Below, one piece after another: positions 1-32,000 of a DNA stretch of 32,000 nt. Each line of letters opens with the position of its first letter. Within the stretch, counting starts at the first letter, position 1. The DNA is from Nostoc punctiforme PCC 73102 (GTDB lineage: Bacteria > Cyanobacteriota > Cyanobacteriia > Cyanobacteriales > Nostocaceae), in the NCBI RefSeq assembly GCF_000020025.1, contig NC_010628.1, positions 5,280,001-5,312,000 on the forward strand, in the 5' to 3' direction. The position numbers were made by a program, and so were the translations under genes. The notes beneath the pieces were generated by a model. The model saw only the letters and a program-made list of their open reading frames with translations. It was not told the DNA's origin and made no database searches.

Positions 1-1643
1 ATAAAAGCAGCATTTACAGCGCCATTTAACGTAAATCTAGAACCGAGAGGAACGTCTACACCACCAGTTAGAAGTAATCCAAAATCAGTATCGAGATTAG
101 CTTCGATCGCTACACCAGCACCTATATAAGGAGATATAAAGAAGGTTCGGTCGCCCACCTCAGCAGAGGCACGAGGGGTAAAATCCAAAGTCAAGGGAAC
201 CAAAAACAGTGTATCATCCCCAAACAGTACCGATGGTCTTACTGATATATTACGTGTCAGACCAATTTTACTGATTACTGCAAAGTTACCATCGCTCAAA
301 GCTGTATCGTTGCCGCTCAAACCAATGTTACCAGCAACCCCGATATAGCTAGGTCCACCAAGAGTAGTTCTACCTGGTCTAACACTAGGTGTTGTTCCAT
401 CTGCATTTCCTGTTGGTGGTTGATTTAACTGACTGATGTTAACATCAGGCGGGACAAGGACTTGGTTAATTGCATGGATAACACCATTGCTAGCTTTAAC
501 ATCCGCCTGGATGACTCTGGCATTATTCACTGAGATTTGATTGCTAGCGCGATCGATTTGAATATTTACAGGCTTTTCTTCAGCAGTTTGCAGTTCCCCA
601 GCCGCGAGTTGACTAGAAGTGACTGCACCAGGAACCACATGGTATGTCAAAATCTTAATCAATGCTTGTCTATTTTCTGGTTGCTGTAACTGCTGTAAGG
701 TAGCAGCAGGTAAAGCAGCAAATGCTTGATCGGTGGGAGCGAAGACTGTATAAGGGCCTGGCTGTTGAAGAACATCTGTTAAGCCGGCTGCCTTTAATAA
801 AGAAGTCAGAGTTGTAAGAGAACTACTGGATGAAGCAAGAGTGACAATATCGCTACCAGTTTGAGTCCCACCAACAATATACTGACTAGCTGGAAGATTG
901 CTAGCAATGGGTTGTACTCGTCCCTGTTTAGCCAAAGCTTGATATAAGAGTGCCGCAACTTCAGCACGAGTTAGAGGTTGTTGGGGATTGAGTTGTTTTA
1001 CATCTGGGTAATTAACAACAATATTAGATTGTGTTGCAGTAGTAACACTGGCAATGGCATACTGCGGGATACTTGAAGCGTCGGTGTAGTAGGTGCTGAG
1101 GTCAGTACTGGCTCCGGTGTTACTAGCAGTTAAGCCCAAACCACTCGTTAAAGCAACGATCGCCTGTACCTTGGGTATTTGTTGATTTGGCGAAAACACG
1201 TTCCCAGGATAGCCTGCCAAAAATCCAGTTTCGTAGGCGTATTGAATTGGAGAAATTGCCCAATAACCAGCAGGAACATCACGAAATCCACCTGCGCTTA
1301 ATTGCCGAACTCGGTTTTGGTTAGGGAAAGCTTTTTGAATCAGGGCAGCAAATTCAGCACGAGTCACGGCTTGATTTGGTCTGAAGCTGCCATCAGGAAA
1401 GCCAGCAATCACATTATTGTCAGCTAGGGCTTGAATGAAGGGACGCGCCCAATAATCTGAAGAAACATCAGACAAGTTTACTGTTGAAGTTGGCGATGGT
1501 GTTGCAGGGGATGGTGTCTCAGATGGAACGGTATTTTGAGATGAAGCTGGGGTAGAAATTACGATGGGAGTTATTGTAGCAGCTGTCATTCCCAGAACTA
1601 GTAAAGCAACCCTTGCTGATGGCCAACGAAAAAAACTAAACAT
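1..1643 (-). CDS. Exported SLH-domain / fasciclin (FAS1) domain protein with a C-terminal beta-barrel-like region; the 3' end runs off the window
   Basis: Absent from the ORF track because the frame is open at the window edge. Hand translation from ATG at 1643, which has an AGAGGA SD-like motif about 8 nt upstream. It gives MFSFFRWPSARVALLVLGMTAA (signal peptide) and a P/S/T linker. Three SLH-like repeats follow: DYWARPFIQALADNNVIAGFPDGSFRPNQAVTRAEFAALI; GYWAISPIQYAYETGFLAGYPGNVFSPNQ; IPQYAIASV..LTRAEVAALLYQAL. FAS1 motifs follow: PYTVFAPTDQAFAALP, LTYHVVPG, SNGVIHAINQVLVP. The last part is a Gly-rich segment with alternating hydrophobics (FISPYIGAGVAIEA, GLLLTGGVDVPLGSRFTLNGAVNAAF). Confidence 0.8.
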   Translation of the reverse strand, partial: MFSFFRWPSARVALLVLGMTAATITPIVISTPASSQNTVPSETPSPATPSPTSTVNLSDVSSDYWARPFIQALADNNVIAGFPDGSFRPNQAVTRAEFAALIQKAFPNQNRVRQLSAGGFRDVPAGYWAISPIQYAYETGFLAGYPGNVFSPNQQIPKVQAIVALTSGLGLTASNTGASTDLSTYYTDASSIPQYAIASVTTATQSNIVVNYPDVKQLNPQQPLTRAEVAALLYQALAKQGRVQPIASNLPASQYIVGGTQTGSDIVTLASSSSSLTTLTSLLKAAGLTDVLQQPGPYTVFAPTDQAFAALPAATLQQLQQPENRQALIKILTYHVVPGAVTSSQLAAGELQTAEEKPVNIQIDRASNQISVNNARVIQADVKASNGVIHAINQVLVPPDVNISQLNQPPTGNADGTTPSVRPGRTTLGGPSYIGVAGNIGLSGNDTALSDGNFAVISKIGLTRNISVRPSVLFGDDTLFLVPLTLDFTPRASAEVGDRTFFISPYIGAGVAIEANLDTDFGLLLTGGVDVPLGSRFTLNGAVNAAF

Positions 1644-2250
1644 AGAAATATCCTCTTTTGAAATTCTTGGATTGATTATTGGAAAATACTGGGTGCAAGG
1701 TTAAGTTAATACAAATATCCAGATGAGTGCTTGGTTTACATCGATATATGGATGGGAACCCCAAATACAACCGTTAACTCTGGAAAATCAAAATGTTGGA
1801 CATTATGAGTAGCTGCTCTGACATCTCATCAAATTTATCCAAATGTTCACCACAAATAGTATTATATTCCTATTTGATTTTTAAAGAACTGCAGATAACA
1901 CTAATAACGATAATCAGTGATTCTGTGGTAATATCCTACGTTGCAAGAATAAACATCCTTAATCCAGACAGACGATTTTATCAGTTCTAAAATCGCCGTC
2001 AAGCAGTAAGAAAATTGGCTTTTAATAGCCGTTTCTTTATAATTACCGACGAGGGTTAATACCGTCAAGCTCAATGCATCAGGATCTTTGATAAGGTTTA
2101 AGAAGTAGCAATGTATGTTGACGATATGATGTATTATTAGCCTTTAATCGAGATTATACAACTAACTAATGGCTAGATTACGATAAAAAACTTTCACCCT
2201 TTAGATAGTTGTCCTTGATAGAAGAAATTCTCATACTAGACTGGAGATTA

Positions 2251-2258
2251 GCGATCGC
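2251..2258. repeat. HIP1 octamer GCGATCGC. This is one representative of dozens of copies across the window (for example also 2646-2653).
   Basis: Exact GCGATCGC read directly. The octamer recurs in both coding and intergenic sequence throughout. This over-representation is an established hallmark of many cyanobacterial genomes. Confidence 0.9.
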
Positions 2259-2515
2259 AATCCCAAATTTGGGGCATGATTGCGCCAAGATTTTTACCTC
2301 GGAATTATTCTTTTGCAAAAAACAATTTTATGAAAATCAATCCAAGGATAAACTAGGATTTTTAATAAGGTTCACGCAAACCTACACGCGTAAGGGGAAT
2401 TCATAAATTGCCCCTACCTGAAAATAAAGGTTTCGGGTATTGTTTGCGTAAGTCCTGTTTGAATTTCATAGAAGTGCAACATCTCTTCGCATTTTTAGCC
2501 AGTCACAAGCGTTAC

Positions 2516-5500
2516 TTATCTTTGACTTACCAAATCTGCAATTGAGATTATTAATTCAGTTGGTTTTACTGGTTTGGCAAGATGTTTCTGAAAACCAGCT
2601 GCTAAAACTCGATTGCGATCGCTTTCTCCTGCATAAGCTGTAAGAGCGATCGCCGGAATTTCCCCTCCCTCTTCCTTTGGCATAGCCCTGAGCAGCTTAA
2701 TTAGGCTATAGCCATCCATCTCTGGCATTCCTAAATCACTGATTAATACATCAGGTATGGTCTTGACTATGACAGCTAGCGCCTCAGTTACCGATGCTGC
2801 AACAGTTGTTAGTGCCCCATTCTGTTGTAGGAAGAAGTGCAAAAATTCCCGTGTATCAGCATCATCATCAACAATCAATATCCGTAGTCCGGCGATCGCT
2901 AACGAGTTAAGTTTCTCTCTGCCTTCCCCAGTTTCCTCATCTCCCCTACTCTCTTTCATCACAGGCAGTCTGACAGTAAAAATTGCTCCCTGTCCTTCTC
3001 CTGGACTAGCTGCTGTTACAGTTCCACCATGCAACTCTACCAGGTTGCGAACTATTGCTAATCCCAATCCCAGCCCGCCAAATTTTCTGGTTCTACTGCT
3101 ATCGGCTTGACGAAAATATTCAAATACGTGGGGTAGGAATTCAGGGGAAATCCCTTGTCCAGTGTCTTTAACTTGAATCAGTGCTGAGTGGGAAGCCAAT
3201 TCCCCACTTGATGAGAGGCTGACTTCCACAGATCCGTTAGGGGGAGTGAACTTGACAGCGTTCGAGAGTAAGTTCCCTACAACTTGCTGTAAGCGATAAT
3301 AATCCCCCGACACTTTACCAACATTTGGGTCAAGCTGTATTTTGATCTGGATGGATTTGCTTTCTGCGATTAACCGGACTGTTTCTAATGCAGCATCAAT
3401 TACAGATGCTAGGTTAACAGTGGCAAAAGTCAGGTTCAACTTACCGCGAATAATTCGGGATACATCCAGCAACTCATCAATTAATTTAATCTGCAATTGA
3501 GTATTTCTTTCGATGGTTTCTAAGGCTCGATTAGTAGTAGCTTCATCAAATTTGCGGCTTTTGAGTAGCGATGACCAGCCTAAAATTGGGTTGAGGGGCG
3601 ATCGCAATTCGTGGGAGAGAATGGCGAGAAACTCATCTTTGTTTTGGTTTGCCTGTTTGAGTTCCTCTGTTTGTTGTCTAAGTGTCTGTTCTAATTGCTT
3701 CCTTGGGGTTAAGTCCAGAATAAAACAGATCCAAGATGGCGGATCTTTCTCTACCAAAGCCCCACCAATTAGTATGGGAATACGCGAACCATCTTTGCGG
3801 ATATATTCTTTTTCAAAAGGATTACATACTCCAACCGTTAAAAGTTGCTCTATCCCCTGCTCATCAAGAGCGTGATATTCCGGTGGAGTCATCTGTTTTC
3901 TGCGTACCTTACCTGCTAATAGTTCCTCTCGCGTATAACCCACCATTTCTAAAAAAGCCTCGTTCGCCTCAGTAATATGGTCAGGTGTCGCGAACATAAT
4001 GCCAATAATATTGGAATCAACTAAGCGCCTTAATTGAGTTTCACGCTGGCGCAAATCATTTTCTATTTGTTTGCGTCCAGTAATATCCTGAGCAGTACCC
4101 ATCATTCGACCTGGCTGATCGTCGGCTTCGTAAAAGACACGACCTTTAGCAGCAATCCAATGAATGCTACCATCAGACCAAAGACTGCGGTATTCAATGT
4201 CATACTCAACCTTTTCCTGAAAACAACGAGCGATCGCTTCATTGAGGCGTTGACGATCTTCTGGATGTATGCAGTTGAGGAAAAGCTCATAGCTCATTTC
4301 GACTTCTGGGCCTAGTCCAAATAGCTCCTTACATTTCTCTGTCCAAACTAACTCGTTGGTGGTAATATTCCAAAACCACATACCCAGTTCCGCAGCAGAA
4401 GTGGCTAACCGAATTCGTTCTTCACTCTCGCGCAGGTTTGTTTCAATTTGCTGGCGATCGCGTAGCGCAGCTTGCTGTTCGCGCAGTATAGCTTGCTGTT
4501 CGGTAATATCAGCACTAGCACCAACTACCCTAACTACCTGACCATTTGTATCCCGGACAGCAAAACCCTGGTCTTGCACCCATACATAGCGGCCATCTTT
4601 GTGACGGATTCGATACTCAATGCTATAACGGTTGCCATTGGCCATACTAGCCATGAACTGGTTATTAACTCTTTGTTGGTCATCGGGGTGGATGAGTTGT
4701 TGCCACCACTCGAAGGTAGGTTCAGCTTCTTGTTGGGTGTAGCCCAAAACCTGGGTTAAACCCTGAGTTCTTTCCACACTACTTCTGTGAATTTCCCAGT
4801 CATAGATTAGGCAATTAACCGCCGCAGCTGCTAGCTCAAACCTTTCGTTACTTTGCCGCAGTGAAATTTCTATGTGTCGTCGCTCTGTAATATCAAAAGC
4901 AATGCCTAAAAGATATTTCGGGAATCCCTCAACAGTTCTGCTATGTACAGTGTCATAGCTACAAAACCAACGCCACTCTCCATTAACATGTCGAATGCGG
5001 TACTCAAAACTGAGGACTTCGCCTGGATGGGCAGAATTAAATCTTTCAAAATAAGTAGGGAGTCGAGCCAAATCTTCAGGGTGTAGAAGTTGGGTAAATA
5101 AATCCTTTCCCATTGCCTGGATTTCTGCTGGTGTGTAGCCCCAACCTTGAGCAATTTCGTCATTAACATAAGAATTTCGCTGCTCAATGAGGTCATATAT
5201 GTAAAGTATCCCCGGTAGAGTACCAGCAATTTGTTGGAACAAACGTTGACTATCCCACAGTTGCTGAGATCCATTTACATCTATAACAGAGGCAAGAGGA
5301 ACAATACTTTTAGCTTCTGGCTGCAACCAACTTTCTTCTTCAACTTGTTGAGTATCTTCAGTACAGTTACCTTTTTCCTCAAGTTGTGCCTGCTTAAATT
5401 CTGTAATATCCAAAAAAGTTGTGACGATCGCAAAGGGAGTGTCTACTCCACCTTGGAACAGAGGTTGTGAAGACAGCAATAGCCAGACTAGCTGACCATT

Positions 5501-5833
5501 TGGCTTATAAAAGCCACACACCACATTCAAGCAAGGTTTACCTGTTTTCTGAGCAGCGATCGCTGGGTGAGTTTCGTTAGGTAAAGGAGAGCCATCTTCA
5601 TGAAGAAATTGCCACTTGGAATCGAGCAAGTTCTGCCCTACAAGTTGTTCTGTGGTTAGTCCCAAAATGCGATCGCAAGTTGCATTGCAAGCCTGGATAG
5701 TACCATCCGCCAACTGAAGCACCATTCCCTCTTCTCCACTGGCTAAGAGCGAATAATTTGCTTTTTTACTAACTTGCCGATGCAGCAGCTTTTCATTAGC
5801 CAGCTGGTTTTGGGACTTTTCCGCGTCTGGCAT
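2516..5833 (-). CDS. Hybrid sensor histidine kinase with about five PAS/PAC domains, HisKA, HATPase_c and a C-terminal receiver domain
   Basis: 1105-aa ORF. Repeated PAS/PAC-like blocks (for example YRIRHVNGEWRWF, YRIRHKDGRYVWVQDQG, EYRSLWSDGSIHWIAAKG, EKEYIRKDGSRIPI). H-box is LAILSHELRSPLNPI. N/G boxes are LLSNAVKFTP, DTGQGI, GGLGLGLAIV. Receiver is ILIVDDDADTRE..ISDLGMPEMDG..LTAY..KP. No TM segment is evident, so it is probably cytoplasmic. Confidence 0.92.
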   Translation of the reverse strand: MPDAEKSQNQLANEKLLHRQVSKKANYSLLASGEEGMVLQLADGTIQACNATCDRILGLTTEQLVGQNLLDSKWQFLHEDGSPLPNETHPAIAAQKTGKPCLNVVCGFYKPNGQLVWLLLSSQPLFQGGVDTPFAIVTTFLDITEFKQAQLEEKGNCTEDTQQVEEESWLQPEAKSIVPLASVIDVNGSQQLWDSQRLFQQIAGTLPGILYIYDLIEQRNSYVNDEIAQGWGYTPAEIQAMGKDLFTQLLHPEDLARLPTYFERFNSAHPGEVLSFEYRIRHVNGEWRWFCSYDTVHSRTVEGFPKYLLGIAFDITERRHIEISLRQSNERFELAAAAVNCLIYDWEIHRSSVERTQGLTQVLGYTQQEAEPTFEWWQQLIHPDDQQRVNNQFMASMANGNRYSIEYRIRHKDGRYVWVQDQGFAVRDTNGQVVRVVGASADITEQQAILREQQAALRDRQQIETNLRESEERIRLATSAAELGMWFWNITTNELVWTEKCKELFGLGPEVEMSYELFLNCIHPEDRQRLNEAIARCFQEKVEYDIEYRSLWSDGSIHWIAAKGRVFYEADDQPGRMMGTAQDITGRKQIENDLRQRETQLRRLVDSNIIGIMFATPDHITEANEAFLEMVGYTREELLAGKVRRKQMTPPEYHALDEQGIEQLLTVGVCNPFEKEYIRKDGSRIPILIGGALVEKDPPSWICFILDLTPRKQLEQTLRQQTEELKQANQNKDEFLAILSHELRSPLNPILGWSSLLKSRKFDEATTNRALETIERNTQLQIKLIDELLDVSRIIRGKLNLTFATVNLASVIDAALETVRLIAESKSIQIKIQLDPNVGKVSGDYYRLQQVVGNLLSNAVKFTPPNGSVEVSLSSSGELASHSALIQVKDTGQGISPEFLPHVFEYFRQADSSRTRKFGGLGLGLAIVRNLVELHGGTVTAASPGEGQGAIFTVRLPVMKESRGDEETGEGREKLNSLAIAGLRILIVDDDADTREFLHFFLQQNGALTTVAASVTEALAVIVKTIPDVLISDLGMPEMDGYSLIKLLRAMPKEEGGEIPAIALTAYAGESDRNRVLAAGFQKHLAKPVKPTELIISIADLVSQR

Positions 5834-6162
5834 TCTGTAAAGTTAAATAAATTTAAAGTTAATTTAATATTCAACGGCTTGTACTTACATAAATTTTAGC
5901 CTTATTTCTTCCATTTTTAGGCAAAATATTACTATCTAGTCGGCTTTCCCATTTGTCGATAAGTCTAAATTTAGAAAGCTATCCAGGGAAGGGTATTAAG
6001 ATTATGCCGAATCAACCTCAAGTATAAATAAAGTGATGATTGTTACACGATTAACCTGTACTAATTTTTTAGTTAAAAATTTAAATTTCTTGTGATATAT
6101 TTCTGTAATCTACAATACCCGTGATGTAGATAATATTGTCGGAGATTTTAAAATTTAGTATT

Positions 6163-6279
6163 ATGTCTAGTCAAGAGCCAAATTCTAATCAAGCATTTCA
6201 GCAAACACAGGCTACCGGAACAAGGAAGAAGAGATTACAACCTCCCCCAGACATCAAAAAACCAAAGAAAACCGAATAA
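6163..6279 (+). CDS. Possible small basic peptide (38 aa, below the ORF-track cutoff)
   Basis: Hand translation: ATG at 6163, MSSQEPNSNQAFQQTQATGTRKKRLQPPPDIKKPKKTE, TAA at 6277-6279. A perfect 34-nt palindrome follows 15 nt downstream. There is no clear SD and no homology that I can recognise. Confidence 0.3.
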   Translation: MSSQEPNSNQAFQQTQATGTRKKRLQPPPDIKKPKKTE

Positions 6280-6294
6280 AAGCGTTATAGTCCG

Positions 6295-6328
6295 TTGTAG
6301 AGACTTAATTTAAATTAAGTCTCTACAA
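6295..6328. terminator. Perfect 34-nt palindrome/hairpin (TTGTAGAGACTTAATTT|AAATTAAGTCTCTACAA), a candidate terminator
   Basis: Both arms are exact reverse complements, read directly. It lies between the small + strand ORF and the 3' end of the minus-strand coiled-coil gene pair. It is followed by TTG rather than a long T-run. Confidence 0.5.
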
Positions 6329-6394
6329 TTGTCTAAAAATAAATCAGCTTATACCAATTCTATGTGAAGCGGCATAAAATCAACCTTGATAAAA

Positions 6395-6414
6395 CAAGGA
6401 GCTTAAGCCCCTTG
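6395..6414 (-). terminator. Candidate intrinsic terminator of the coiled-coil gene pair
   Basis: CAAGGAGCTTAAGCCCCTTG forms a CAAGG/CCTTG stem. On the minus strand it is followed by TTTTA. It lies about 30 nt downstream of the stop at 6443. Confidence 0.4.
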
Positions 6415-6442
6415 CTCTATACAACGTCAAAAATAATCGGTA

Positions 6443-7522
6443 TTATTTATTTTTCGCTTGAGTCTTTGCCTGTTCTAAAGCTATTTCTTTAATAGCCTGA
6501 TATGAATTAACATTTGAAGTCCCTTCAATAGCTTTAACTGCCAAATCCTGAACTTGCTTGAGAGCAGATTCAAGTTGTTTAGAAAGATTTTGAATCCGCG
6601 TCTCTTGATTAGTAATAGTTTGTTCTAGAGATTGCAATCTTTGTTCATAGAAACGCTTTTGCCCTTCCACTTCCTTAGAATATAAATCTGATTTTACTTT
6701 CGCCTGGTAATGGGCGATGCCTTTGCCTTCTTCTATAGCTTTTTTGATAGCTGCTTCTTTGTCTTTCGGGAAAGCCTCTACCTTAGCTTTTAATTCTTCA
6801 AATTGTTTCTCTCTCTCAGAAATTGCTTTCTCTCGTTCAGCCCATTGTTTCTCTGTCTCTTGTAGTAATTCTTCTAGTTGTTTATATAGTGCTTTCTGCT
6901 CTTGTTCGTATTCGTCACTTTGCAATTGTCGTTGGAGTTCTAAATTATACTTATACTCTGATGCATCGCGTTGTCGAGTTTTCTTCAAGTTTTCATTCCG
7001 TTCTTTTATCGCCCGTTGCTGTTCTTCCTGTTCTTTTCCCCAAATATTTCTTTGTTCTAGTATTTCTTGGAATAACACTTCGGAACGCTGGTTATATTCT
7101 TCCTGATAAGCTTTTGTATTATCTTCATAAGATTGGATGAGAGTATCCAAGATATCATCAGAAATTTCTAAATTGTGCAACTGTGTTAATTGTTGGATTT
7201 CTTCTTCTAAATTTCGCCTTATTTCTTCTAAATTAGAGGCTTTTGTGGTTAGCTGTTCCGATAATTCATTAGCAGCACTGCCAAAACCTAATTGAATCTT
7301 TGCCAAGCTTTCAATTGTATTGTTCATCTTCTGTTGGACGCTAGAAAGCTGATTCATAGCTATTTTTTGTTCTAATTTAGGCTGTTCTTTAGTTCCAGAC
7401 TGGTTTTCTTTGGCAACTTTTTCAAGTTCCGATTTCAGTGCTGCTTTTTCTTTAGCTAACTCCTCAAACGCCTGAAGAATTTCTACTTTAGTATTCTTAT
7501 CAGTCGGCTTTTTCACCACCAC
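6443..7522 (-). CDS. Coiled-coil-rich protein (CCRP), distal member of a tandem paralog pair; candidate ZacK (Alr4505)-like
   Basis: 359-aa ORF. GTG start at 7522 is preceded by GGAGG 7 nt upstream. The composition is overwhelmingly E/K/Q/L with heptad-like periodicity. There is no TM segment and no catalytic motif. It is colinear with the upstream neighbour (see findings). Confidence 0.85.
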   Translation of the reverse strand: MVVKKPTDKNTKVEILQAFEELAKEKAALKSELEKVAKENQSGTKEQPKLEQKIAMNQLSSVQQKMNNTIESLAKIQLGFGSAANELSEQLTTKASNLEEIRRNLEEEIQQLTQLHNLEISDDILDTLIQSYEDNTKAYQEEYNQRSEVLFQEILEQRNIWGKEQEEQQRAIKERNENLKKTRQRDASEYKYNLELQRQLQSDEYEQEQKALYKQLEELLQETEKQWAEREKAISEREKQFEELKAKVEAFPKDKEAAIKKAIEEGKGIAHYQAKVKSDLYSKEVEGQKRFYEQRLQSLEQTITNQETRIQNLSKQLESALKQVQDLAVKAIEGTSNVNSYQAIKEIALEQAKTQAKNK

Positions 7523-7575
7523 AACAAACCTCCTCTTCAGGAATTAAAAATGGTTAAGATGCTACGGACTCGTAA

Positions 7576-8559
7576 CTATTTAGGGTTAGAACTACCAAAA
7601 GCCCTCATAGCTAAGTCTTGTGCTTGTTTTAATGCAGTTTGCAATTGAGCAGAGATACCTTCTATTTGCTCAGACTGTTTTTTAATTGTTTCTTCCAAAG
7701 ATTGAATTTTTTGCTCATAACTCTGTTTGTTAGATTCCCATTCTCTCTCAAATAAATCAGCCTCAATTTTAGCTTTTTGACTTGTTTCTTTAATTGCTTC
7801 TTCTCTAGCTTTCTTTACGGCTTCTTCCAGTTCGTTAGGAAATGTAGTTACCTTTTGTTCATAGTCTGCAAACAGTGGTTGGCGTTCAGCGAATATCTTT
7901 TCTCGTTCTGCCCAATCTTTCTCTTTCTTTTGAGAATTTTCTTGTATTTCCCTTTGTTGTTGGCGTTTTACCGCTTCGTAGCTATCTGTATTGAGTTTAC
8001 GAGTAGTTTCTAACTTATATTGAGATTCTTCTTGTTCTTGCTGGCGCTCTTTGATTAATAAATCGTTATATTCTTGGAGTTTTTCTTCATACTCAGCTTG
8101 CTCTTTTTGCCATTCTTTACGCCTAGTTGTAATTTCTTTTTCTAGTGCTTCCCTTTTACTAATAGTATCTTGCTCTAAAGTTTTTAATTTTTCTTGATGT
8201 TCTTGACTTAAAATGTCTAGAGTATCCGCTACAACTCTGATTTGTTGAAGCTCTTGTAAGCGTTGAGTTTCAATTTCTATAGCTCGGTTCAATTCATCTA
8301 ACTTAGAATTTTCCTGAGCTAGTTTTTCAGATAACGCATTGAGAATACTGCCAAACTCCAATTGTAAATCAGCTAAACCTTTGACAATACTATCAACCGT
8401 ATATGTAGAAGCTGCTTGCAGAATTTCTTGACTTTTTGCCTTGTCTGCTTCCTCTTGTTTGGTTGCTATTTTAGATTCCAGCTTTTTTCTTTGGATAATA
8501 ATTTGTTGAAATGCTTGCATTAGTTGTTGTTTGCTGTCCTTGACTCCAACTGTAGTCAT
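7576..8559 (-). CDS. Coiled-coil-rich protein (CCRP), proximal member of the tandem paralog pair; candidate ZicK (Alr4504)-like
   Basis: The ORF track gives 7576-8607. I prefer ATG at 8559 (MTTVGVKDSKQQ...) because GGGAG lies about 8 nt upstream, while the 16-aa extension (MACYPINHLPIEGSWK) has no SD. It has the same E/K/Q/L coiled-coil composition and shares blocks with 6443-7522. Confidence 0.85.
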   Translation of the reverse strand: MTTVGVKDSKQQLMQAFQQIIIQRKKLESKIATKQEEADKAKSQEILQAASTYTVDSIVKGLADLQLEFGSILNALSEKLAQENSKLDELNRAIEIETQRLQELQQIRVVADTLDILSQEHQEKLKTLEQDTISKREALEKEITTRRKEWQKEQAEYEEKLQEYNDLLIKERQQEQEESQYKLETTRKLNTDSYEAVKRQQQREIQENSQKKEKDWAEREKIFAERQPLFADYEQKVTTFPNELEEAVKKAREEAIKETSQKAKIEADLFEREWESNKQSYEQKIQSLEETIKKQSEQIEGISAQLQTALKQAQDLAMRAFGSSNPK

Positions 8560-9025
8560 CTTCCAACTCCCTTCAATAGGCAAATGATTTATTGGGTAGC
8601 AAGCCATACCAATGACTACCCTATGCAGACATCAGAGTAGCCTTTAAATCAACATTTTTCACGCAGTGTAAATACTGAAATGATTGATATAGGACACTTA
8701 GATGGTACGAATTTTCCACAGTTATGTCCTTCTATTTTTCAGGTATAGTTTTCCCTTTGGGACGTACTAGTACTTTTGTACTAAAATAAATATACTTAAC
8801 CTCATCTCTTCTTGTCAAGATAATGCTTTATATAATTGCGGCACCCAACAAAGTATTAAAAGCCGACAATCATATTAATTTAGGAGGATGATGTTGAATG
8901 TGTTACTTTTTGTAAAGAAAATCTAAAAGAATTAACCCTAGCAGAAGCGCCGTCGCACTAAGGCGAGATAATAAGTTTAATCATGCTAATTGATACAAGC
9001 ACAGTCCCAGACTTTTGTGATATCA

Positions 9026-9778
9026 ATGTATACCACTGAATCGACCAAATACTCTGCCAGAACGGAAATTGGACAAACCAGCCGTATTCTAGTAGTAGAA
9101 GATGAAGAATTAATCCAGGAAATGCTAGCTGTAGCCCTGGAAGAAGAAGGTTACGGGGTGATAACTGCACCCGATGGGCGATCTGCTATAGAGTATCTCA
9201 AAAGTTTTGAAACCAACTCAGGGGAAGTTCCCTTTGATTTGATCATTCTTGATTTGATGCTGCCACAAATCAATGGGCTAGATATATGCCGTTTGCTGCG
9301 TCATCAAGGAAACCCAGTTCCGATTTTAATGCTCAGTGCTAAGGGTAGTGAAACTGACCGCGTTCTGGGGTTAGAGGTGGGAGCAGATGACTACCTGACC
9401 AAACCTTTTAGTATGCGCGAGTTAGTGGCTCGTTGCCGCGCTTTACTCCGCCGCCAACGCCTAAGTAATTTACCACAACTACCAGTATTAAAATTCAAAG
9501 ATGTTACTTTGAATCCTCAAGAATGTCGGGTGCTGGTTCGTGGTCAAGAGGTGAGCCTTTCACCTAAAGAGTTCCGCTTGCTGGAATTGTTTATGAGTTA
9601 TGCCCGGAGGGTATGGTCGCGGGAACAATTACTAGATCAGGTTTGGGGGCCAGATTTCGTTGGTGATAGTAAAACTGTAGACGTTCATATTCGCTGGTTG
9701 CGCGAAAAATTAGAGCAAGACCCCAGTCATCCCGAATATATTGTGACTGTACGAGGTTTTGGCTATAGGTTTGGATAA
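9026..9778 (+). CDS. OmpR/PhoB-family response regulator (SphR/PhoB-like by context)
   Basis: Receiver motifs ILVVEDEE..LIILDLMLPQINGL..MLSAKG..KPF. Winged-helix output motifs are LSPKEFRLLELFM..VDVHIRWLREKLE..IVTVRGFGYRF. The track start at 8990 is TTG. The first in-frame ATG is 9026, so the start is uncertain. Confidence 0.9.
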   Translation: MYTTESTKYSARTEIGQTSRILVVEDEELIQEMLAVALEEEGYGVITAPDGRSAIEYLKSFETNSGEVPFDLIILDLMLPQINGLDICRLLRHQGNPVPILMLSAKGSETDRVLGLEVGADDYLTKPFSMRELVARCRALLRRQRLSNLPQLPVLKFKDVTLNPQECRVLVRGQEVSLSPKEFRLLELFMSYARRVWSREQLLDQVWGPDFVGDSKTVDVHIRWLREKLEQDPSHPEYIVTVRGFGYRFG

Positions 9779-9831
9779 TTAGTTTAGATAGTTGTTAGTT
9801 TTTAGTAGTCACCAACAAACTAACAACTCAA

Positions 9832-11151
9832 ATGCTTTTATTGGGATTTTTTCTGGGTTTAGCAGTAGGCATTGGGTTTTGGATTTGGCAACAGGTTCAA
9901 CTTAACCGCTACCTGGGGCGCTTATTCCGACCGTTAACCTCGCATTCTTCCAAGAAGGGACTGCTGCTGATTCCTGGGTTATGGCAGGAAATAGCGATGG
10001 TGAAACAGCAACGCCAAGATTTGCAGCAATCATTGCAAACTTACCAAGACTTGCTAGATTTTGCACCAGTGGGATATTTGCAGGTAGATGAGGAAAATCA
10101 ACTGCTGTGGTGTAATCGGCAGGCGCAGGAAATTTTGTATCTGCAAAGGTGGCAACCAGAAGAAATACGTTTACTACTAGAGTTAGTACGGTCTTACGAA
10201 CTTGACCATTTAATTGAGCAAACTCGCGATCGCCAAAAACCACAGACGGGAGAATGGATATTTCATCCATCTTGTGATGATGCGGCAGAGATGCCAACAC
10301 TAAAATCTCTGGCTTTGCGGGCATCTAGTTTGCCTTTACCTAATGGACAAGTAGGAGTATTTTTAGAAAATCGTCAACCCCTATTAGATATAAATCAAGT
10401 ACGCGATCGCTCTTTTTCCGATTTAGCCCACGAACTCAGAACGCCCTTGACTTCGATTCGCTTGGTGGTGGAAACTTTACAAATTCGCTTGGAACCACCT
10501 CTAAATCGCTGGGTTAACCGTTTGATGCAGGAAGTCGATCGGCTGATTAACTTAGTGCAAAGCTGGTTAGACCTCACCCAAATGGAAGCAAACCCAACCA
10601 TGCAATTGCAAGCCAAAGCTGTAGAATTGCGATCGCTAATTACATCTGTTTGGGAAACACTAGAACCTCTAGCACAGCGCCACCATCTATCTCTTTCTTA
10701 TTCTGGCCCAGAAAATCTTTGGATTAAAGCAGATCAAGCCCGGATTTTTCAAGTTTTTCTCAACTTGCTAGACAACAGTATTAAATACAGTCCTCCTTCT
10801 ACAAGTATTCGTGTTGAAGCGAAAATCTTATCAACAAAAAATAATGATGCTACTTCTCCAATTCTAGAAATAAATCTTATTGATTCTGGAGTCGGGTTTT
10901 CTGAGGCAGATTTACCCCACGTTTTTGAGCGATTTTATCGAGGAGATAAGGCACGAACCCATTCTCCACAAGATAGTAACTCCATCGGGGCGATCGTTGG
11001 CAATGGATTAGGATTAGCGATCGTCGAGCAAATTCTGATCGCCCACGGTGGCTCAATCAAAGCTATGAACCATCCAGAGACCGGTGGTGCGTGGATGCAA
11101 CTTCAATTTCCTGAAGTTATGGCAAACTCCTTAAGCCAAGACTATAGTTAG
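9832..11151 (+). CDS. Sensor histidine kinase, PhoR/SphS-like (N-terminal hydrophobic segment, PAS-like region, HisKA, HATPase_c)
   Basis: 439 aa. N-terminus is MLLLGFFLGLAVGIGFWIW. H-box is FSDLAHELRTPLTSI. N/G boxes are LLDNSIKYSP, DSGVGF, GLGLAIV. It starts 53 nt after the regulator gene and is followed 28 nt later by phoU. Confidence 0.9.
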   Translation: MLLLGFFLGLAVGIGFWIWQQVQLNRYLGRLFRPLTSHSSKKGLLLIPGLWQEIAMVKQQRQDLQQSLQTYQDLLDFAPVGYLQVDEENQLLWCNRQAQEILYLQRWQPEEIRLLLELVRSYELDHLIEQTRDRQKPQTGEWIFHPSCDDAAEMPTLKSLALRASSLPLPNGQVGVFLENRQPLLDINQVRDRSFSDLAHELRTPLTSIRLVVETLQIRLEPPLNRWVNRLMQEVDRLINLVQSWLDLTQMEANPTMQLQAKAVELRSLITSVWETLEPLAQRHHLSLSYSGPENLWIKADQARIFQVFLNLLDNSIKYSPPSTSIRVEAKILSTKNNDATSPILEINLIDSGVGFSEADLPHVFERFYRGDKARTHSPQDSNSIGAIVGNGLGLAIVEQILIAHGGSIKAMNHPETGGAWMQLQFPEVMANSLSQDYS

Positions 11152-11179
11152 TAATATCTTCACCTTTAAGACAACAAGT

Positions 11180-11848
11180 GTGAAAGCTGTCCATTATGGT
11201 TCCAATCCTCAAAGACCCGAACTAGCACGCGCCATTAGGCGCTTAGAACGGGACGTATTACGCATGGGTGCTTTGGTAGAACAATCATTTCGCCTCAGCC
11301 ACCAAGCGTTATTTGCTCGTAACTTAACAGCAGCTGAGGAACTTCCTCTATTAGATAAAAAGATTGATCGCTTTTATCGTCAAATCGAATCAGACTGTAC
11401 GGCGATTATGACGCTGCAAGCGCCTACGGCTCAAGATTTGCGCTGCTTGAGTGCCTTTATGCAACTGGTGCGAGACTTAGAGCGCATTGGCGATTATGCT
11501 GAAGATTTAGCTGAGATTGCGATTAAAATTTTTCCTTATGCGCCTCATACGTGTTTATCTGAAATTGAAGCCATGTCCCTTCACGCGCAGGCAATGCTAG
11601 CAACTAGCTTGAAGGCTTTGGGAGATTTCGATGAAGGCGGTGGTCGACGTTTAAAGCACCTAGATGATACTGTAGACGATGCTTACGATCGCGTTTATCA
11701 AACTTTAGCCCAACAACGGGATGTACCTGGTGTAGTCGAGCCAATTGTGCTGCTAGCACTGGCAATTCGTTGTCTAGAACGGATGGCAGATCATGCAACT
11801 AATATCGGTCAGAGGGTGGCATATATTGTCACCGGTCAACGCTCTTAA
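11180..11848 (+). CDS. phoU: PhoU-family phosphate signalling modulator (SphU-like)
   Basis: 222 aa with a GTG start. Two PhoU repeats carry the characteristic acidic helices: VRDLERIGDYAEDLAEIA and IRCLERMADHATNIGQRVAYIVTG. Confidence 0.88.
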   Translation: MKAVHYGSNPQRPELARAIRRLERDVLRMGALVEQSFRLSHQALFARNLTAAEELPLLDKKIDRFYRQIESDCTAIMTLQAPTAQDLRCLSAFMQLVRDLERIGDYAEDLAEIAIKIFPYAPHTCLSEIEAMSLHAQAMLATSLKALGDFDEGGGRRLKHLDDTVDDAYDRVYQTLAQQRDVPGVVEPIVLLALAIRCLERMADHATNIGQRVAYIVTGQRS

Positions 11849-12370
11849 TTGACGGTTCATGAGTCCATAGAGTCCATAGGCTAAAGCCACTACCCATAGC
11901 TTCCCGATAAATTGGGTGGATTTTGACTTTGGTTCCCCTCTGCTTTCTAAGGCTATCCATTAACCGGATCTGTCTTAACATTTGCCAGAGCGATCGCTCT
12001 TGTTTTTCTAACCCTCATTACTTCGCCGTTAATTCTCAATAAAAACACAGTTCTAGCAAGAATATTAAGCGCAAATTTGTCAAGTATGCCTAACACCTAA
12101 GTCTCTGAGATACTTACAAAAGAAGGGTTAAAAGATTACAAAAAAAGACGTGGGTAACGCATAGCTTTTTAAGTGCAGAACTGTCTTAGCCTACAAGGAT
12201 TTTGCATAACGAGTACTGAATAACGATAAAATATTGGGCTTTTATAGTTGGTAAATTATAGGTATTAAATTTTAATTGTTACCATTAAAATTAGCGAGAA
12301 TAATTATAAATCTATATGAACAGTTAGAAAAATTATTTACTGTTTAATTATAAAAATAGTAGCTTCTGAT

Positions 12371-13813
12371 TCAATTTTTCATCGGCTTTTTTAGAGCTTG
12401 GATATCACGTACAAGCCAAAATATAATTACTGCTAGAGTTGGTACAACCGTTAAAAAATCGCACAGTCGAATACCTCGTAATAGATAGTTAAAAACAGTA
12501 CTGCTAATACAGAAGACGATGGTAGTAATCACGAATCTTTTTGAATTAGAATCTATGTTTAAAGCTACGACTGCCAACAGCACAGAGGAATACCAAGAGC
12601 AATACCAAGGAGCAGCAAACAAAAATAATATTAAGGTAATCCATCCTATATTTATAGTAAAAGTAGTTTCAGAATACTTTTTTTTCAAAAATGGTTTTAC
12701 CAGAATAATCAAGTAAGAAACTACAAATATAGAAAAGATTATAGGTTTTAATGTTGAGAATACGGTTTCTTGAAAAGTTGCAGGAAGGTTTAGAATGTTC
12801 AAACTTAGTACATTCTTAATAAAACCATATAATGAACCACCTACTCTGTCTTTAACGCCAGGATTGAAAAGGCTTGTCCAAGCATCGACTGAAGGTAAAG
12901 CTATCAGAGAAGTTGCAAAAATTATAGCTACAGAGATAAAAATAGCACTAAATAGAATTTTCCAACGTTGTTGCTTAATCAAATAAACAAAAATTAGGGG
13001 CAACCAAACAATTGGTAATGTTTTAATTAGAAAACCAATCCAAGCTGTAACAATCGCAGCTATATAATTATAGTTTTTAAGGCATATTATTAAAATAATT
13101 AAAATGGTAGAAATTAAAACATCTATATGGGCATTCGTAATCTGCTCGTACACAAGTAATGGGCTAAGTAAATATGCAATTGTTACATTAGCTTTATGAG
13201 GAGAGTTTTTTAAATGCCCCCAAATTAAGTAGCTATTTAATATATGGAATAAAAGACAGATTAATTTAAATGCATAAATTCCTAAACTAGGAGTAATTGC
13301 AACGAAAAGACCGGAAAACATAAAAAATAGTTGAGATATAGGCCCATAAGTAGAAGTCTGTTTCCAAATAAGAAATGGAGACAATTCTGAGGTAAATGCG
13401 CTTGCAGGATTCAGAAAAGGGTTAATTCCATTTAAATACATCAAACCATAATGTACATACAAATTTATATCAGTAGTTATTGGATAACCTGCAAAGGCAA
13501 TTAACAGAAAAAATGAACTATTCTTTAAAATTTTTATAAAGGTTATATCTTTTTTGTTATTTCTGTTTATTATTAGCCAAGCAATATATATAATATTTAA
13601 ACAAATGAATTCTATACCCGTTCTTATTTGGTCAAAGGGGTTAGGAAAATCAGGTAAATATCGACCAGTGGAATTACCTAAAGCCTCAAGATAAAAAGAA
13701 TAAGCTCTAATTGCTAATTCTCCACATAATAGTAATGAAAAGAATATGGCTAAACTTAATAATATTTTGTTTTTCTTAGTATTAGATAAATTGTTTGCGT
13801 TTAGTAGAAACAT
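12371..13813 (-). CDS. Polytopic integral membrane protein, GT-C-like (DUF2029/PimE- or ArnT-style polyprenyl-phosphate-sugar-dependent glycosyltransferase candidate)
   Basis: 480 aa with at least 10 predicted hydrophobic spans. It is rich in F/I/L/N/K/Y as expected of very AT-rich DNA. It contains loop motifs such as TSTYGPISQLFF. The family call rests on architecture plus the neighbouring GT2-GtrA gene, not on an alignment. Confidence 0.6.
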   Translation of the reverse strand: MFLLNANNLSNTKKNKILLSLAIFFSLLLCGELAIRAYSFYLEALGNSTGRYLPDFPNPFDQIRTGIEFICLNIIYIAWLIINRNNKKDITFIKILKNSSFFLLIAFAGYPITTDINLYVHYGLMYLNGINPFLNPASAFTSELSPFLIWKQTSTYGPISQLFFMFSGLFVAITPSLGIYAFKLICLLFHILNSYLIWGHLKNSPHKANVTIAYLLSPLLVYEQITNAHIDVLISTILIILIICLKNYNYIAAIVTAWIGFLIKTLPIVWLPLIFVYLIKQQRWKILFSAIFISVAIIFATSLIALPSVDAWTSLFNPGVKDRVGGSLYGFIKNVLSLNILNLPATFQETVFSTLKPIIFSIFVVSYLIILVKPFLKKKYSETTFTINIGWITLILFLFAAPWYCSWYSSVLLAVVALNIDSNSKRFVITTIVFCISSTVFNYLLRGIRLCDFLTVVPTLAVIIFWLVRDIQALKKPMKN

Positions 13814-14163
13814 AAAAAATCCATCATTAACAATATAAAATGCTTTAGAACAGGTATTTAAACCCTAACTTAAACTGAAGTTATGTGTTGACTTTGCGGG
13901 TATTAAACACTTCAAACCATCAAATTTTCCCTTGTATTATAATTATAAATAATGATATTTGTTTGCCATTGAAGAATTTTATGCAATTAAATGCATGTAA
14001 ACTCAATAGTACTATAAAGTTACATAGGAAACTTGAACATCTTCATGATTACTTGCAAAACTCAAAAAAATAATATAGCAATCATAAATCATTCATGAGA
14101 TGTATAGCAATTTTAAACCATTCCTGATAAAATACAATACTGAAAAAGCAACTAAAGTCATGT

Positions 14164-14440
14164 TTGCGACTAAGTACAGGGTGTGTCATGTGGATAAAAT
14201 CAATAACAAAGTTTATTGAAAGCAGCCAAGATAATGGTGATATTAAACGAGCAAATGCAGTTAATATGCCACTCTGTGGATACAGTTATGGGGCAATAAT
14301 GCCAATATTGGGTATTTCGAGTTGTTTCATCAGTAAATGGAAAAAATCATTTTTTCAAATGGGACTGAAGGTTTAAAGCTTGCACGTAAAGGAAGTTATG
14401 GACTTCTGAATATATAAAACGTGCAGAGATAATAGACAAG
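14164..14440 (+). pseudogene. Decayed N-terminal (HTH) fragment of an IS630-family-type transposase
   Basis: The 70-aa ORF reads ..IKRANAVNMPLCGYSYGAIMPILGISSCFISKWKKSF... The homology continues only after a frameshift (TEGLKLARKGSYGLL) and past stop codons (KRAEII). This pattern matches the conserved N-terminus of cyanobacterial IS630-like transposases as I remember it. No DDE domain follows. Confidence 0.5.
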
Positions 14441-14599
14441 GGTTTTAAACCCACCTCCGTTCATAAGGCAGGAGGCAGATATCAAACTTTTCAGAACATC
14501 TAAACTGTAACAAAAAACTTTGGCTAACCAGGTTCAGTCAATAAAGCGCGCAGATGTTCAACTCTATTTCCTTTAGTCTTTACAGATAAATGTGAAATT

Positions 14600-15847
14600 A
14601 TGAAGACAAACTCATCCAACTCGCTGTTAGCAGTACCAACAGGCCCACTAAAGATTTCAGAGTTGCCCCCTAATAATGTGGGTACAAGTGGTGAATCTAT
14701 CCATTTATCTCTAGTAATTCCCACTTATAAAGAGCGTGACAACATCCAAAATGTGGTCAGTATATTGAGTCAGTTACTGGATGAATCAATTCCAGGAAAC
14801 TATGAACTAATTGTGGTAGACGATGATAGCCCAGACCGAACTTGGGAGATAGCACAATCCCTGACAACAGAATACCCTCAATTGCGGGTGATGCGACGAG
14901 AACAAGAACGGGGGCTGTCTTCGGCAGTGATTCGTGGGTGGCAAGCAGCTACGGGAAGTGTGTTAGGGGTGATTGATGGAGATTTGCAGCATCCGCCAGA
15001 GGTGCTGATGCAACTTTTGCGTAGTGTTGAGCAGGGAGCGGATTTGGCAGTAGCTAGTCGTCATGTTGAAGGAGGCGGTGTTAGTAGCTGGAGTGTTGTC
15101 AGGCGTTTATTGTCTCGTGGCGCTCAATTATTAGGCTTGGTTATTTTACCGGGAGTACTGGGCAGAGTTTCTGACCCTATGAGTGGTTATTTTATGGTGC
15201 GCCGAAGTGCGATCGCTAATGCAACACTCAATCCAGTGGGATACAAAATTCTCTTAGAAGTAATTGGCCGGGGAAAGGTAGATGAAGTTGCCGAAGTTGG
15301 ATATGTATTTTGTGAACGCAAAGAGGGTGAAAGCAAAGTTACATGGAAACAATACATAGATTACATTCACCATTTAGTAAGGTTACGGCTAACCGGAGGT
15401 AATAAAAAACAAAAACTTACTCAACAAACGGGTTTCCCCATTGGCCGATTTATCCGCTTTGGCTTAGTAGGACTGAGTGGGGTATTTGTGGATATGACAA
15501 TTCTTTATTTACTCAGCGATCCCACTACCTTGGCTTGGCCTCTAACACGCAGCAAAATTATGGCTGGTGAAATTGCGATTTTAAATAATTTTTTGTGGAA
15601 TGACGCTTGGACATTTGCTGATGTCAGCGCTAGACAGCAAGAATGGCATCAACGCCTAAAGCGGTTTTTGAAGTTCAACGCTATTTGCCTGGCTGGATTG
15701 GTATTGAATGTACTGGTATTAAATTTGGTATTCAATTTTCTTATTCCTAACCGTTATATTGCCAACTTTATTGCGATCGCAGTTGCTACTATCTGGAATT
15801 TCTGGATTAATTTGAAACTTAGCTGGCGCGTCACCGAAGTAAAATAA
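14600..15847 (+). CDS. GT2 polyprenyl-phosphate glycosyltransferase (Dpm1/Ppm1-like) fused to a C-terminal GtrA-like 4-TM domain
   Basis: 415 aa. GT-A motifs are LSLVIPTYKERDNI, ELIVVDDDSPDRT and VIDGDLQHPP. The C-terminal part is FIRFGLVGLSGVFVDMTILYLL..WNFWINLKLSWR, typical of GtrA-family domains. Confidence 0.85.
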   Translation: MKTNSSNSLLAVPTGPLKISELPPNNVGTSGESIHLSLVIPTYKERDNIQNVVSILSQLLDESIPGNYELIVVDDDSPDRTWEIAQSLTTEYPQLRVMRREQERGLSSAVIRGWQAATGSVLGVIDGDLQHPPEVLMQLLRSVEQGADLAVASRHVEGGGVSSWSVVRRLLSRGAQLLGLVILPGVLGRVSDPMSGYFMVRRSAIANATLNPVGYKILLEVIGRGKVDEVAEVGYVFCERKEGESKVTWKQYIDYIHHLVRLRLTGGNKKQKLTQQTGFPIGRFIRFGLVGLSGVFVDMTILYLLSDPTTLAWPLTRSKIMAGEIAILNNFLWNDAWTFADVSARQQEWHQRLKRFLKFNAICLAGLVLNVLVLNLVFNFLIPNRYIANFIAIAVATIWNFWINLKLSWRVTEVK

Positions 15848-15944
15848 TCACAACGAGATTTTGATTTTTGCCTTTAGAACGAACTTAAATTTCAGGATAA
15901 AGGTAATATTGTAGTAAAAAACGATACCTAGTAGCTAAAGTTAT

Positions 15945-15968
15945 CCCCTTTTGACAAGCCAAAAGGGG
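15945..15968 (+). terminator. Small hairpin CCCCTTTT-gacaagcc-AAAAGGGG downstream of the GT2-GtrA gene
   Basis: Exact 8-bp stem read directly, about 100 nt after the stop at 15847. It lacks a following T-run. Confidence 0.35.
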
Positions 15969-16187
15969 AAAATTGCGCGCTTATATATTGAAGGAGTGTA
16001 GTAGACCTAATTTACACTGGTTCTAAGAAACTTGATGAGGCAGTTTCTTACTTTGTTTCCTATTCTTTGCACTGCGTAGCCTAAACCCAAGCTTATTGGC
16101 TTATGAAAACGGGAAATTAGAAATCTTTTTCTCTCCCTAATACACACTTACGGTGTATACACAAGTCTTAAAGACTTAGCTTAATGC

Positions 16188-16240
16188 GGTTTCGCTCGTT
16201 CCCATACGGAGTATAGGAGCGAGAGAAACCCACTTTTTTT
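16188..16240 (+). terminator. Strong Rho-independent terminator with no annotated gene immediately upstream
   Basis: GGTTTCGCTCGTTCC..loop..GGAGCGAGAGAAACC forms a stem of about 15 bp with one mismatch. It is followed by CAC then TTTTTTT (16234-16240). The T-run is present only on the + strand. Confidence 0.6.
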
Positions 16241-16541
16241 GGTTGGAAACTTGCTCAATAAAAATAATTTAACTAAATATTTTACTAAAAGCTTACCTAT
16301 TCTTAAACTTGCACAACTAAAGTAGCAGATAAACAACTGAAAAGAATGAGTATCTATATAACTCATAGATACTTAAAACAAGAAGTTGTTTCAATGAAAA
16401 GATTTTGAGTTAGTCTCTAGCTCTCATGGCTAAAAATACACGTAATTAAATACACAGGTGGATTTTGTTTTATACAAATTATTAGAGTTTCTTAATCATT
16501 TTAAATATCGAGATTCCCTGATAATTATGTAGTTACGGTTA

Positions 16542-17171
16542 ATGATATATTCTACAACTCCTACTTCAAACTCTTCTGCCGTGTCAAATAGCTCTGCTTT
16601 AAGCGGACGATTGTCCCAGCAGATATTTACCCGTAGGGAAATAATTCCACTTCAAAATGACGTACTTTGGCGTATTGAATACGGTGCAGTTCGTACCTTA
16701 ACATGGGGTGAAGATGGAACATTCATCACTCTTGGTTATTGGGGATTAGGGGATCTGATTGGCTATCCTTTATCTAGGGTCAAGCCCTACCAAATTGAAT
16801 GTCTCACAGGCGTGGAAGTAAGCATTGTACCGCCTCATTTGTGGCATCAAGATATTAATGCTTTGTTGTCCCATATTCAACAGGCAGAGGATCTACTAAG
16901 TATTGTGCATCGAAAACCAATTTCGCTGCGCTTATGGCAATTTTTGGTGTGGTTAAGTGAAAAATTTGGACGTGATGTAGATAAGGGCAAGCTAATTGAT
17001 TTAAATGTTACCCATCAAGATATTGCTGAAGTATTAAATACGACGCGAGTAACAGTTACCCGACTTTTACAGCAATTGGAAGAAGAAGGAACAGTTCTAC
17101 GCCACAAACGCCGCATTATTTTGCGTTTACCCAATAAATTAATTAAAAATTATGGTTCAGCAGTATGTTAG
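16542..17171 (+). CDS. Crp/Fnr-family transcriptional regulator
   Basis: 209 aa. The N-terminal part is cNMP-binding-like beta-roll sequence (TLGYWGLGDLIGYPL). The C-terminal part is a Crp-type HTH (VTHQDIAEVLNTTRVTVTRLLQQLEEEGTV). Confidence 0.85.
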   Translation: MIYSTTPTSNSSAVSNSSALSGRLSQQIFTRREIIPLQNDVLWRIEYGAVRTLTWGEDGTFITLGYWGLGDLIGYPLSRVKPYQIECLTGVEVSIVPPHLWHQDINALLSHIQQAEDLLSIVHRKPISLRLWQFLVWLSEKFGRDVDKGKLIDLNVTHQDIAEVLNTTRVTVTRLLQQLEEEGTVLRHKRRIILRLPNKLIKNYGSAVC

Positions 17172-17303
17172 CTGAATTGCTTGTAAGATTCACAGAATGT
17201 AATGTATAATCTTATCTGTGATTGTGTGTGGAATTCCCAAAAGTAAAGTGTTATAAGCGTTTTACAGTGTTCGGGTTATTTAGGTGTGAGTGAGAGTAAA
17301 AAC

Positions 17304-18965
17304 ATGACAAAACGATTCTGGAATCTTTTTAAGGTTAGTCCAGTTATTGTAGCTGCGACATTTTTTGTTGCGAATAGCGCTCTAGCTGCTGAAGTCAACG
17401 AACAAGTAACAAATGCTGCCCAGTTATCTGAAGCTCAAGACTCTAATGATATGAGTCAGGTAACATCAGTTTCGCAATTTTCAGATGTGCAACCCACAGA
17501 TTGGGCATTCCAAGCTTTACAATCTCTAGTTGAGCGCTACGGCTGTATTGCAGGTTATCCCAACAGTACCTATCGTGGGAACCGTGCTTTGACCCGTTAT
17601 GAATTTGCCGCAGGTTTGAATGCCTGTTTAGATCGGGTTAACGAACTGATTGCTACAGCTACTGCCGATTTGGTCAGCAAACAAGATTTAGCTACTTTAC
17701 AGCGCTTACAAGAAGAATATTCTGCTGAATTAGCAACTCTGCGCGGTCGTGTGGATGGACTAGAAGCTCGCACTTCTGAGTTGGAAGCTAATCAGTTCTC
17801 TACTACCACCAAGTTGGTTGGAGAAGCAATTTTCGCAGTGTCTGATGTTTTTGGTGACACTAGAGCCGCTCGTGGTGGCAATCCTACTCAAGACTTGAAT
17901 TCCAATACCACTTTTAGCGATCGCGTTCGTTTGAAATTGTACAGCAGTTTCACTGGTACAGACCAGTTGGAAACACGTCTAAATGCTGGCAATATCGTCT
18001 CCAATCGTGGTAATGATGCATTGGGTACTGGTACTGGTACCAATATGAGCCGCTTAGGTTTTGATGGAGATACTGGCAACAGCGTTAGCATCGATAAACT
18101 CAACTATGCTTTCAACTTGACTGATGCAGTACGTGTCAAAGTTGATGCCATTGGTGCTGAATTATACGAAAACGTTAATAACTTCAACTCTGACTTTGCA
18201 AGCTCTGGTAGAGGTGCGCTCTCACGTTATGGACGTTTCAGCCCCATATATCGCCAAGGTCAAGGTGGCAGTGGTGTAACTGTTACCTTCAACCCTAAAG
18301 GCGCTATCAGTTTAAGCGGTGCTTATCTAGCTAGAACTGCTAATGACCCTACCCTTAATAATGGGTTGTTGGATGGTGATAACGCTATCTTTGGTCAGTT
18401 ATCTTTCCAACCCACCAAAGCCTTTAATATTGGTCTAACTTACGCTCGTACTTATCAAACTAATCTTGTTAACAATACTGTTAACAATAACCTTTTCCAA
18501 GGTACAGGTAGTATTTTTGCTAACAATCCCTTTGGGAATAACACTCGTACTATATCCAACAACTACGGTGTAGAAGCTACCTTCCAATTTAGCCCGACGT
18601 TAGCTATTAGTGGTTGGGGAGGTTATACAACTGCTGATGCGATTACTGGTGCTAATGCAGGTACAGATGCAGACGTTTGGTATTGGGCTGGAGCGCTTGC
18701 TTTAAAAGACTTTGGTGGCGAAGGCAACGTTTTAGGTATCATCTTTGGTCAACCACCCAAAGTTACTGGTGGTAGCATCAAAAATGTCGCTGGTAATACT
18801 ACCTTCGACGACAATACCTCTTATCACTTAGAGGGTCTTTACAAGTACAAGGTTTCCGATAATATTCAGGTAACACCTGGCTTGTTGGTAATCTTCAATC
18901 CAGAACACAACGACGCTAACGACACTGAATACGTAGCTACCCTGCGTACTACTTTCTCCTTCTAA
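17304..18965 (+). CDS. Outer-membrane porin with N-terminal SLH domain, coiled-coil linker and OprB-type beta-barrel
   Basis: The track start at 17286 is GTG. ATG at 17304 gives MTKRFWNLFKVSPVIVAATFFVANSALA (signal peptide). The SLH motif is DWAFQALQSLVERYGCIAGYPNSTYRGNRALTRYEFAAGL. The coiled-coil segment is LQRLQEEYSAELATLRGRVDGLEARTSELE. The barrel is rich in G/N/T/Y and ends in a terminal F (TLRTTFSF). Confidence 0.9.
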   Translation: MTKRFWNLFKVSPVIVAATFFVANSALAAEVNEQVTNAAQLSEAQDSNDMSQVTSVSQFSDVQPTDWAFQALQSLVERYGCIAGYPNSTYRGNRALTRYEFAAGLNACLDRVNELIATATADLVSKQDLATLQRLQEEYSAELATLRGRVDGLEARTSELEANQFSTTTKLVGEAIFAVSDVFGDTRAARGGNPTQDLNSNTTFSDRVRLKLYSSFTGTDQLETRLNAGNIVSNRGNDALGTGTGTNMSRLGFDGDTGNSVSIDKLNYAFNLTDAVRVKVDAIGAELYENVNNFNSDFASSGRGALSRYGRFSPIYRQGQGGSGVTVTFNPKGAISLSGAYLARTANDPTLNNGLLDGDNAIFGQLSFQPTKAFNIGLTYARTYQTNLVNNTVNNNLFQGTGSIFANNPFGNNTRTISNNYGVEATFQFSPTLAISGWGGYTTADAITGANAGTDADVWYWAGALALKDFGGEGNVLGIIFGQPPKVTGGSIKNVAGNTTFDDNTSYHLEGLYKYKVSDNIQVTPGLLVIFNPEHNDANDTEYVATLRTTFSF

Positions 18966-19003
18966 AATTGGTGATGAAATATAAATCTCAGAATTAGATA
19001 AAC

Positions 19004-19034
19004 AAAACCCCCACTTTTAGGTGGGGTTTTGTTT
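19004..19034. terminator. Bidirectional intrinsic terminator between the convergent porin and Cys-rich genes
   Basis: AAAACCCCCAC-ttttag-GTGGGGTTTT followed by GTTT. A-run and T-run flanks allow function on both strands. Confidence 0.75.
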
Positions 19035-19047
19035 AGAAAAAAATTAG

Positions 19048-19308
19048 CTATGTAGGATTATAATCTGGCTGATTGGATATATCTTTAGGGGGGCGATCGC
19101 TACTCCAAGCCCACCACACAGTACCACAGTGGCAATAATAGAATTCTTGCCATTTGCGACGACGGTCTTCTGTAAGTACAGGCGATCGCCGATTTAGCCA
19201 AACTTTTTCAGCTTCTCGGCTAGTTGAGTGGCAATTAGGACAGCAAAATTCATAAGCGTGTATTGCCTGATTCGTCCATTCAGGCGGGAGGGTAGCAAAA
19301 GCGTCCAT
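19048..19308 (-). CDS. Small Cys-rich (zinc-ribbon-like) conserved hypothetical protein
   Basis: 86 aa. CCPNCHS ... YYCHCG gives CxxC plus CxC spacing typical of a Zn ribbon. It is Trp-rich. The terminator lies immediately downstream. Confidence 0.6.
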   Translation of the reverse strand: MDAFATLPPEWTNQAIHAYEFCCPNCHSTSREAEKVWLNRRSPVLTEDRRRKWQEFYYCHCGTVWWAWSSDRPPKDISNQPDYNPT

Positions 19309-19576
19309 ATCGTTACAGTAATATCAATGGTTATCCAAAACTTTCAGGTTTTGAATTTGGGGGCAAACGGATACTATAAAATCCCGCCACACTATCAAAT
19401 TGCTTTATCAATATTCTTATGGCTTTGTCTAAACTATTTACAAATAGCCATTTACAGAAATTTTTACTAATAGAATAACTATTTAGAAAGATTGCGAGAG
19501 CATCTCACAAATCAAAGGTTAACACAAATGGTAACTAAAATAATTACTATGCACATTATGGCTAATAATTAAATTT

Positions 19577-20182
19577 ATGGAGCCAAATGTTGAAATTCGC
19601 CGTTTGTTAGATGTAATGCCTGCTTCTGGTCGGATGACGACAAAAATCGTTAGTAAGCCAGAACAGGCGAAAGTGATTGATGCGTCCTTTCCCCAACCCT
19701 GGAATCAGACGCGACCAATATATATTAATTTCGATTTATGGCGTTGCCTAGCCAAGCCGCAACGAGATTTGCTGCTGTTGCAGATGGTTAGCTGGTTGAC
19801 GGGGGTGAAGTGGTTTAAACCCGACATTTATCAAGGTGTCGTGCTAGTGGGGATGTTAGGCGGCTTATTAGAAGCATCACAGTCAGATGTGGTGGGTGTA
19901 GCCATAGCTGGGGGATTAAGTGCGATCGCTGCTTTTCGGATCTGGCGTACTAATAAATCTCAAGAGTCAGAGTTAAATGCCGATGCAGCAGCAATTCGCA
20001 TAGCACAACGGCGCGGTTATTCAGAAGCGGAAGCAGCGCAGCACCTATTGTTGGCAATTGAAGCGGTAGCAAAAATTGAAGGGCGTTCTGGTTTAAATTT
20101 TACTGAGTTGATTCGTTGCCAAAATCTCAGAGCGATCGCAGGCTTATCACCAGTGGGTATGCCAGAAAGTTATGATAAGTAG
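19577..20182 (+). CDS. Conserved hypothetical membrane-associated protein
   Basis: 201 aa with an ATG start. Central hydrophobic/Gly-rich spans are LLLLQMVSWLTGV and VVLVGMLGGLL..GVAIAGGLSAIAAF. No motif that I can assign to a named family. Confidence 0.6.
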   Translation: MEPNVEIRRLLDVMPASGRMTTKIVSKPEQAKVIDASFPQPWNQTRPIYINFDLWRCLAKPQRDLLLLQMVSWLTGVKWFKPDIYQGVVLVGMLGGLLEASQSDVVGVAIAGGLSAIAAFRIWRTNKSQESELNADAAAIRIAQRRGYSEAEAAQHLLLAIEAVAKIEGRSGLNFTELIRCQNLRAIAGLSPVGMPESYDK

Positions 20183-20452
20183 AACTTTTTTATCACTACA
20201 GAACCTTTTAGCCACAAATACGACTTTGTGCATTTAGCTCAAAGCTTCTAACGAAGTGCAATACATGAGCTTCCAACTAGCTGCAAAGCATGGGGCTATT
20301 CTACACTGGAATCAGAGAATGTGTGTTTAACTGACTTAGATGTAAAAAACTGGGGAGTTTTGTCATACCTTCTCGGCGTTGCTTATGAAGTGCTTACCTA
20401 GTGTGGTAAAACTTAACTTAAATTCTGTCAGTTACTAGCGGAGTTGATAGGA

Positions 20453-20644
20453 ATGGGTACTTTAATTGTTATTGGCTTGATAGGGGTTTACGGAGGTGGC
20501 GTTTGGAAGTTTTGGAATGGATTTGGACGGACTAATTTTAATCCAACTTTGACCAATCGCATTGGTTTATCCTTGCTATGGCCAGCTTTGTTTATTACGA
20601 ATCAATCCTATCGTCGAAACTTTAGAAAAGCGTTGAAGGGCTAG
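20453..20644 (+). CDS. Small membrane protein (63 aa from ATG; the track start at 20444 is TTG)
   Basis: MGTLIVIGLIGVYGGGVWKFW is a TM segment and LSLLWPALFI is a second hydrophobic stretch. The assignment is tentative. Confidence 0.4.
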   Translation: MGTLIVIGLIGVYGGGVWKFWNGFGRTNFNPTLTNRIGLSLLWPALFITNQSYRRNFRKALKG

Positions 20645-20713
20645 AGTTTAGTATTAAGCCCAACGTCATCTAAATGTGACGGTGGCATATATCTCAATAT
20701 CAATCTAACCCAC

Positions 20714-20746
20714 CAACCCCCTTCCCCTAGTAGGGGAAGGGGGTTG
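20714..20746. terminator. GC-rich near-perfect palindrome CAACCCCCTTCCCCTA-g-TAGGGGAAGGGGGTTG
   Basis: 16-nt arms are exact reverse complements around a single G. It lies between convergent genes (20444-20644 + and 20855-21259 -) and is followed by TCTTT. Confidence 0.5.
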
Positions 20747-20854
20747 TCTTTGATCATCCTAAAAGGAGAGGAATTAGGGGAGGAATAAACTCGTAGTGTT
20801 CACAAGTGAAACCTGTTAACAATTGGGAAGTATTTTCGCTGATGAATTTACGAA

Positions 20855-21259
20855 TTATTTGCCATTGGTCAGTAGATGGATTGCTGCACCTACAGCTGCA
20901 CCATCAACAGCATTCCCAAGGGTATCTCTGCTATCGCCAGTAACTACGCCGGTCACTGCGCTTGCACCAGCACCGACTCCAACATCTTGACCAATGTTCC
21001 GGTGACGGCGATTGCGAGTGTTTCTTAGACCATTTGCACCATTGACGGCTGCACCAGTGACACCACCTTTGACAGCATTGCCTAATACACTACCATTTCC
21101 CCTAACGGCTCCAGTGACGACATTGGTAACAGCCCCAATACCTGCATCTCGTAGTACTTGATCGTCAGCAGCAGCCGGTTTAGCAGGAACCAAAGTTACA
21201 CCAGCTAAACTTGCAGCCATGAGGCTTGGTAGAAGTGTACGTTTTAGGATTTTATTCAT
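20855..21259 (-). CDS. Secreted glycine-zipper-like repeat protein
   Basis: 134 aa. Signal peptide is MNKILKRTLLPSLMAASLAGVTLVPAKPAAA. It contains repeated G-x-x-V-T-G / GNAV-x-G units (GAVTNVVTGAVRGNGSVLGNAVKGGVTGAAVNG; GASAVTGVVTGDSRDTLGNAVDGAAVGAAI). These flank a basic patch, RNTRNRRHRN. Confidence 0.65.
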   Translation of the reverse strand: MNKILKRTLLPSLMAASLAGVTLVPAKPAAADDQVLRDAGIGAVTNVVTGAVRGNGSVLGNAVKGGVTGAAVNGANGLRNTRNRRHRNIGQDVGVGAGASAVTGVVTGDSRDTLGNAVDGAAVGAAIHLLTNGK

Positions 21260-21681
21260 TGTGTTACCTTCTCAAAACATCAAACAATTGGCTAAAAACC
21301 AAAGTTACTATAGTCAGATAAAATTTGATTTTTTATCTTAACAACAAAGCAACTATTTATTGTTCGAGAACATATACATAGTCGCATTTATCAAGTCATA
21401 ACGGCATCTACTGAAAGCATGAATATATATTAAGCCCTGAGAAGTCCTTGCTAATTTATTCGCTGATACTAGAGATTACACATTGACAAAATAAATCAAA
21501 AATGCGTCTTAAATTTTTTCGTATATAAAGTTTTATTTTTCATTACTGGCAAGCGATTTTTGACGAGCAGCCGTATAGGGTTTACCCTATCTATCTAAAG
21601 GTAGGTACCAAAATAATTAAACTAACTCGTCTGGGTTAATATTTAATTTTCTTAGATTAGCAGCCAGGCGCTGCGATCGCA

Positions 21682-23193
21682 TTAAAATCCTAAATCTACA
21701 GCAATCCGGTGGGCGCAAGCAAACCCAGAAAAAGCTACTGCATTCAATCCCTGACCAGGAAAGGTACTATCCCCGACACAATAAAGTCCTGGAATGGCTG
21801 TGCGATTAAAGGGCATCTTCAATAACCCCCGCAGCTTACGCCTGGGAATTGGCCCATAACTGCCATCCTGACGACCCAAAAAGCGGCGATGGGTGCGGGG
21901 TGTGCCTACCTCTAGATAATCCAATCCAGCATCTAAGCCAGGAAAAATCTTCTCTAGGCGGTCAATAATTCGCCCAGCCGCCTCTTCTTTCTTCGCTTTG
22001 TACTCGCTTGGAGAAAGTTCTTGCCAATCATCAATCCAGTGAGGCGTGAAGGCATGAATGATGTGATATCCACTTGGCGCTAAATCTGGGTCAAGCAATG
22101 TGGGAATCGAAACAAAAATTGTCCCTTCCACTGCCGTCATCTTTTCCCAACCTTCCAGCAAAATATGATGGCACTCTGTCCCCACAGGTAAAACTGACTC
22201 TTTTACCCCTATATGTAAACTCAAGAAGCTGGGAGATTTTTGATAATTCTGTTGCCACTTTTTCTCATTAAGTGGCATTTCTTCTGCTGGTAGTAGTTGC
22301 TCAAACGTATCCCAGCGTGTGGCATTAGAAACTATGCGTTTACCCCGATATACTTTACCATTCGCCAGTTGCACACCTACCGCTTTTCCCTTTTCTGTGA
22401 GGATTTTCGTGACTCTAGCTTTGTACTGAATCTTACCCCCAGCTTTTTCTAGACCTTCCACCAGTTTTTGGGCAATTTGTCCTACTCCGCCTTTGGGATA
22501 GTTAACTCCACCATAATGCCTGTCAGAAAAGACCATTCCAGCATTAATCATTGGTGTCATGTCTGACGGAACCACCGACCAGCAATAACATTCCATATCG
22601 ATAAATTTTAATAGTTTAGGATCTTTGATGTAGCGTCTGGCAAAATCCCCAGCATTTTGGGGCAGATACTTAACTAAACCGAGACACGCCAAAGGATGCT
22701 GAAAAAATACCCGCAGTAAATACCAAGGTTCTTCCAACGACAGTAAATCCATGCTGTTGAGACACTTGAATACTTTTTGGCATTCGTCATAAAAGCGACG
22801 AATCCCTTTTTCTTCATGGGGAAAATGAGCAATAAGATTTTGCAAAAATTTTTCATAAACCCGGTCAACCTTCAGGTCTAAACCTTGGGGTAGATGATAG
22901 TGAATCTGCACCGGATCTGCGATCGCATCTTGGCTAACATTCACAGCTGTCAAAGCACGGGTGAGTAAGTTTGTAGTGCCGTTTTGTCCTAGCCCAAAAA
23001 TCATCGATGCACCAACATCAAATCGGTAGCCTTGGCGTTCAAAATAACCTGCGCTACCACCTGGAATCAAATAACGTTCCAGCACCAGCACTTTTGCCCC
23101 CTTAGCCGCTAGTTGGGTCGCTGTTACTAACCCACCAATACCAGACCCAATCACGATTGCGTCATTTGTCATTTGTTCTTTGTCCTTTGTCAT
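21682..23193 (-). CDS. crtH: Carotenoid (prolycopene) cis-trans isomerase CrtH
   Basis: FAD-binding N-terminus DAIVIGSGIGGLVTATQLAAKGAKVLVLERYLIPGGSAGYFERQGYRFDVGASMIFG closely matches my recollection of cyanobacterial CrtH. The track start at 23277 is TTG and runs through repeat DNA. In-frame ATGs at 23193 and 23172 are more plausible, and both lie inside a heptamer array. Confidence 0.88.
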   Translation of the reverse strand: MTKDKEQMTNDAIVIGSGIGGLVTATQLAAKGAKVLVLERYLIPGGSAGYFERQGYRFDVGASMIFGLGQNGTTNLLTRALTAVNVSQDAIADPVQIHYHLPQGLDLKVDRVYEKFLQNLIAHFPHEEKGIRRFYDECQKVFKCLNSMDLLSLEEPWYLLRVFFQHPLACLGLVKYLPQNAGDFARRYIKDPKLLKFIDMECYCWSVVPSDMTPMINAGMVFSDRHYGGVNYPKGGVGQIAQKLVEGLEKAGGKIQYKARVTKILTEKGKAVGVQLANGKVYRGKRIVSNATRWDTFEQLLPAEEMPLNEKKWQQNYQKSPSFLSLHIGVKESVLPVGTECHHILLEGWEKMTAVEGTIFVSIPTLLDPDLAPSGYHIIHAFTPHWIDDWQELSPSEYKAKKEEAAGRIIDRLEKIFPGLDAGLDYLEVGTPRTHRRFLGRQDGSYGPIPRRKLRGLLKMPFNRTAIPGLYCVGDSTFPGQGLNAVAFSGFACAHRIAVDLGF

Positions 23194-23196
23194 TTG
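23162..23196. repeat. STRR-like heptamer array, 5 units (TCATTTG TCATTTG TTCTTTG TCCTTTG TCATTTG)
   Basis: Read directly. It overlaps the 5' end of crtH, including both candidate ATG codons. Two more units (ATTTGTC CTTTGTC) lie at 23255-23268. Confidence 0.85.
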
Positions 23197-23303
23197 TACT
23201 GAGCGTATCGCTAAAGCCAAAGCTCCGCTAACGCGTAGCCTCTCGTAGAGAAGTATTTGTCCTTTGTCTAGAGTCAATGAATATTTAATTTAACTAAGAC
23301 TAA

Positions 23304-23338
23304 TGACCAAGGACAAATGACCAATGACCAATGACCAA
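23304..23338. repeat. STRR heptamer array, 5 units (TGACCAA GGACAAA TGACCAA TGACCAA TGACCAA), the reverse complement of the STRR TTGGTCA type
   Basis: Read directly. It is in inverted orientation relative to the 23162-23196 array. Short tandemly repeated repetitive (STRR) heptamers are an established feature of heterocystous cyanobacteria. Confidence 0.85.
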
Positions 23339-23570
23339 TCAAAAAAAAGAGGGACGAGCCTGCTACTGCTGGCTAATCCCGTCTGCCGATCCTTAAAAGA
23401 GAGGAGAACACTGGATAATAATATAGCTTTGATTGAGAATAGATGTCAACAGCTAATGAAAAACTTTGTCAATAAATCGGAGAGTATTAATTTTAGCTGT
23501 CAGCCGGATGCAGGAAAGAGTATTATGGTGTTTCAGTTCTTGTACAATAAAAAGTCGCCTATTTCTGGCT

Positions 23571-24221
23571 ATGACGCTACAATTGCGCGTTTATGTTCCA
23601 CCCCATCCCCTGATCAAACACTGGCTGGCAGTCGCCCGTGATGCAGGCACGCCTTCAGTATTATTTCGCAGCGCCATGACTGAGTTGGGAAGATGGCTGA
23701 CTTATGAAGCTGCGCGAGACTGGTTGCCGACCCAAGAAACAGCAGTGCAGACTCCTTTGGATACCTGTCCAGCAACTGTGATCGATCCGCAAATACCAGT
23801 AGCAGTAGTACCGATTCTGCGGGCTGGACTAGGATTGCTTGAAGGAGCGCAGACTTTATTACCTTTAGCATCGGTTTATCATCTTGGCTTGGCGCGAGAT
23901 GAAGAAACACTGCAACCTCATTGTTATCTAAACAAGTTGCCAGAAAAATTTGACCCCCAAACACGAGTGTTAATTACCGATCCCATGTTGGCAACAGGAG
24001 GGTCGATTATGGCTACAATGGCAGAATTAACACAACGGGGTGCCGATCCTTCCCTGACCCGGATTGTTTGCGTAGTGGCGGCTCCACCAGCTTTGCAAAA
24101 ACTGAGTGAAGCTTATCCAGGTTTAATCGTTTACACCGCTACTATTGACGAAAAACTCAACAGTAAGGGGTTTATTGTACCGGGATTAGGAGATGCAGGC
24201 GATCGCACATTTGGGACTTAA
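23571..24221 (+). CDS. upp: Uracil phosphoribosyltransferase
   Basis: From ATG 23571: MTLQLRVYVPPHPLIKHWLAVARD.., a typical UPRTase N-terminus. PRPP-binding loop is VLITDPMLATGGS. C-terminus is IVPGLGDAGDRTFGT. The track's upstream extension (23466-23570) is hydrophobic nonsense. Confidence 0.9.
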   Translation: MTLQLRVYVPPHPLIKHWLAVARDAGTPSVLFRSAMTELGRWLTYEAARDWLPTQETAVQTPLDTCPATVIDPQIPVAVVPILRAGLGLLEGAQTLLPLASVYHLGLARDEETLQPHCYLNKLPEKFDPQTRVLITDPMLATGGSIMATMAELTQRGADPSLTRIVCVVAAPPALQKLSEAYPGLIVYTATIDEKLNSKGFIVPGLGDAGDRTFGT

Positions 24222-24298
24222 GCTAGTATGCAGCTAGGGCATATAAAGATAGCATAACTACTGTAAAAGTTGCAAGGTTTGTTGAAGGCGGTAAAGAT

Positions 24299-24652
24299 AT
24301 GAGTCAACGAGATGGTTTTAGCAGTGGTTTTTTAGCAGGGGCCTTTGTCGGTGGCGTATTTGGCGGTGTTATCGGCGCACTGATTGCTTCTCGACGCAAT
24401 CCAGAATTGGTAGCAGACGACGAGGTAGAACTGACGGATAGCCAAGTCGAAGCAAAGAAAATAGCAGCAAAGCGCCGTCAGATGAAAGCCTCAGAGACTG
24501 AGAGCATCGGCATAGAAACAGCTAGGCGATCGCTAGAAGATAAAATTGCCCAGCTAAATGCCACAATTGATGATGTGCGAAAGCAGCTAGGAAATGTAAA
24601 TGGTGATTCACCCCAAGCCAGCAAGGATCGCACCCTCACTAAAGACTCCTGA
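24299..24652 (+). CDS. Small membrane-anchored coiled-coil protein (YtxH-like)
   Basis: 117 aa. N-terminal glycine-zipper TM segment is GFLAGAFVGGVFGGVIGALIA. A charged helical tail follows (RRSLEDKIAQLNATIDDVRKQL). Confidence 0.65.
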   Translation: MSQRDGFSSGFLAGAFVGGVFGGVIGALIASRRNPELVADDEVELTDSQVEAKKIAAKRRQMKASETESIGIETARRSLEDKIAQLNATIDDVRKQLGNVNGDSPQASKDRTLTKDS

Positions 24653-24780
24653 AATTAGTTCAGGCGTGGTGAAAATGTCTTGTGTGGCCAGTGGTAAATC
24701 TGCAAACTCCATGACATAGACTAAATTAAAATTAGAAAGACAAGACCGCGTTTGACACTTAGTAGGAAACCAAGCCATCT

Positions 24781-25059
24781 ATGAGTTTACTGATTACCAC
24801 ACTAGTTACCTTTGTCACCTTTTATAGCTATTTACTAATTATCCGGGTTTTGTTGACCTGGTTCCCGACAATCAACTGGTATAACCAGCCATTTGCCGCT
24901 TTAGCCCAGATCAGCGATCCTTATTTGAATCTATTCCGCTCAATTATTCCCCCATTGGGCGGCATGGATTTTTCTCCGATCTTAGCTTTCTTAGCACTCA
25001 ACTTAGCTGGCGATCTTCTGAGAACCTTAGCTCGTTTGCCATTCGCGCAAGGATTTTGA
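24781..25059 (+). CDS. YggT family membrane protein (Ycf19 homologue)
   Basis: 92 aa. Two TM segments and the YggT signature region LLIIRVLLTWFP..DPYLNLFRSIIPPLGGMDFSPILAFLAL. Confidence 0.85.
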   Translation: MSLLITTLVTFVTFYSYLLIIRVLLTWFPTINWYNQPFAALAQISDPYLNLFRSIIPPLGGMDFSPILAFLALNLAGDLLRTLARLPFAQGF

Positions 25060-25080
25060 TTGCTACCCCAATAAAAACTT

Positions 25081-25121
25081 TTGTAGAGGCGCAAATTTTA
25101 ATTCACGCCTCTACAATTTTT
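25081..25121 (+). terminator. Rho-independent terminator of the yggT-like gene
   Basis: TTGTAGAGGCG-caaattttaattca-CGCCTCTACAA followed by TTTTT. It begins 22 nt after the stop. Confidence 0.8.
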
Positions 25122-25282
25122 ATTGCGTCTATAATACTGACTGGAAAACTTCTTCTTGTGCGGACTAACGCACCGACTCCTAAATCTCAAATCTAAAATT
25201 GGTAAGGTAAAAATCTTTTAATTTGTATCCGCCAAAAATAAATTTCTTGTGGGGTGGGCATTAGTTATGCAAATTAAATGCC

Positions 25283-25714
25283 TTACCTACGCACTTGACC
25301 ACTAAATCCAGCAGCCTTAAACTGCTTTAGCTTCAACGGAGTCGGTTGATTTGCTGGTACAGTAATTCTCAGTTGAAAATCGCTAATCCCTGGCGGCACT
25401 TCAGTAATAGAACCTAATCGAGTGCGGTTTTGCATCACTGAGTCATTGTTGGCATCATAGATGCGTCCAAAAATATCTGCGTCGTAGACTGTTTTGTTAG
25501 TGCCATTTTCTGCTTTGCCAATGACAATAAAACAATTGGCAGCCGCACTACCACTACTTATAACAGCCCCTTGTGCCAGTTCTGGTGGACAATCTTTATA
25601 AGAAACATCAAATAATTTAATCTGTGTCAAAGCTATAGCAGGGGGAGTAATCACCCACGATAGCAAGGCGATGAGACAGGAAATAAAAACGACCGTGAGT
25701 GACCGCAACCGCAT
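25283..25714 (-). CDS. Exported hypothetical protein
   Basis: 143 aa. Signal peptide is MRLRSLTVVFISCLIALLSWVITPPAIA. The mature part is beta-rich with two Cys. No family that I can name. Confidence 0.65.
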   Translation of the reverse strand: MRLRSLTVVFISCLIALLSWVITPPAIALTQIKLFDVSYKDCPPELAQGAVISSGSAAANCFIVIGKAENGTNKTVYDADIFGRIYDANNDSVMQNRTRLGSITEVPPGISDFQLRITVPANQPTPLKLKQFKAAGFSGQVRR

Positions 25715-25931
25715 ACAAGACCCCGTTACTTAATCCAAAAATATGTAACTTATAACCTCAGCTTACCTGAATTTAAGTACAACAGGATTGAAGACTTTAA
25801 TTTAACCTTTTGTACCCACTCTTATCAGAGGTAGGATTCTTGTGATATCCGCATAGGAGTCATCAAAACTCCCCTACACACTCTAGAAAAAGTAATAATT
25901 AGGGAAATAAACCCTCAATTGCGATTAACTT

Positions 25932-26555
25932 ATGACACCAGATGAGATTGAAGCATCTATGCTCGCAGCCTTTAATGATTGTGATGCAGCAAGCTGTCCT
26001 CTCACTGACACGCAGAAACAGATTTTACTGCAAGTGGTCGAGCAAATTCAGGGGAATTCTACCTCTAAGGCATCAGATATTGCTAATCCTTTAGACGAAC
26101 TTACACCAGAGGAGTTAGAAGCATTTTTACAGTTTGTTAAAGATGAAGAACAGCGCAACCGCACTTGGAAAGTGCAATTACTTAATGACTGGCTGCTAGA
26201 AAATGACTCTGGAACAGTACAATTTATCCGGGAACGCTATGGTTTACAGTGGCTGAACCGTGTTGAGTCATGCCATTTTGATAAGTATTCTTATTTTGAG
26301 GATGCACTAAAGTTAAGAGTAGGCGATCGCATTGAAGTTTCCAATGCACTATGGGAATGGGTGCAAAAAGATGGGCCTTGTAAGCGCGAATGGTTTCCTT
26401 GTATGGTGATTAAGGTCGAGGAAATTAGCAACGGTGATGATTCCTCTACTAACTGCGTCGTCCGCTTCTTCAACGGCGCTGAGTATGAAATTCAAGGAAT
26501 CTACGAATGGAATCGCTATAACTGGCGTTGGCCGCAGAAGAGGAGTGCTGAGTAA
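25932..26555 (+). CDS. Conserved hypothetical cytoplasmic protein with an acidic N-terminal half and a Trp-rich C-terminal SH3/Tudor-like region
   Basis: 207 aa with an ATG start. The C-terminal segment LKLRVGDRIEV..WFPCMVIKVEE..VVRFFNGAEYEIQG resembles small beta-barrel (Tudor/SH3-like) folds, by inference only. Its 3' 260 nt is duplicated in decayed form at 27988-28245. Confidence 0.65.
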   Translation: MTPDEIEASMLAAFNDCDAASCPLTDTQKQILLQVVEQIQGNSTSKASDIANPLDELTPEELEAFLQFVKDEEQRNRTWKVQLLNDWLLENDSGTVQFIRERYGLQWLNRVESCHFDKYSYFEDALKLRVGDRIEVSNALWEWVQKDGPCKREWFPCMVIKVEEISNGDDSSTNCVVRFFNGAEYEIQGIYEWNRYNWRWPQKRSAE

Positions 26556-26558
26556 ATC

Positions 26559-26663
26559 TTATTGAGTCTTTGATACTCGTTAATGAGCCTTTGAACTCCA
26601 TTAATGAGCCTTTGAACTCCGTTAATGAGCCTTTGAACTCCGTTAACGAGTCTTTATGCTCTT
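26559..26663. repeat. Tandem array of five 21-nt units (consensus TTAATGAGCCTTTGAACTCCG)
   Basis: Units lie at 26559, 26580, 26601, 26622 and 26643. The three inner units are identical apart from one base. The two outer units are degenerate (TTATTGAGTCTTTGATACTCG; TTAACGAGTCTTTATGCTCTT). The array starts 4 nt after the stop codon at 26553-26555. Confidence 0.9.
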
Positions 26664-26686
26664 ATTGATGCTGTACGTTGATGAAA

Positions 26687-27889
26687 TTATTTCTTGAACA
26701 AAGCCCAAGCTAAAAACCTCTCGGTATTATATAACGCTAATTGATTGCTCACACCGTTGAAAACTGCATCAAAAGCGTGTTCTGCCCAAGGAATTTGTAG
26801 AAAAACCGCAGTATTGCCAGAGTTATGTAACCTTTCATACATTTGTCTGCCAAATCGTGCTTCCACCAAATGGTCACGACTGCCGTAAATTAATAAAGTT
26901 GGTGGTAAAGGGTGCGTCAAGTAATTTATGGGTGAAGCAATTTTATACTGATTAGGCAATTCTTCTAATGAACCACCGAGAAATGCCTTTAAAACAGCGC
27001 GGGTGTTGATAGGATCGGGAACTGGTGGCGTTTTGTATCCTTCAGGCAAGTTAACAGGCCCGTAATAGTTAATTACAGCCCGAATGGGTGGTGCATCTGG
27101 TTGATAAGCCGCTAGCATTGCTAGGTGCGCTCCCGCAGAACGTCCTATAAGCACCATACGTTCTGGATCGGCTTCATAAGTTGCTGCATTTTTGCGAATA
27201 AAATTTAAGGCTGTACGCACATCATCTAACTGAGTTGGAAACTGATATTTAGGTGCGTGTCGATAGTCGATCGCAAATACTGTATATCCCTGATGAGCGA
27301 TATATTGATTAAACTCAGAATTGGCCTGAGGGTTTCCATATTGCCAAGCTCCACCATAAATTACTACCACTGCTGGATATTTCCCTACCTGTGGGGGCTG
27401 GTAAACTTCCATTTTTAAAGGCATTACCGCAGGAGAAGCAAAAAGAATATCTTTTTGATGACGAGTTTTTCCTAATTGAATACCCCCGAAAAAATTAACT
27501 AAGTTAAAGGGATGAGTTTGCATTTTAGCCCTTACTTGGACTGGAATCTGCTCTAGATAGTCTGTTCCCAAACCTTGCTTCATTGCTTTATCCATCTGCA
27601 TTTGAGTTAGGGGAATATTCGCCAGCACCCATGCACAAATTAGCAATCCTATTGAACTAAAAATGGAAGTTAAACGCCGTATTCTATAGCGACGGATGCA
27701 GAGAAAAGAAAGCAATAAAGAGAATAAATTTAATAACAATAACCAAGGACTGACTTCTGGCGCTCCTACTGCTAGCGTGAGTAAAGACATATTTGGAGCC
27801 GGAAGAAGAATCCAAGAACTGAGAAACAGACTTGTAAAACTTAGTAAGAATACAAGCCATGAAAAAACTATTTTGGGGTTAAGAAACAT
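26687..27889 (-). CDS. Membrane-anchored alpha/beta hydrolase (esterase/lipase, Abhydrolase_3-like)
   Basis: 400 aa. The N-terminal 100 aa contains about 3 TM segments. The oxyanion region is VVVIYGGAWQYG. The nucleophile elbow is LIGRSAGAHLA (G-x-S-x-G). A late acidic/His pair (SRDHLV, WAEHAF) is compatible with a catalytic triad. Confidence 0.8.
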   Translation of the reverse strand: MFLNPKIVFSWLVFLLSFTSLFLSSWILLPAPNMSLLTLAVGAPEVSPWLLLLNLFSLLLSFLCIRRYRIRRLTSIFSSIGLLICAWVLANIPLTQMQMDKAMKQGLGTDYLEQIPVQVRAKMQTHPFNLVNFFGGIQLGKTRHQKDILFASPAVMPLKMEVYQPPQVGKYPAVVVIYGGAWQYGNPQANSEFNQYIAHQGYTVFAIDYRHAPKYQFPTQLDDVRTALNFIRKNAATYEADPERMVLIGRSAGAHLAMLAAYQPDAPPIRAVINYYGPVNLPEGYKTPPVPDPINTRAVLKAFLGGSLEELPNQYKIASPINYLTHPLPPTLLIYGSRDHLVEARFGRQMYERLHNSGNTAVFLQIPWAEHAFDAVFNGVSNQLALYNTERFLAWALFKK

Positions 27890-27987
27890 ATATCAAATAG
27901 CAGTAATAACGACTCGAAAAAAGTACACTTTATCTGCCAACGCTGCGGTTTCAATAGTTAAATCATGTCGAATCATATTACTTTTAC

Positions 27988-28245
27988 TTTGAGGATGTAC
28001 TAAAGCTGAGATTAGGCGATCGCATTCAAGTTTTTAATGCAGTGTAGGAATGAGTACTATAAGATGAACCCTTTGGGCGGGAATGGTTTGCCTGAATGTT
28101 TCTTCAGGTTACTGAAATTAGCGATCGCGATGGTTCCTCTATCAATTGCCTCGTCTGCTTATACAACGGCGCTGAGTAAGGAATTCAAGGCATCTACGAA
28201 TAAAATCACTACAATTAGTGCTGGTTGCAGAAGTAGTGAGGGCAT
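27988..28245 (+). pseudogene. Decayed duplicate of the 3' end of gene 25932-26555
   Basis: By-eye alignment with 26295-26552. Shared blocks are TTTGAGGATG(c/t)ACTAAAG, TAGGCGATCGCATT, GAATGGTTT, GAAATTAGC, TTCCTCTA, CAACGGCGCTGAGTA, GAATTCAAGG, ATCTACGAAT and GCAGAAG. I estimate roughly 70 percent identity. In-frame stops are present (TAG at about 28036 and others). Confidence 0.7.
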
Positions 28246-28308
28246 GATCTTAACGAATAATTATTAAAAAGTACATCCTTTGCCCTTCACAATTTTTTCT
28301 GAGTGCTG

Positions 28309-28794
28309 CTAATCCCTAATGATTTCAATTCTAAGATTGGGTAATCCTTCTACTGTGCTAAGGTCGGTAACGTCTGTATCTCCTATAAATAATTCCGTAA
28401 GATTAGGAAGGTTAGCAAGTGGACTAAGGTCGCTGATAGGTGTATTTGGATGGAATAAACTATTACGTTCAAATGGCATTTCCAATGTACCTAAATATAG
28501 TTTACGTAAGTTTTTAAGATTAACAAGAGGACTGAAATCACTAATCTCATCTTCAAGAATATTTAAGCTTTCTAAATTAGTAAGGTTAGTTAGTAAACCT
28601 AAATCGCTGATACCTATTGTCACTAGACTAAGAGTAGTAAGCTGAGTCAGGGTCTTTAGAAATTGACAATCTATAGCTTTATTTTTATTAAAAATTCCCA
28701 AGCTAACTAAATTTGACATCTTCACTAAAGGACTCAAATCTCTTATTTCAGTTTGATCTAAAATAAGGCTAGAGAGACTAGAAAGATTGCACAA
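28309..28794 (-). CDS. Leucine-rich repeat (LRR) protein, probably a 5'-truncated gene remnant
   Basis: About seven 22-residue LRRs of the LxxLxxLxLxxxxIxDLSPL type (LSSLILDQTEIRDLSPLVKMSNL; LESLNILEDEISDFSPLVNLKNL; LTELFIGDTDVTDLSTVEGLPNL). The track start is TTG. The frame stays open with LRR-like sequence up to 28866 and contains no ATG or GTG. Confidence 0.6.
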   Translation of the reverse strand: MCNLSSLSSLILDQTEIRDLSPLVKMSNLVSLGIFNKNKAIDCQFLKTLTQLTTLSLVTIGISDLGLLTNLTNLESLNILEDEISDFSPLVNLKNLRKLYLGTLEMPFERNSLFHPNTPISDLSPLANLPNLTELFIGDTDVTDLSTVEGLPNLRIEIIRD

Positions 28795-29295
28795 TTGGCT
28801 AATGTCATTAATTTTAATACCACTTAAGTCTAGATAAGTCAGATTAGAAAGAAACCATAAGTATAATTACAAAATATTATTTAATTTTCAATGTAATTTA
28901 TACAAAGCTGAATTAAACTTTTTTCGCCATAACTTAAGAACAAATTAAGCAATACGATGTGTTATTTATTGCTGGGCAACGACATAGCACTAAAATGCAG
29001 ACCCAAACTAAGGTATGGTTTTGGAAAGTAAATTAATACTTGATGGATAATATTTATCCAAGTGGTGATGCCTATAGACAAGTCGCTTCTCTACAAGACG
29101 CTGTGCGGAGGCATCGTCGCATTTACTCTCTGCCCAAAAGTGTACATAAACCAGAAACAGAAGTATTATTAAACACTTCTGTTGATGAAAGCACGATCAA
29201 TATTCTTACTTGAATCGTGCCCCAGCACCCAAATAATTTGGCGTAACCTGAAAGCCAGAAATGCTAGAGAAGCGGTGTATGAGTTTTGGAATACC

Positions 29296-30183
29296 TTATT
29301 TCCCTAAACCAAGTTGATTTAGTAAAGCTTGGCGCATCACTTCTACAGGTATATTTTCCTGCTGCAACCAAATTTTTAATGCTGCTACCCCTTGCTGGAC
29401 TAGCATTTCTAAGCCATCGATCGCAATTGCACCTTGTTTTTGAGCAAGCTCTAGAAATTGCGTCGGTTTAGGGATATATATTAAATCGTAAGCGATCGCA
29501 CCCGTTGGTAAATTCGCTATTTCCTCTATACTCAAAGGCGACTCATCAACCTTGGGATACATCCCTATGGGGGTTGTGTTTACCAGCAGATTAGCTTGGG
29601 GAATTAGCTTTGAAAGTTCCTCCCATTGGTGAACTTGCAAATTTTCACTTATAGGTGAATTGCTCCAACTATCGCGGAATTCTTGTAATCTCTGCACATT
29701 CCGCCCAACAACATGAATTTTGGCAAAACCTAGTTGGTGACAACCTGCTACAACTGCTCTCGCTGCGCCACCATTACCTAAAATTACCGCTACCTTCTGA
29801 CTCCAATCTTGCTTATAGGTTGTCTGCAAAGGGGCGATAAATCCTTCTATATCTGTGTTTGTCCCCACCCATTGGTTATTTTGGCGACTAACAGTATTCA
29901 CAGCCCCTATCATTTGAGCAAGAGGGGTAATTTCTGAGAGCAGGGGCATGATTGCCTGTTTGTGCGGGATTGTAACACTAAAGCCGACAACACCAATAAC
30001 GGCAAAGCCTGCGATCGCTACTTCTAAATTCTCTGGTGCTATGGGAAAGGGAAGATAAACATAATCTAATCCTAAATTAGCAATCGCAGCATTATGCATT
30101 GCTGGCGACAGCGAATGTTCTACCGGATGTCCAATTACCCCTAGCAGTTTGGTTTTACCCGTAATCAATTTGTCATTTGCCAT
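29296..30183 (-). CDS. aroE: Shikimate 5-dehydrogenase
   Basis: 295 aa. The N-terminal signature is LLGVIGHPVEHSLSPAMHNAAI. The motif SVTIPHK is present. The NADP-binding loop is ILGNGGAARAV, followed by NTTPIGM. Confidence 0.92.
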   Translation of the reverse strand: MANDKLITGKTKLLGVIGHPVEHSLSPAMHNAAIANLGLDYVYLPFPIAPENLEVAIAGFAVIGVVGFSVTIPHKQAIMPLLSEITPLAQMIGAVNTVSRQNNQWVGTNTDIEGFIAPLQTTYKQDWSQKVAVILGNGGAARAVVAGCHQLGFAKIHVVGRNVQRLQEFRDSWSNSPISENLQVHQWEELSKLIPQANLLVNTTPIGMYPKVDESPLSIEEIANLPTGAIAYDLIYIPKPTQFLELAQKQGAIAIDGLEMLVQQGVAALKIWLQQENIPVEVMRQALLNQLGLGK

Positions 30184-30188
30184 TTGTC
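30168..30188. repeat. Heptamer array, 3 units (ATTTGTC ATTTGCC ATTTGTC), containing the aroE start codon
   Basis: Read directly. The aroE ATG is the complement of 30181-30183, inside the second and third units. The encoded N-terminus is MANDKL. Confidence 0.8.
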
Positions 30189-30273
30189 AATAAATCAGTA
30201 GTGATTTTTCCCTGCTCAATTCTTATAACGCAAGGATTCCAGTCTTTATTATCACTACATATTTACCAAATTC

Positions 30274-30426
30274 TTACACATCACGGGCTTTGAAAAAATT
30301 GTAAATGGCAAGCGCAATAGCTATAAGTAATACTGCATGAATTAAATTTCCAGCAATATGAAGTACTAATCCTAATGCCCAAAAAGCAACCAGTACAACA
30401 ACAATACCCCAAAGTATACCTAACAT
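30274..30426 (-). CDS. Small hydrophobic membrane protein, lmo0937-family-like (50 aa, below the ORF-track cutoff)
   Basis: Hand translation of the minus strand from ATG (complement of 30424-30426): MLGILWGIVVVLVAFWALGLVLHIAGNLIHAVLLIAIALAIYNFFKARDV, with stop TAA at the complement of 30274-30276. Two TM helices and a basic tail match the pattern of the widespread lmo0937-type peptides as I recall them. Confidence 0.6.
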   Translation of the reverse strand: MLGILWGIVVVLVAFWALGLVLHIAGNLIHAVLLIAIALAIYNFFKARDV

Positions 30427-30614
30427 ATATTTACTTTTAGGAAAGTGATTTTTATTTGTTCACATATTTTATCGTCTAACTTGAGTTTTATCCTATTTAC
30501 CTTAAGATAGATTGGGAAATTCAAATCATCTTTCTTAAGAAGTAATTTGAAAGCATTTATTGTTTTTGAATAGCTAGATTTATATACTTATACCATACAT
30601 ACAGGAGCAGCACT

Positions 30615-30637
30615 TTCAAAATTCAAAATTCAAAATT
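30615..30637. repeat. Heptamer tandem repeat (TTCAAAA x3)
   Basis: Read directly in the aroE / hydrolase intergenic region. Confidence 0.8.
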
Positions 30638-30684
30638 ACAATCCCCATAAATAATTTTAGGCGCTTGTATCCTTTTCTTCTCAG

Positions 30685-30719
30685 GTCAAGGCTCAAGGGT
30701 CAAAAGTCAAAAGCTAACC
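30685..30719. repeat. Degenerate heptamer array, 5 units (GTCAAGG CTCAAGG GTCAAAA GTCAAAA GCTAACC)
   Basis: Read directly, about 50 nt upstream of the ATG at 30770. Confidence 0.7.
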
Positions 30720-30769
30720 CTCTGCTCTACACTACAATTATTAAAAGCTACTTAACAATTCTTTGAATC

Positions 30770-31708
30770 ATGCAGGCAACTACAGCCCCCTCTACAACCC
30801 CAATTCCTGGTAAATATTGGCAGTGGCGCGGGCACAACGTTTACTATGTGCGTGCGGGAGAGAAGCAAGCGCAACGTCCGCCGTTGCTTTTGGTACATGG
30901 ATTTGGTGCTTCCACAGACCACTGGCGCAAGAATATCACCGGATTGTGTCAAGATTTTGAAGTATTTGCGATCGATCTTTTAGGATTTGGGCGATCGGCA
31001 AAACCAAAATTGCAGTACAGTGGCGACTTGTGGCGCAACCAACTCCATGATTTTATCAGTGAAGTAATTGGTCAAAAAGCAGTATTAGCGGGTAATTCCC
31101 TTGGTGGCTACGCTGGCTTGTGTGTTGCAGCACAGCGTCCTGACAGTGCTGCTGGTTTAGTTTTGCTCAATAGCGCCGGGCCTTTTAGCGAAAGGCAGCC
31201 TACATCTGAGCCTGAAGCTTTACAATCAGAAATTCAGGTTCCCAAACAATCGGCTAATTTGCAAAAACTTCTTGGTGACGGCACTAAGTGGATTTTTCAA
31301 CAACCTTTAGCGCAGTTTTTGTTATTTCAGTACGTGCGACAACGTTGGGTAATTCGCCAAACTCTAGAAAAAGTTTATCTTGACAAGAGTGCCATTACAG
31401 ACCAATTAATAGAAGAAATTTCTCGCCCTGCTTACGATCCTGGTGCGTTGGATGTCTTTGTTTCAGTCTTTAGCACTCCTCAAGGGGAAAAAGTTGATGT
31501 GCTACTAAAGCAATTAACTTGTCCTCTATTAATGTTGTGGGGAGAAGCTGACCCTTGGATGAATGCTAGAGAACGTTCTCAAAAATTTCGTCAATATTAT
31601 CCTGAACTCAGGGAACACTTTTTAACAGCCGGTCATTGTCCCCATGATGAAGTACCGGATAGAGTAAATCAACTTTTAGGCGATTGGGTTTTATCTATCA
31701 ACAATTAA
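30770..31708 (+). CDS. Alpha/beta-fold hydrolase
   Basis: 312 aa. Motifs are PLLLVHGFGASTDHWR (HG oxyanion motif), the nucleophile elbow LAGNSLGGY, and the C-terminal GHCPHDEVP (catalytic His region). Confidence 0.85.
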   Translation: MQATTAPSTTPIPGKYWQWRGHNVYYVRAGEKQAQRPPLLLVHGFGASTDHWRKNITGLCQDFEVFAIDLLGFGRSAKPKLQYSGDLWRNQLHDFISEVIGQKAVLAGNSLGGYAGLCVAAQRPDSAAGLVLLNSAGPFSERQPTSEPEALQSEIQVPKQSANLQKLLGDGTKWIFQQPLAQFLLFQYVRQRWVIRQTLEKVYLDKSAITDQLIEEISRPAYDPGALDVFVSVFSTPQGEKVDVLLKQLTCPLLMLWGEADPWMNARERSQKFRQYYPELREHFLTAGHCPHDEVPDRVNQLLGDWVLSINN

Positions 31709-31851
31709 TACTAACCTCTCACTGTCTTGAACTTTATTAAAGTCTGTCCCTCTGAGATTCCGAGAAGGATAGATTTTAGATAGTCAAACCAGGGAGAGGT
31801 CTTTTTATCTTTGGGAAAGTTTGCAACGAACTGGCTCCCCTTCTTCCTTAT

Positions 31852-32000
31852 TTAAAACAATCCCTCCGATTCAGCGAATTTCCGCAAACGTGGTATACAT
31901 TGGCGCTGATAAAAACTGCTTAACGTCGGAATTGACAAGCTAAACTCCTCAGATAATTCTTTCCAGCTAACTTCAGGGGGTAGGCGTTTAAGAATTAACA
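31852..32000 (-). CDS. C-terminal end of a gene entering from beyond the window; an HTH-like (sigma-70 region-4-like) segment
   Basis: Hand translation of the minus strand: ..LILKRLPPEVSWKELSEEFSLSIPTLSSFYQRQCIPRLRKFAESEGLF, with stop TAA at the complement of 31852-31854. The pattern xxELSEEFxLSxxTLxS resembles a DNA-binding HTH. It is only 49 codons long, so the call is tentative. Confidence 0.4.
   Translation of the reverse strand, partial: LILKRLPPEVSWKELSEEFSLSIPTLSSFYQRQCIPRLRKFAESEGLF

Follow-up and report, generated by a model that had tools for sequence, protein, structure and literature searches.

Paralogous helical rod proteins encoded in tandem in Nostoc punctiforme PCC 73102, assigned by sequence to the ZicK and ZacK families

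In Anabaena PCC 7120, neither ZicK (Alr4504) nor ZacK (Alr4505) forms filaments without the other, and their joint assembly is nucleotide-independent (Springstein et al., bioRxiv 10.1101/553073). The pair binds MreB, SepJ, and SepI. A pull-down with Alr4504-GFP recovered native Alr4505 with 6 unique peptides. In the double mutant the trichomes run in zigzags and the cells are swollen (bioRxiv 10.1101/553073). The same authors caution that filaments appeared only when the protein was tagged, over-expressed, or refolded, that the tagged ZicK/ZacK pair failed to complement the mutant, and that no filaments were seen in sections of wild-type Anabaena (bioRxiv 10.1101/553073). The pair bears on how filamentous cyanobacteria hold their chain of cells straight. 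To our knowledge, it is the sole reported bacterial coiled-coil filament system that requires two different subunits.

We analyzed a window of 32,000 nucleotides from Nostoc punctiforme PCC 73102 (contig NC_010628.1, positions 5,280,001 to 5,312,000), in which two adjacent minus-strand genes encode rod proteins of this kind. The ZicK/ZacK pair is already known, and orthologues in another Nostoc add nothing new in themselves. Our additions for structural work are the paralogy of the two proteins, the heptad-like ends, charged centre, and 3.64-residue seam of the rod, the conserved gene spacing, and the reach of the family to single-copy genes and a jumbo phage.

Identity and arrangement of the gene pair

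The upstream gene (7576..8559, minus strand) encodes 327 amino acids, and the downstream gene (6443..7522, minus strand) encodes 359 amino acids from a GTG start. The longest reading frame of the upstream gene is 7576..8607 (343 amino acids). The ATG at 8559 gives the 327-residue form, which is the form in nearly all ZicK orthologues; these have 324–327 residues and begin with MTT or MTI. For the downstream gene, a second GTG at 7519 is an alternative possible start, and the spacer alignment showed GTA in place of the first GTG in N. linckia and Desmonostoc.

The 359-residue protein matched WP_016950122.1, WP_015127897.1, and WP_039743308.1 over its full length with 75–77% identity, and the 327-residue protein matched WP_015137204.1 and KYC39694.1 with 77% and 74% identity, respectively, all at 99–100% coverage. 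Springstein et al. (bioRxiv 10.1101/553073) list the first three under ZacK and the last two under ZicK in their Supplementary File 2 of homologues. Orthology to Alr4504 and Alr4505 was drawn through these accession lists and through the sizes in the authors' mass-spectrometry table, which gives 327 amino acids, 38.2 kDa, and pI 5.2 for Alr4504 and 359 amino acids, 41.5 kDa, and pI 5.53 for Alr4505. The Nostoc proteins have the same lengths and near-identical masses and isoelectric points (38.3 kDa and pI 5.12; 41.8 kDa and pI 5.31). These agreements supported the assignment of the 327-residue protein as a ZicK orthologue and of the 359-residue protein as a ZacK orthologue, in line with the ZicK/ZacK-type identity that the initial annotation had proposed for the pair. 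In a genome-collection scan, which returned only close Nostoc relatives, the closest locus was that of Nostoc sp. UCD121 (ZacK, 99% identity).

Divergent from the pair lie genes for an OmpR-type, SphR/PhoB-like response regulator (8990..9778, plus strand; Pfam Response_reg and Trans_reg_C), an SphS/PhoR-like histidine kinase (9832..11151, plus strand; Pfam HisKA and HATPase_c), and PhoU (11180..11848, plus strand; Pfam PhoU, E 8e-38). They are the equivalents of all4503, all4502, and all4501, which are sphR, sphS, and phoU (PMC7564538). An OprB porin gene lies further along from the pair, as does all4499, which has been treated as a porin-like gene (PMC9705863). The synteny with Anabaena that had been proposed for this locus was recovered. 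Of 80 Nostoc loci examined, 78 had the order PhoU–kinase–regulator, divergent zicK, then zacK, and so did Calothrix PCC 7507 and Scytonema PCC 7110. The regulator gene adjoined zicK in 79 of the 80, and also in Calothrix, Scytonema, and one further locus (L082). PhoX adjoins the locus in Scytonema, and Kovacikia carries the zicK–zacK pair with no Pho genes nearby. The regulator, kinase, and PhoU genes are genomic context and lie outside the filament system.

The two genes are 53 nt apart and each has a strong Shine-Dalgarno sequence, as first annotated. The spacer (7523..7575, minus strand) contains that of zacK, GGAGG at 7529–7533 (minus strand), 6 nt 5' of the GTG; that of zicK, GGGAG at 8567..8571 (minus strand), is 7 nt 5' of the ATG at 8559. 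Among the 80 Nostoc loci, 55 had a spacer of exactly 53 nt; lengths otherwise lay between 52 and 66 nt, apart from one spacer of 182 nt, and AGGAG was invariant across the spacer alignment. In this strain the spacer has no strong hairpin (RNA fold z −1.8), and no terminator-like site was found in the gap between the genes; the orthologous spacers in Calothrix and Scytonema have very strong hairpins. An intrinsic-terminator-like hairpin is located at 6389..6420 (minus strand), 23 nt past the zacK stop, with a GC-rich core GCAAGGGGC-UUAA-GCUCCUUGU followed by UUUUAU. The fold of 6370–6445 (minus strand) had −26.2 kcal/mol and z −5.2, and none of 200 shuffles was as stable. A candidate promoter, TTGACA-18-TATATT at 8789..8818 (minus strand), matches the consensus at 11 of 12 positions and lies some 230 nt 5' of zicK, between that gene and the divergent regulator gene, which share this stretch; the consensus scan across the region gave a total count of promoter-like sites no higher than in shuffles. 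Because the spacer is short and fixed, carries its own Shine-Dalgarno sequence, and lacks a hairpin, and because a terminator follows only zacK, equal and adjacent synthesis of the two products may be favoured in this strain. The claim that the pair is co-transcribed was unsupported as written, since no common zicK–zacK transcript was found in Anabaena by Springstein et al. (bioRxiv 10.1101/553073).

Paralogy, rod structure and wider family

In BLASTP with composition-based statistics, ZacK and ZicK were 36% identical across 329 residues (E 6e-55). The Smith-Waterman score was 564, against 112±13 for 300 shuffles (maximum 156; z = 36) and 192 for the reversed sequence. The two proteins align colinearly with hardly a gap, and the alignment contains all six matching blocks quoted in the initial annotation. 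Its invariant residues include W, Y, F, P, and D, which are not heptad-core types. Among 122 members of the ZicK and ZacK families, 24 columns were invariant and F251-P252 was conserved in at least 90%; P252 was invariant even in distant relatives. Sequence comparison thus confirmed ZicK and ZacK as clear, colinear paralogues, a relationship nowhere mentioned in the preprint bioRxiv 10.1101/553073.

The AlphaFold 2 models contain helices at residues 8–41, 51–333, and 341–358 in ZacK (pLDDT 81) and at 7–52 and 55–322 in ZicK (pLDDT 85). The longest single helix spans 283 residues in ZacK and 268 in ZicK, and no globular fold was modeled. No TM-like segment was detected, the maximum 19-residue Kyte-Doolittle means being 1.0 and 0.4, as expected from the earlier reading. 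That reading had also called the proteins almost pure E/K/Q/L coiled coil. They are indeed nearly all-helical, but "almost pure" is too strong: E, K, Q, and L make up 49–50% of residues in both, and the heptad a/d signal rose above shuffles at only 31–34% of window positions along both rods. Likewise, the FP motif described as a conserved break is well conserved, but the modeled helix runs unbroken through it.

The rod centre is highly charged (42–45%) and poor in hydrophobic residues; instead of a coiled coil, it may form a stable single helix. The global hydrophobic period was 3.64 residues. None of 100 shuffles surpassed this peak in ZacK orthologues; in ZicK orthologues it was weak, and in three of four, 20–48 of 100 shuffles surpassed it. 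A period of 3.64 equals 51/14 and is not sharply separable from 11/3 at such a sequence length. The ZacK autocorrelation was higher at lag 11 than at lag 7, positive at 11, 18, 29, and 51, and negative at 49. The conserved hydrophobic seam of the rods is heptad-like near both ends (about residues 57–125 and 281–336 in ZacK); taken over its full length, it combines spacings of 7 and 11 residues, which gives the 3.64 period.

The family comprises at least 453 clusters at 50% identity (E < 1e-30) and also includes single-copy genes, one of which adjoins an integrase and a PIN toxin. One match bears the label PF27605.1, and a query with P0307, from the third, single-copy clade, returned seven proteins. 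With hmmscan, both proteins matched the PHROG profile phrog_29668 over their full length: ZacK with E 2.1e-24 (residues 6–339 against profile positions 4–346 of 357) and ZicK with E 4.8e-18 (residues 1–320 against 1–338). For gp268 of the Bacillus jumbo phage G, hhalign gave 99% probability and E 5.6e-18 over 319 columns. The homology is colinear and full-length, and the proline, Y192, R230-E231, and Q-D-x-A positions are kept. Differences are that gp268 is a single gene from a phage of a Gram-positive host, has about 24–27% identity, and lacks the 3.64 periodicity peak. Scans of viral contigs with the family profile and gp268 recovered phage G itself and nothing else.

It is conceivable, but we regard it as rather unlikely, that the ZicK/ZacK pair represents a cyanobacterial branch, formed by duplication, within a wider unnamed family of single-helix rods of 320–380 residues, whose mechanism of assembly or partner binding predates cyanobacterial multicellularity and in which hetero-pairing came with duplication. 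If so, the invariant non-core residues of the LxFGS, W-x-ERE-K, FP, Y-E-x-K-I-Q-S-L, and Q-D-L-A motifs together with the 3.64-residue seam would mark a conserved mechanism of assembly or partner binding, this mechanism would be older than cyanobacterial multicellularity, and duplication would be the origin of the obligate hetero-pairing, comparable to that of keratins or alpha/beta-tubulin.

Proposed function and alternative readings

Very probably, the two genes are zicK and zacK orthologues encoding tandem-duplicated helical rods that would pair into protomers and build filaments. The genes arose by tandem duplication. Each product is predicted to be an acidic cytoplasmic protein consisting essentially of one alpha-helix of 268–283 residues, which would be about 40 nm long. 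The paralogues probably associate laterally to form a ZicK:ZacK coiled-coil protomer, and these protomers would then assemble into filaments without nucleotide. Heteropolymer formation by the Nostoc pair is taken over from the Anabaena experiments and is to be expected by analogy. Taken together, the paralogy, the rod pattern, the conserved gene spacing, and the reach of the family suggest that the building block is a parallel heterodimer of duplicated chains. The conserved residues are targets for mutation.

Searches of Pfam and NCBIfam gave no significant domain, only sub-threshold short coiled-coil noise, in agreement with the annotated lack of an enzymatic motif. Both proteins are about 50% E/K/Q/L, and proteins rich in these residues give weak spurious matches, such as those to SlyX, SMC, and apolipoprotein A-I at E 0.01–0.3. 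That the likeness of the two proteins to each other and to ZicK/ZacK might reflect shared coiled-coil composition instead of homology is nevertheless practically impossible. The composition-corrected E value of 6e-55, a Smith-Waterman score (564) above both the best of 300 shuffles (156) and the reversed sequence (192), the colinear, near-gapless alignment with invariant non-core W, Y, F, P, and D, and the full-length identity of 74–77% to listed ZicK and ZacK homologues all argue against it, and the E-value, shuffle, and full-length identity tests already refuted it. Membership in a known non-cytoskeletal helical family (PspA/IM30/ESCRT-III, TelA, DivIVA, or SMC/DNA-metabolism proteins) is also very improbable. 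Some matches carry the source annotations "chromosome segregation ATPase", "SbcCD ATPase subunit", or "myosin heavy chain", a role in DNA metabolism was guessed from STRING in a study of BMAA (PMC8147232), and CHMP1B appeared in the Foldseek list at E 0.5. However, Pfam at E ≤ 1 contained only short coiled-coil noise, the PDB sequence profile search yielded no match under E 0.09, none under E 0.36 came from Foldseek with the ZacK model (a long single helix being a poor query for fold searches), and PADLOC gave no significant defence match, the best being PbeC at E 0.007 and 13 bits. The confident profile match to a non-cytoskeletal family that, by the initial annotation, would have counted against the pair was absent from the Pfam, NCBIfam, PDB profile, and Foldseek searches. 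The PspA/IM30/ESCRT-III family was rejected on the lack of a Pfam match, an extended single helix without a hairpin, and a CHMP1B match of just E 0.5. SMC/SbcC-type membership was rejected as well, because the flanking ABC ATPase heads are absent by Pfam, the whole protein is a helical rod, and the NCBIfam profile SMC_prok_A, whose cut-off is 729.4 bits, reached a score of 8.8.

A stress- or nutrient-responsive scaffold that protects or organises other complexes, with the zigzag phenotype arising indirectly, is an improbable alternative to a constitutive cytoskeleton. The expression of such a scaffold would rise when cells meet nitrogen, phosphate, or toxic stress. Under BMAA, Alr4505 increased 20-fold and Alr4504 4.35-fold, and both were described as NtcA-regulated (PMC8147232). 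The divergent sphR–sphS–phoU linkage is strictly conserved in heterocystous taxa, with PhoX next door in Scytonema; the Anabaena pull-down brought along chaperones, RecA, and ParA together with MreB (bioRxiv 10.1101/553073); and native filaments are unseen to date. On the other hand, sphR, sphS, and phoU showed little change in expression during phosphate stress and refeeding (PMC7564538), and the Pho linkage may be merely inherited gene order, because the Kovacikia pair has no Pho genes nearby. A search for the Pho-box pattern YTTAAYYW-N3-YTTAAYYW with at most 3 mismatches gave 108 sites against 75 expected, scattered as noise in AT-rich DNA and uninformative for zicK. The NtcA pattern GTA-N8-TAC occurred in the window at a chance count, with 6 sites found against 5.9 expected; the candidate near zicK (8596–8609) was rejected, as transcription from it would begin nearly at the start codon itself. 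A structural role agrees with the mutant phenotype and with the binding of MreB, SepJ, and SepI published for Anabaena.

Comparison with described filament systems

We compared the proteins with other rod systems. Sequence or profile kinship to the intermediate filament, crescentin, and FilP families was rejected, as the Pfam, PDB profile, and Foldseek searches gave nothing for them. The Scy/FilP class comprises Streptomyces intermediate filament-like coiled-coil proteins (Walshaw, Gillespie and Kelemen 2010, cited in PMC3718342). Like ZicK and ZacK, as known from Anabaena, these are long bacterial rods that form filaments without nucleotide. Scy/FilP proteins reportedly have a 51-residue repeat with a non-heptad hydrophobic period, which would be shared with ZacK, whose peak of 3.64 equals 51/14. 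They differ in that ZicK and ZacK are much shorter and depend on one another, while FilP and Scy can each assemble without a partner, and no sequence similarity was seen through Pfam, NCBIfam, and PDB sequences, an indirect route of comparison.

Crescentin (CreS, Caulobacter) and eukaryotic intermediate filaments share with ZicK/ZacK segmented helical rods, nucleotide-independent assembly, and a functional tie to MreB and cell shape, which is published for ZicK/ZacK. In contrast, ZicK and ZacK have no head or tail domains, their rod of about 270–280 residues was modeled as one unbroken helix, and they gave no match to Pfam Filament or a related family at E ≤ 1, nor any intermediate filament sequence match. 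Like the type I/II keratins, ZicK and ZacK would work as an obligate pair of paralogues.

The closest system is ZicK/ZacK of Anabaena/Nostoc sp. PCC 7120. It belongs to another strain, the listed homologues from other Nostocales genera are 74–77% identical to our pair, and the published functional work was done there. The two systems have in common the families by the authors' lists, the lengths of 327 and 359 residues, the gene order and orientation, the divergent sphR–sphS–phoU neighbours, and proteins with no recognisable domain.

Identity and common origin of the gene pair

Two minus-strand ORFs were found 53 nt apart, as the initial annotation had stated, each behind a Shine–Dalgarno site. 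zacK (6443..7522) encodes 359 aa from a GTG start, with GGAGG (7529–7533) 6 nt ahead of it. The longest zicK ORF (7576..8607) encodes 343 aa; starting instead at an internal ATG (8559), which has GGGAG (8567–8571) 7 nt ahead, shortens the product to 327 aa. The ATG at 8559 is the correct zicK start, because almost all orthologues have 324–327 aa and begin with MTT or MTI. The zacK start region (7514–7522) contains three GTG codons in a row. The second (7519) may be the true start, as the first is replaced by GTA in Nostoc linckia and Desmonostoc.

Orthology was tested with the homologue accessions in Supplementary File 2 of Springstein et al. (bioRxiv 10.1101/553073). The 359-aa protein matched WP_016950122.1 (Anabaena PCC 7108), WP_015127897.1 (Calothrix PCC 7507), and WP_039743308.1 (Hassallia) over the full length with 75–77% identity; all three are listed as ZacK. 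The 327-aa protein matched WP_015137204.1 (Nostoc PCC 7524, 77%) and KYC39694.1 (Scytonema PCC 7110, 74%), both listed as ZicK. The mass-spectrometry table of the same preprint gives 327 aa, 38.2 kDa, and pI 5.2 for Alr4504 and 359 aa, 41.5 kDa, and pI 5.53 for Alr4505. The computed values here were 327 aa, 38.3 kDa, and pI 5.12, and 359 aa, 41.8 kDa, and pI 5.31, respectively. These agreements identified the upstream gene as zicK and the downstream gene as zacK, the pair that the initial annotation had proposed. Its observation and its interpretation both hold in essence: this is a further Nostoc carrying the ZicK/ZacK pair already known from the literature. The best-matching locus was that of Nostoc sp. 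UCD121, whose version of the 359-aa protein is 99% identical.

ZicK and ZacK shared 36% identity over 329 residues (composition-corrected BLASTP, E 6e-55). Their Smith–Waterman score was 564, whereas 300 shuffles gave 112 ± 13 with a maximum of 156, and the reversed sequence gave 192; similarity from shared composition alone was refuted by the E value and by this shuffle maximum. When 122 members drawn from the two families were aligned, 24 columns were invariant and about 60 more were ≥90% conserved, including W, Y, F, P, and D, which are not typical coiled-coil core residues. The colinear blocks quoted in the initial annotation were all recovered in the BLASTP and family alignments. Because all these tests agreed, the paralogy is real and not a composition artefact, and a common origin of ZicK and ZacK is clear from the comparison. 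The words paralog and duplication are absent from the preprint, which handled ZicK and ZacK as separate clusters (bioRxiv 10.1101/553073). The paralogy is an addition beyond the published story.

Gene neighborhood and transcription

Divergent from zicK lie genes for an OmpR-type response regulator, a histidine kinase, and PhoU, with an OprB porin gene further along, separated from phoU by three ORFs. In PCC 7120, all4503, all4502, and all4501 are sphR, sphS, and phoU (PMC7564538), and all4499 was handled as a porin-like gene (PMC9705863), so the synteny with that strain given in the initial annotation was correct. The order PhoU–kinase–regulator, then divergent zicK–zacK, was found in 78 of 80 Nostoc loci. 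It was also present in Calothrix PCC 7507, one metagenomic contig, and Scytonema PCC 7110, where PhoX was located alongside. The metagenomic contig, which is Nostocales-like, has a DDE transposase gene (L082:4876–5736) inserted between zicK and zacK; therefore, their adjacency can be broken with both genes intact.

The non-heterocystous Kovacikia minuta (Leptolyngbyales) keeps the pair (L089:2959–3960 and 4803–5891; 52% and 55% identity) with an 842-nt gap, but Pho two-component genes are absent from the surrounding 5 kb. This agrees with the statement that the neighborhood differs outside heterocystous forms (Springstein et al., bioRxiv 10.1101/553073). The replicon that carries the pair (pA, NZ_CP083583.1; 1.2 Mb) has been annotated as a plasmid. 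In the window, the gene immediately after zacK (2516–5833, minus strand) encodes a hybrid histidine kinase of 1105 aa that has a receiver domain and several PAS domains. A close copy of it (>90% identity) was seen in the nearest relatives only, indicating that the zacK side of the neighborhood is variable. A 480-aa ORF without a Pfam domain (12371–13813, minus strand), between phoU and a GT2 glycosyltransferase gene, had a relative (87–89% identity) in the closest Nostoc loci only.

The zicK–zacK spacer, 53 nt long in 55 of the 80 Nostoc loci, contained no terminator-like site in the window and folded weakly (z −1.8). A strong terminator-like hairpin follows zacK (6389–6420, z −5.2), and a candidate promoter with a good −35/−10 match lies upstream of zicK (8818–8789). 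This arrangement is consistent with co-transcription here, as initially proposed, but co-transcription is unproven because no joint transcript was found in Anabaena (bioRxiv 10.1101/553073) and very stable spacer hairpins occur in Calothrix PCC 7507 (L083 ~6926–6980; −51.5 kcal/mol, z −6.5) and Scytonema PCC 7110 (L084 ~7974–8038; −46.4 kcal/mol, z −5.2). These GC-rich hairpins, matched in stability by none of 200 shuffles and without a counterpart in the window spacer, might terminate, attenuate, or process the transcript. An NtcA-type GTA-N8-TAC motif was located at 8596–8609, 37–50 nt ahead of the zicK ATG, where it overlaps the alternative ATG at 8607. The whole window contained six such motifs versus a chance expectation of 5.9.

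Predicted helical architecture and distant relatives

AlphaFold2 monomer models were built with deep alignments. The ZacK model (pLDDT 80.7) had helices at residues 8–41, 51–333, and 341–358, and the ZicK model (pLDDT 85.4) at 7–52 and 55–322. Each protein is thus modeled as essentially one long helix, with no globular domain in either model; the pTM of 0.29 for both is expected of an extended monomer. The initial annotation had described almost pure coiled coils, which is too strong. E+K+Q+L account for 49–50% of residues, but a heptad a/d pattern exceeded the 95th percentile of shuffles at only 31–34% of sliding-window positions along the proteins, mainly in ZacK windows centered at ~63–110 and 291–330, and the rod center (~residues 151–235) is 42–45% charged and hydrophobic-poor. 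In ZacK ~218–290, i/i+4 opposite-charge pairs are enriched, and this stretch could be a stable single helix. AlphaFold2 did not model the structural break proposed at the conserved FP. Its proline is invariant, including in the most distant relatives, and pLDDT drops after it.

The dominant hydrophobic period was 3.64, not 3.5. In each of four ZacK orthologues, none of 100 shuffles reached this peak; it was present in ZicK too, mostly not significantly. Among 135 family representatives, the 3.63–3.66 bin was the most populated. Autocorrelation was higher at lag 11 than at lag 7, positive at 18, 29, and 51, and negative at 49, a pattern indicating a predicted hydrophobic seam of heptads mixed with hendecads.

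No Pfam or NCBIfam family was found for either protein, and no match was below E 0.36 with Foldseek of the ZacK model against the PDB or below E 0.09 in a profile search of PDB sequences. Membership of PspA, SMC, TelA, or DivIVA failed in all these tests. One of 120 ZacK orthologues (P0112) bears the precomputed label PF27605.1, which may be a recent Pfam family covering ZicK/ZacK-type proteins.

In a profile search, 1.84 billion representatives yielded 453 clusters with E < 1e-30 and 1398 with E < 1e-10. The top 150 representatives split into ZicK-like proteins, ZacK-like proteins, and a third group of nine equidistant from both. P0307 of the third group (L081:3514–4566; ~37–39% identity to each) and the more distant P0444 (L086:344–1378; 31–34%), retrieved together, are single-copy, without an adjacent paralogue gene. 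P0307 adjoins a PIN toxin pair and an integrase-like gene. ZacK and ZicK also matched PHROG 29668, of unknown function, over the full length (E 2e-24 and 5e-18, respectively). The 342-aa gp268 of Bacillus phage G (L087:3845–4873; JN638751.1 197030–198058) is a full-length homologue (hhalign probability 99%, E 5.6e-18, 319 columns) and retains the conserved proline, Y192, R230-E231, and Q-D-x-A positions. No further phage copies were found in the phage collection or IMG/VR. Phage G is a jumbo phage of Bacillus megaterium.

Filament formation in Anabaena and a possible stress-responsive role

Anabaena ZicK and ZacK formed filaments without nucleotide, both in vitro and in vivo, but only when the two were combined, and they interacted with MreB, SepJ, and SepI; Alr4504-GFP recovered native Alr4505, and the double mutant was zigzagged (bioRxiv 10.1101/553073). 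The authors cautioned that filaments were obtained only with tagged or refolded protein, that the tagged pair did not complement the mutant, and that no native filaments were seen (bioRxiv 10.1101/553073). That the pair is instead a stress-responsive scaffold has some support: the Pho gene linkage is conserved, Alr4505 rose 20-fold under BMAA, and alr4504/alr4505 were described as NtcA-regulated in the same proteomics paper (PMC8147232). However, sphR, sphS, and phoU expression varied little under phosphate stress (PMC7564538), and neither a convincing Pho box nor a convincing NtcA site emerged from motif searches of the window.

For the heteropolymer, the building block would be two paralogous helices paired side by side, with the heptad-like ends and conserved motifs mediating register and longitudinal contacts. 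The few small additions made here to the published account could help structural work on the system. Type I/II keratins have a duplicated-subunit arrangement like the one suggested here for ZicK/ZacK. A 51/14 = 3.64 repeat was reportedly described for the Streptomyces Scy/FilP class by Walshaw et al. in 2010; the 3.64 period of ZacK is a resemblance to that class, not membership in it.

Follow-up and report, generated by a model that had tools for sequence, protein, structure and literature searches.

In actinobacteria, polytopic GT-C glycosyltransferases use polyprenyl-phosphate mannose outside the cytoplasm, and this donor is made by a GT2 enzyme (PMC3485146, PMC2440535). Gtr-type extracytoplasmic glycosylation combines a GtrA flippase, the GT2 enzyme GtrB and a GtrC-type GT-C, with CsbB/GtcA/YfhO in Firmicutes (PMC13390465). 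We analysed a 32,000-nucleotide stretch of the Nostoc punctiforme PCC 73102 genome (the window) in which an insert between phoU and a crp-porin gene pair encodes a GT-C protein and a polyprenyl-phosphate sugar synthase (Table 1). The insert is probably a clade-specific composite of an accessory GT-C gene, an IS630 stub and a relocated synthase of the dolichol-phosphate mannose synthase (DPMS) type, with the two enzymes working on lipid-linked mannose.

Table 1. Features of the phoU-crp region, in window coordinates.
Feature	Position	Strand	Basis or remark
phoB	8990-9778		upstream of phoU
phoR	9832-11151		upstream of phoU
phoU, left border gene	11180-11848	+	Pfam PhoU, E=7.7e-38; 99% identical in sister strains
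Composite insert	11853-16258		replaces ~152 bp of ancestral phoU-crp spacer; blastn against empty-site locus L088
3' flank of GT-C gene	11853-12370		GC 0.341
480-aa GT-C-fold glycosyltransferase, Pfam MptA_B_family, low-GC accessory gene	12371-13813	-	ORF, PF26314, AF2, Foldseek
AT-rich region upstream of GT-C gene	13814-14163		alignment with sister strains
IS630-family transposase remnant, N-terminal HTH part only, frameshifted	14164-14417	+	weak HTH_23 match, tblastn, L009 ORF
Relocated native block: DPMS-like gene, 116 bp upstream, ~47 bp downstream	14484-15894	+	Nostocales homology limits
415-aa polyprenyl-phosphate mannose synthase-like enzyme	14600-15847	+	Pfam GT2 and GtrA_DPMS_TM; 5MLZ match
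Filler with hairpin-forming short repeats	15895-16258		sequence inspected
Right border genes, crp and SLH/OprB porin	16542-18965	+	Pfam; contiguous with phoU in L088 and outgroup genera
crp-family regulator	16542-17171	+	Pfam
SLH/OprB porin	17286-18965	+	Pfam

Blastn homology to a related Nostoc, Nostoc sp. 'Lobaria pulmonaria (5183) cyanobiont' (L088), stops at window position 11852 (L088 7578) and restarts at 16259 (L088 7731). This genome has the same flanking genes, and its phoU is followed directly by crp-porin with a spacing of only 426 bp, which defines the 4.4-kb insert. The genes phoB-phoR-phoU-crp-porin are also contiguous in six outgroup loci from other genera (Calothrix, Tolypothrix, Anabaena and Scytonema-type). 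An insertion into a conserved block, as proposed in the first-pass annotation, is thereby supported, but not as the strain-specific event suggested there. The phoU-GT-C-dpms-crp arrangement occurs in N. punctiforme UO1, LEGE 12450, LEGE 12447 and UCD121, in N. muscorum FACHB-395 and in further assemblies (loci L001, L009, L010, L083, L084, L089, L150 and L151), and because it is common to at least seven genomes or assemblies the insertion is clade-specific. Its borders showed neither terminal inverted repeats nor target duplications.

The insert is a mosaic and not a single imported cassette. GC content is 0.25-0.33 across 12000-14500 versus 0.40-0.48 on both sides (500-bp windows), and the 12-13 kb and 13-14 kb bins (0.311 and 0.276) are the minima of the window at 1-kb resolution. 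The GT-C ORF has a GC of 0.299 and a GC3 of 0.225, compared with a GC3 of 0.25-0.42 in 16 other ORFs. FYMINK residues make up 39% of its product versus 22% of a homologue encoded in a genome of 50% GC. This confirms the AT-driven amino-acid bias that had been proposed together with the AT-richness of the segment. Low GC is a family trait of these GT-C genes across Nostocales and in other low-GC cyanobacterial contexts. The synthase ORF has a normal GC of 0.433 and is a core gene of the lineage itself; AT-richness and accessory status are limited to the GT-C part and the IS remnant, which contradicts the earlier view of one imported module. The reported near-absence of HIP1 sites (GCGATCGC) holds as a gap from 11990 to 15209, with 29 sites in the whole window, but not as a significant depletion in itself. 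At the window density of 0.91 sites/kb, the probability of zero sites in 3.2 kb is ~0.05, the window would be expected to contain about 1.5 gaps of ~3.2 kb and it has a longer one at 5669-10226, so the gap alone is weak evidence.

The smaller parts of the insert are equally heterogeneous. The 3' flank of the GT-C gene contains a terminator-like hairpin centred on a HIP1 site (11987-12000) and showed no homology to L088 or to other GT-C loci. The region upstream of the gene lacks ~190 bp relative to sister strains, and 80 bp of it (13975-14054) form the only stretch common to the Nostoc UHCC 0926 GT-C locus. The filler that precedes the right border showed no homology to L088, to other GT2-GtrA loci or to GT39. 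Between the two main genes lies the decayed transposase remnant that had been noticed earlier. ORF 14164-14376 and its frameshifted continuation correspond, in the sister strain L009, to an ORF of 84 aa that is still intact. In tblastn this ORF matches the N-terminal parts of cyanobacterial plasmid transposases of the IS630 family (57% identity, E=1e-21 for a Calothrix plasmid); several of these matches carry an IS630 annotation. The HTH_23 match of the remnant in the Pfam scan is weak (E=4.9e-4). The stub is likely a trace of the rearrangement, and IS-mediated rearrangement may have brought the GT-C and synthase genes side by side in the window incidentally.

The 480-aa protein had been called a polytopic GT-C-like enzyme, and its fold and family agree. 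PF26314 is recorded (precomputed) for the exact protein, its remote relatives match GT87, which is the PimE family, and the AF2 model (pLDDT 91.6) has ~13 or more membrane helices. The top Foldseek matches of this model are ALG6, PIG-U, GPI-MT-I, ALG3, AglB, PglB, ArnT and EmbB, and hardly any of its matches lie outside the GT-C enzymes. The protein itself drew no match in the local Pfam and NCBIfam scans or in PDB sequence searches, and the family placement therefore rests on the precomputed Pfam match, the fold and the bridging relatives. A transporter or an O-antigen ligase was considered and rejected on the MptA_B_family match, the GT-C fold and the relatives matching GT87. Positions D115, Y119, G123, P132, Y156, K183, K264 and W284 are invariant in the family (GT-C480). 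The dN of the protein is about ten times that of neighbouring genes, which is compatible with relaxed constraint.

The second enzyme fuses a GT2 domain (E=2.8e-32) to GtrA_DPMS_TM (E=1.8e-24), a four-helix membrane domain, and aligns end to end with P. furiosus DPMS (PDB 5MLZ; E=3.1e-84, query 32-410, chain 21-373). The alignment spans the GT2 catalytic domain, the VVDDDSPDRTWE (DDD) and DxDLQHPP motifs and the C-terminal GtrA-like membrane domain. Both motifs are kept, and they also occur in ArnC and GtrB, whose sugars are different. The gene belongs to the Nostocales core and its product is homologous over the full length to the Pyrococcus dolichol-phosphate mannose synthase, in line with its initial description as a polyprenyl-phosphate sugar synthase. 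In contrast to the archaeal enzyme it is bacterial, so that the lipid it loads is presumably undecaprenyl phosphate or some other bacterial polyprenyl phosphate and not dolichol. The DPMS homology and a ManC/ManB neighbour in related loci point to mannose, and the synthase probably makes the lipid-linked mannose that serves as donor for the GT-C.

That neighbour belongs to the ancestral home of the gene. Compared with the GT2-GtrA loci of ~77 other Nostocales genomes, the insert is homologous only across 14484-15894. In 54 of 80 Nostocales loci, including those of all other Nostoc, the strand of the synthase gene also encodes, 106 bp after it, a ~620-aa, PMT_2-like GT-C annotated as 'glycosyltransferase family 39' (GT39); the gene after that is a ManC/ManB fusion in 24 loci. 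Unlike these copies, the window synthase is detached from its GT39 partner and lies beside an MptA/B-family GT-C. The N. punctiforme donor locus (L090) reads CbiM<-[990 bp]->GT39->ManCB; the synthase gene is missing, and a 98-bp 3' stub at the exact ancestral dpms position is 76% identical to window 15813-15894. No second dpms copy of at least ~73% identity was found in sister genomes. These loci show that the synthase moved here from the dpms-GT39-manCB operon.

Ppm1 with MptA/MptB/PimE of the actinobacterial lipomannan/LAM and PIM pathway follows the two-step logic that we propose for this pair. The GT-C resembles MptA/MptB/PimE in family and in the invariant acidic D115 followed by conserved aromatics and prolines; it differs in that sequence searches linked it to none of the solved structures. 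We know of no lipomannan or PIM acceptors in the cyanobacterial host. The synthase departs from Ppm1 in that it follows the archaeal/eukaryotic DPMS type and carries a fused membrane domain. Gtr-type systems divide the work in the same way between a lipid-sugar synthase (GT-A/GT2), a membrane module of GtrA type and a GT-C that varies (PMC13390465), and the window GT-C is a variable accessory component like the serotype-converting GtrC. However, the window GT-C comes from another family, the system does not lie on a prophage, a separate GtrA protein is absent because the domain is fused to the synthase, and similarity to Synechocystis GtrB (5EKP) is confined to the catalytic domain (E=1.6e-13). 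ArnC/ArnT lipid A modification has the same overall logic, but both proteins are distant matches (52 bits against a cut-off of 529 for the NCBIfam ArnC model; Foldseek rank 10, E=0.44 for ArnT) and other arn genes are absent nearby. DPMS/Ppm1 together with MptA/B and PimE-type mannosyltransferases are the characterised relatives closest to the pair; of the parallels drawn in the first-pass annotation, ArnC/ArnT and the Gtr cassettes serve as analogies only.

IS630-mediated rearrangements may have joined the two genes as accidental neighbours with no special functional relationship, the GT-C using another lipid-linked donor or serving, for example, a Wzx/Wzy exopolysaccharide cluster. The window genes are divergent and ~790 bp apart with the IS stub between them, and therefore neither form an operon nor are co-transcribed. 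Other Nostoc carry the GT-C gene alone at different genomic sites beside unrelated genes, adjacency is absent from ~13 of 17 informative clusters (including Nostoc loci L081, L085 and L092), and a Coleofasciculaceae homologue ends a Wzz/Wzx/Wzy/WecG cluster without a DPMS-like gene. Against this stands adjacency in four independent cyanobacterial lineages with four different arrangements, or 4 of ~17 informative clusters at 65% identity. In the three lineages besides that of the window (L098; the L113-L117/L124/L144 group; L140), a DPMS-like orthologue of 64-68% identity adjoins the GT-C homologue, in some cases as a tight pair on one strand with 98-148 bp between the genes; L098 has the order GT-C480-like, DPMS-like, PMT_2 GT-C on one strand. 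Chance adjacency is roughly estimated at ~4e-4 per lineage for a single-copy gene in a ~5000-gene genome. A GT-C neighbour of some type lies beside the synthase in 63 of 80 Nostocales loci, the GT-C family is named for polyprenyl-phosphate-mannose-dependent enzymes (PMC3485146) and the synthase, as a core gene, can serve a non-adjacent GT-C in trans. Accidental neighbourhood is accordingly unlikely, although it is the strongest competitor.

It is still less probable that the GT-C gene is a dispensable passenger whose AT-richness and fast evolution reflect relaxed selection toward pseudogenisation. Its dN (0.055-0.062) and dN/dS (0.34-0.46) exceed those of flanking genes other than the porin (0.000-0.017 and at most 0.16), five close strains differ from one another at 86 of 480 positions and the IS element next door is visibly decaying. 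Yet every clade member examined has the full-length 480-codon ORF without gaps, dN/dS is well under 1, variation spares the conserved core (residues 91-330 and 391-420), none of the 12 family-invariant residues is missing, AF2 models the protein with confidence and the low GC is no sign of decay. With an intact ORF, constrained dN/dS and its invariant residues, the gene appears to be alive. Loss elsewhere from an ancestral phoU-GT-C-dpms-crp order in Nostoc is very improbable. Only one close empty-site genome (L088) was inspected directly, but the outgroup phoU-crp-porin loci, the prevalent dpms-GT39 operon, the stub in the donor locus and the IS remnant within the insert all speak for gain.

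Under the preferred reading of a composite insertion, the GT-C gene, the IS630 stub and a core synthase copied from the dpms-GT39-manCB operon would have been assembled here, and the original copy later deleted. The DPMS-like enzyme would move mannose from GDP-mannose to polyprenyl phosphate at the cytoplasmic membrane face, and the lipid-linked sugar would reach the periplasmic face, possibly helped by the fused GtrA/DPMS membrane domain. The GT-C, with its invariant Asp115 placed in a loop outside the cytoplasm, could then use this residue to pass the mannose to an acceptor in the periplasm or at the surface, such as a polysaccharide, glycolipid or glycoprotein. This two-step periplasmic glycosylation, as first proposed, gains comparative support from the recurrent adjacency; the sugar, the acceptor and the donor-acceptor link are parts that we infer. 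The conserved GT39-type GT-C kept elsewhere in the genome would tap the same donor pool. As an instance of surface-glycan gene shuffling, the 4.4-kb patchwork insertion is of interest but not far out of the ordinary.

Part of the segment between phoU and the crp-family regulator differs in composition from its flanks. GC content, computed in 500-bp windows, is 0.25-0.33 at 12000-14500 and 0.40-0.48 on either side, so the AT-rich stretch that the first-pass annotation had judged by eye to run from 12.0 to 14.6 kb is confirmed, and no other 1-kb bin of the 32-kb window is as low in GC as the two at 12-14 kb. ORF and Pfam scans recovered the genes of the segment as originally described. The 480-aa ORF has a GC of 0.299 and a GC3 of 0.225 (other genes, 0.25-0.42). 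Its product carries the reported AT-driven N/K/I/F/Y bias, with a FYMINK share of 39% versus 22% in a homologue encoded by a genome of 50% GC. HIP1 octamers (GCGATCGC) number 29 in the window against a chance expectation of about 0.1, and the near absence of these sites from the segment is real insofar as none lies in 11990-15209. However, the gap is not significant alone (P ~0.05 at 0.91 sites per kb, with ~1.5 such gaps expected in the window and a longer one at 5669-10226), and HIP1 depletion was therefore dropped as an independent sign of foreignness.

Protein-coding features in and around the phoU-crp interval (window coordinates)
Feature	Position	Strand
phoB	8990-9778	+
phoR	9832-11151	+
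phoU	11180-11848	+
480-aa ORF (GT-C)	12371-13813	-
Small ORF	14164-14376	+
GT2 + GtrA_DPMS_TM protein (synthase)	14600-15847	+
crp-family regulator	16542-17171	+
SLH/OprB porin	17286-18965	+

No Rfam family matched in 11000-17500, and the promoter and terminator scan gave background levels only. A Pho-box-like pattern was not enriched (16 matches, 10.3 expected), which gives no indication of Pho control over the insert. Elsewhere in the window, the low-GC kilobase 28001-29000 (0.338) holds two overlapping ORFs, 28309-28794 (-) and 28319-28645 (+).

The empty site is found in Nostoc sp. 'Lobaria pulmonaria (5183) cyanobiont' (locus L088). The gene order there is two hypothetical genes, which are the same two as in the window, followed by phoB, phoR, phoU, a 426-bp spacer, crp, porin and DUF3318, and glycosyltransferase genes are absent from the phoU-crp site. 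The borders of the insert can be read directly from blastn: homology between the window and L088 stops at 11852 and restarts at 16259, so that the 4.4 kb at 11853-16258 replace about 152 bp. The phoB-phoR-phoU-crp-porin order is also unbroken in six loci of other genera. The insert-bearing order recurs in Nostoc sp. UCD121, LEGE 12450, LEGE 12447, N. muscorum FACHB-395, N. punctiforme UO1 and several run assemblies, and the insertion is therefore clade-level. Many N. punctiforme read assemblies contain the GT-C protein of the window in identical form, and the crp product is 100% identical to an N. punctiforme protein. A strain-specific insertion into a conserved block had been proposed; the insertion stands, but its restriction to one strain does not. 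Repeats at the borders, terminal inverted repeats and target duplications were sought, with chance-level matches only. The ancestral spacer that the insert replaced (L088 7579-7730) contains a long perfect hairpin, GATCCCCGACTTCT ... AGAAGTCGGGGATC, perhaps a terminator, or else a dispersed repeat used as a target. Two adjacent ORFs at 6443-7522 (-) and 7576-8607 (-) encode proteins of 359 and 343 aa that lack a Pfam match (GC ~0.35, GC3 0.25-0.28). All related Nostoc, the genome with the empty site among them, keep this pair upstream of phoB, and strong purifying selection acts on it (dN/dS 0.05-0.10).

The insert encodes a GT2 polyprenyl-phosphate sugar synthase fused to a GtrA-like domain, as initially annotated. 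Residues 37-203 match PF00535 (GT2, 112 bits) and residues 286-408 match PF04138 (86.6 bits), both above cut-offs. The protein aligns end to end with the dolichol-phosphate mannose synthase (DPMS) of Pyrococcus furiosus (5MLZ, E=3.1e-84, query 32-410, chain 21-373), an alignment that takes in the DDD and DxDLQHPP motifs as well as the membrane domain; VVDDDSPDRTWE, D(G/A)DLQHPP and DP(M/V)SG(Y/F)F are kept between the two. It thus has the DPMS-type layout of a GT2 domain followed by a four-helix GtrA/DPMS domain, with full-length homology to a characterised DPMS. The enzyme may be specific for mannose, with GDP-Man as donor, in keeping with the ManC/ManB fusion that lies downstream in 24 loci and at the N. 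punctiforme donor locus. GtrB and ArnC match in the catalytic domain only (E 1e-13 to 1e-9). An identity as ArnC was rejected on the score against NCBIfam NF007986 (52.5 bits, cut-off 529). A Gtr serotype-conversion cassette was likewise rejected: GtrA is fused and has no separate ORF, the flanks carry no phage genes, and similarity to GtrB (5EKP) is catalytic only. The Arn and Gtr systems that had been put forward as models thus give way to mannose pathways (DPMS/Ppm1 with MptA/B- and PimE-type enzymes) as the closest relatives.

This synthase belongs to a different neighbourhood in most Nostocales. Homology to ~77 other loci is limited to 14484-15894, which comprises the gene with 116 bp upstream and ~47 bp downstream. 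At 54 of 80 loci the synthase is followed 106 bp on, on the same strand, by a ~620-aa membrane protein that NCBI names 'glycosyltransferase family 39' (GT39), and in 24 loci a ManC/ManB fusion comes next. N. punctiforme keeps both GT39 (P0288, 83% identity) and ManCB at the corresponding donor locus (L090), where the synthase gene is gone and the order is CbiM, a 990-bp gap and GT39. Between cbiM and GT39 lies a 98-bp stub (L090 7864-7962) made up of the last codons and 3' flank of the synthase, 76% identical to window 15813-15894. No second synthase copy is present among the matches listed for sister genomes. Because the donor locus retains this stub and lacks the gene, and a second copy was not found, we conclude that the core synthase gene was first copied to its present place between phoU and crp and then deleted at its original site, the stub being the scar of the relocation. 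A search of the window for a GT39 remnant beside the relocated gene found none.

The divergently oriented 480-aa protein has a predicted GT-C fold, closest to the ALG6/PIG-M/ALG3 type. Its AF2 model (pLDDT 91.6, pTM 0.91, 19 helices) superposes on solved GT-C enzymes, with Foldseek matches in the PDB to ALG6 (6snh, E=9e-4), PIG-U, GPI-MT-I (9wno) and ALG3 (9s6r, TMt 0.64) and further to AglB, PglB, ArnT, STT3 and EmbA/B. Non-GT-C folds appear at probability <0.1 only, and the early description of a polytopic GT-C-like membrane protein is thereby borne out. Precomputed assignments place the exact window protein in PF26314 (MptA_B_family), unmarked as weak or faint, together with 79 of 81 GT-C homologues. 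The score of this match was not reproduced locally: Pfam and NCBIfam scans of the protein gave nothing, and the local hmmscan copy of Pfam, seemingly lacking PF26314, is silent for every family member. Since it never returns PF26314 for proteins annotated with it, a local result of '0 families' says nothing against membership of a recently added family. In PDB sequence searches, neither the single sequence nor a 40-sequence profile retrieved a relative (only a chance APH-1 match, E=0.1).

Membership of GT87 (CAZy; Pfam PF09594, PimE-like) was considered and rejected for the window protein, which does not match the HMM at E<=0.1. Two relatives, P0077 (31.1 bits) and P0384 (37.8 bits), exceed the 25-bit cut-off, and by these scores the family is therefore a neighbour of GT87, with the window protein itself outside it. 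A profile search retrieved 8681 clusters at E<=1e-3, ~180 of them at E<=1e-30. In an alignment of 40 sequences reaching down to 22% identity, D115 never varies; it belongs to the motif (S/T)xD(I/V)xxYxxxG...NP(F/Y) and is a candidate for the catalytic acid that GT-C enzymes such as ALG6 and PimE carry in an N-terminal extracytoplasmic loop. The AF2 model puts it just past the third predicted membrane helix, in the loop and the helix that come next. Y119, G123, P132, Y156, K183, P218, K264, W284, S327, L396 and W407 are also invariant in this alignment. The automatic JGI name, 'alpha-1,6-mannosyltransferase', is an annotation transfer, and such an activity on a mannan or glycolipid acceptor is putative.

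The insert could be read as a single imported module, its low GC marking a recent and distant origin. GT-C homologues in other Nostoc (66-77% aa and 77-85% DNA identity) occupy unrelated sites, for example the interval between an acyltransferase gene and thiS in UHCC 0926 and, in UHCC 0302, that between thrS and a GHMP kinase gene, and the DNA common to these loci is the coding sequence plus ~80 bp upstream only. In every Nostoc context the gene has a GC of 0.28-0.30, versus 0.40-0.44 for the locus; the deficit is smaller in other low-GC cyanobacterial lineages and disappears at ~50% GC. In Nostocales, this accessory gene thus has a durably low GC, which does not prove recent distant import; the persistence of ~29% irrespective of site warns against equating low GC with recent foreign origin. 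The synthase, for its part, is native and relocated, and two segments are filler: 11853-12370 matched neither L088 nor other GT-C loci, and 15895-16258 matched neither L088, other GT2-GtrA loci nor GT39. The insert is a mosaic, and the single-module reading is set aside. At window ~13850, some 40 bp ahead of the start codon of GT-C, LEGE 12450, LEGE 12447 and FACHB-395 have ~190 bp that the window lacks, set between copies of a TTTAATAC-like direct repeat, so that the strains differ in the promoter region of the gene.

The small ORF next to the GT-C gene is the decayed transposase remnant noted in the first-pass annotation. It is an intact 84-aa frame in LEGE 12450 and carries a 1-bp frameshift in the window. 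A tblastn search of plasmids matched it to the N-terminal part of cyanobacterial transposases (57% identity, E=1e-21), and several of these carry an IS630-family annotation. Only the HTH part (~84 N-terminal aa) is left. The stub has no Pfam HTH match at E<=0.1. It is not a complete IS630-family element: no DDE part was found, nor were terminal inverted repeats or a TA duplication. In LEGE 12447 only, the remnant is interrupted by a ~100-bp insertion (L010 ~9574-9674, corresponding to window ~14262) with inverted ends ACAGCGCTTCCGGCTAT ... ATAGCTGGCGGAAGTGCTGT, which looks like a small MITE.

The GT-C and synthase genes are divergent and 787 bp apart in the window, and this adjacency alone is weak evidence of linkage. 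Scanning metagenome contigs with the GT-C family alignment added 58 loci. In three more lineages, each differently arranged, the GT-C homologue has a full-length DPMS-like orthologue (64-68% identity) beside it. In L113-L117, L124 and L144 the synthase is followed 98-110 bp downstream by GT-C, with a GT4 next in L115. The metagenomic cyanobacterial contig L098 (206-10159) encodes GH5, GT-C, synthase, a PMT_2-type GT-C and two GT2 proteins on one strand, along with a galactose-oxidase-like protein, and thus both GT-C classes co-occur with the synthase. In L140, GT-C and synthase are separated by a 770-bp gap. HIP1 sites occur on all of these contigs. Adjacency is therefore seen in 4 of ~17 informative lineages (clusters at 65% identity), where chance would place a single-copy gene among ~5000 at this position in the order of 4e-4 per lineage by our own rough estimate. 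This recurrent adjacency to a DPMS-like synthase is indirect evidence that the GT-C protein may use a sugar donor linked to polyprenyl phosphate. Among 80 Nostocales loci, 63 have a GT39- or PMT_2-type GT-C beside the synthase, and at three of the remaining 17, all of the N. punctiforme clade, the neighbour is the MptA/B-type GT-C. On a Coleofasciculaceae contig the GT-C homologue is the last gene of a Wzz/Wzx/GT4/GT2/GT2/Wzy/WecG cluster, a context that points to polysaccharide as one possible acceptor.

The GT-C gene evolves faster than its surroundings. Between the window and three clade members, flanking genes have 96-100% aa identity, dN of 0.000-0.017, dS of 0.03-0.14 and dN/dS of 0.16 or less, and GT-C has 87-89% aa identity, dN of 0.055-0.062, dS of 0.135-0.164 and dN/dS of 0.34-0.46. 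The ORF lacks gaps in all strains compared, and variation is concentrated at residues 1-90 and 331-385, sparing the conserved core. Replacement of the allele by recombination could account for 87-89% identity beside neighbours at 98-100%, but is unlikely given that dS is only ~1.5-2x that of the flanks; this modest rise argues against wholesale replacement and contrasts with the porin core. There, the centre of the gene (17800-18900) has 70-85% DNA identity to LEGE 12447 and FACHB-395 between flanks at 96-100%, and dS reaches 0.42 versus ~0.1 in neighbouring genes, which looks like allelic replacement or hypervariable surface loops. The GT-C pattern is that of a live gene under relaxed or diversifying selection and not of a decaying one.

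Together, the two proteins could act in extracytoplasmic mannosylation. The synthase would make polyprenyl-P-mannose from GDP-mannose at the cytoplasmic face, and the lipid-linked sugar would be flipped, perhaps with help from the fused GtrA-like domain. The GT-C protein would then move mannose to a periplasmic or surface acceptor, drawing on a donor pool common with the GT39-type enzyme. The same scheme is established for Ppm1 with mycobacterial and corynebacterial GT-C mannosyltransferases (PMC3485146, PMC2440535), and GtrA-dependent three-component systems follow it overall (PMC13390465). The observation that began this analysis was thus confirmed and its interpretation largely right, apart from strain specificity, a single module, the origin of the GT2-GtrA gene and kinship to Arn/Gtr. 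GT-C enzymes in cyanobacteria are, to our knowledge, essentially unstudied. Our search of the cyanobacterial literature found no paper on these GT-C and synthase genes; the Synechococcus pilin glycosyltransferase Ogt is a GT41 enzyme and therefore unrelated.

At this locus a core biosynthetic gene has been cut from its ancestral operon and has settled next to an accessory gene, in a clean case that can be dated; the empty site, the scar at the donor locus and the IS remnant are all kept as traces of the move. The two genes are also concrete candidates on which extracytoplasmic mannosylation can be tested, in a cyanobacterium that is genetically tractable and competent for symbiosis. A wider reading, which we advance as speculation and think improbable, is that cyanobacteria possess an uncharacterised polyprenyl-P-mannose envelope mannosylation resembling actinobacterial Ppm1/Pmt/Mpt. 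A core GT39-type GT-C would initiate on proteins or glycolipids, a sporadic and fast-evolving MptA/B-family GT-C would extend or branch mannan, and the N. punctiforme clade would have rewired its donor-synthase gene to lie beside the variable GT-C. If so, a lineage-specific surface mannan in this symbiotically competent clade could be of use in lectin-mediated partner recognition or in the evasion of phages and grazers.

Follow-up and report, generated by a model that had tools for sequence, protein, structure and literature searches.

A decayed second copy of a gene 3' end beside a conserved esterase gene in Nostoc punctiforme is the footprint of a past rearrangement

Organization of the locus

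The window analysed here is a stretch of 32,000 nucleotides from Nostoc punctiforme PCC 73102 (NC_010628.1, positions 5,280,001 to 5,312,000), and all coordinates below are window positions. Within it, a conserved hypothetical gene, which we call geneA, lies convergent to an esterase gene, on the far side of which are a second, decayed version of the geneA 3' end and aroE. We refer to the duplicated segment inside geneA as copy A and to its displaced counterpart as copy B. The features are as follows:

25932–26555, plus strand: geneA, an intact conserved hypothetical gene (ORF, 207 aa), parent of the duplicated segment
26202–26575, plus strand: copy A, the duplicated segment within geneA, from about codon 91 to the stop plus about 20 nt (blastn, alignments)
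26559–26655, no strand: 21-nt tandem array (TTAATGAGCCTTTGAACTCCG), 4.6 copies (TRF), in the geneA–esterase spacer
26687–27889, minus strand: predicted esterase/lipase of 400 aa (ORF), with about 100 hydrophobic N-terminal residues and a BD-FAE / Abhydrolase_3 (hormone-sensitive-lipase-like) domain
27890–27907, no strand: 18-nt junction from the esterase start codon to the first geneA-like base
27890–27961, minus strand: 72-nt block adjoining the esterase start, candidate promoter and 5' UTR, mostly the antisense strand of copy B
27908–28262, plus strand: copy B, a 5'-truncated, disabled copy of geneA codons 91 (approximately) to 203 with about 20 nt of 3' flank (alignments)
27927–27954, minus strand: sigma-70-like motif TTGAAA-16-TAAAGT (consensus scan), reading TTGCCA-17-TAAATT in most relatives
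28309–28794, minus strand: leucine-rich-repeat ORF without an ATG start, probably a fragment, which parts copy B from aroE
29296–30183, minus strand: aroE (shikimate dehydrogenase; Pfam), apparently the ancestral convergent neighbour of geneA

The geneA product, 203 aa long in most relatives and 207 aa in the window, had no Pfam family, no NCBIfam family and no relative of solved structure. Its 998 homologues, as far as they were listed, were all from Nostocales. Compared with a functional orthologue, geneA showed 7, 5 and 32 differences at first, second and third codon positions, thus mainly at third positions. The 21-nt array occupies the same place in relatives with 1 to at least 12 copies, and the contig of Nostoc sp. 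UCD121 ends inside it. The geneA–esterase spacer measures merely 23–27 nt in some genomes, and the idea of an integron cassette with an attC site after the ORF was dropped for this reason. The leucine-rich-repeat ORF was found between copy B and aroE only in the window genome and in locus L071, where the leucine-rich-repeat array is longer.

The 3' end of geneA is present twice

A first-pass annotation, made by eye, had reported that the 3' end of geneA reappears in the same orientation at about 70% identity with identical blocks of 8–15 bases, and that only the tandem array and the minus-strand esterase gene lie between the copies. Formal alignment bore this out and lengthened the repeat: positions 26202–26540 and 27908–28233 matched on the same strand with 72.6% identity over 339 columns, including 13 gap positions (blastn, E 2e-53), and the longest exact block was 15 nt. 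The start of the repeat is about 90 nt further upstream than the 26295/27988 first given, and by eye the alignment seems to extend about 20 nt beyond the stop codon, to roughly 26575/28262. In a comparison with shuffled controls, the Smith-Waterman score of 224 far exceeded those of 500 dinucleotide shuffles (mean 19.3, s.d. 2.4, maximum 31; z about 87). Copies A and B are a direct repeat, and chance similarity is ruled out by the blastn E-value and the shuffle test.

Copy B is a dead gene fragment

Copy B lacks codons 1–90 and a start, but its homology to the parent is evident at the protein level (58% over 98 aa, tblastn E 1e-31) and the ancestral stop position is kept as a TAG after ...PQK. 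The stops and frame disruption suspected at first sight proved to be eight premature in-frame stops, one 1-nt frameshift and one 12-nt in-frame deletion. Its changes relative to geneA are spread over all codon positions (19, 23 and 33), and its GC content has dropped from 44% to 40%, which is the window average. With homology to its parent, a disabled frame and a neutral pattern of change, copy B is a dead gene-fragment pseudogene. A functional second paralog is excluded by the stops, the frameshift and the lack of codons 1–90 in every genome, and no intact second geneA paralog was found at the copy B site in the related genomes examined.

Copy B is widespread in Nostoc and erodes neutrally

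Many Nostoc loci have orthologous B remnants immediately 5' of the esterase ATG, with 417 nt at 83% identity in L071, 215 nt in L056, L057 and L068, and less in others. Remnants of different genomes have stop codons in common, and their parsimony ancestor already contained at least six stops and was 80.8% identical to the Nostoc geneA consensus. In the geneA tree, the B copies formed a clade with 100% bootstrap. It lay outside the crown clade of Nostoc geneA sequences and close to NIES-4103 and Halotia (78% and 54% bootstrap), the exact node being unreliable because of long-branch effects. B-to-B divergence between genomes was close to the divergence at four-fold sites of the esterase. These comparisons show that copy B is old and that the event behind it is ancient, at the level of the genus, and not recent.

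The decay of copy B is neutral, with substitutions at all positions, a rate like that of four-fold sites and lineage-specific indels. The 12-nt deletion occurs in the window only, L040 and L070 carry insertions of about 170–190 nt, and MITE-like insertions are among the erosion events. A deletion in L043, L056, L057 and L068 joins B to the aroE flank, and the distal two-thirds of B have been deleted in most lineages. The 72 nt adjoining the esterase are a possible exception to this reading as a neutral relic.

It is highly improbable that copy B as a whole has been maintained for something it does itself, whether by encoding a small protein, acting as a non-coding RNA or regulating geneA in antisense. 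Such a role would fit a 76-aa ORF in another frame at 28037–28267, and the identity of B between the window and its relatives (0.83–0.87), which is slightly above that of esterase four-fold sites (0.78–0.82). However, the distal two-thirds are lost in most lineages and interrupted by insertions in others, and the reconstructed ancestor has stops in its alternative frames. The Rfam search in and around copy B gave no match to it, the sole hit, a sub-threshold one to a trypanosome snoRNA model, falling within the 21-nt array and being regarded as noise. Moreover, identity to geneA of about 72% with exact runs of at most 15 nt is poor for antisense pairing.

Copy B resembles known bacterial gene-fragment pseudogenes in its 5' truncation, direct orientation, missing start, stops and indels, and also in its substitutions at all positions, relaxed composition and progressive, lineage-specific erosion. 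It differs from them in having persisted genus-wide instead of being quickly deleted, and in that its esterase-proximal 72 nt were apparently shielded from deletion.

The esterase is a conserved Nostocales gene

The gene at 26687–27889 is predicted to encode a BD-FAE / Abhydrolase_3 esterase, as its product matched BD-FAE (PF20434, 6e-45, 153.8 bits, cut-off 26.8) and Abhydrolase_3 (PF07859, 1e-27, 97.4 bits) and contains a GRSAG nucleophile motif of the GxSxG type (residue 249) as well as a GGAW motif of the oxyanion type (residue 179). All matches to NCBIfam HSL-type and equivalog models were below their cut-offs, so no specific substrate can be assigned.

The bracketed position had been taken to mark the esterase as accessory, a view that the comparison of genomes did not sustain. 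The gene is convergent to geneA in 64 of the 75 informative species-level Nostoc loci and is also found at the geneA site in Halotia, CENA357 and an uncultured relative (L093). The identity of its orthologues falls smoothly over Nostocales, from 94% to 61%, following taxonomy. All-site identity (0.915) exceeds four-fold-site identity (0.822), indicating purifying selection. The esterase is best described, from its distribution and divergence, as a conserved and seemingly vertically inherited Nostocales gene and not a recent accessory insert. In Trichormus and Cylindrospermum it occupies another locus, after an FA_hydroxylase/SDR gene. No geneA-like sequence was found at the other esterase locus in Trichormus, Cylindrospermum and Tolypothrix, and the 5' and 3' flanks of the esterase in these genera showed no similarity to the Nostoc junctions.

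Origin of the arrangement

A search of related genomes for geneA without the esterase yielded two empty sites, in Nostoc sp. UHCC 0302 and Desmonostoc vinosum (L086 and L089), where geneA is followed directly by aroE. In the window, the esterase is flanked by a direct duplication of its target with one copy intact. With these empty sites at hand and no intact second paralog among the genomes examined, the arrangement is the footprint of a past rearrangement, as the first-pass annotation had proposed.

Copy B is probably what remains of a single, old duplicative rearrangement that took place in the ancestry of today's Nostoc. Before that event, geneA would have been convergent to aroE. The esterase, placed elsewhere in some other genera, would have come between the two on the aroE strand, bringing no more than about 18 nt of 5' flank with it. 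It would then have been bracketed by two copies of the last 340 nt or so of geneA, each with about 20 nt of flank. The upstream one, still joined to the geneA 5' half, would have stayed functional, and the downstream one, without a start or 5' half, would have decayed neutrally through stops, a frameshift, deletions, MITE-like insertions and relaxation of its GC content. The mechanism with the fewest steps would be an insertion, templated or illegitimate, that left a target duplication around it. It may have come about by MMBIR-type template switching during replication, by a one-sided insertion anchored in homology, or by a single crossover of the Campbell type with a circle that carried the esterase and the 3' part of geneA.

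MMBIR/FoSTeS, homology-facilitated illegitimate recombination (HFIR) and Campbell-type single crossover all make insertions flanked by target duplications. The locus is like their products in that a single event would give both the insert and a direct target duplication of several hundred bases with one gene copy truncated. In contrast to such cases, it is too decayed to demonstrate junction microhomology or a donor, and the resemblance is structural only. Because of this decay, no microhomology could be recovered at the junctions. The spacer after copy B was also compared with the geneA–aroE spacer of the empty-site genomes, with the aim of telling which geneA copy is the original. Only the coding parts aligned, the spacers being too diverged.

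The first-pass annotation had offered two histories, both of which fit the structure taken alone. According to one, geneA was tandemly duplicated and an esterase segment later took the place of the second copy's 5' half and of the spacer between the copies; in a variant considered here, a block of the geneA 3' part plus the esterase was duplicated in tandem and the second esterase then deleted. This course would give the same final structure, and it would accommodate Halotia, CENA357 and L093, which have geneA and the esterase adjacent and in which no trace of copy B was found, if the esterase was there before the duplication. We nevertheless consider it unlikely. It requires two or more events whose ends must all fall at exact places, the boundary at codon 91 is the same in every B-bearing genome, and among the 94 loci there is neither a longer second copy, reaching upstream of about codon 91, nor any leftover of another esterase. 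Missing remnants only weaken this history, which has no positive evidence of its own. In the three relatives without copy B, either B is younger than the adjacency or it has been erased. In a small tree from concatenated flanks (332 aa of shared columns; a topology without support values and not decisive), UHCC 0302 was sister to crown Nostoc and Halotia branched further out, so that loss or a second gain would be needed.

According to the other history, an integrase-type island or cassette had the geneA 3' end as its target site and supplied a replacement for it, with the esterase as accessory cargo. Integrative elements such as tRNA- and tmRNA-targeting islands and prophages insert into gene 3' ends and restore those ends, and the locus shares their topology of an intact target, a cargo and a displaced 3' end in the same orientation, with empty sites in relatives. 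Yet there is no integrase or transposase in the bracket or among the 17 window ORFs scanned with Pfam (several ORFs at about 9–21 kb lay outside the scan), and ARAGORN found no tRNA or tmRNA in the window. The repeat is 340–360 nt or so of a protein-coding gene, ten times the length of an att site and well beyond the size of att cores, and a short repeat of the att type is absent. The cargo is a single promoterless ORF, a conserved housekeeping-type gene with a vertical-looking gradient over Nostocales that is fixed in most of the genus. In a mosaic test, the 5' and 3' halves of geneA ranked the outgroups alike, giving no signal of an imported 3' end. The rearrangement itself stands, and an integrating element as its agent is very unlikely.

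A candidate promoter in the esterase-proximal part of copy B

In the single duplicative event, the esterase would have arrived with an upstream stretch of its own of only about 18 nt. The 72-nt block next to its start codon keeps at least 60 nt in 34 of 63 loci, and in most Nostoc loci it has survived, also where the remainder of B has been deleted. Its boundary clusters at -72, beyond which more than ten different upstream sequences are found. The sigma-70-like motif in the block matches the consensus at 9 of 12 positions, and across 28 genomes the columns of the -35- and -10-like boxes show conservation of 90% or more. Functional geneA already has the -10-like TAAATT on its antisense strand, and changes in copy B, including a TGG-to-TAG stop, turn CTGTAA into the -35-like TTGCCA.

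On these grounds, we tentatively suggest that part of the dead geneA fragment, the 72 nt closest to the esterase, may have been exapted as the promoter and 5' UTR of that gene, a possibility to which we give less than even weight. The antisense strand of geneA would have offered the -10-like box, and the same TGG-to-TAG change that killed the frame would, among other mutations, have created the -35 box. The upstream junctions, more than ten and seemingly from independent deletions or rearrangements, would stop within a few bases of that box because the block now serves the esterase, which is a secondary inference. Against this, the identity of the aligned block (74 nt, 0.822) equals that of the four-fold sites (0.822), a neutral proxy, and the consensus scan found three sites in the region where 4.8 were expected, without excess over shuffles. 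Instead, the esterase could be expressed by read-through from aroE, which shares its strand.

Promoters are known to be born from non-promoter DNA by exaptation of pseudogene or antisense sequence. The pre-existing TAAATT and the mutational gain of TTGCCA recall such cases; the neutral overall substitution rate of the block sets it apart from them.

Significance

The locus by itself is an ordinary case of little consequence, and it is a well-preserved record of an old gene relocation in a bacterial chromosome. It corrects the view of the esterase as a mobile accessory gene. The putative promoter, if true, would be a datable and genus-wide case, clean and easily testable, of a promoter that arose from a pseudogene fragment on its antisense strand. 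The graded erosion of copy B over about 60 Nostoc genomes provides a natural series for deletion bias and neutral decay rates, and the 3' flank of geneA, as a recurrent synteny breakpoint, may help in the comparison of Nostocales genomes.

The 3' end of geneA is repeated upstream of the esterase start

The features concerned are the following.

25932-26555, plus strand: geneA, an intact conserved hypothetical gene; the duplicated segment inside it is copy A
26559-26655: 21-nt tandem array between the two copies
26687-27889, minus strand: esterase gene, 400 aa, with a BD-FAE/Abhydrolase_3 domain, a GRSAG motif and a hydrophobic N-terminus
27908-28262, plus strand: copy B, a disabled, 5'-truncated copy of geneA
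28309-29295 region, minus strand: leucine-rich-repeat (LRR) ORF
29296-30183, minus strand: aroE

The repeat of the geneA 3' end reported in the first-pass annotation is real and longer than was given there. With blastn, 26202-26540 matched 27908-28233 on the same strand at 72.6% identity over 339 columns (E 2e-53), as was also seen in a MAFFT view, and the local-alignment score was 224 against 19.3 ± 2.4 (maximum 31) in 500 dinucleotide shuffles. Alignment with orthologous copies suggests that the similarity runs about 20 nt past the stop codon, and blastn found no further geneA copy within the window. Copy B matches residues ~91-203 of the geneA product, which is 207 aa long; its reading frame is broken by 8 premature stops and a 1-nt frameshift, and 12 nt have been lost from it in frame. 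Between the esterase start codon and the first base resembling geneA there are just 18 nt. The HIP1 palindrome GCGATCGC, present at 29 sites in the 32-kb window, is found at equivalent positions of copies A and B (26323 and 28016), and copy B has gained a second at 28121.

No relatives of geneA were found in Pfam, NCBIfam or the PDB. Despite this it is a conserved gene with ~1000 homologues, those listed coming in every case from Nostocales. Its product has 207 aa in the window, in Nostoc sp. UCD121 and at the related locus L078, and 203 aa in most relatives. Because copy B keeps the ancestral TAG stop right behind ...PQK (26538-26555 versus 28233-28245), the 4 extra codons of the live gene are derived.

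Copy B is an ancient, neutrally decaying pseudogene

We compared 80 Nostoc loci, one genome per species, of which 75 had enough sequence downstream of geneA. The esterase is convergent to geneA, as in the window, in 64 of these 75, and many of them carry copy-B remnants immediately upstream of the esterase start. The remaining 11 have unrelated genes 3' of geneA, one of them (L059) retaining a 28-residue esterase remnant.

Copy-B remnants in Nostoc loci
L071: full length, 417 nt, 83% identity to the window
L056, L057, L068: 215 nt
L043: 173 nt
L040, L070: pieces split by ~170-190-nt insertions
About 25 further loci: only the ~72 esterase-proximal nt

The insertions in L070 (about 8474-8661) and L040 (about 8443-8615) are two different sequences. 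The former terminates in inverted repeats, AAGGGACTTCCAA ... TTGGAAGTCCCT, suggestive of a miniature transposable element; the latter is rich in C runs and G runs.

The geneA position at which the B copies start is the same in all of them, and they have disabling changes in common, for example TGG to TAG in '...LQW...'; the window alone has the 12-nt deletion and the frameshift. Their parsimony ancestor already contained at least 6 stops and matched the Nostoc geneA consensus at 80.8% identity, and in a neighbour-joining tree they grouped together with 100% support, outside the clade of crown Nostoc geneA sequences. Copy B thus dates back at least to the radiation of the Nostoc species sampled.

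Differences between copy B and the geneA consensus were distributed 19/23/33 over the three codon positions, against 7/5/32 for a functional orthologue. GC→AT changes outnumbered AT→GC changes (38 vs 26), and GC content had fallen from 44% to 40%, the window mean. Identity among B copies (0.83-0.87 in comparisons with the window) lay near the four-fold-site identity of the esterase (0.78-0.82). Judged on these substitution patterns, copy B evolves neutrally. The feature is an ancient truncated duplicate pseudogene of the ordinary kind.

The esterase is a conserved gene that changed its place

Esterase homologues, ~400 aa in nearly all cases, show an identity gradient from 94-83% in Nostoc through ~78-80% in Halotia, CENA, Trichormus and Cylindrospermum and ~70% in Tolypothrix to 61-66% in Calothrix, Rivularia and Scytonema. 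The gene occupies another locus, after an FA_hydroxylase/SDR gene, in Trichormus variabilis and Cylindrospermum stagnale, and yet another in Tolypothrix; none of these three loci contains geneA-like sequence. The esterase was thus relocated within a vertically evolving lineage, and the gradient together with the other Nostocales loci rules out imported foreign cargo. Within Nostoc, its all-site identity exceeds the four-fold value (0.915 vs 0.822), indicating purifying selection. The view that the repeat marks the esterase as accessory or mobile does not hold, given this selection, the smooth gradient and its presence in 64 of 75 loci.

Order of events and mechanism

The window lies on the chromosome. 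In it, geneA ends a run of an amine-oxidase-type oxidoreductase, upp, an Ssl2009-like gene, yggT and a 143-aa hypothetical gene, syntenic in Calothrix PCC 7507, Nostoc PCC 7524, Nodularia, Halotia, NIES-4103 and others. In Desmonostoc vinosum a hydantoinase A/B pair is inserted between the 143-aa hypothetical gene and geneA (L089 2553-6826), a further local rearrangement within the otherwise conserved run. The 3' flank, examined downstream of geneA in L081, L083, L084, L088, L063, L047, L017 and L049, is a recurrent synteny breakpoint, while the upstream side stays syntenic. The 3' neighbour is a peptidase S8 gene in Calothrix 7507, DAHP synthase in PCC 7524, a PAS kinase plus regulator in Nodularia and a CHAT/TPR protein in NIES-4103; several esterase-less Nostoc loci have unrelated ORFs without family assignment there.

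Across species, the length of the geneA-esterase spacer varies between 23 and about 1340 nt. Its 21-nt array is a variable-number repeat, whose copy number at this site in related Nostoc genomes runs from 1 to at least 12 (window 26559-26655, L001 6428-6660, L003, L006, L014, L036 and L045 compared), and the UCD121 contig ends inside it, probably an assembly break. The LRR ORF has no ATG, its frame being open upstream to a stop, and looks like a piece of some longer LRR gene; the ~500 nt between it and aroE are non-coding. LRR sequence occurs at the corresponding position only in L071, as a longer array.

In Nostoc sp. UHCC 0302 and Desmonostoc vinosum, geneA is followed directly by aroE (gaps of 161 and 89 nt), and in Nodularia the kinase/regulator pair lies between them. 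These empty sites and the Nodularia layout make convergent geneA and aroE the likely ancestral state, with the spacer as a recurrent rearrangement site. Together with the repeat and its pseudogene copy, the empty sites bear out the footprint of a past rearrangement first proposed for this locus.

In Halotia, CENA357 and an uncultured relative, geneA is convergent with the esterase, the genes beyond are different ones, and copy B is absent. The geneA-esterase adjacency is possibly older than copy B; it is also possible that the insertion created copy B and that these lineages lost it afterwards, as happened in several lineages of crown Nostoc. By a three-point distance calculation on the parsimony-ancestor data, the origin of copy B falls near the Nostoc-Halotia split, a result in keeping with insertion and later loss; a small flank tree and the geneA gene tree were weak on the order. 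The 5' and 3' halves of geneA ranked the outgroups alike and so give no indication of an imported working 3' end.

The structure A5'-A3'-X-A3'-spacer would be the product of one insertion flanked by target duplication. Template switching during replication, homology-anchored illegitimate recombination and Campbell-type crossover of a circle carrying X plus A3' can each yield it. Tandem duplication followed by replacement or deletion reaches the same structure, and the heavily decayed junctions leave the two routes indistinguishable. A dedicated integrating element is the least likely source: it would have left no recombinase (no integrase or transposase among 17 window ORFs screened, several ORFs at ~9-21 kb lying outside the screen) and no tRNA in the window, its repeat would be ~340 nt, and its 'cargo' is a single conserved gene, now fixed.

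A candidate promoter within copy B

Since the esterase brought almost no upstream sequence, its driver lies either in copy B or in read-through, the alternative being transcription from aroE and the LRR fragment on the same strand. Inside copy B, a -35/-10-like pair (TTGAAA-16-TAAAGT; TTGCCA-17-TAAATT in most relatives) lies on the minus strand at 27954-27927. The -10-like hexamer was already on the antisense strand of functional geneA, and the -35-like box arose in copy B through changes that include a stop-creating one. The proximal block is kept over ≥60 nt in 34 of 63 loci and over ≥100 nt in only 7 of 63; its boundary clusters at -72, beyond which more than ten unrelated upstream sequences follow, and every motif column is conserved at 90% or more. 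In one Nostoc group (L062, L065, L078, L055, L027 and L029), the 72-nt block borders on runs of short heptamer-type tandem repeats (CTGACTC / CTGAATT); these lie about 75-115 nt before the esterase ATG and take the place of the remainder of copy B. Two results count against a promoter role: overall identity of the block equals the four-fold-site value (0.822), and a consensus scan found no excess of promoter-like sites in the region over shuffles. Part of copy B may now serve as the esterase promoter, an exaptation that we consider conceivable and somewhat doubtful, and it is the only part of the feature worth an experiment.
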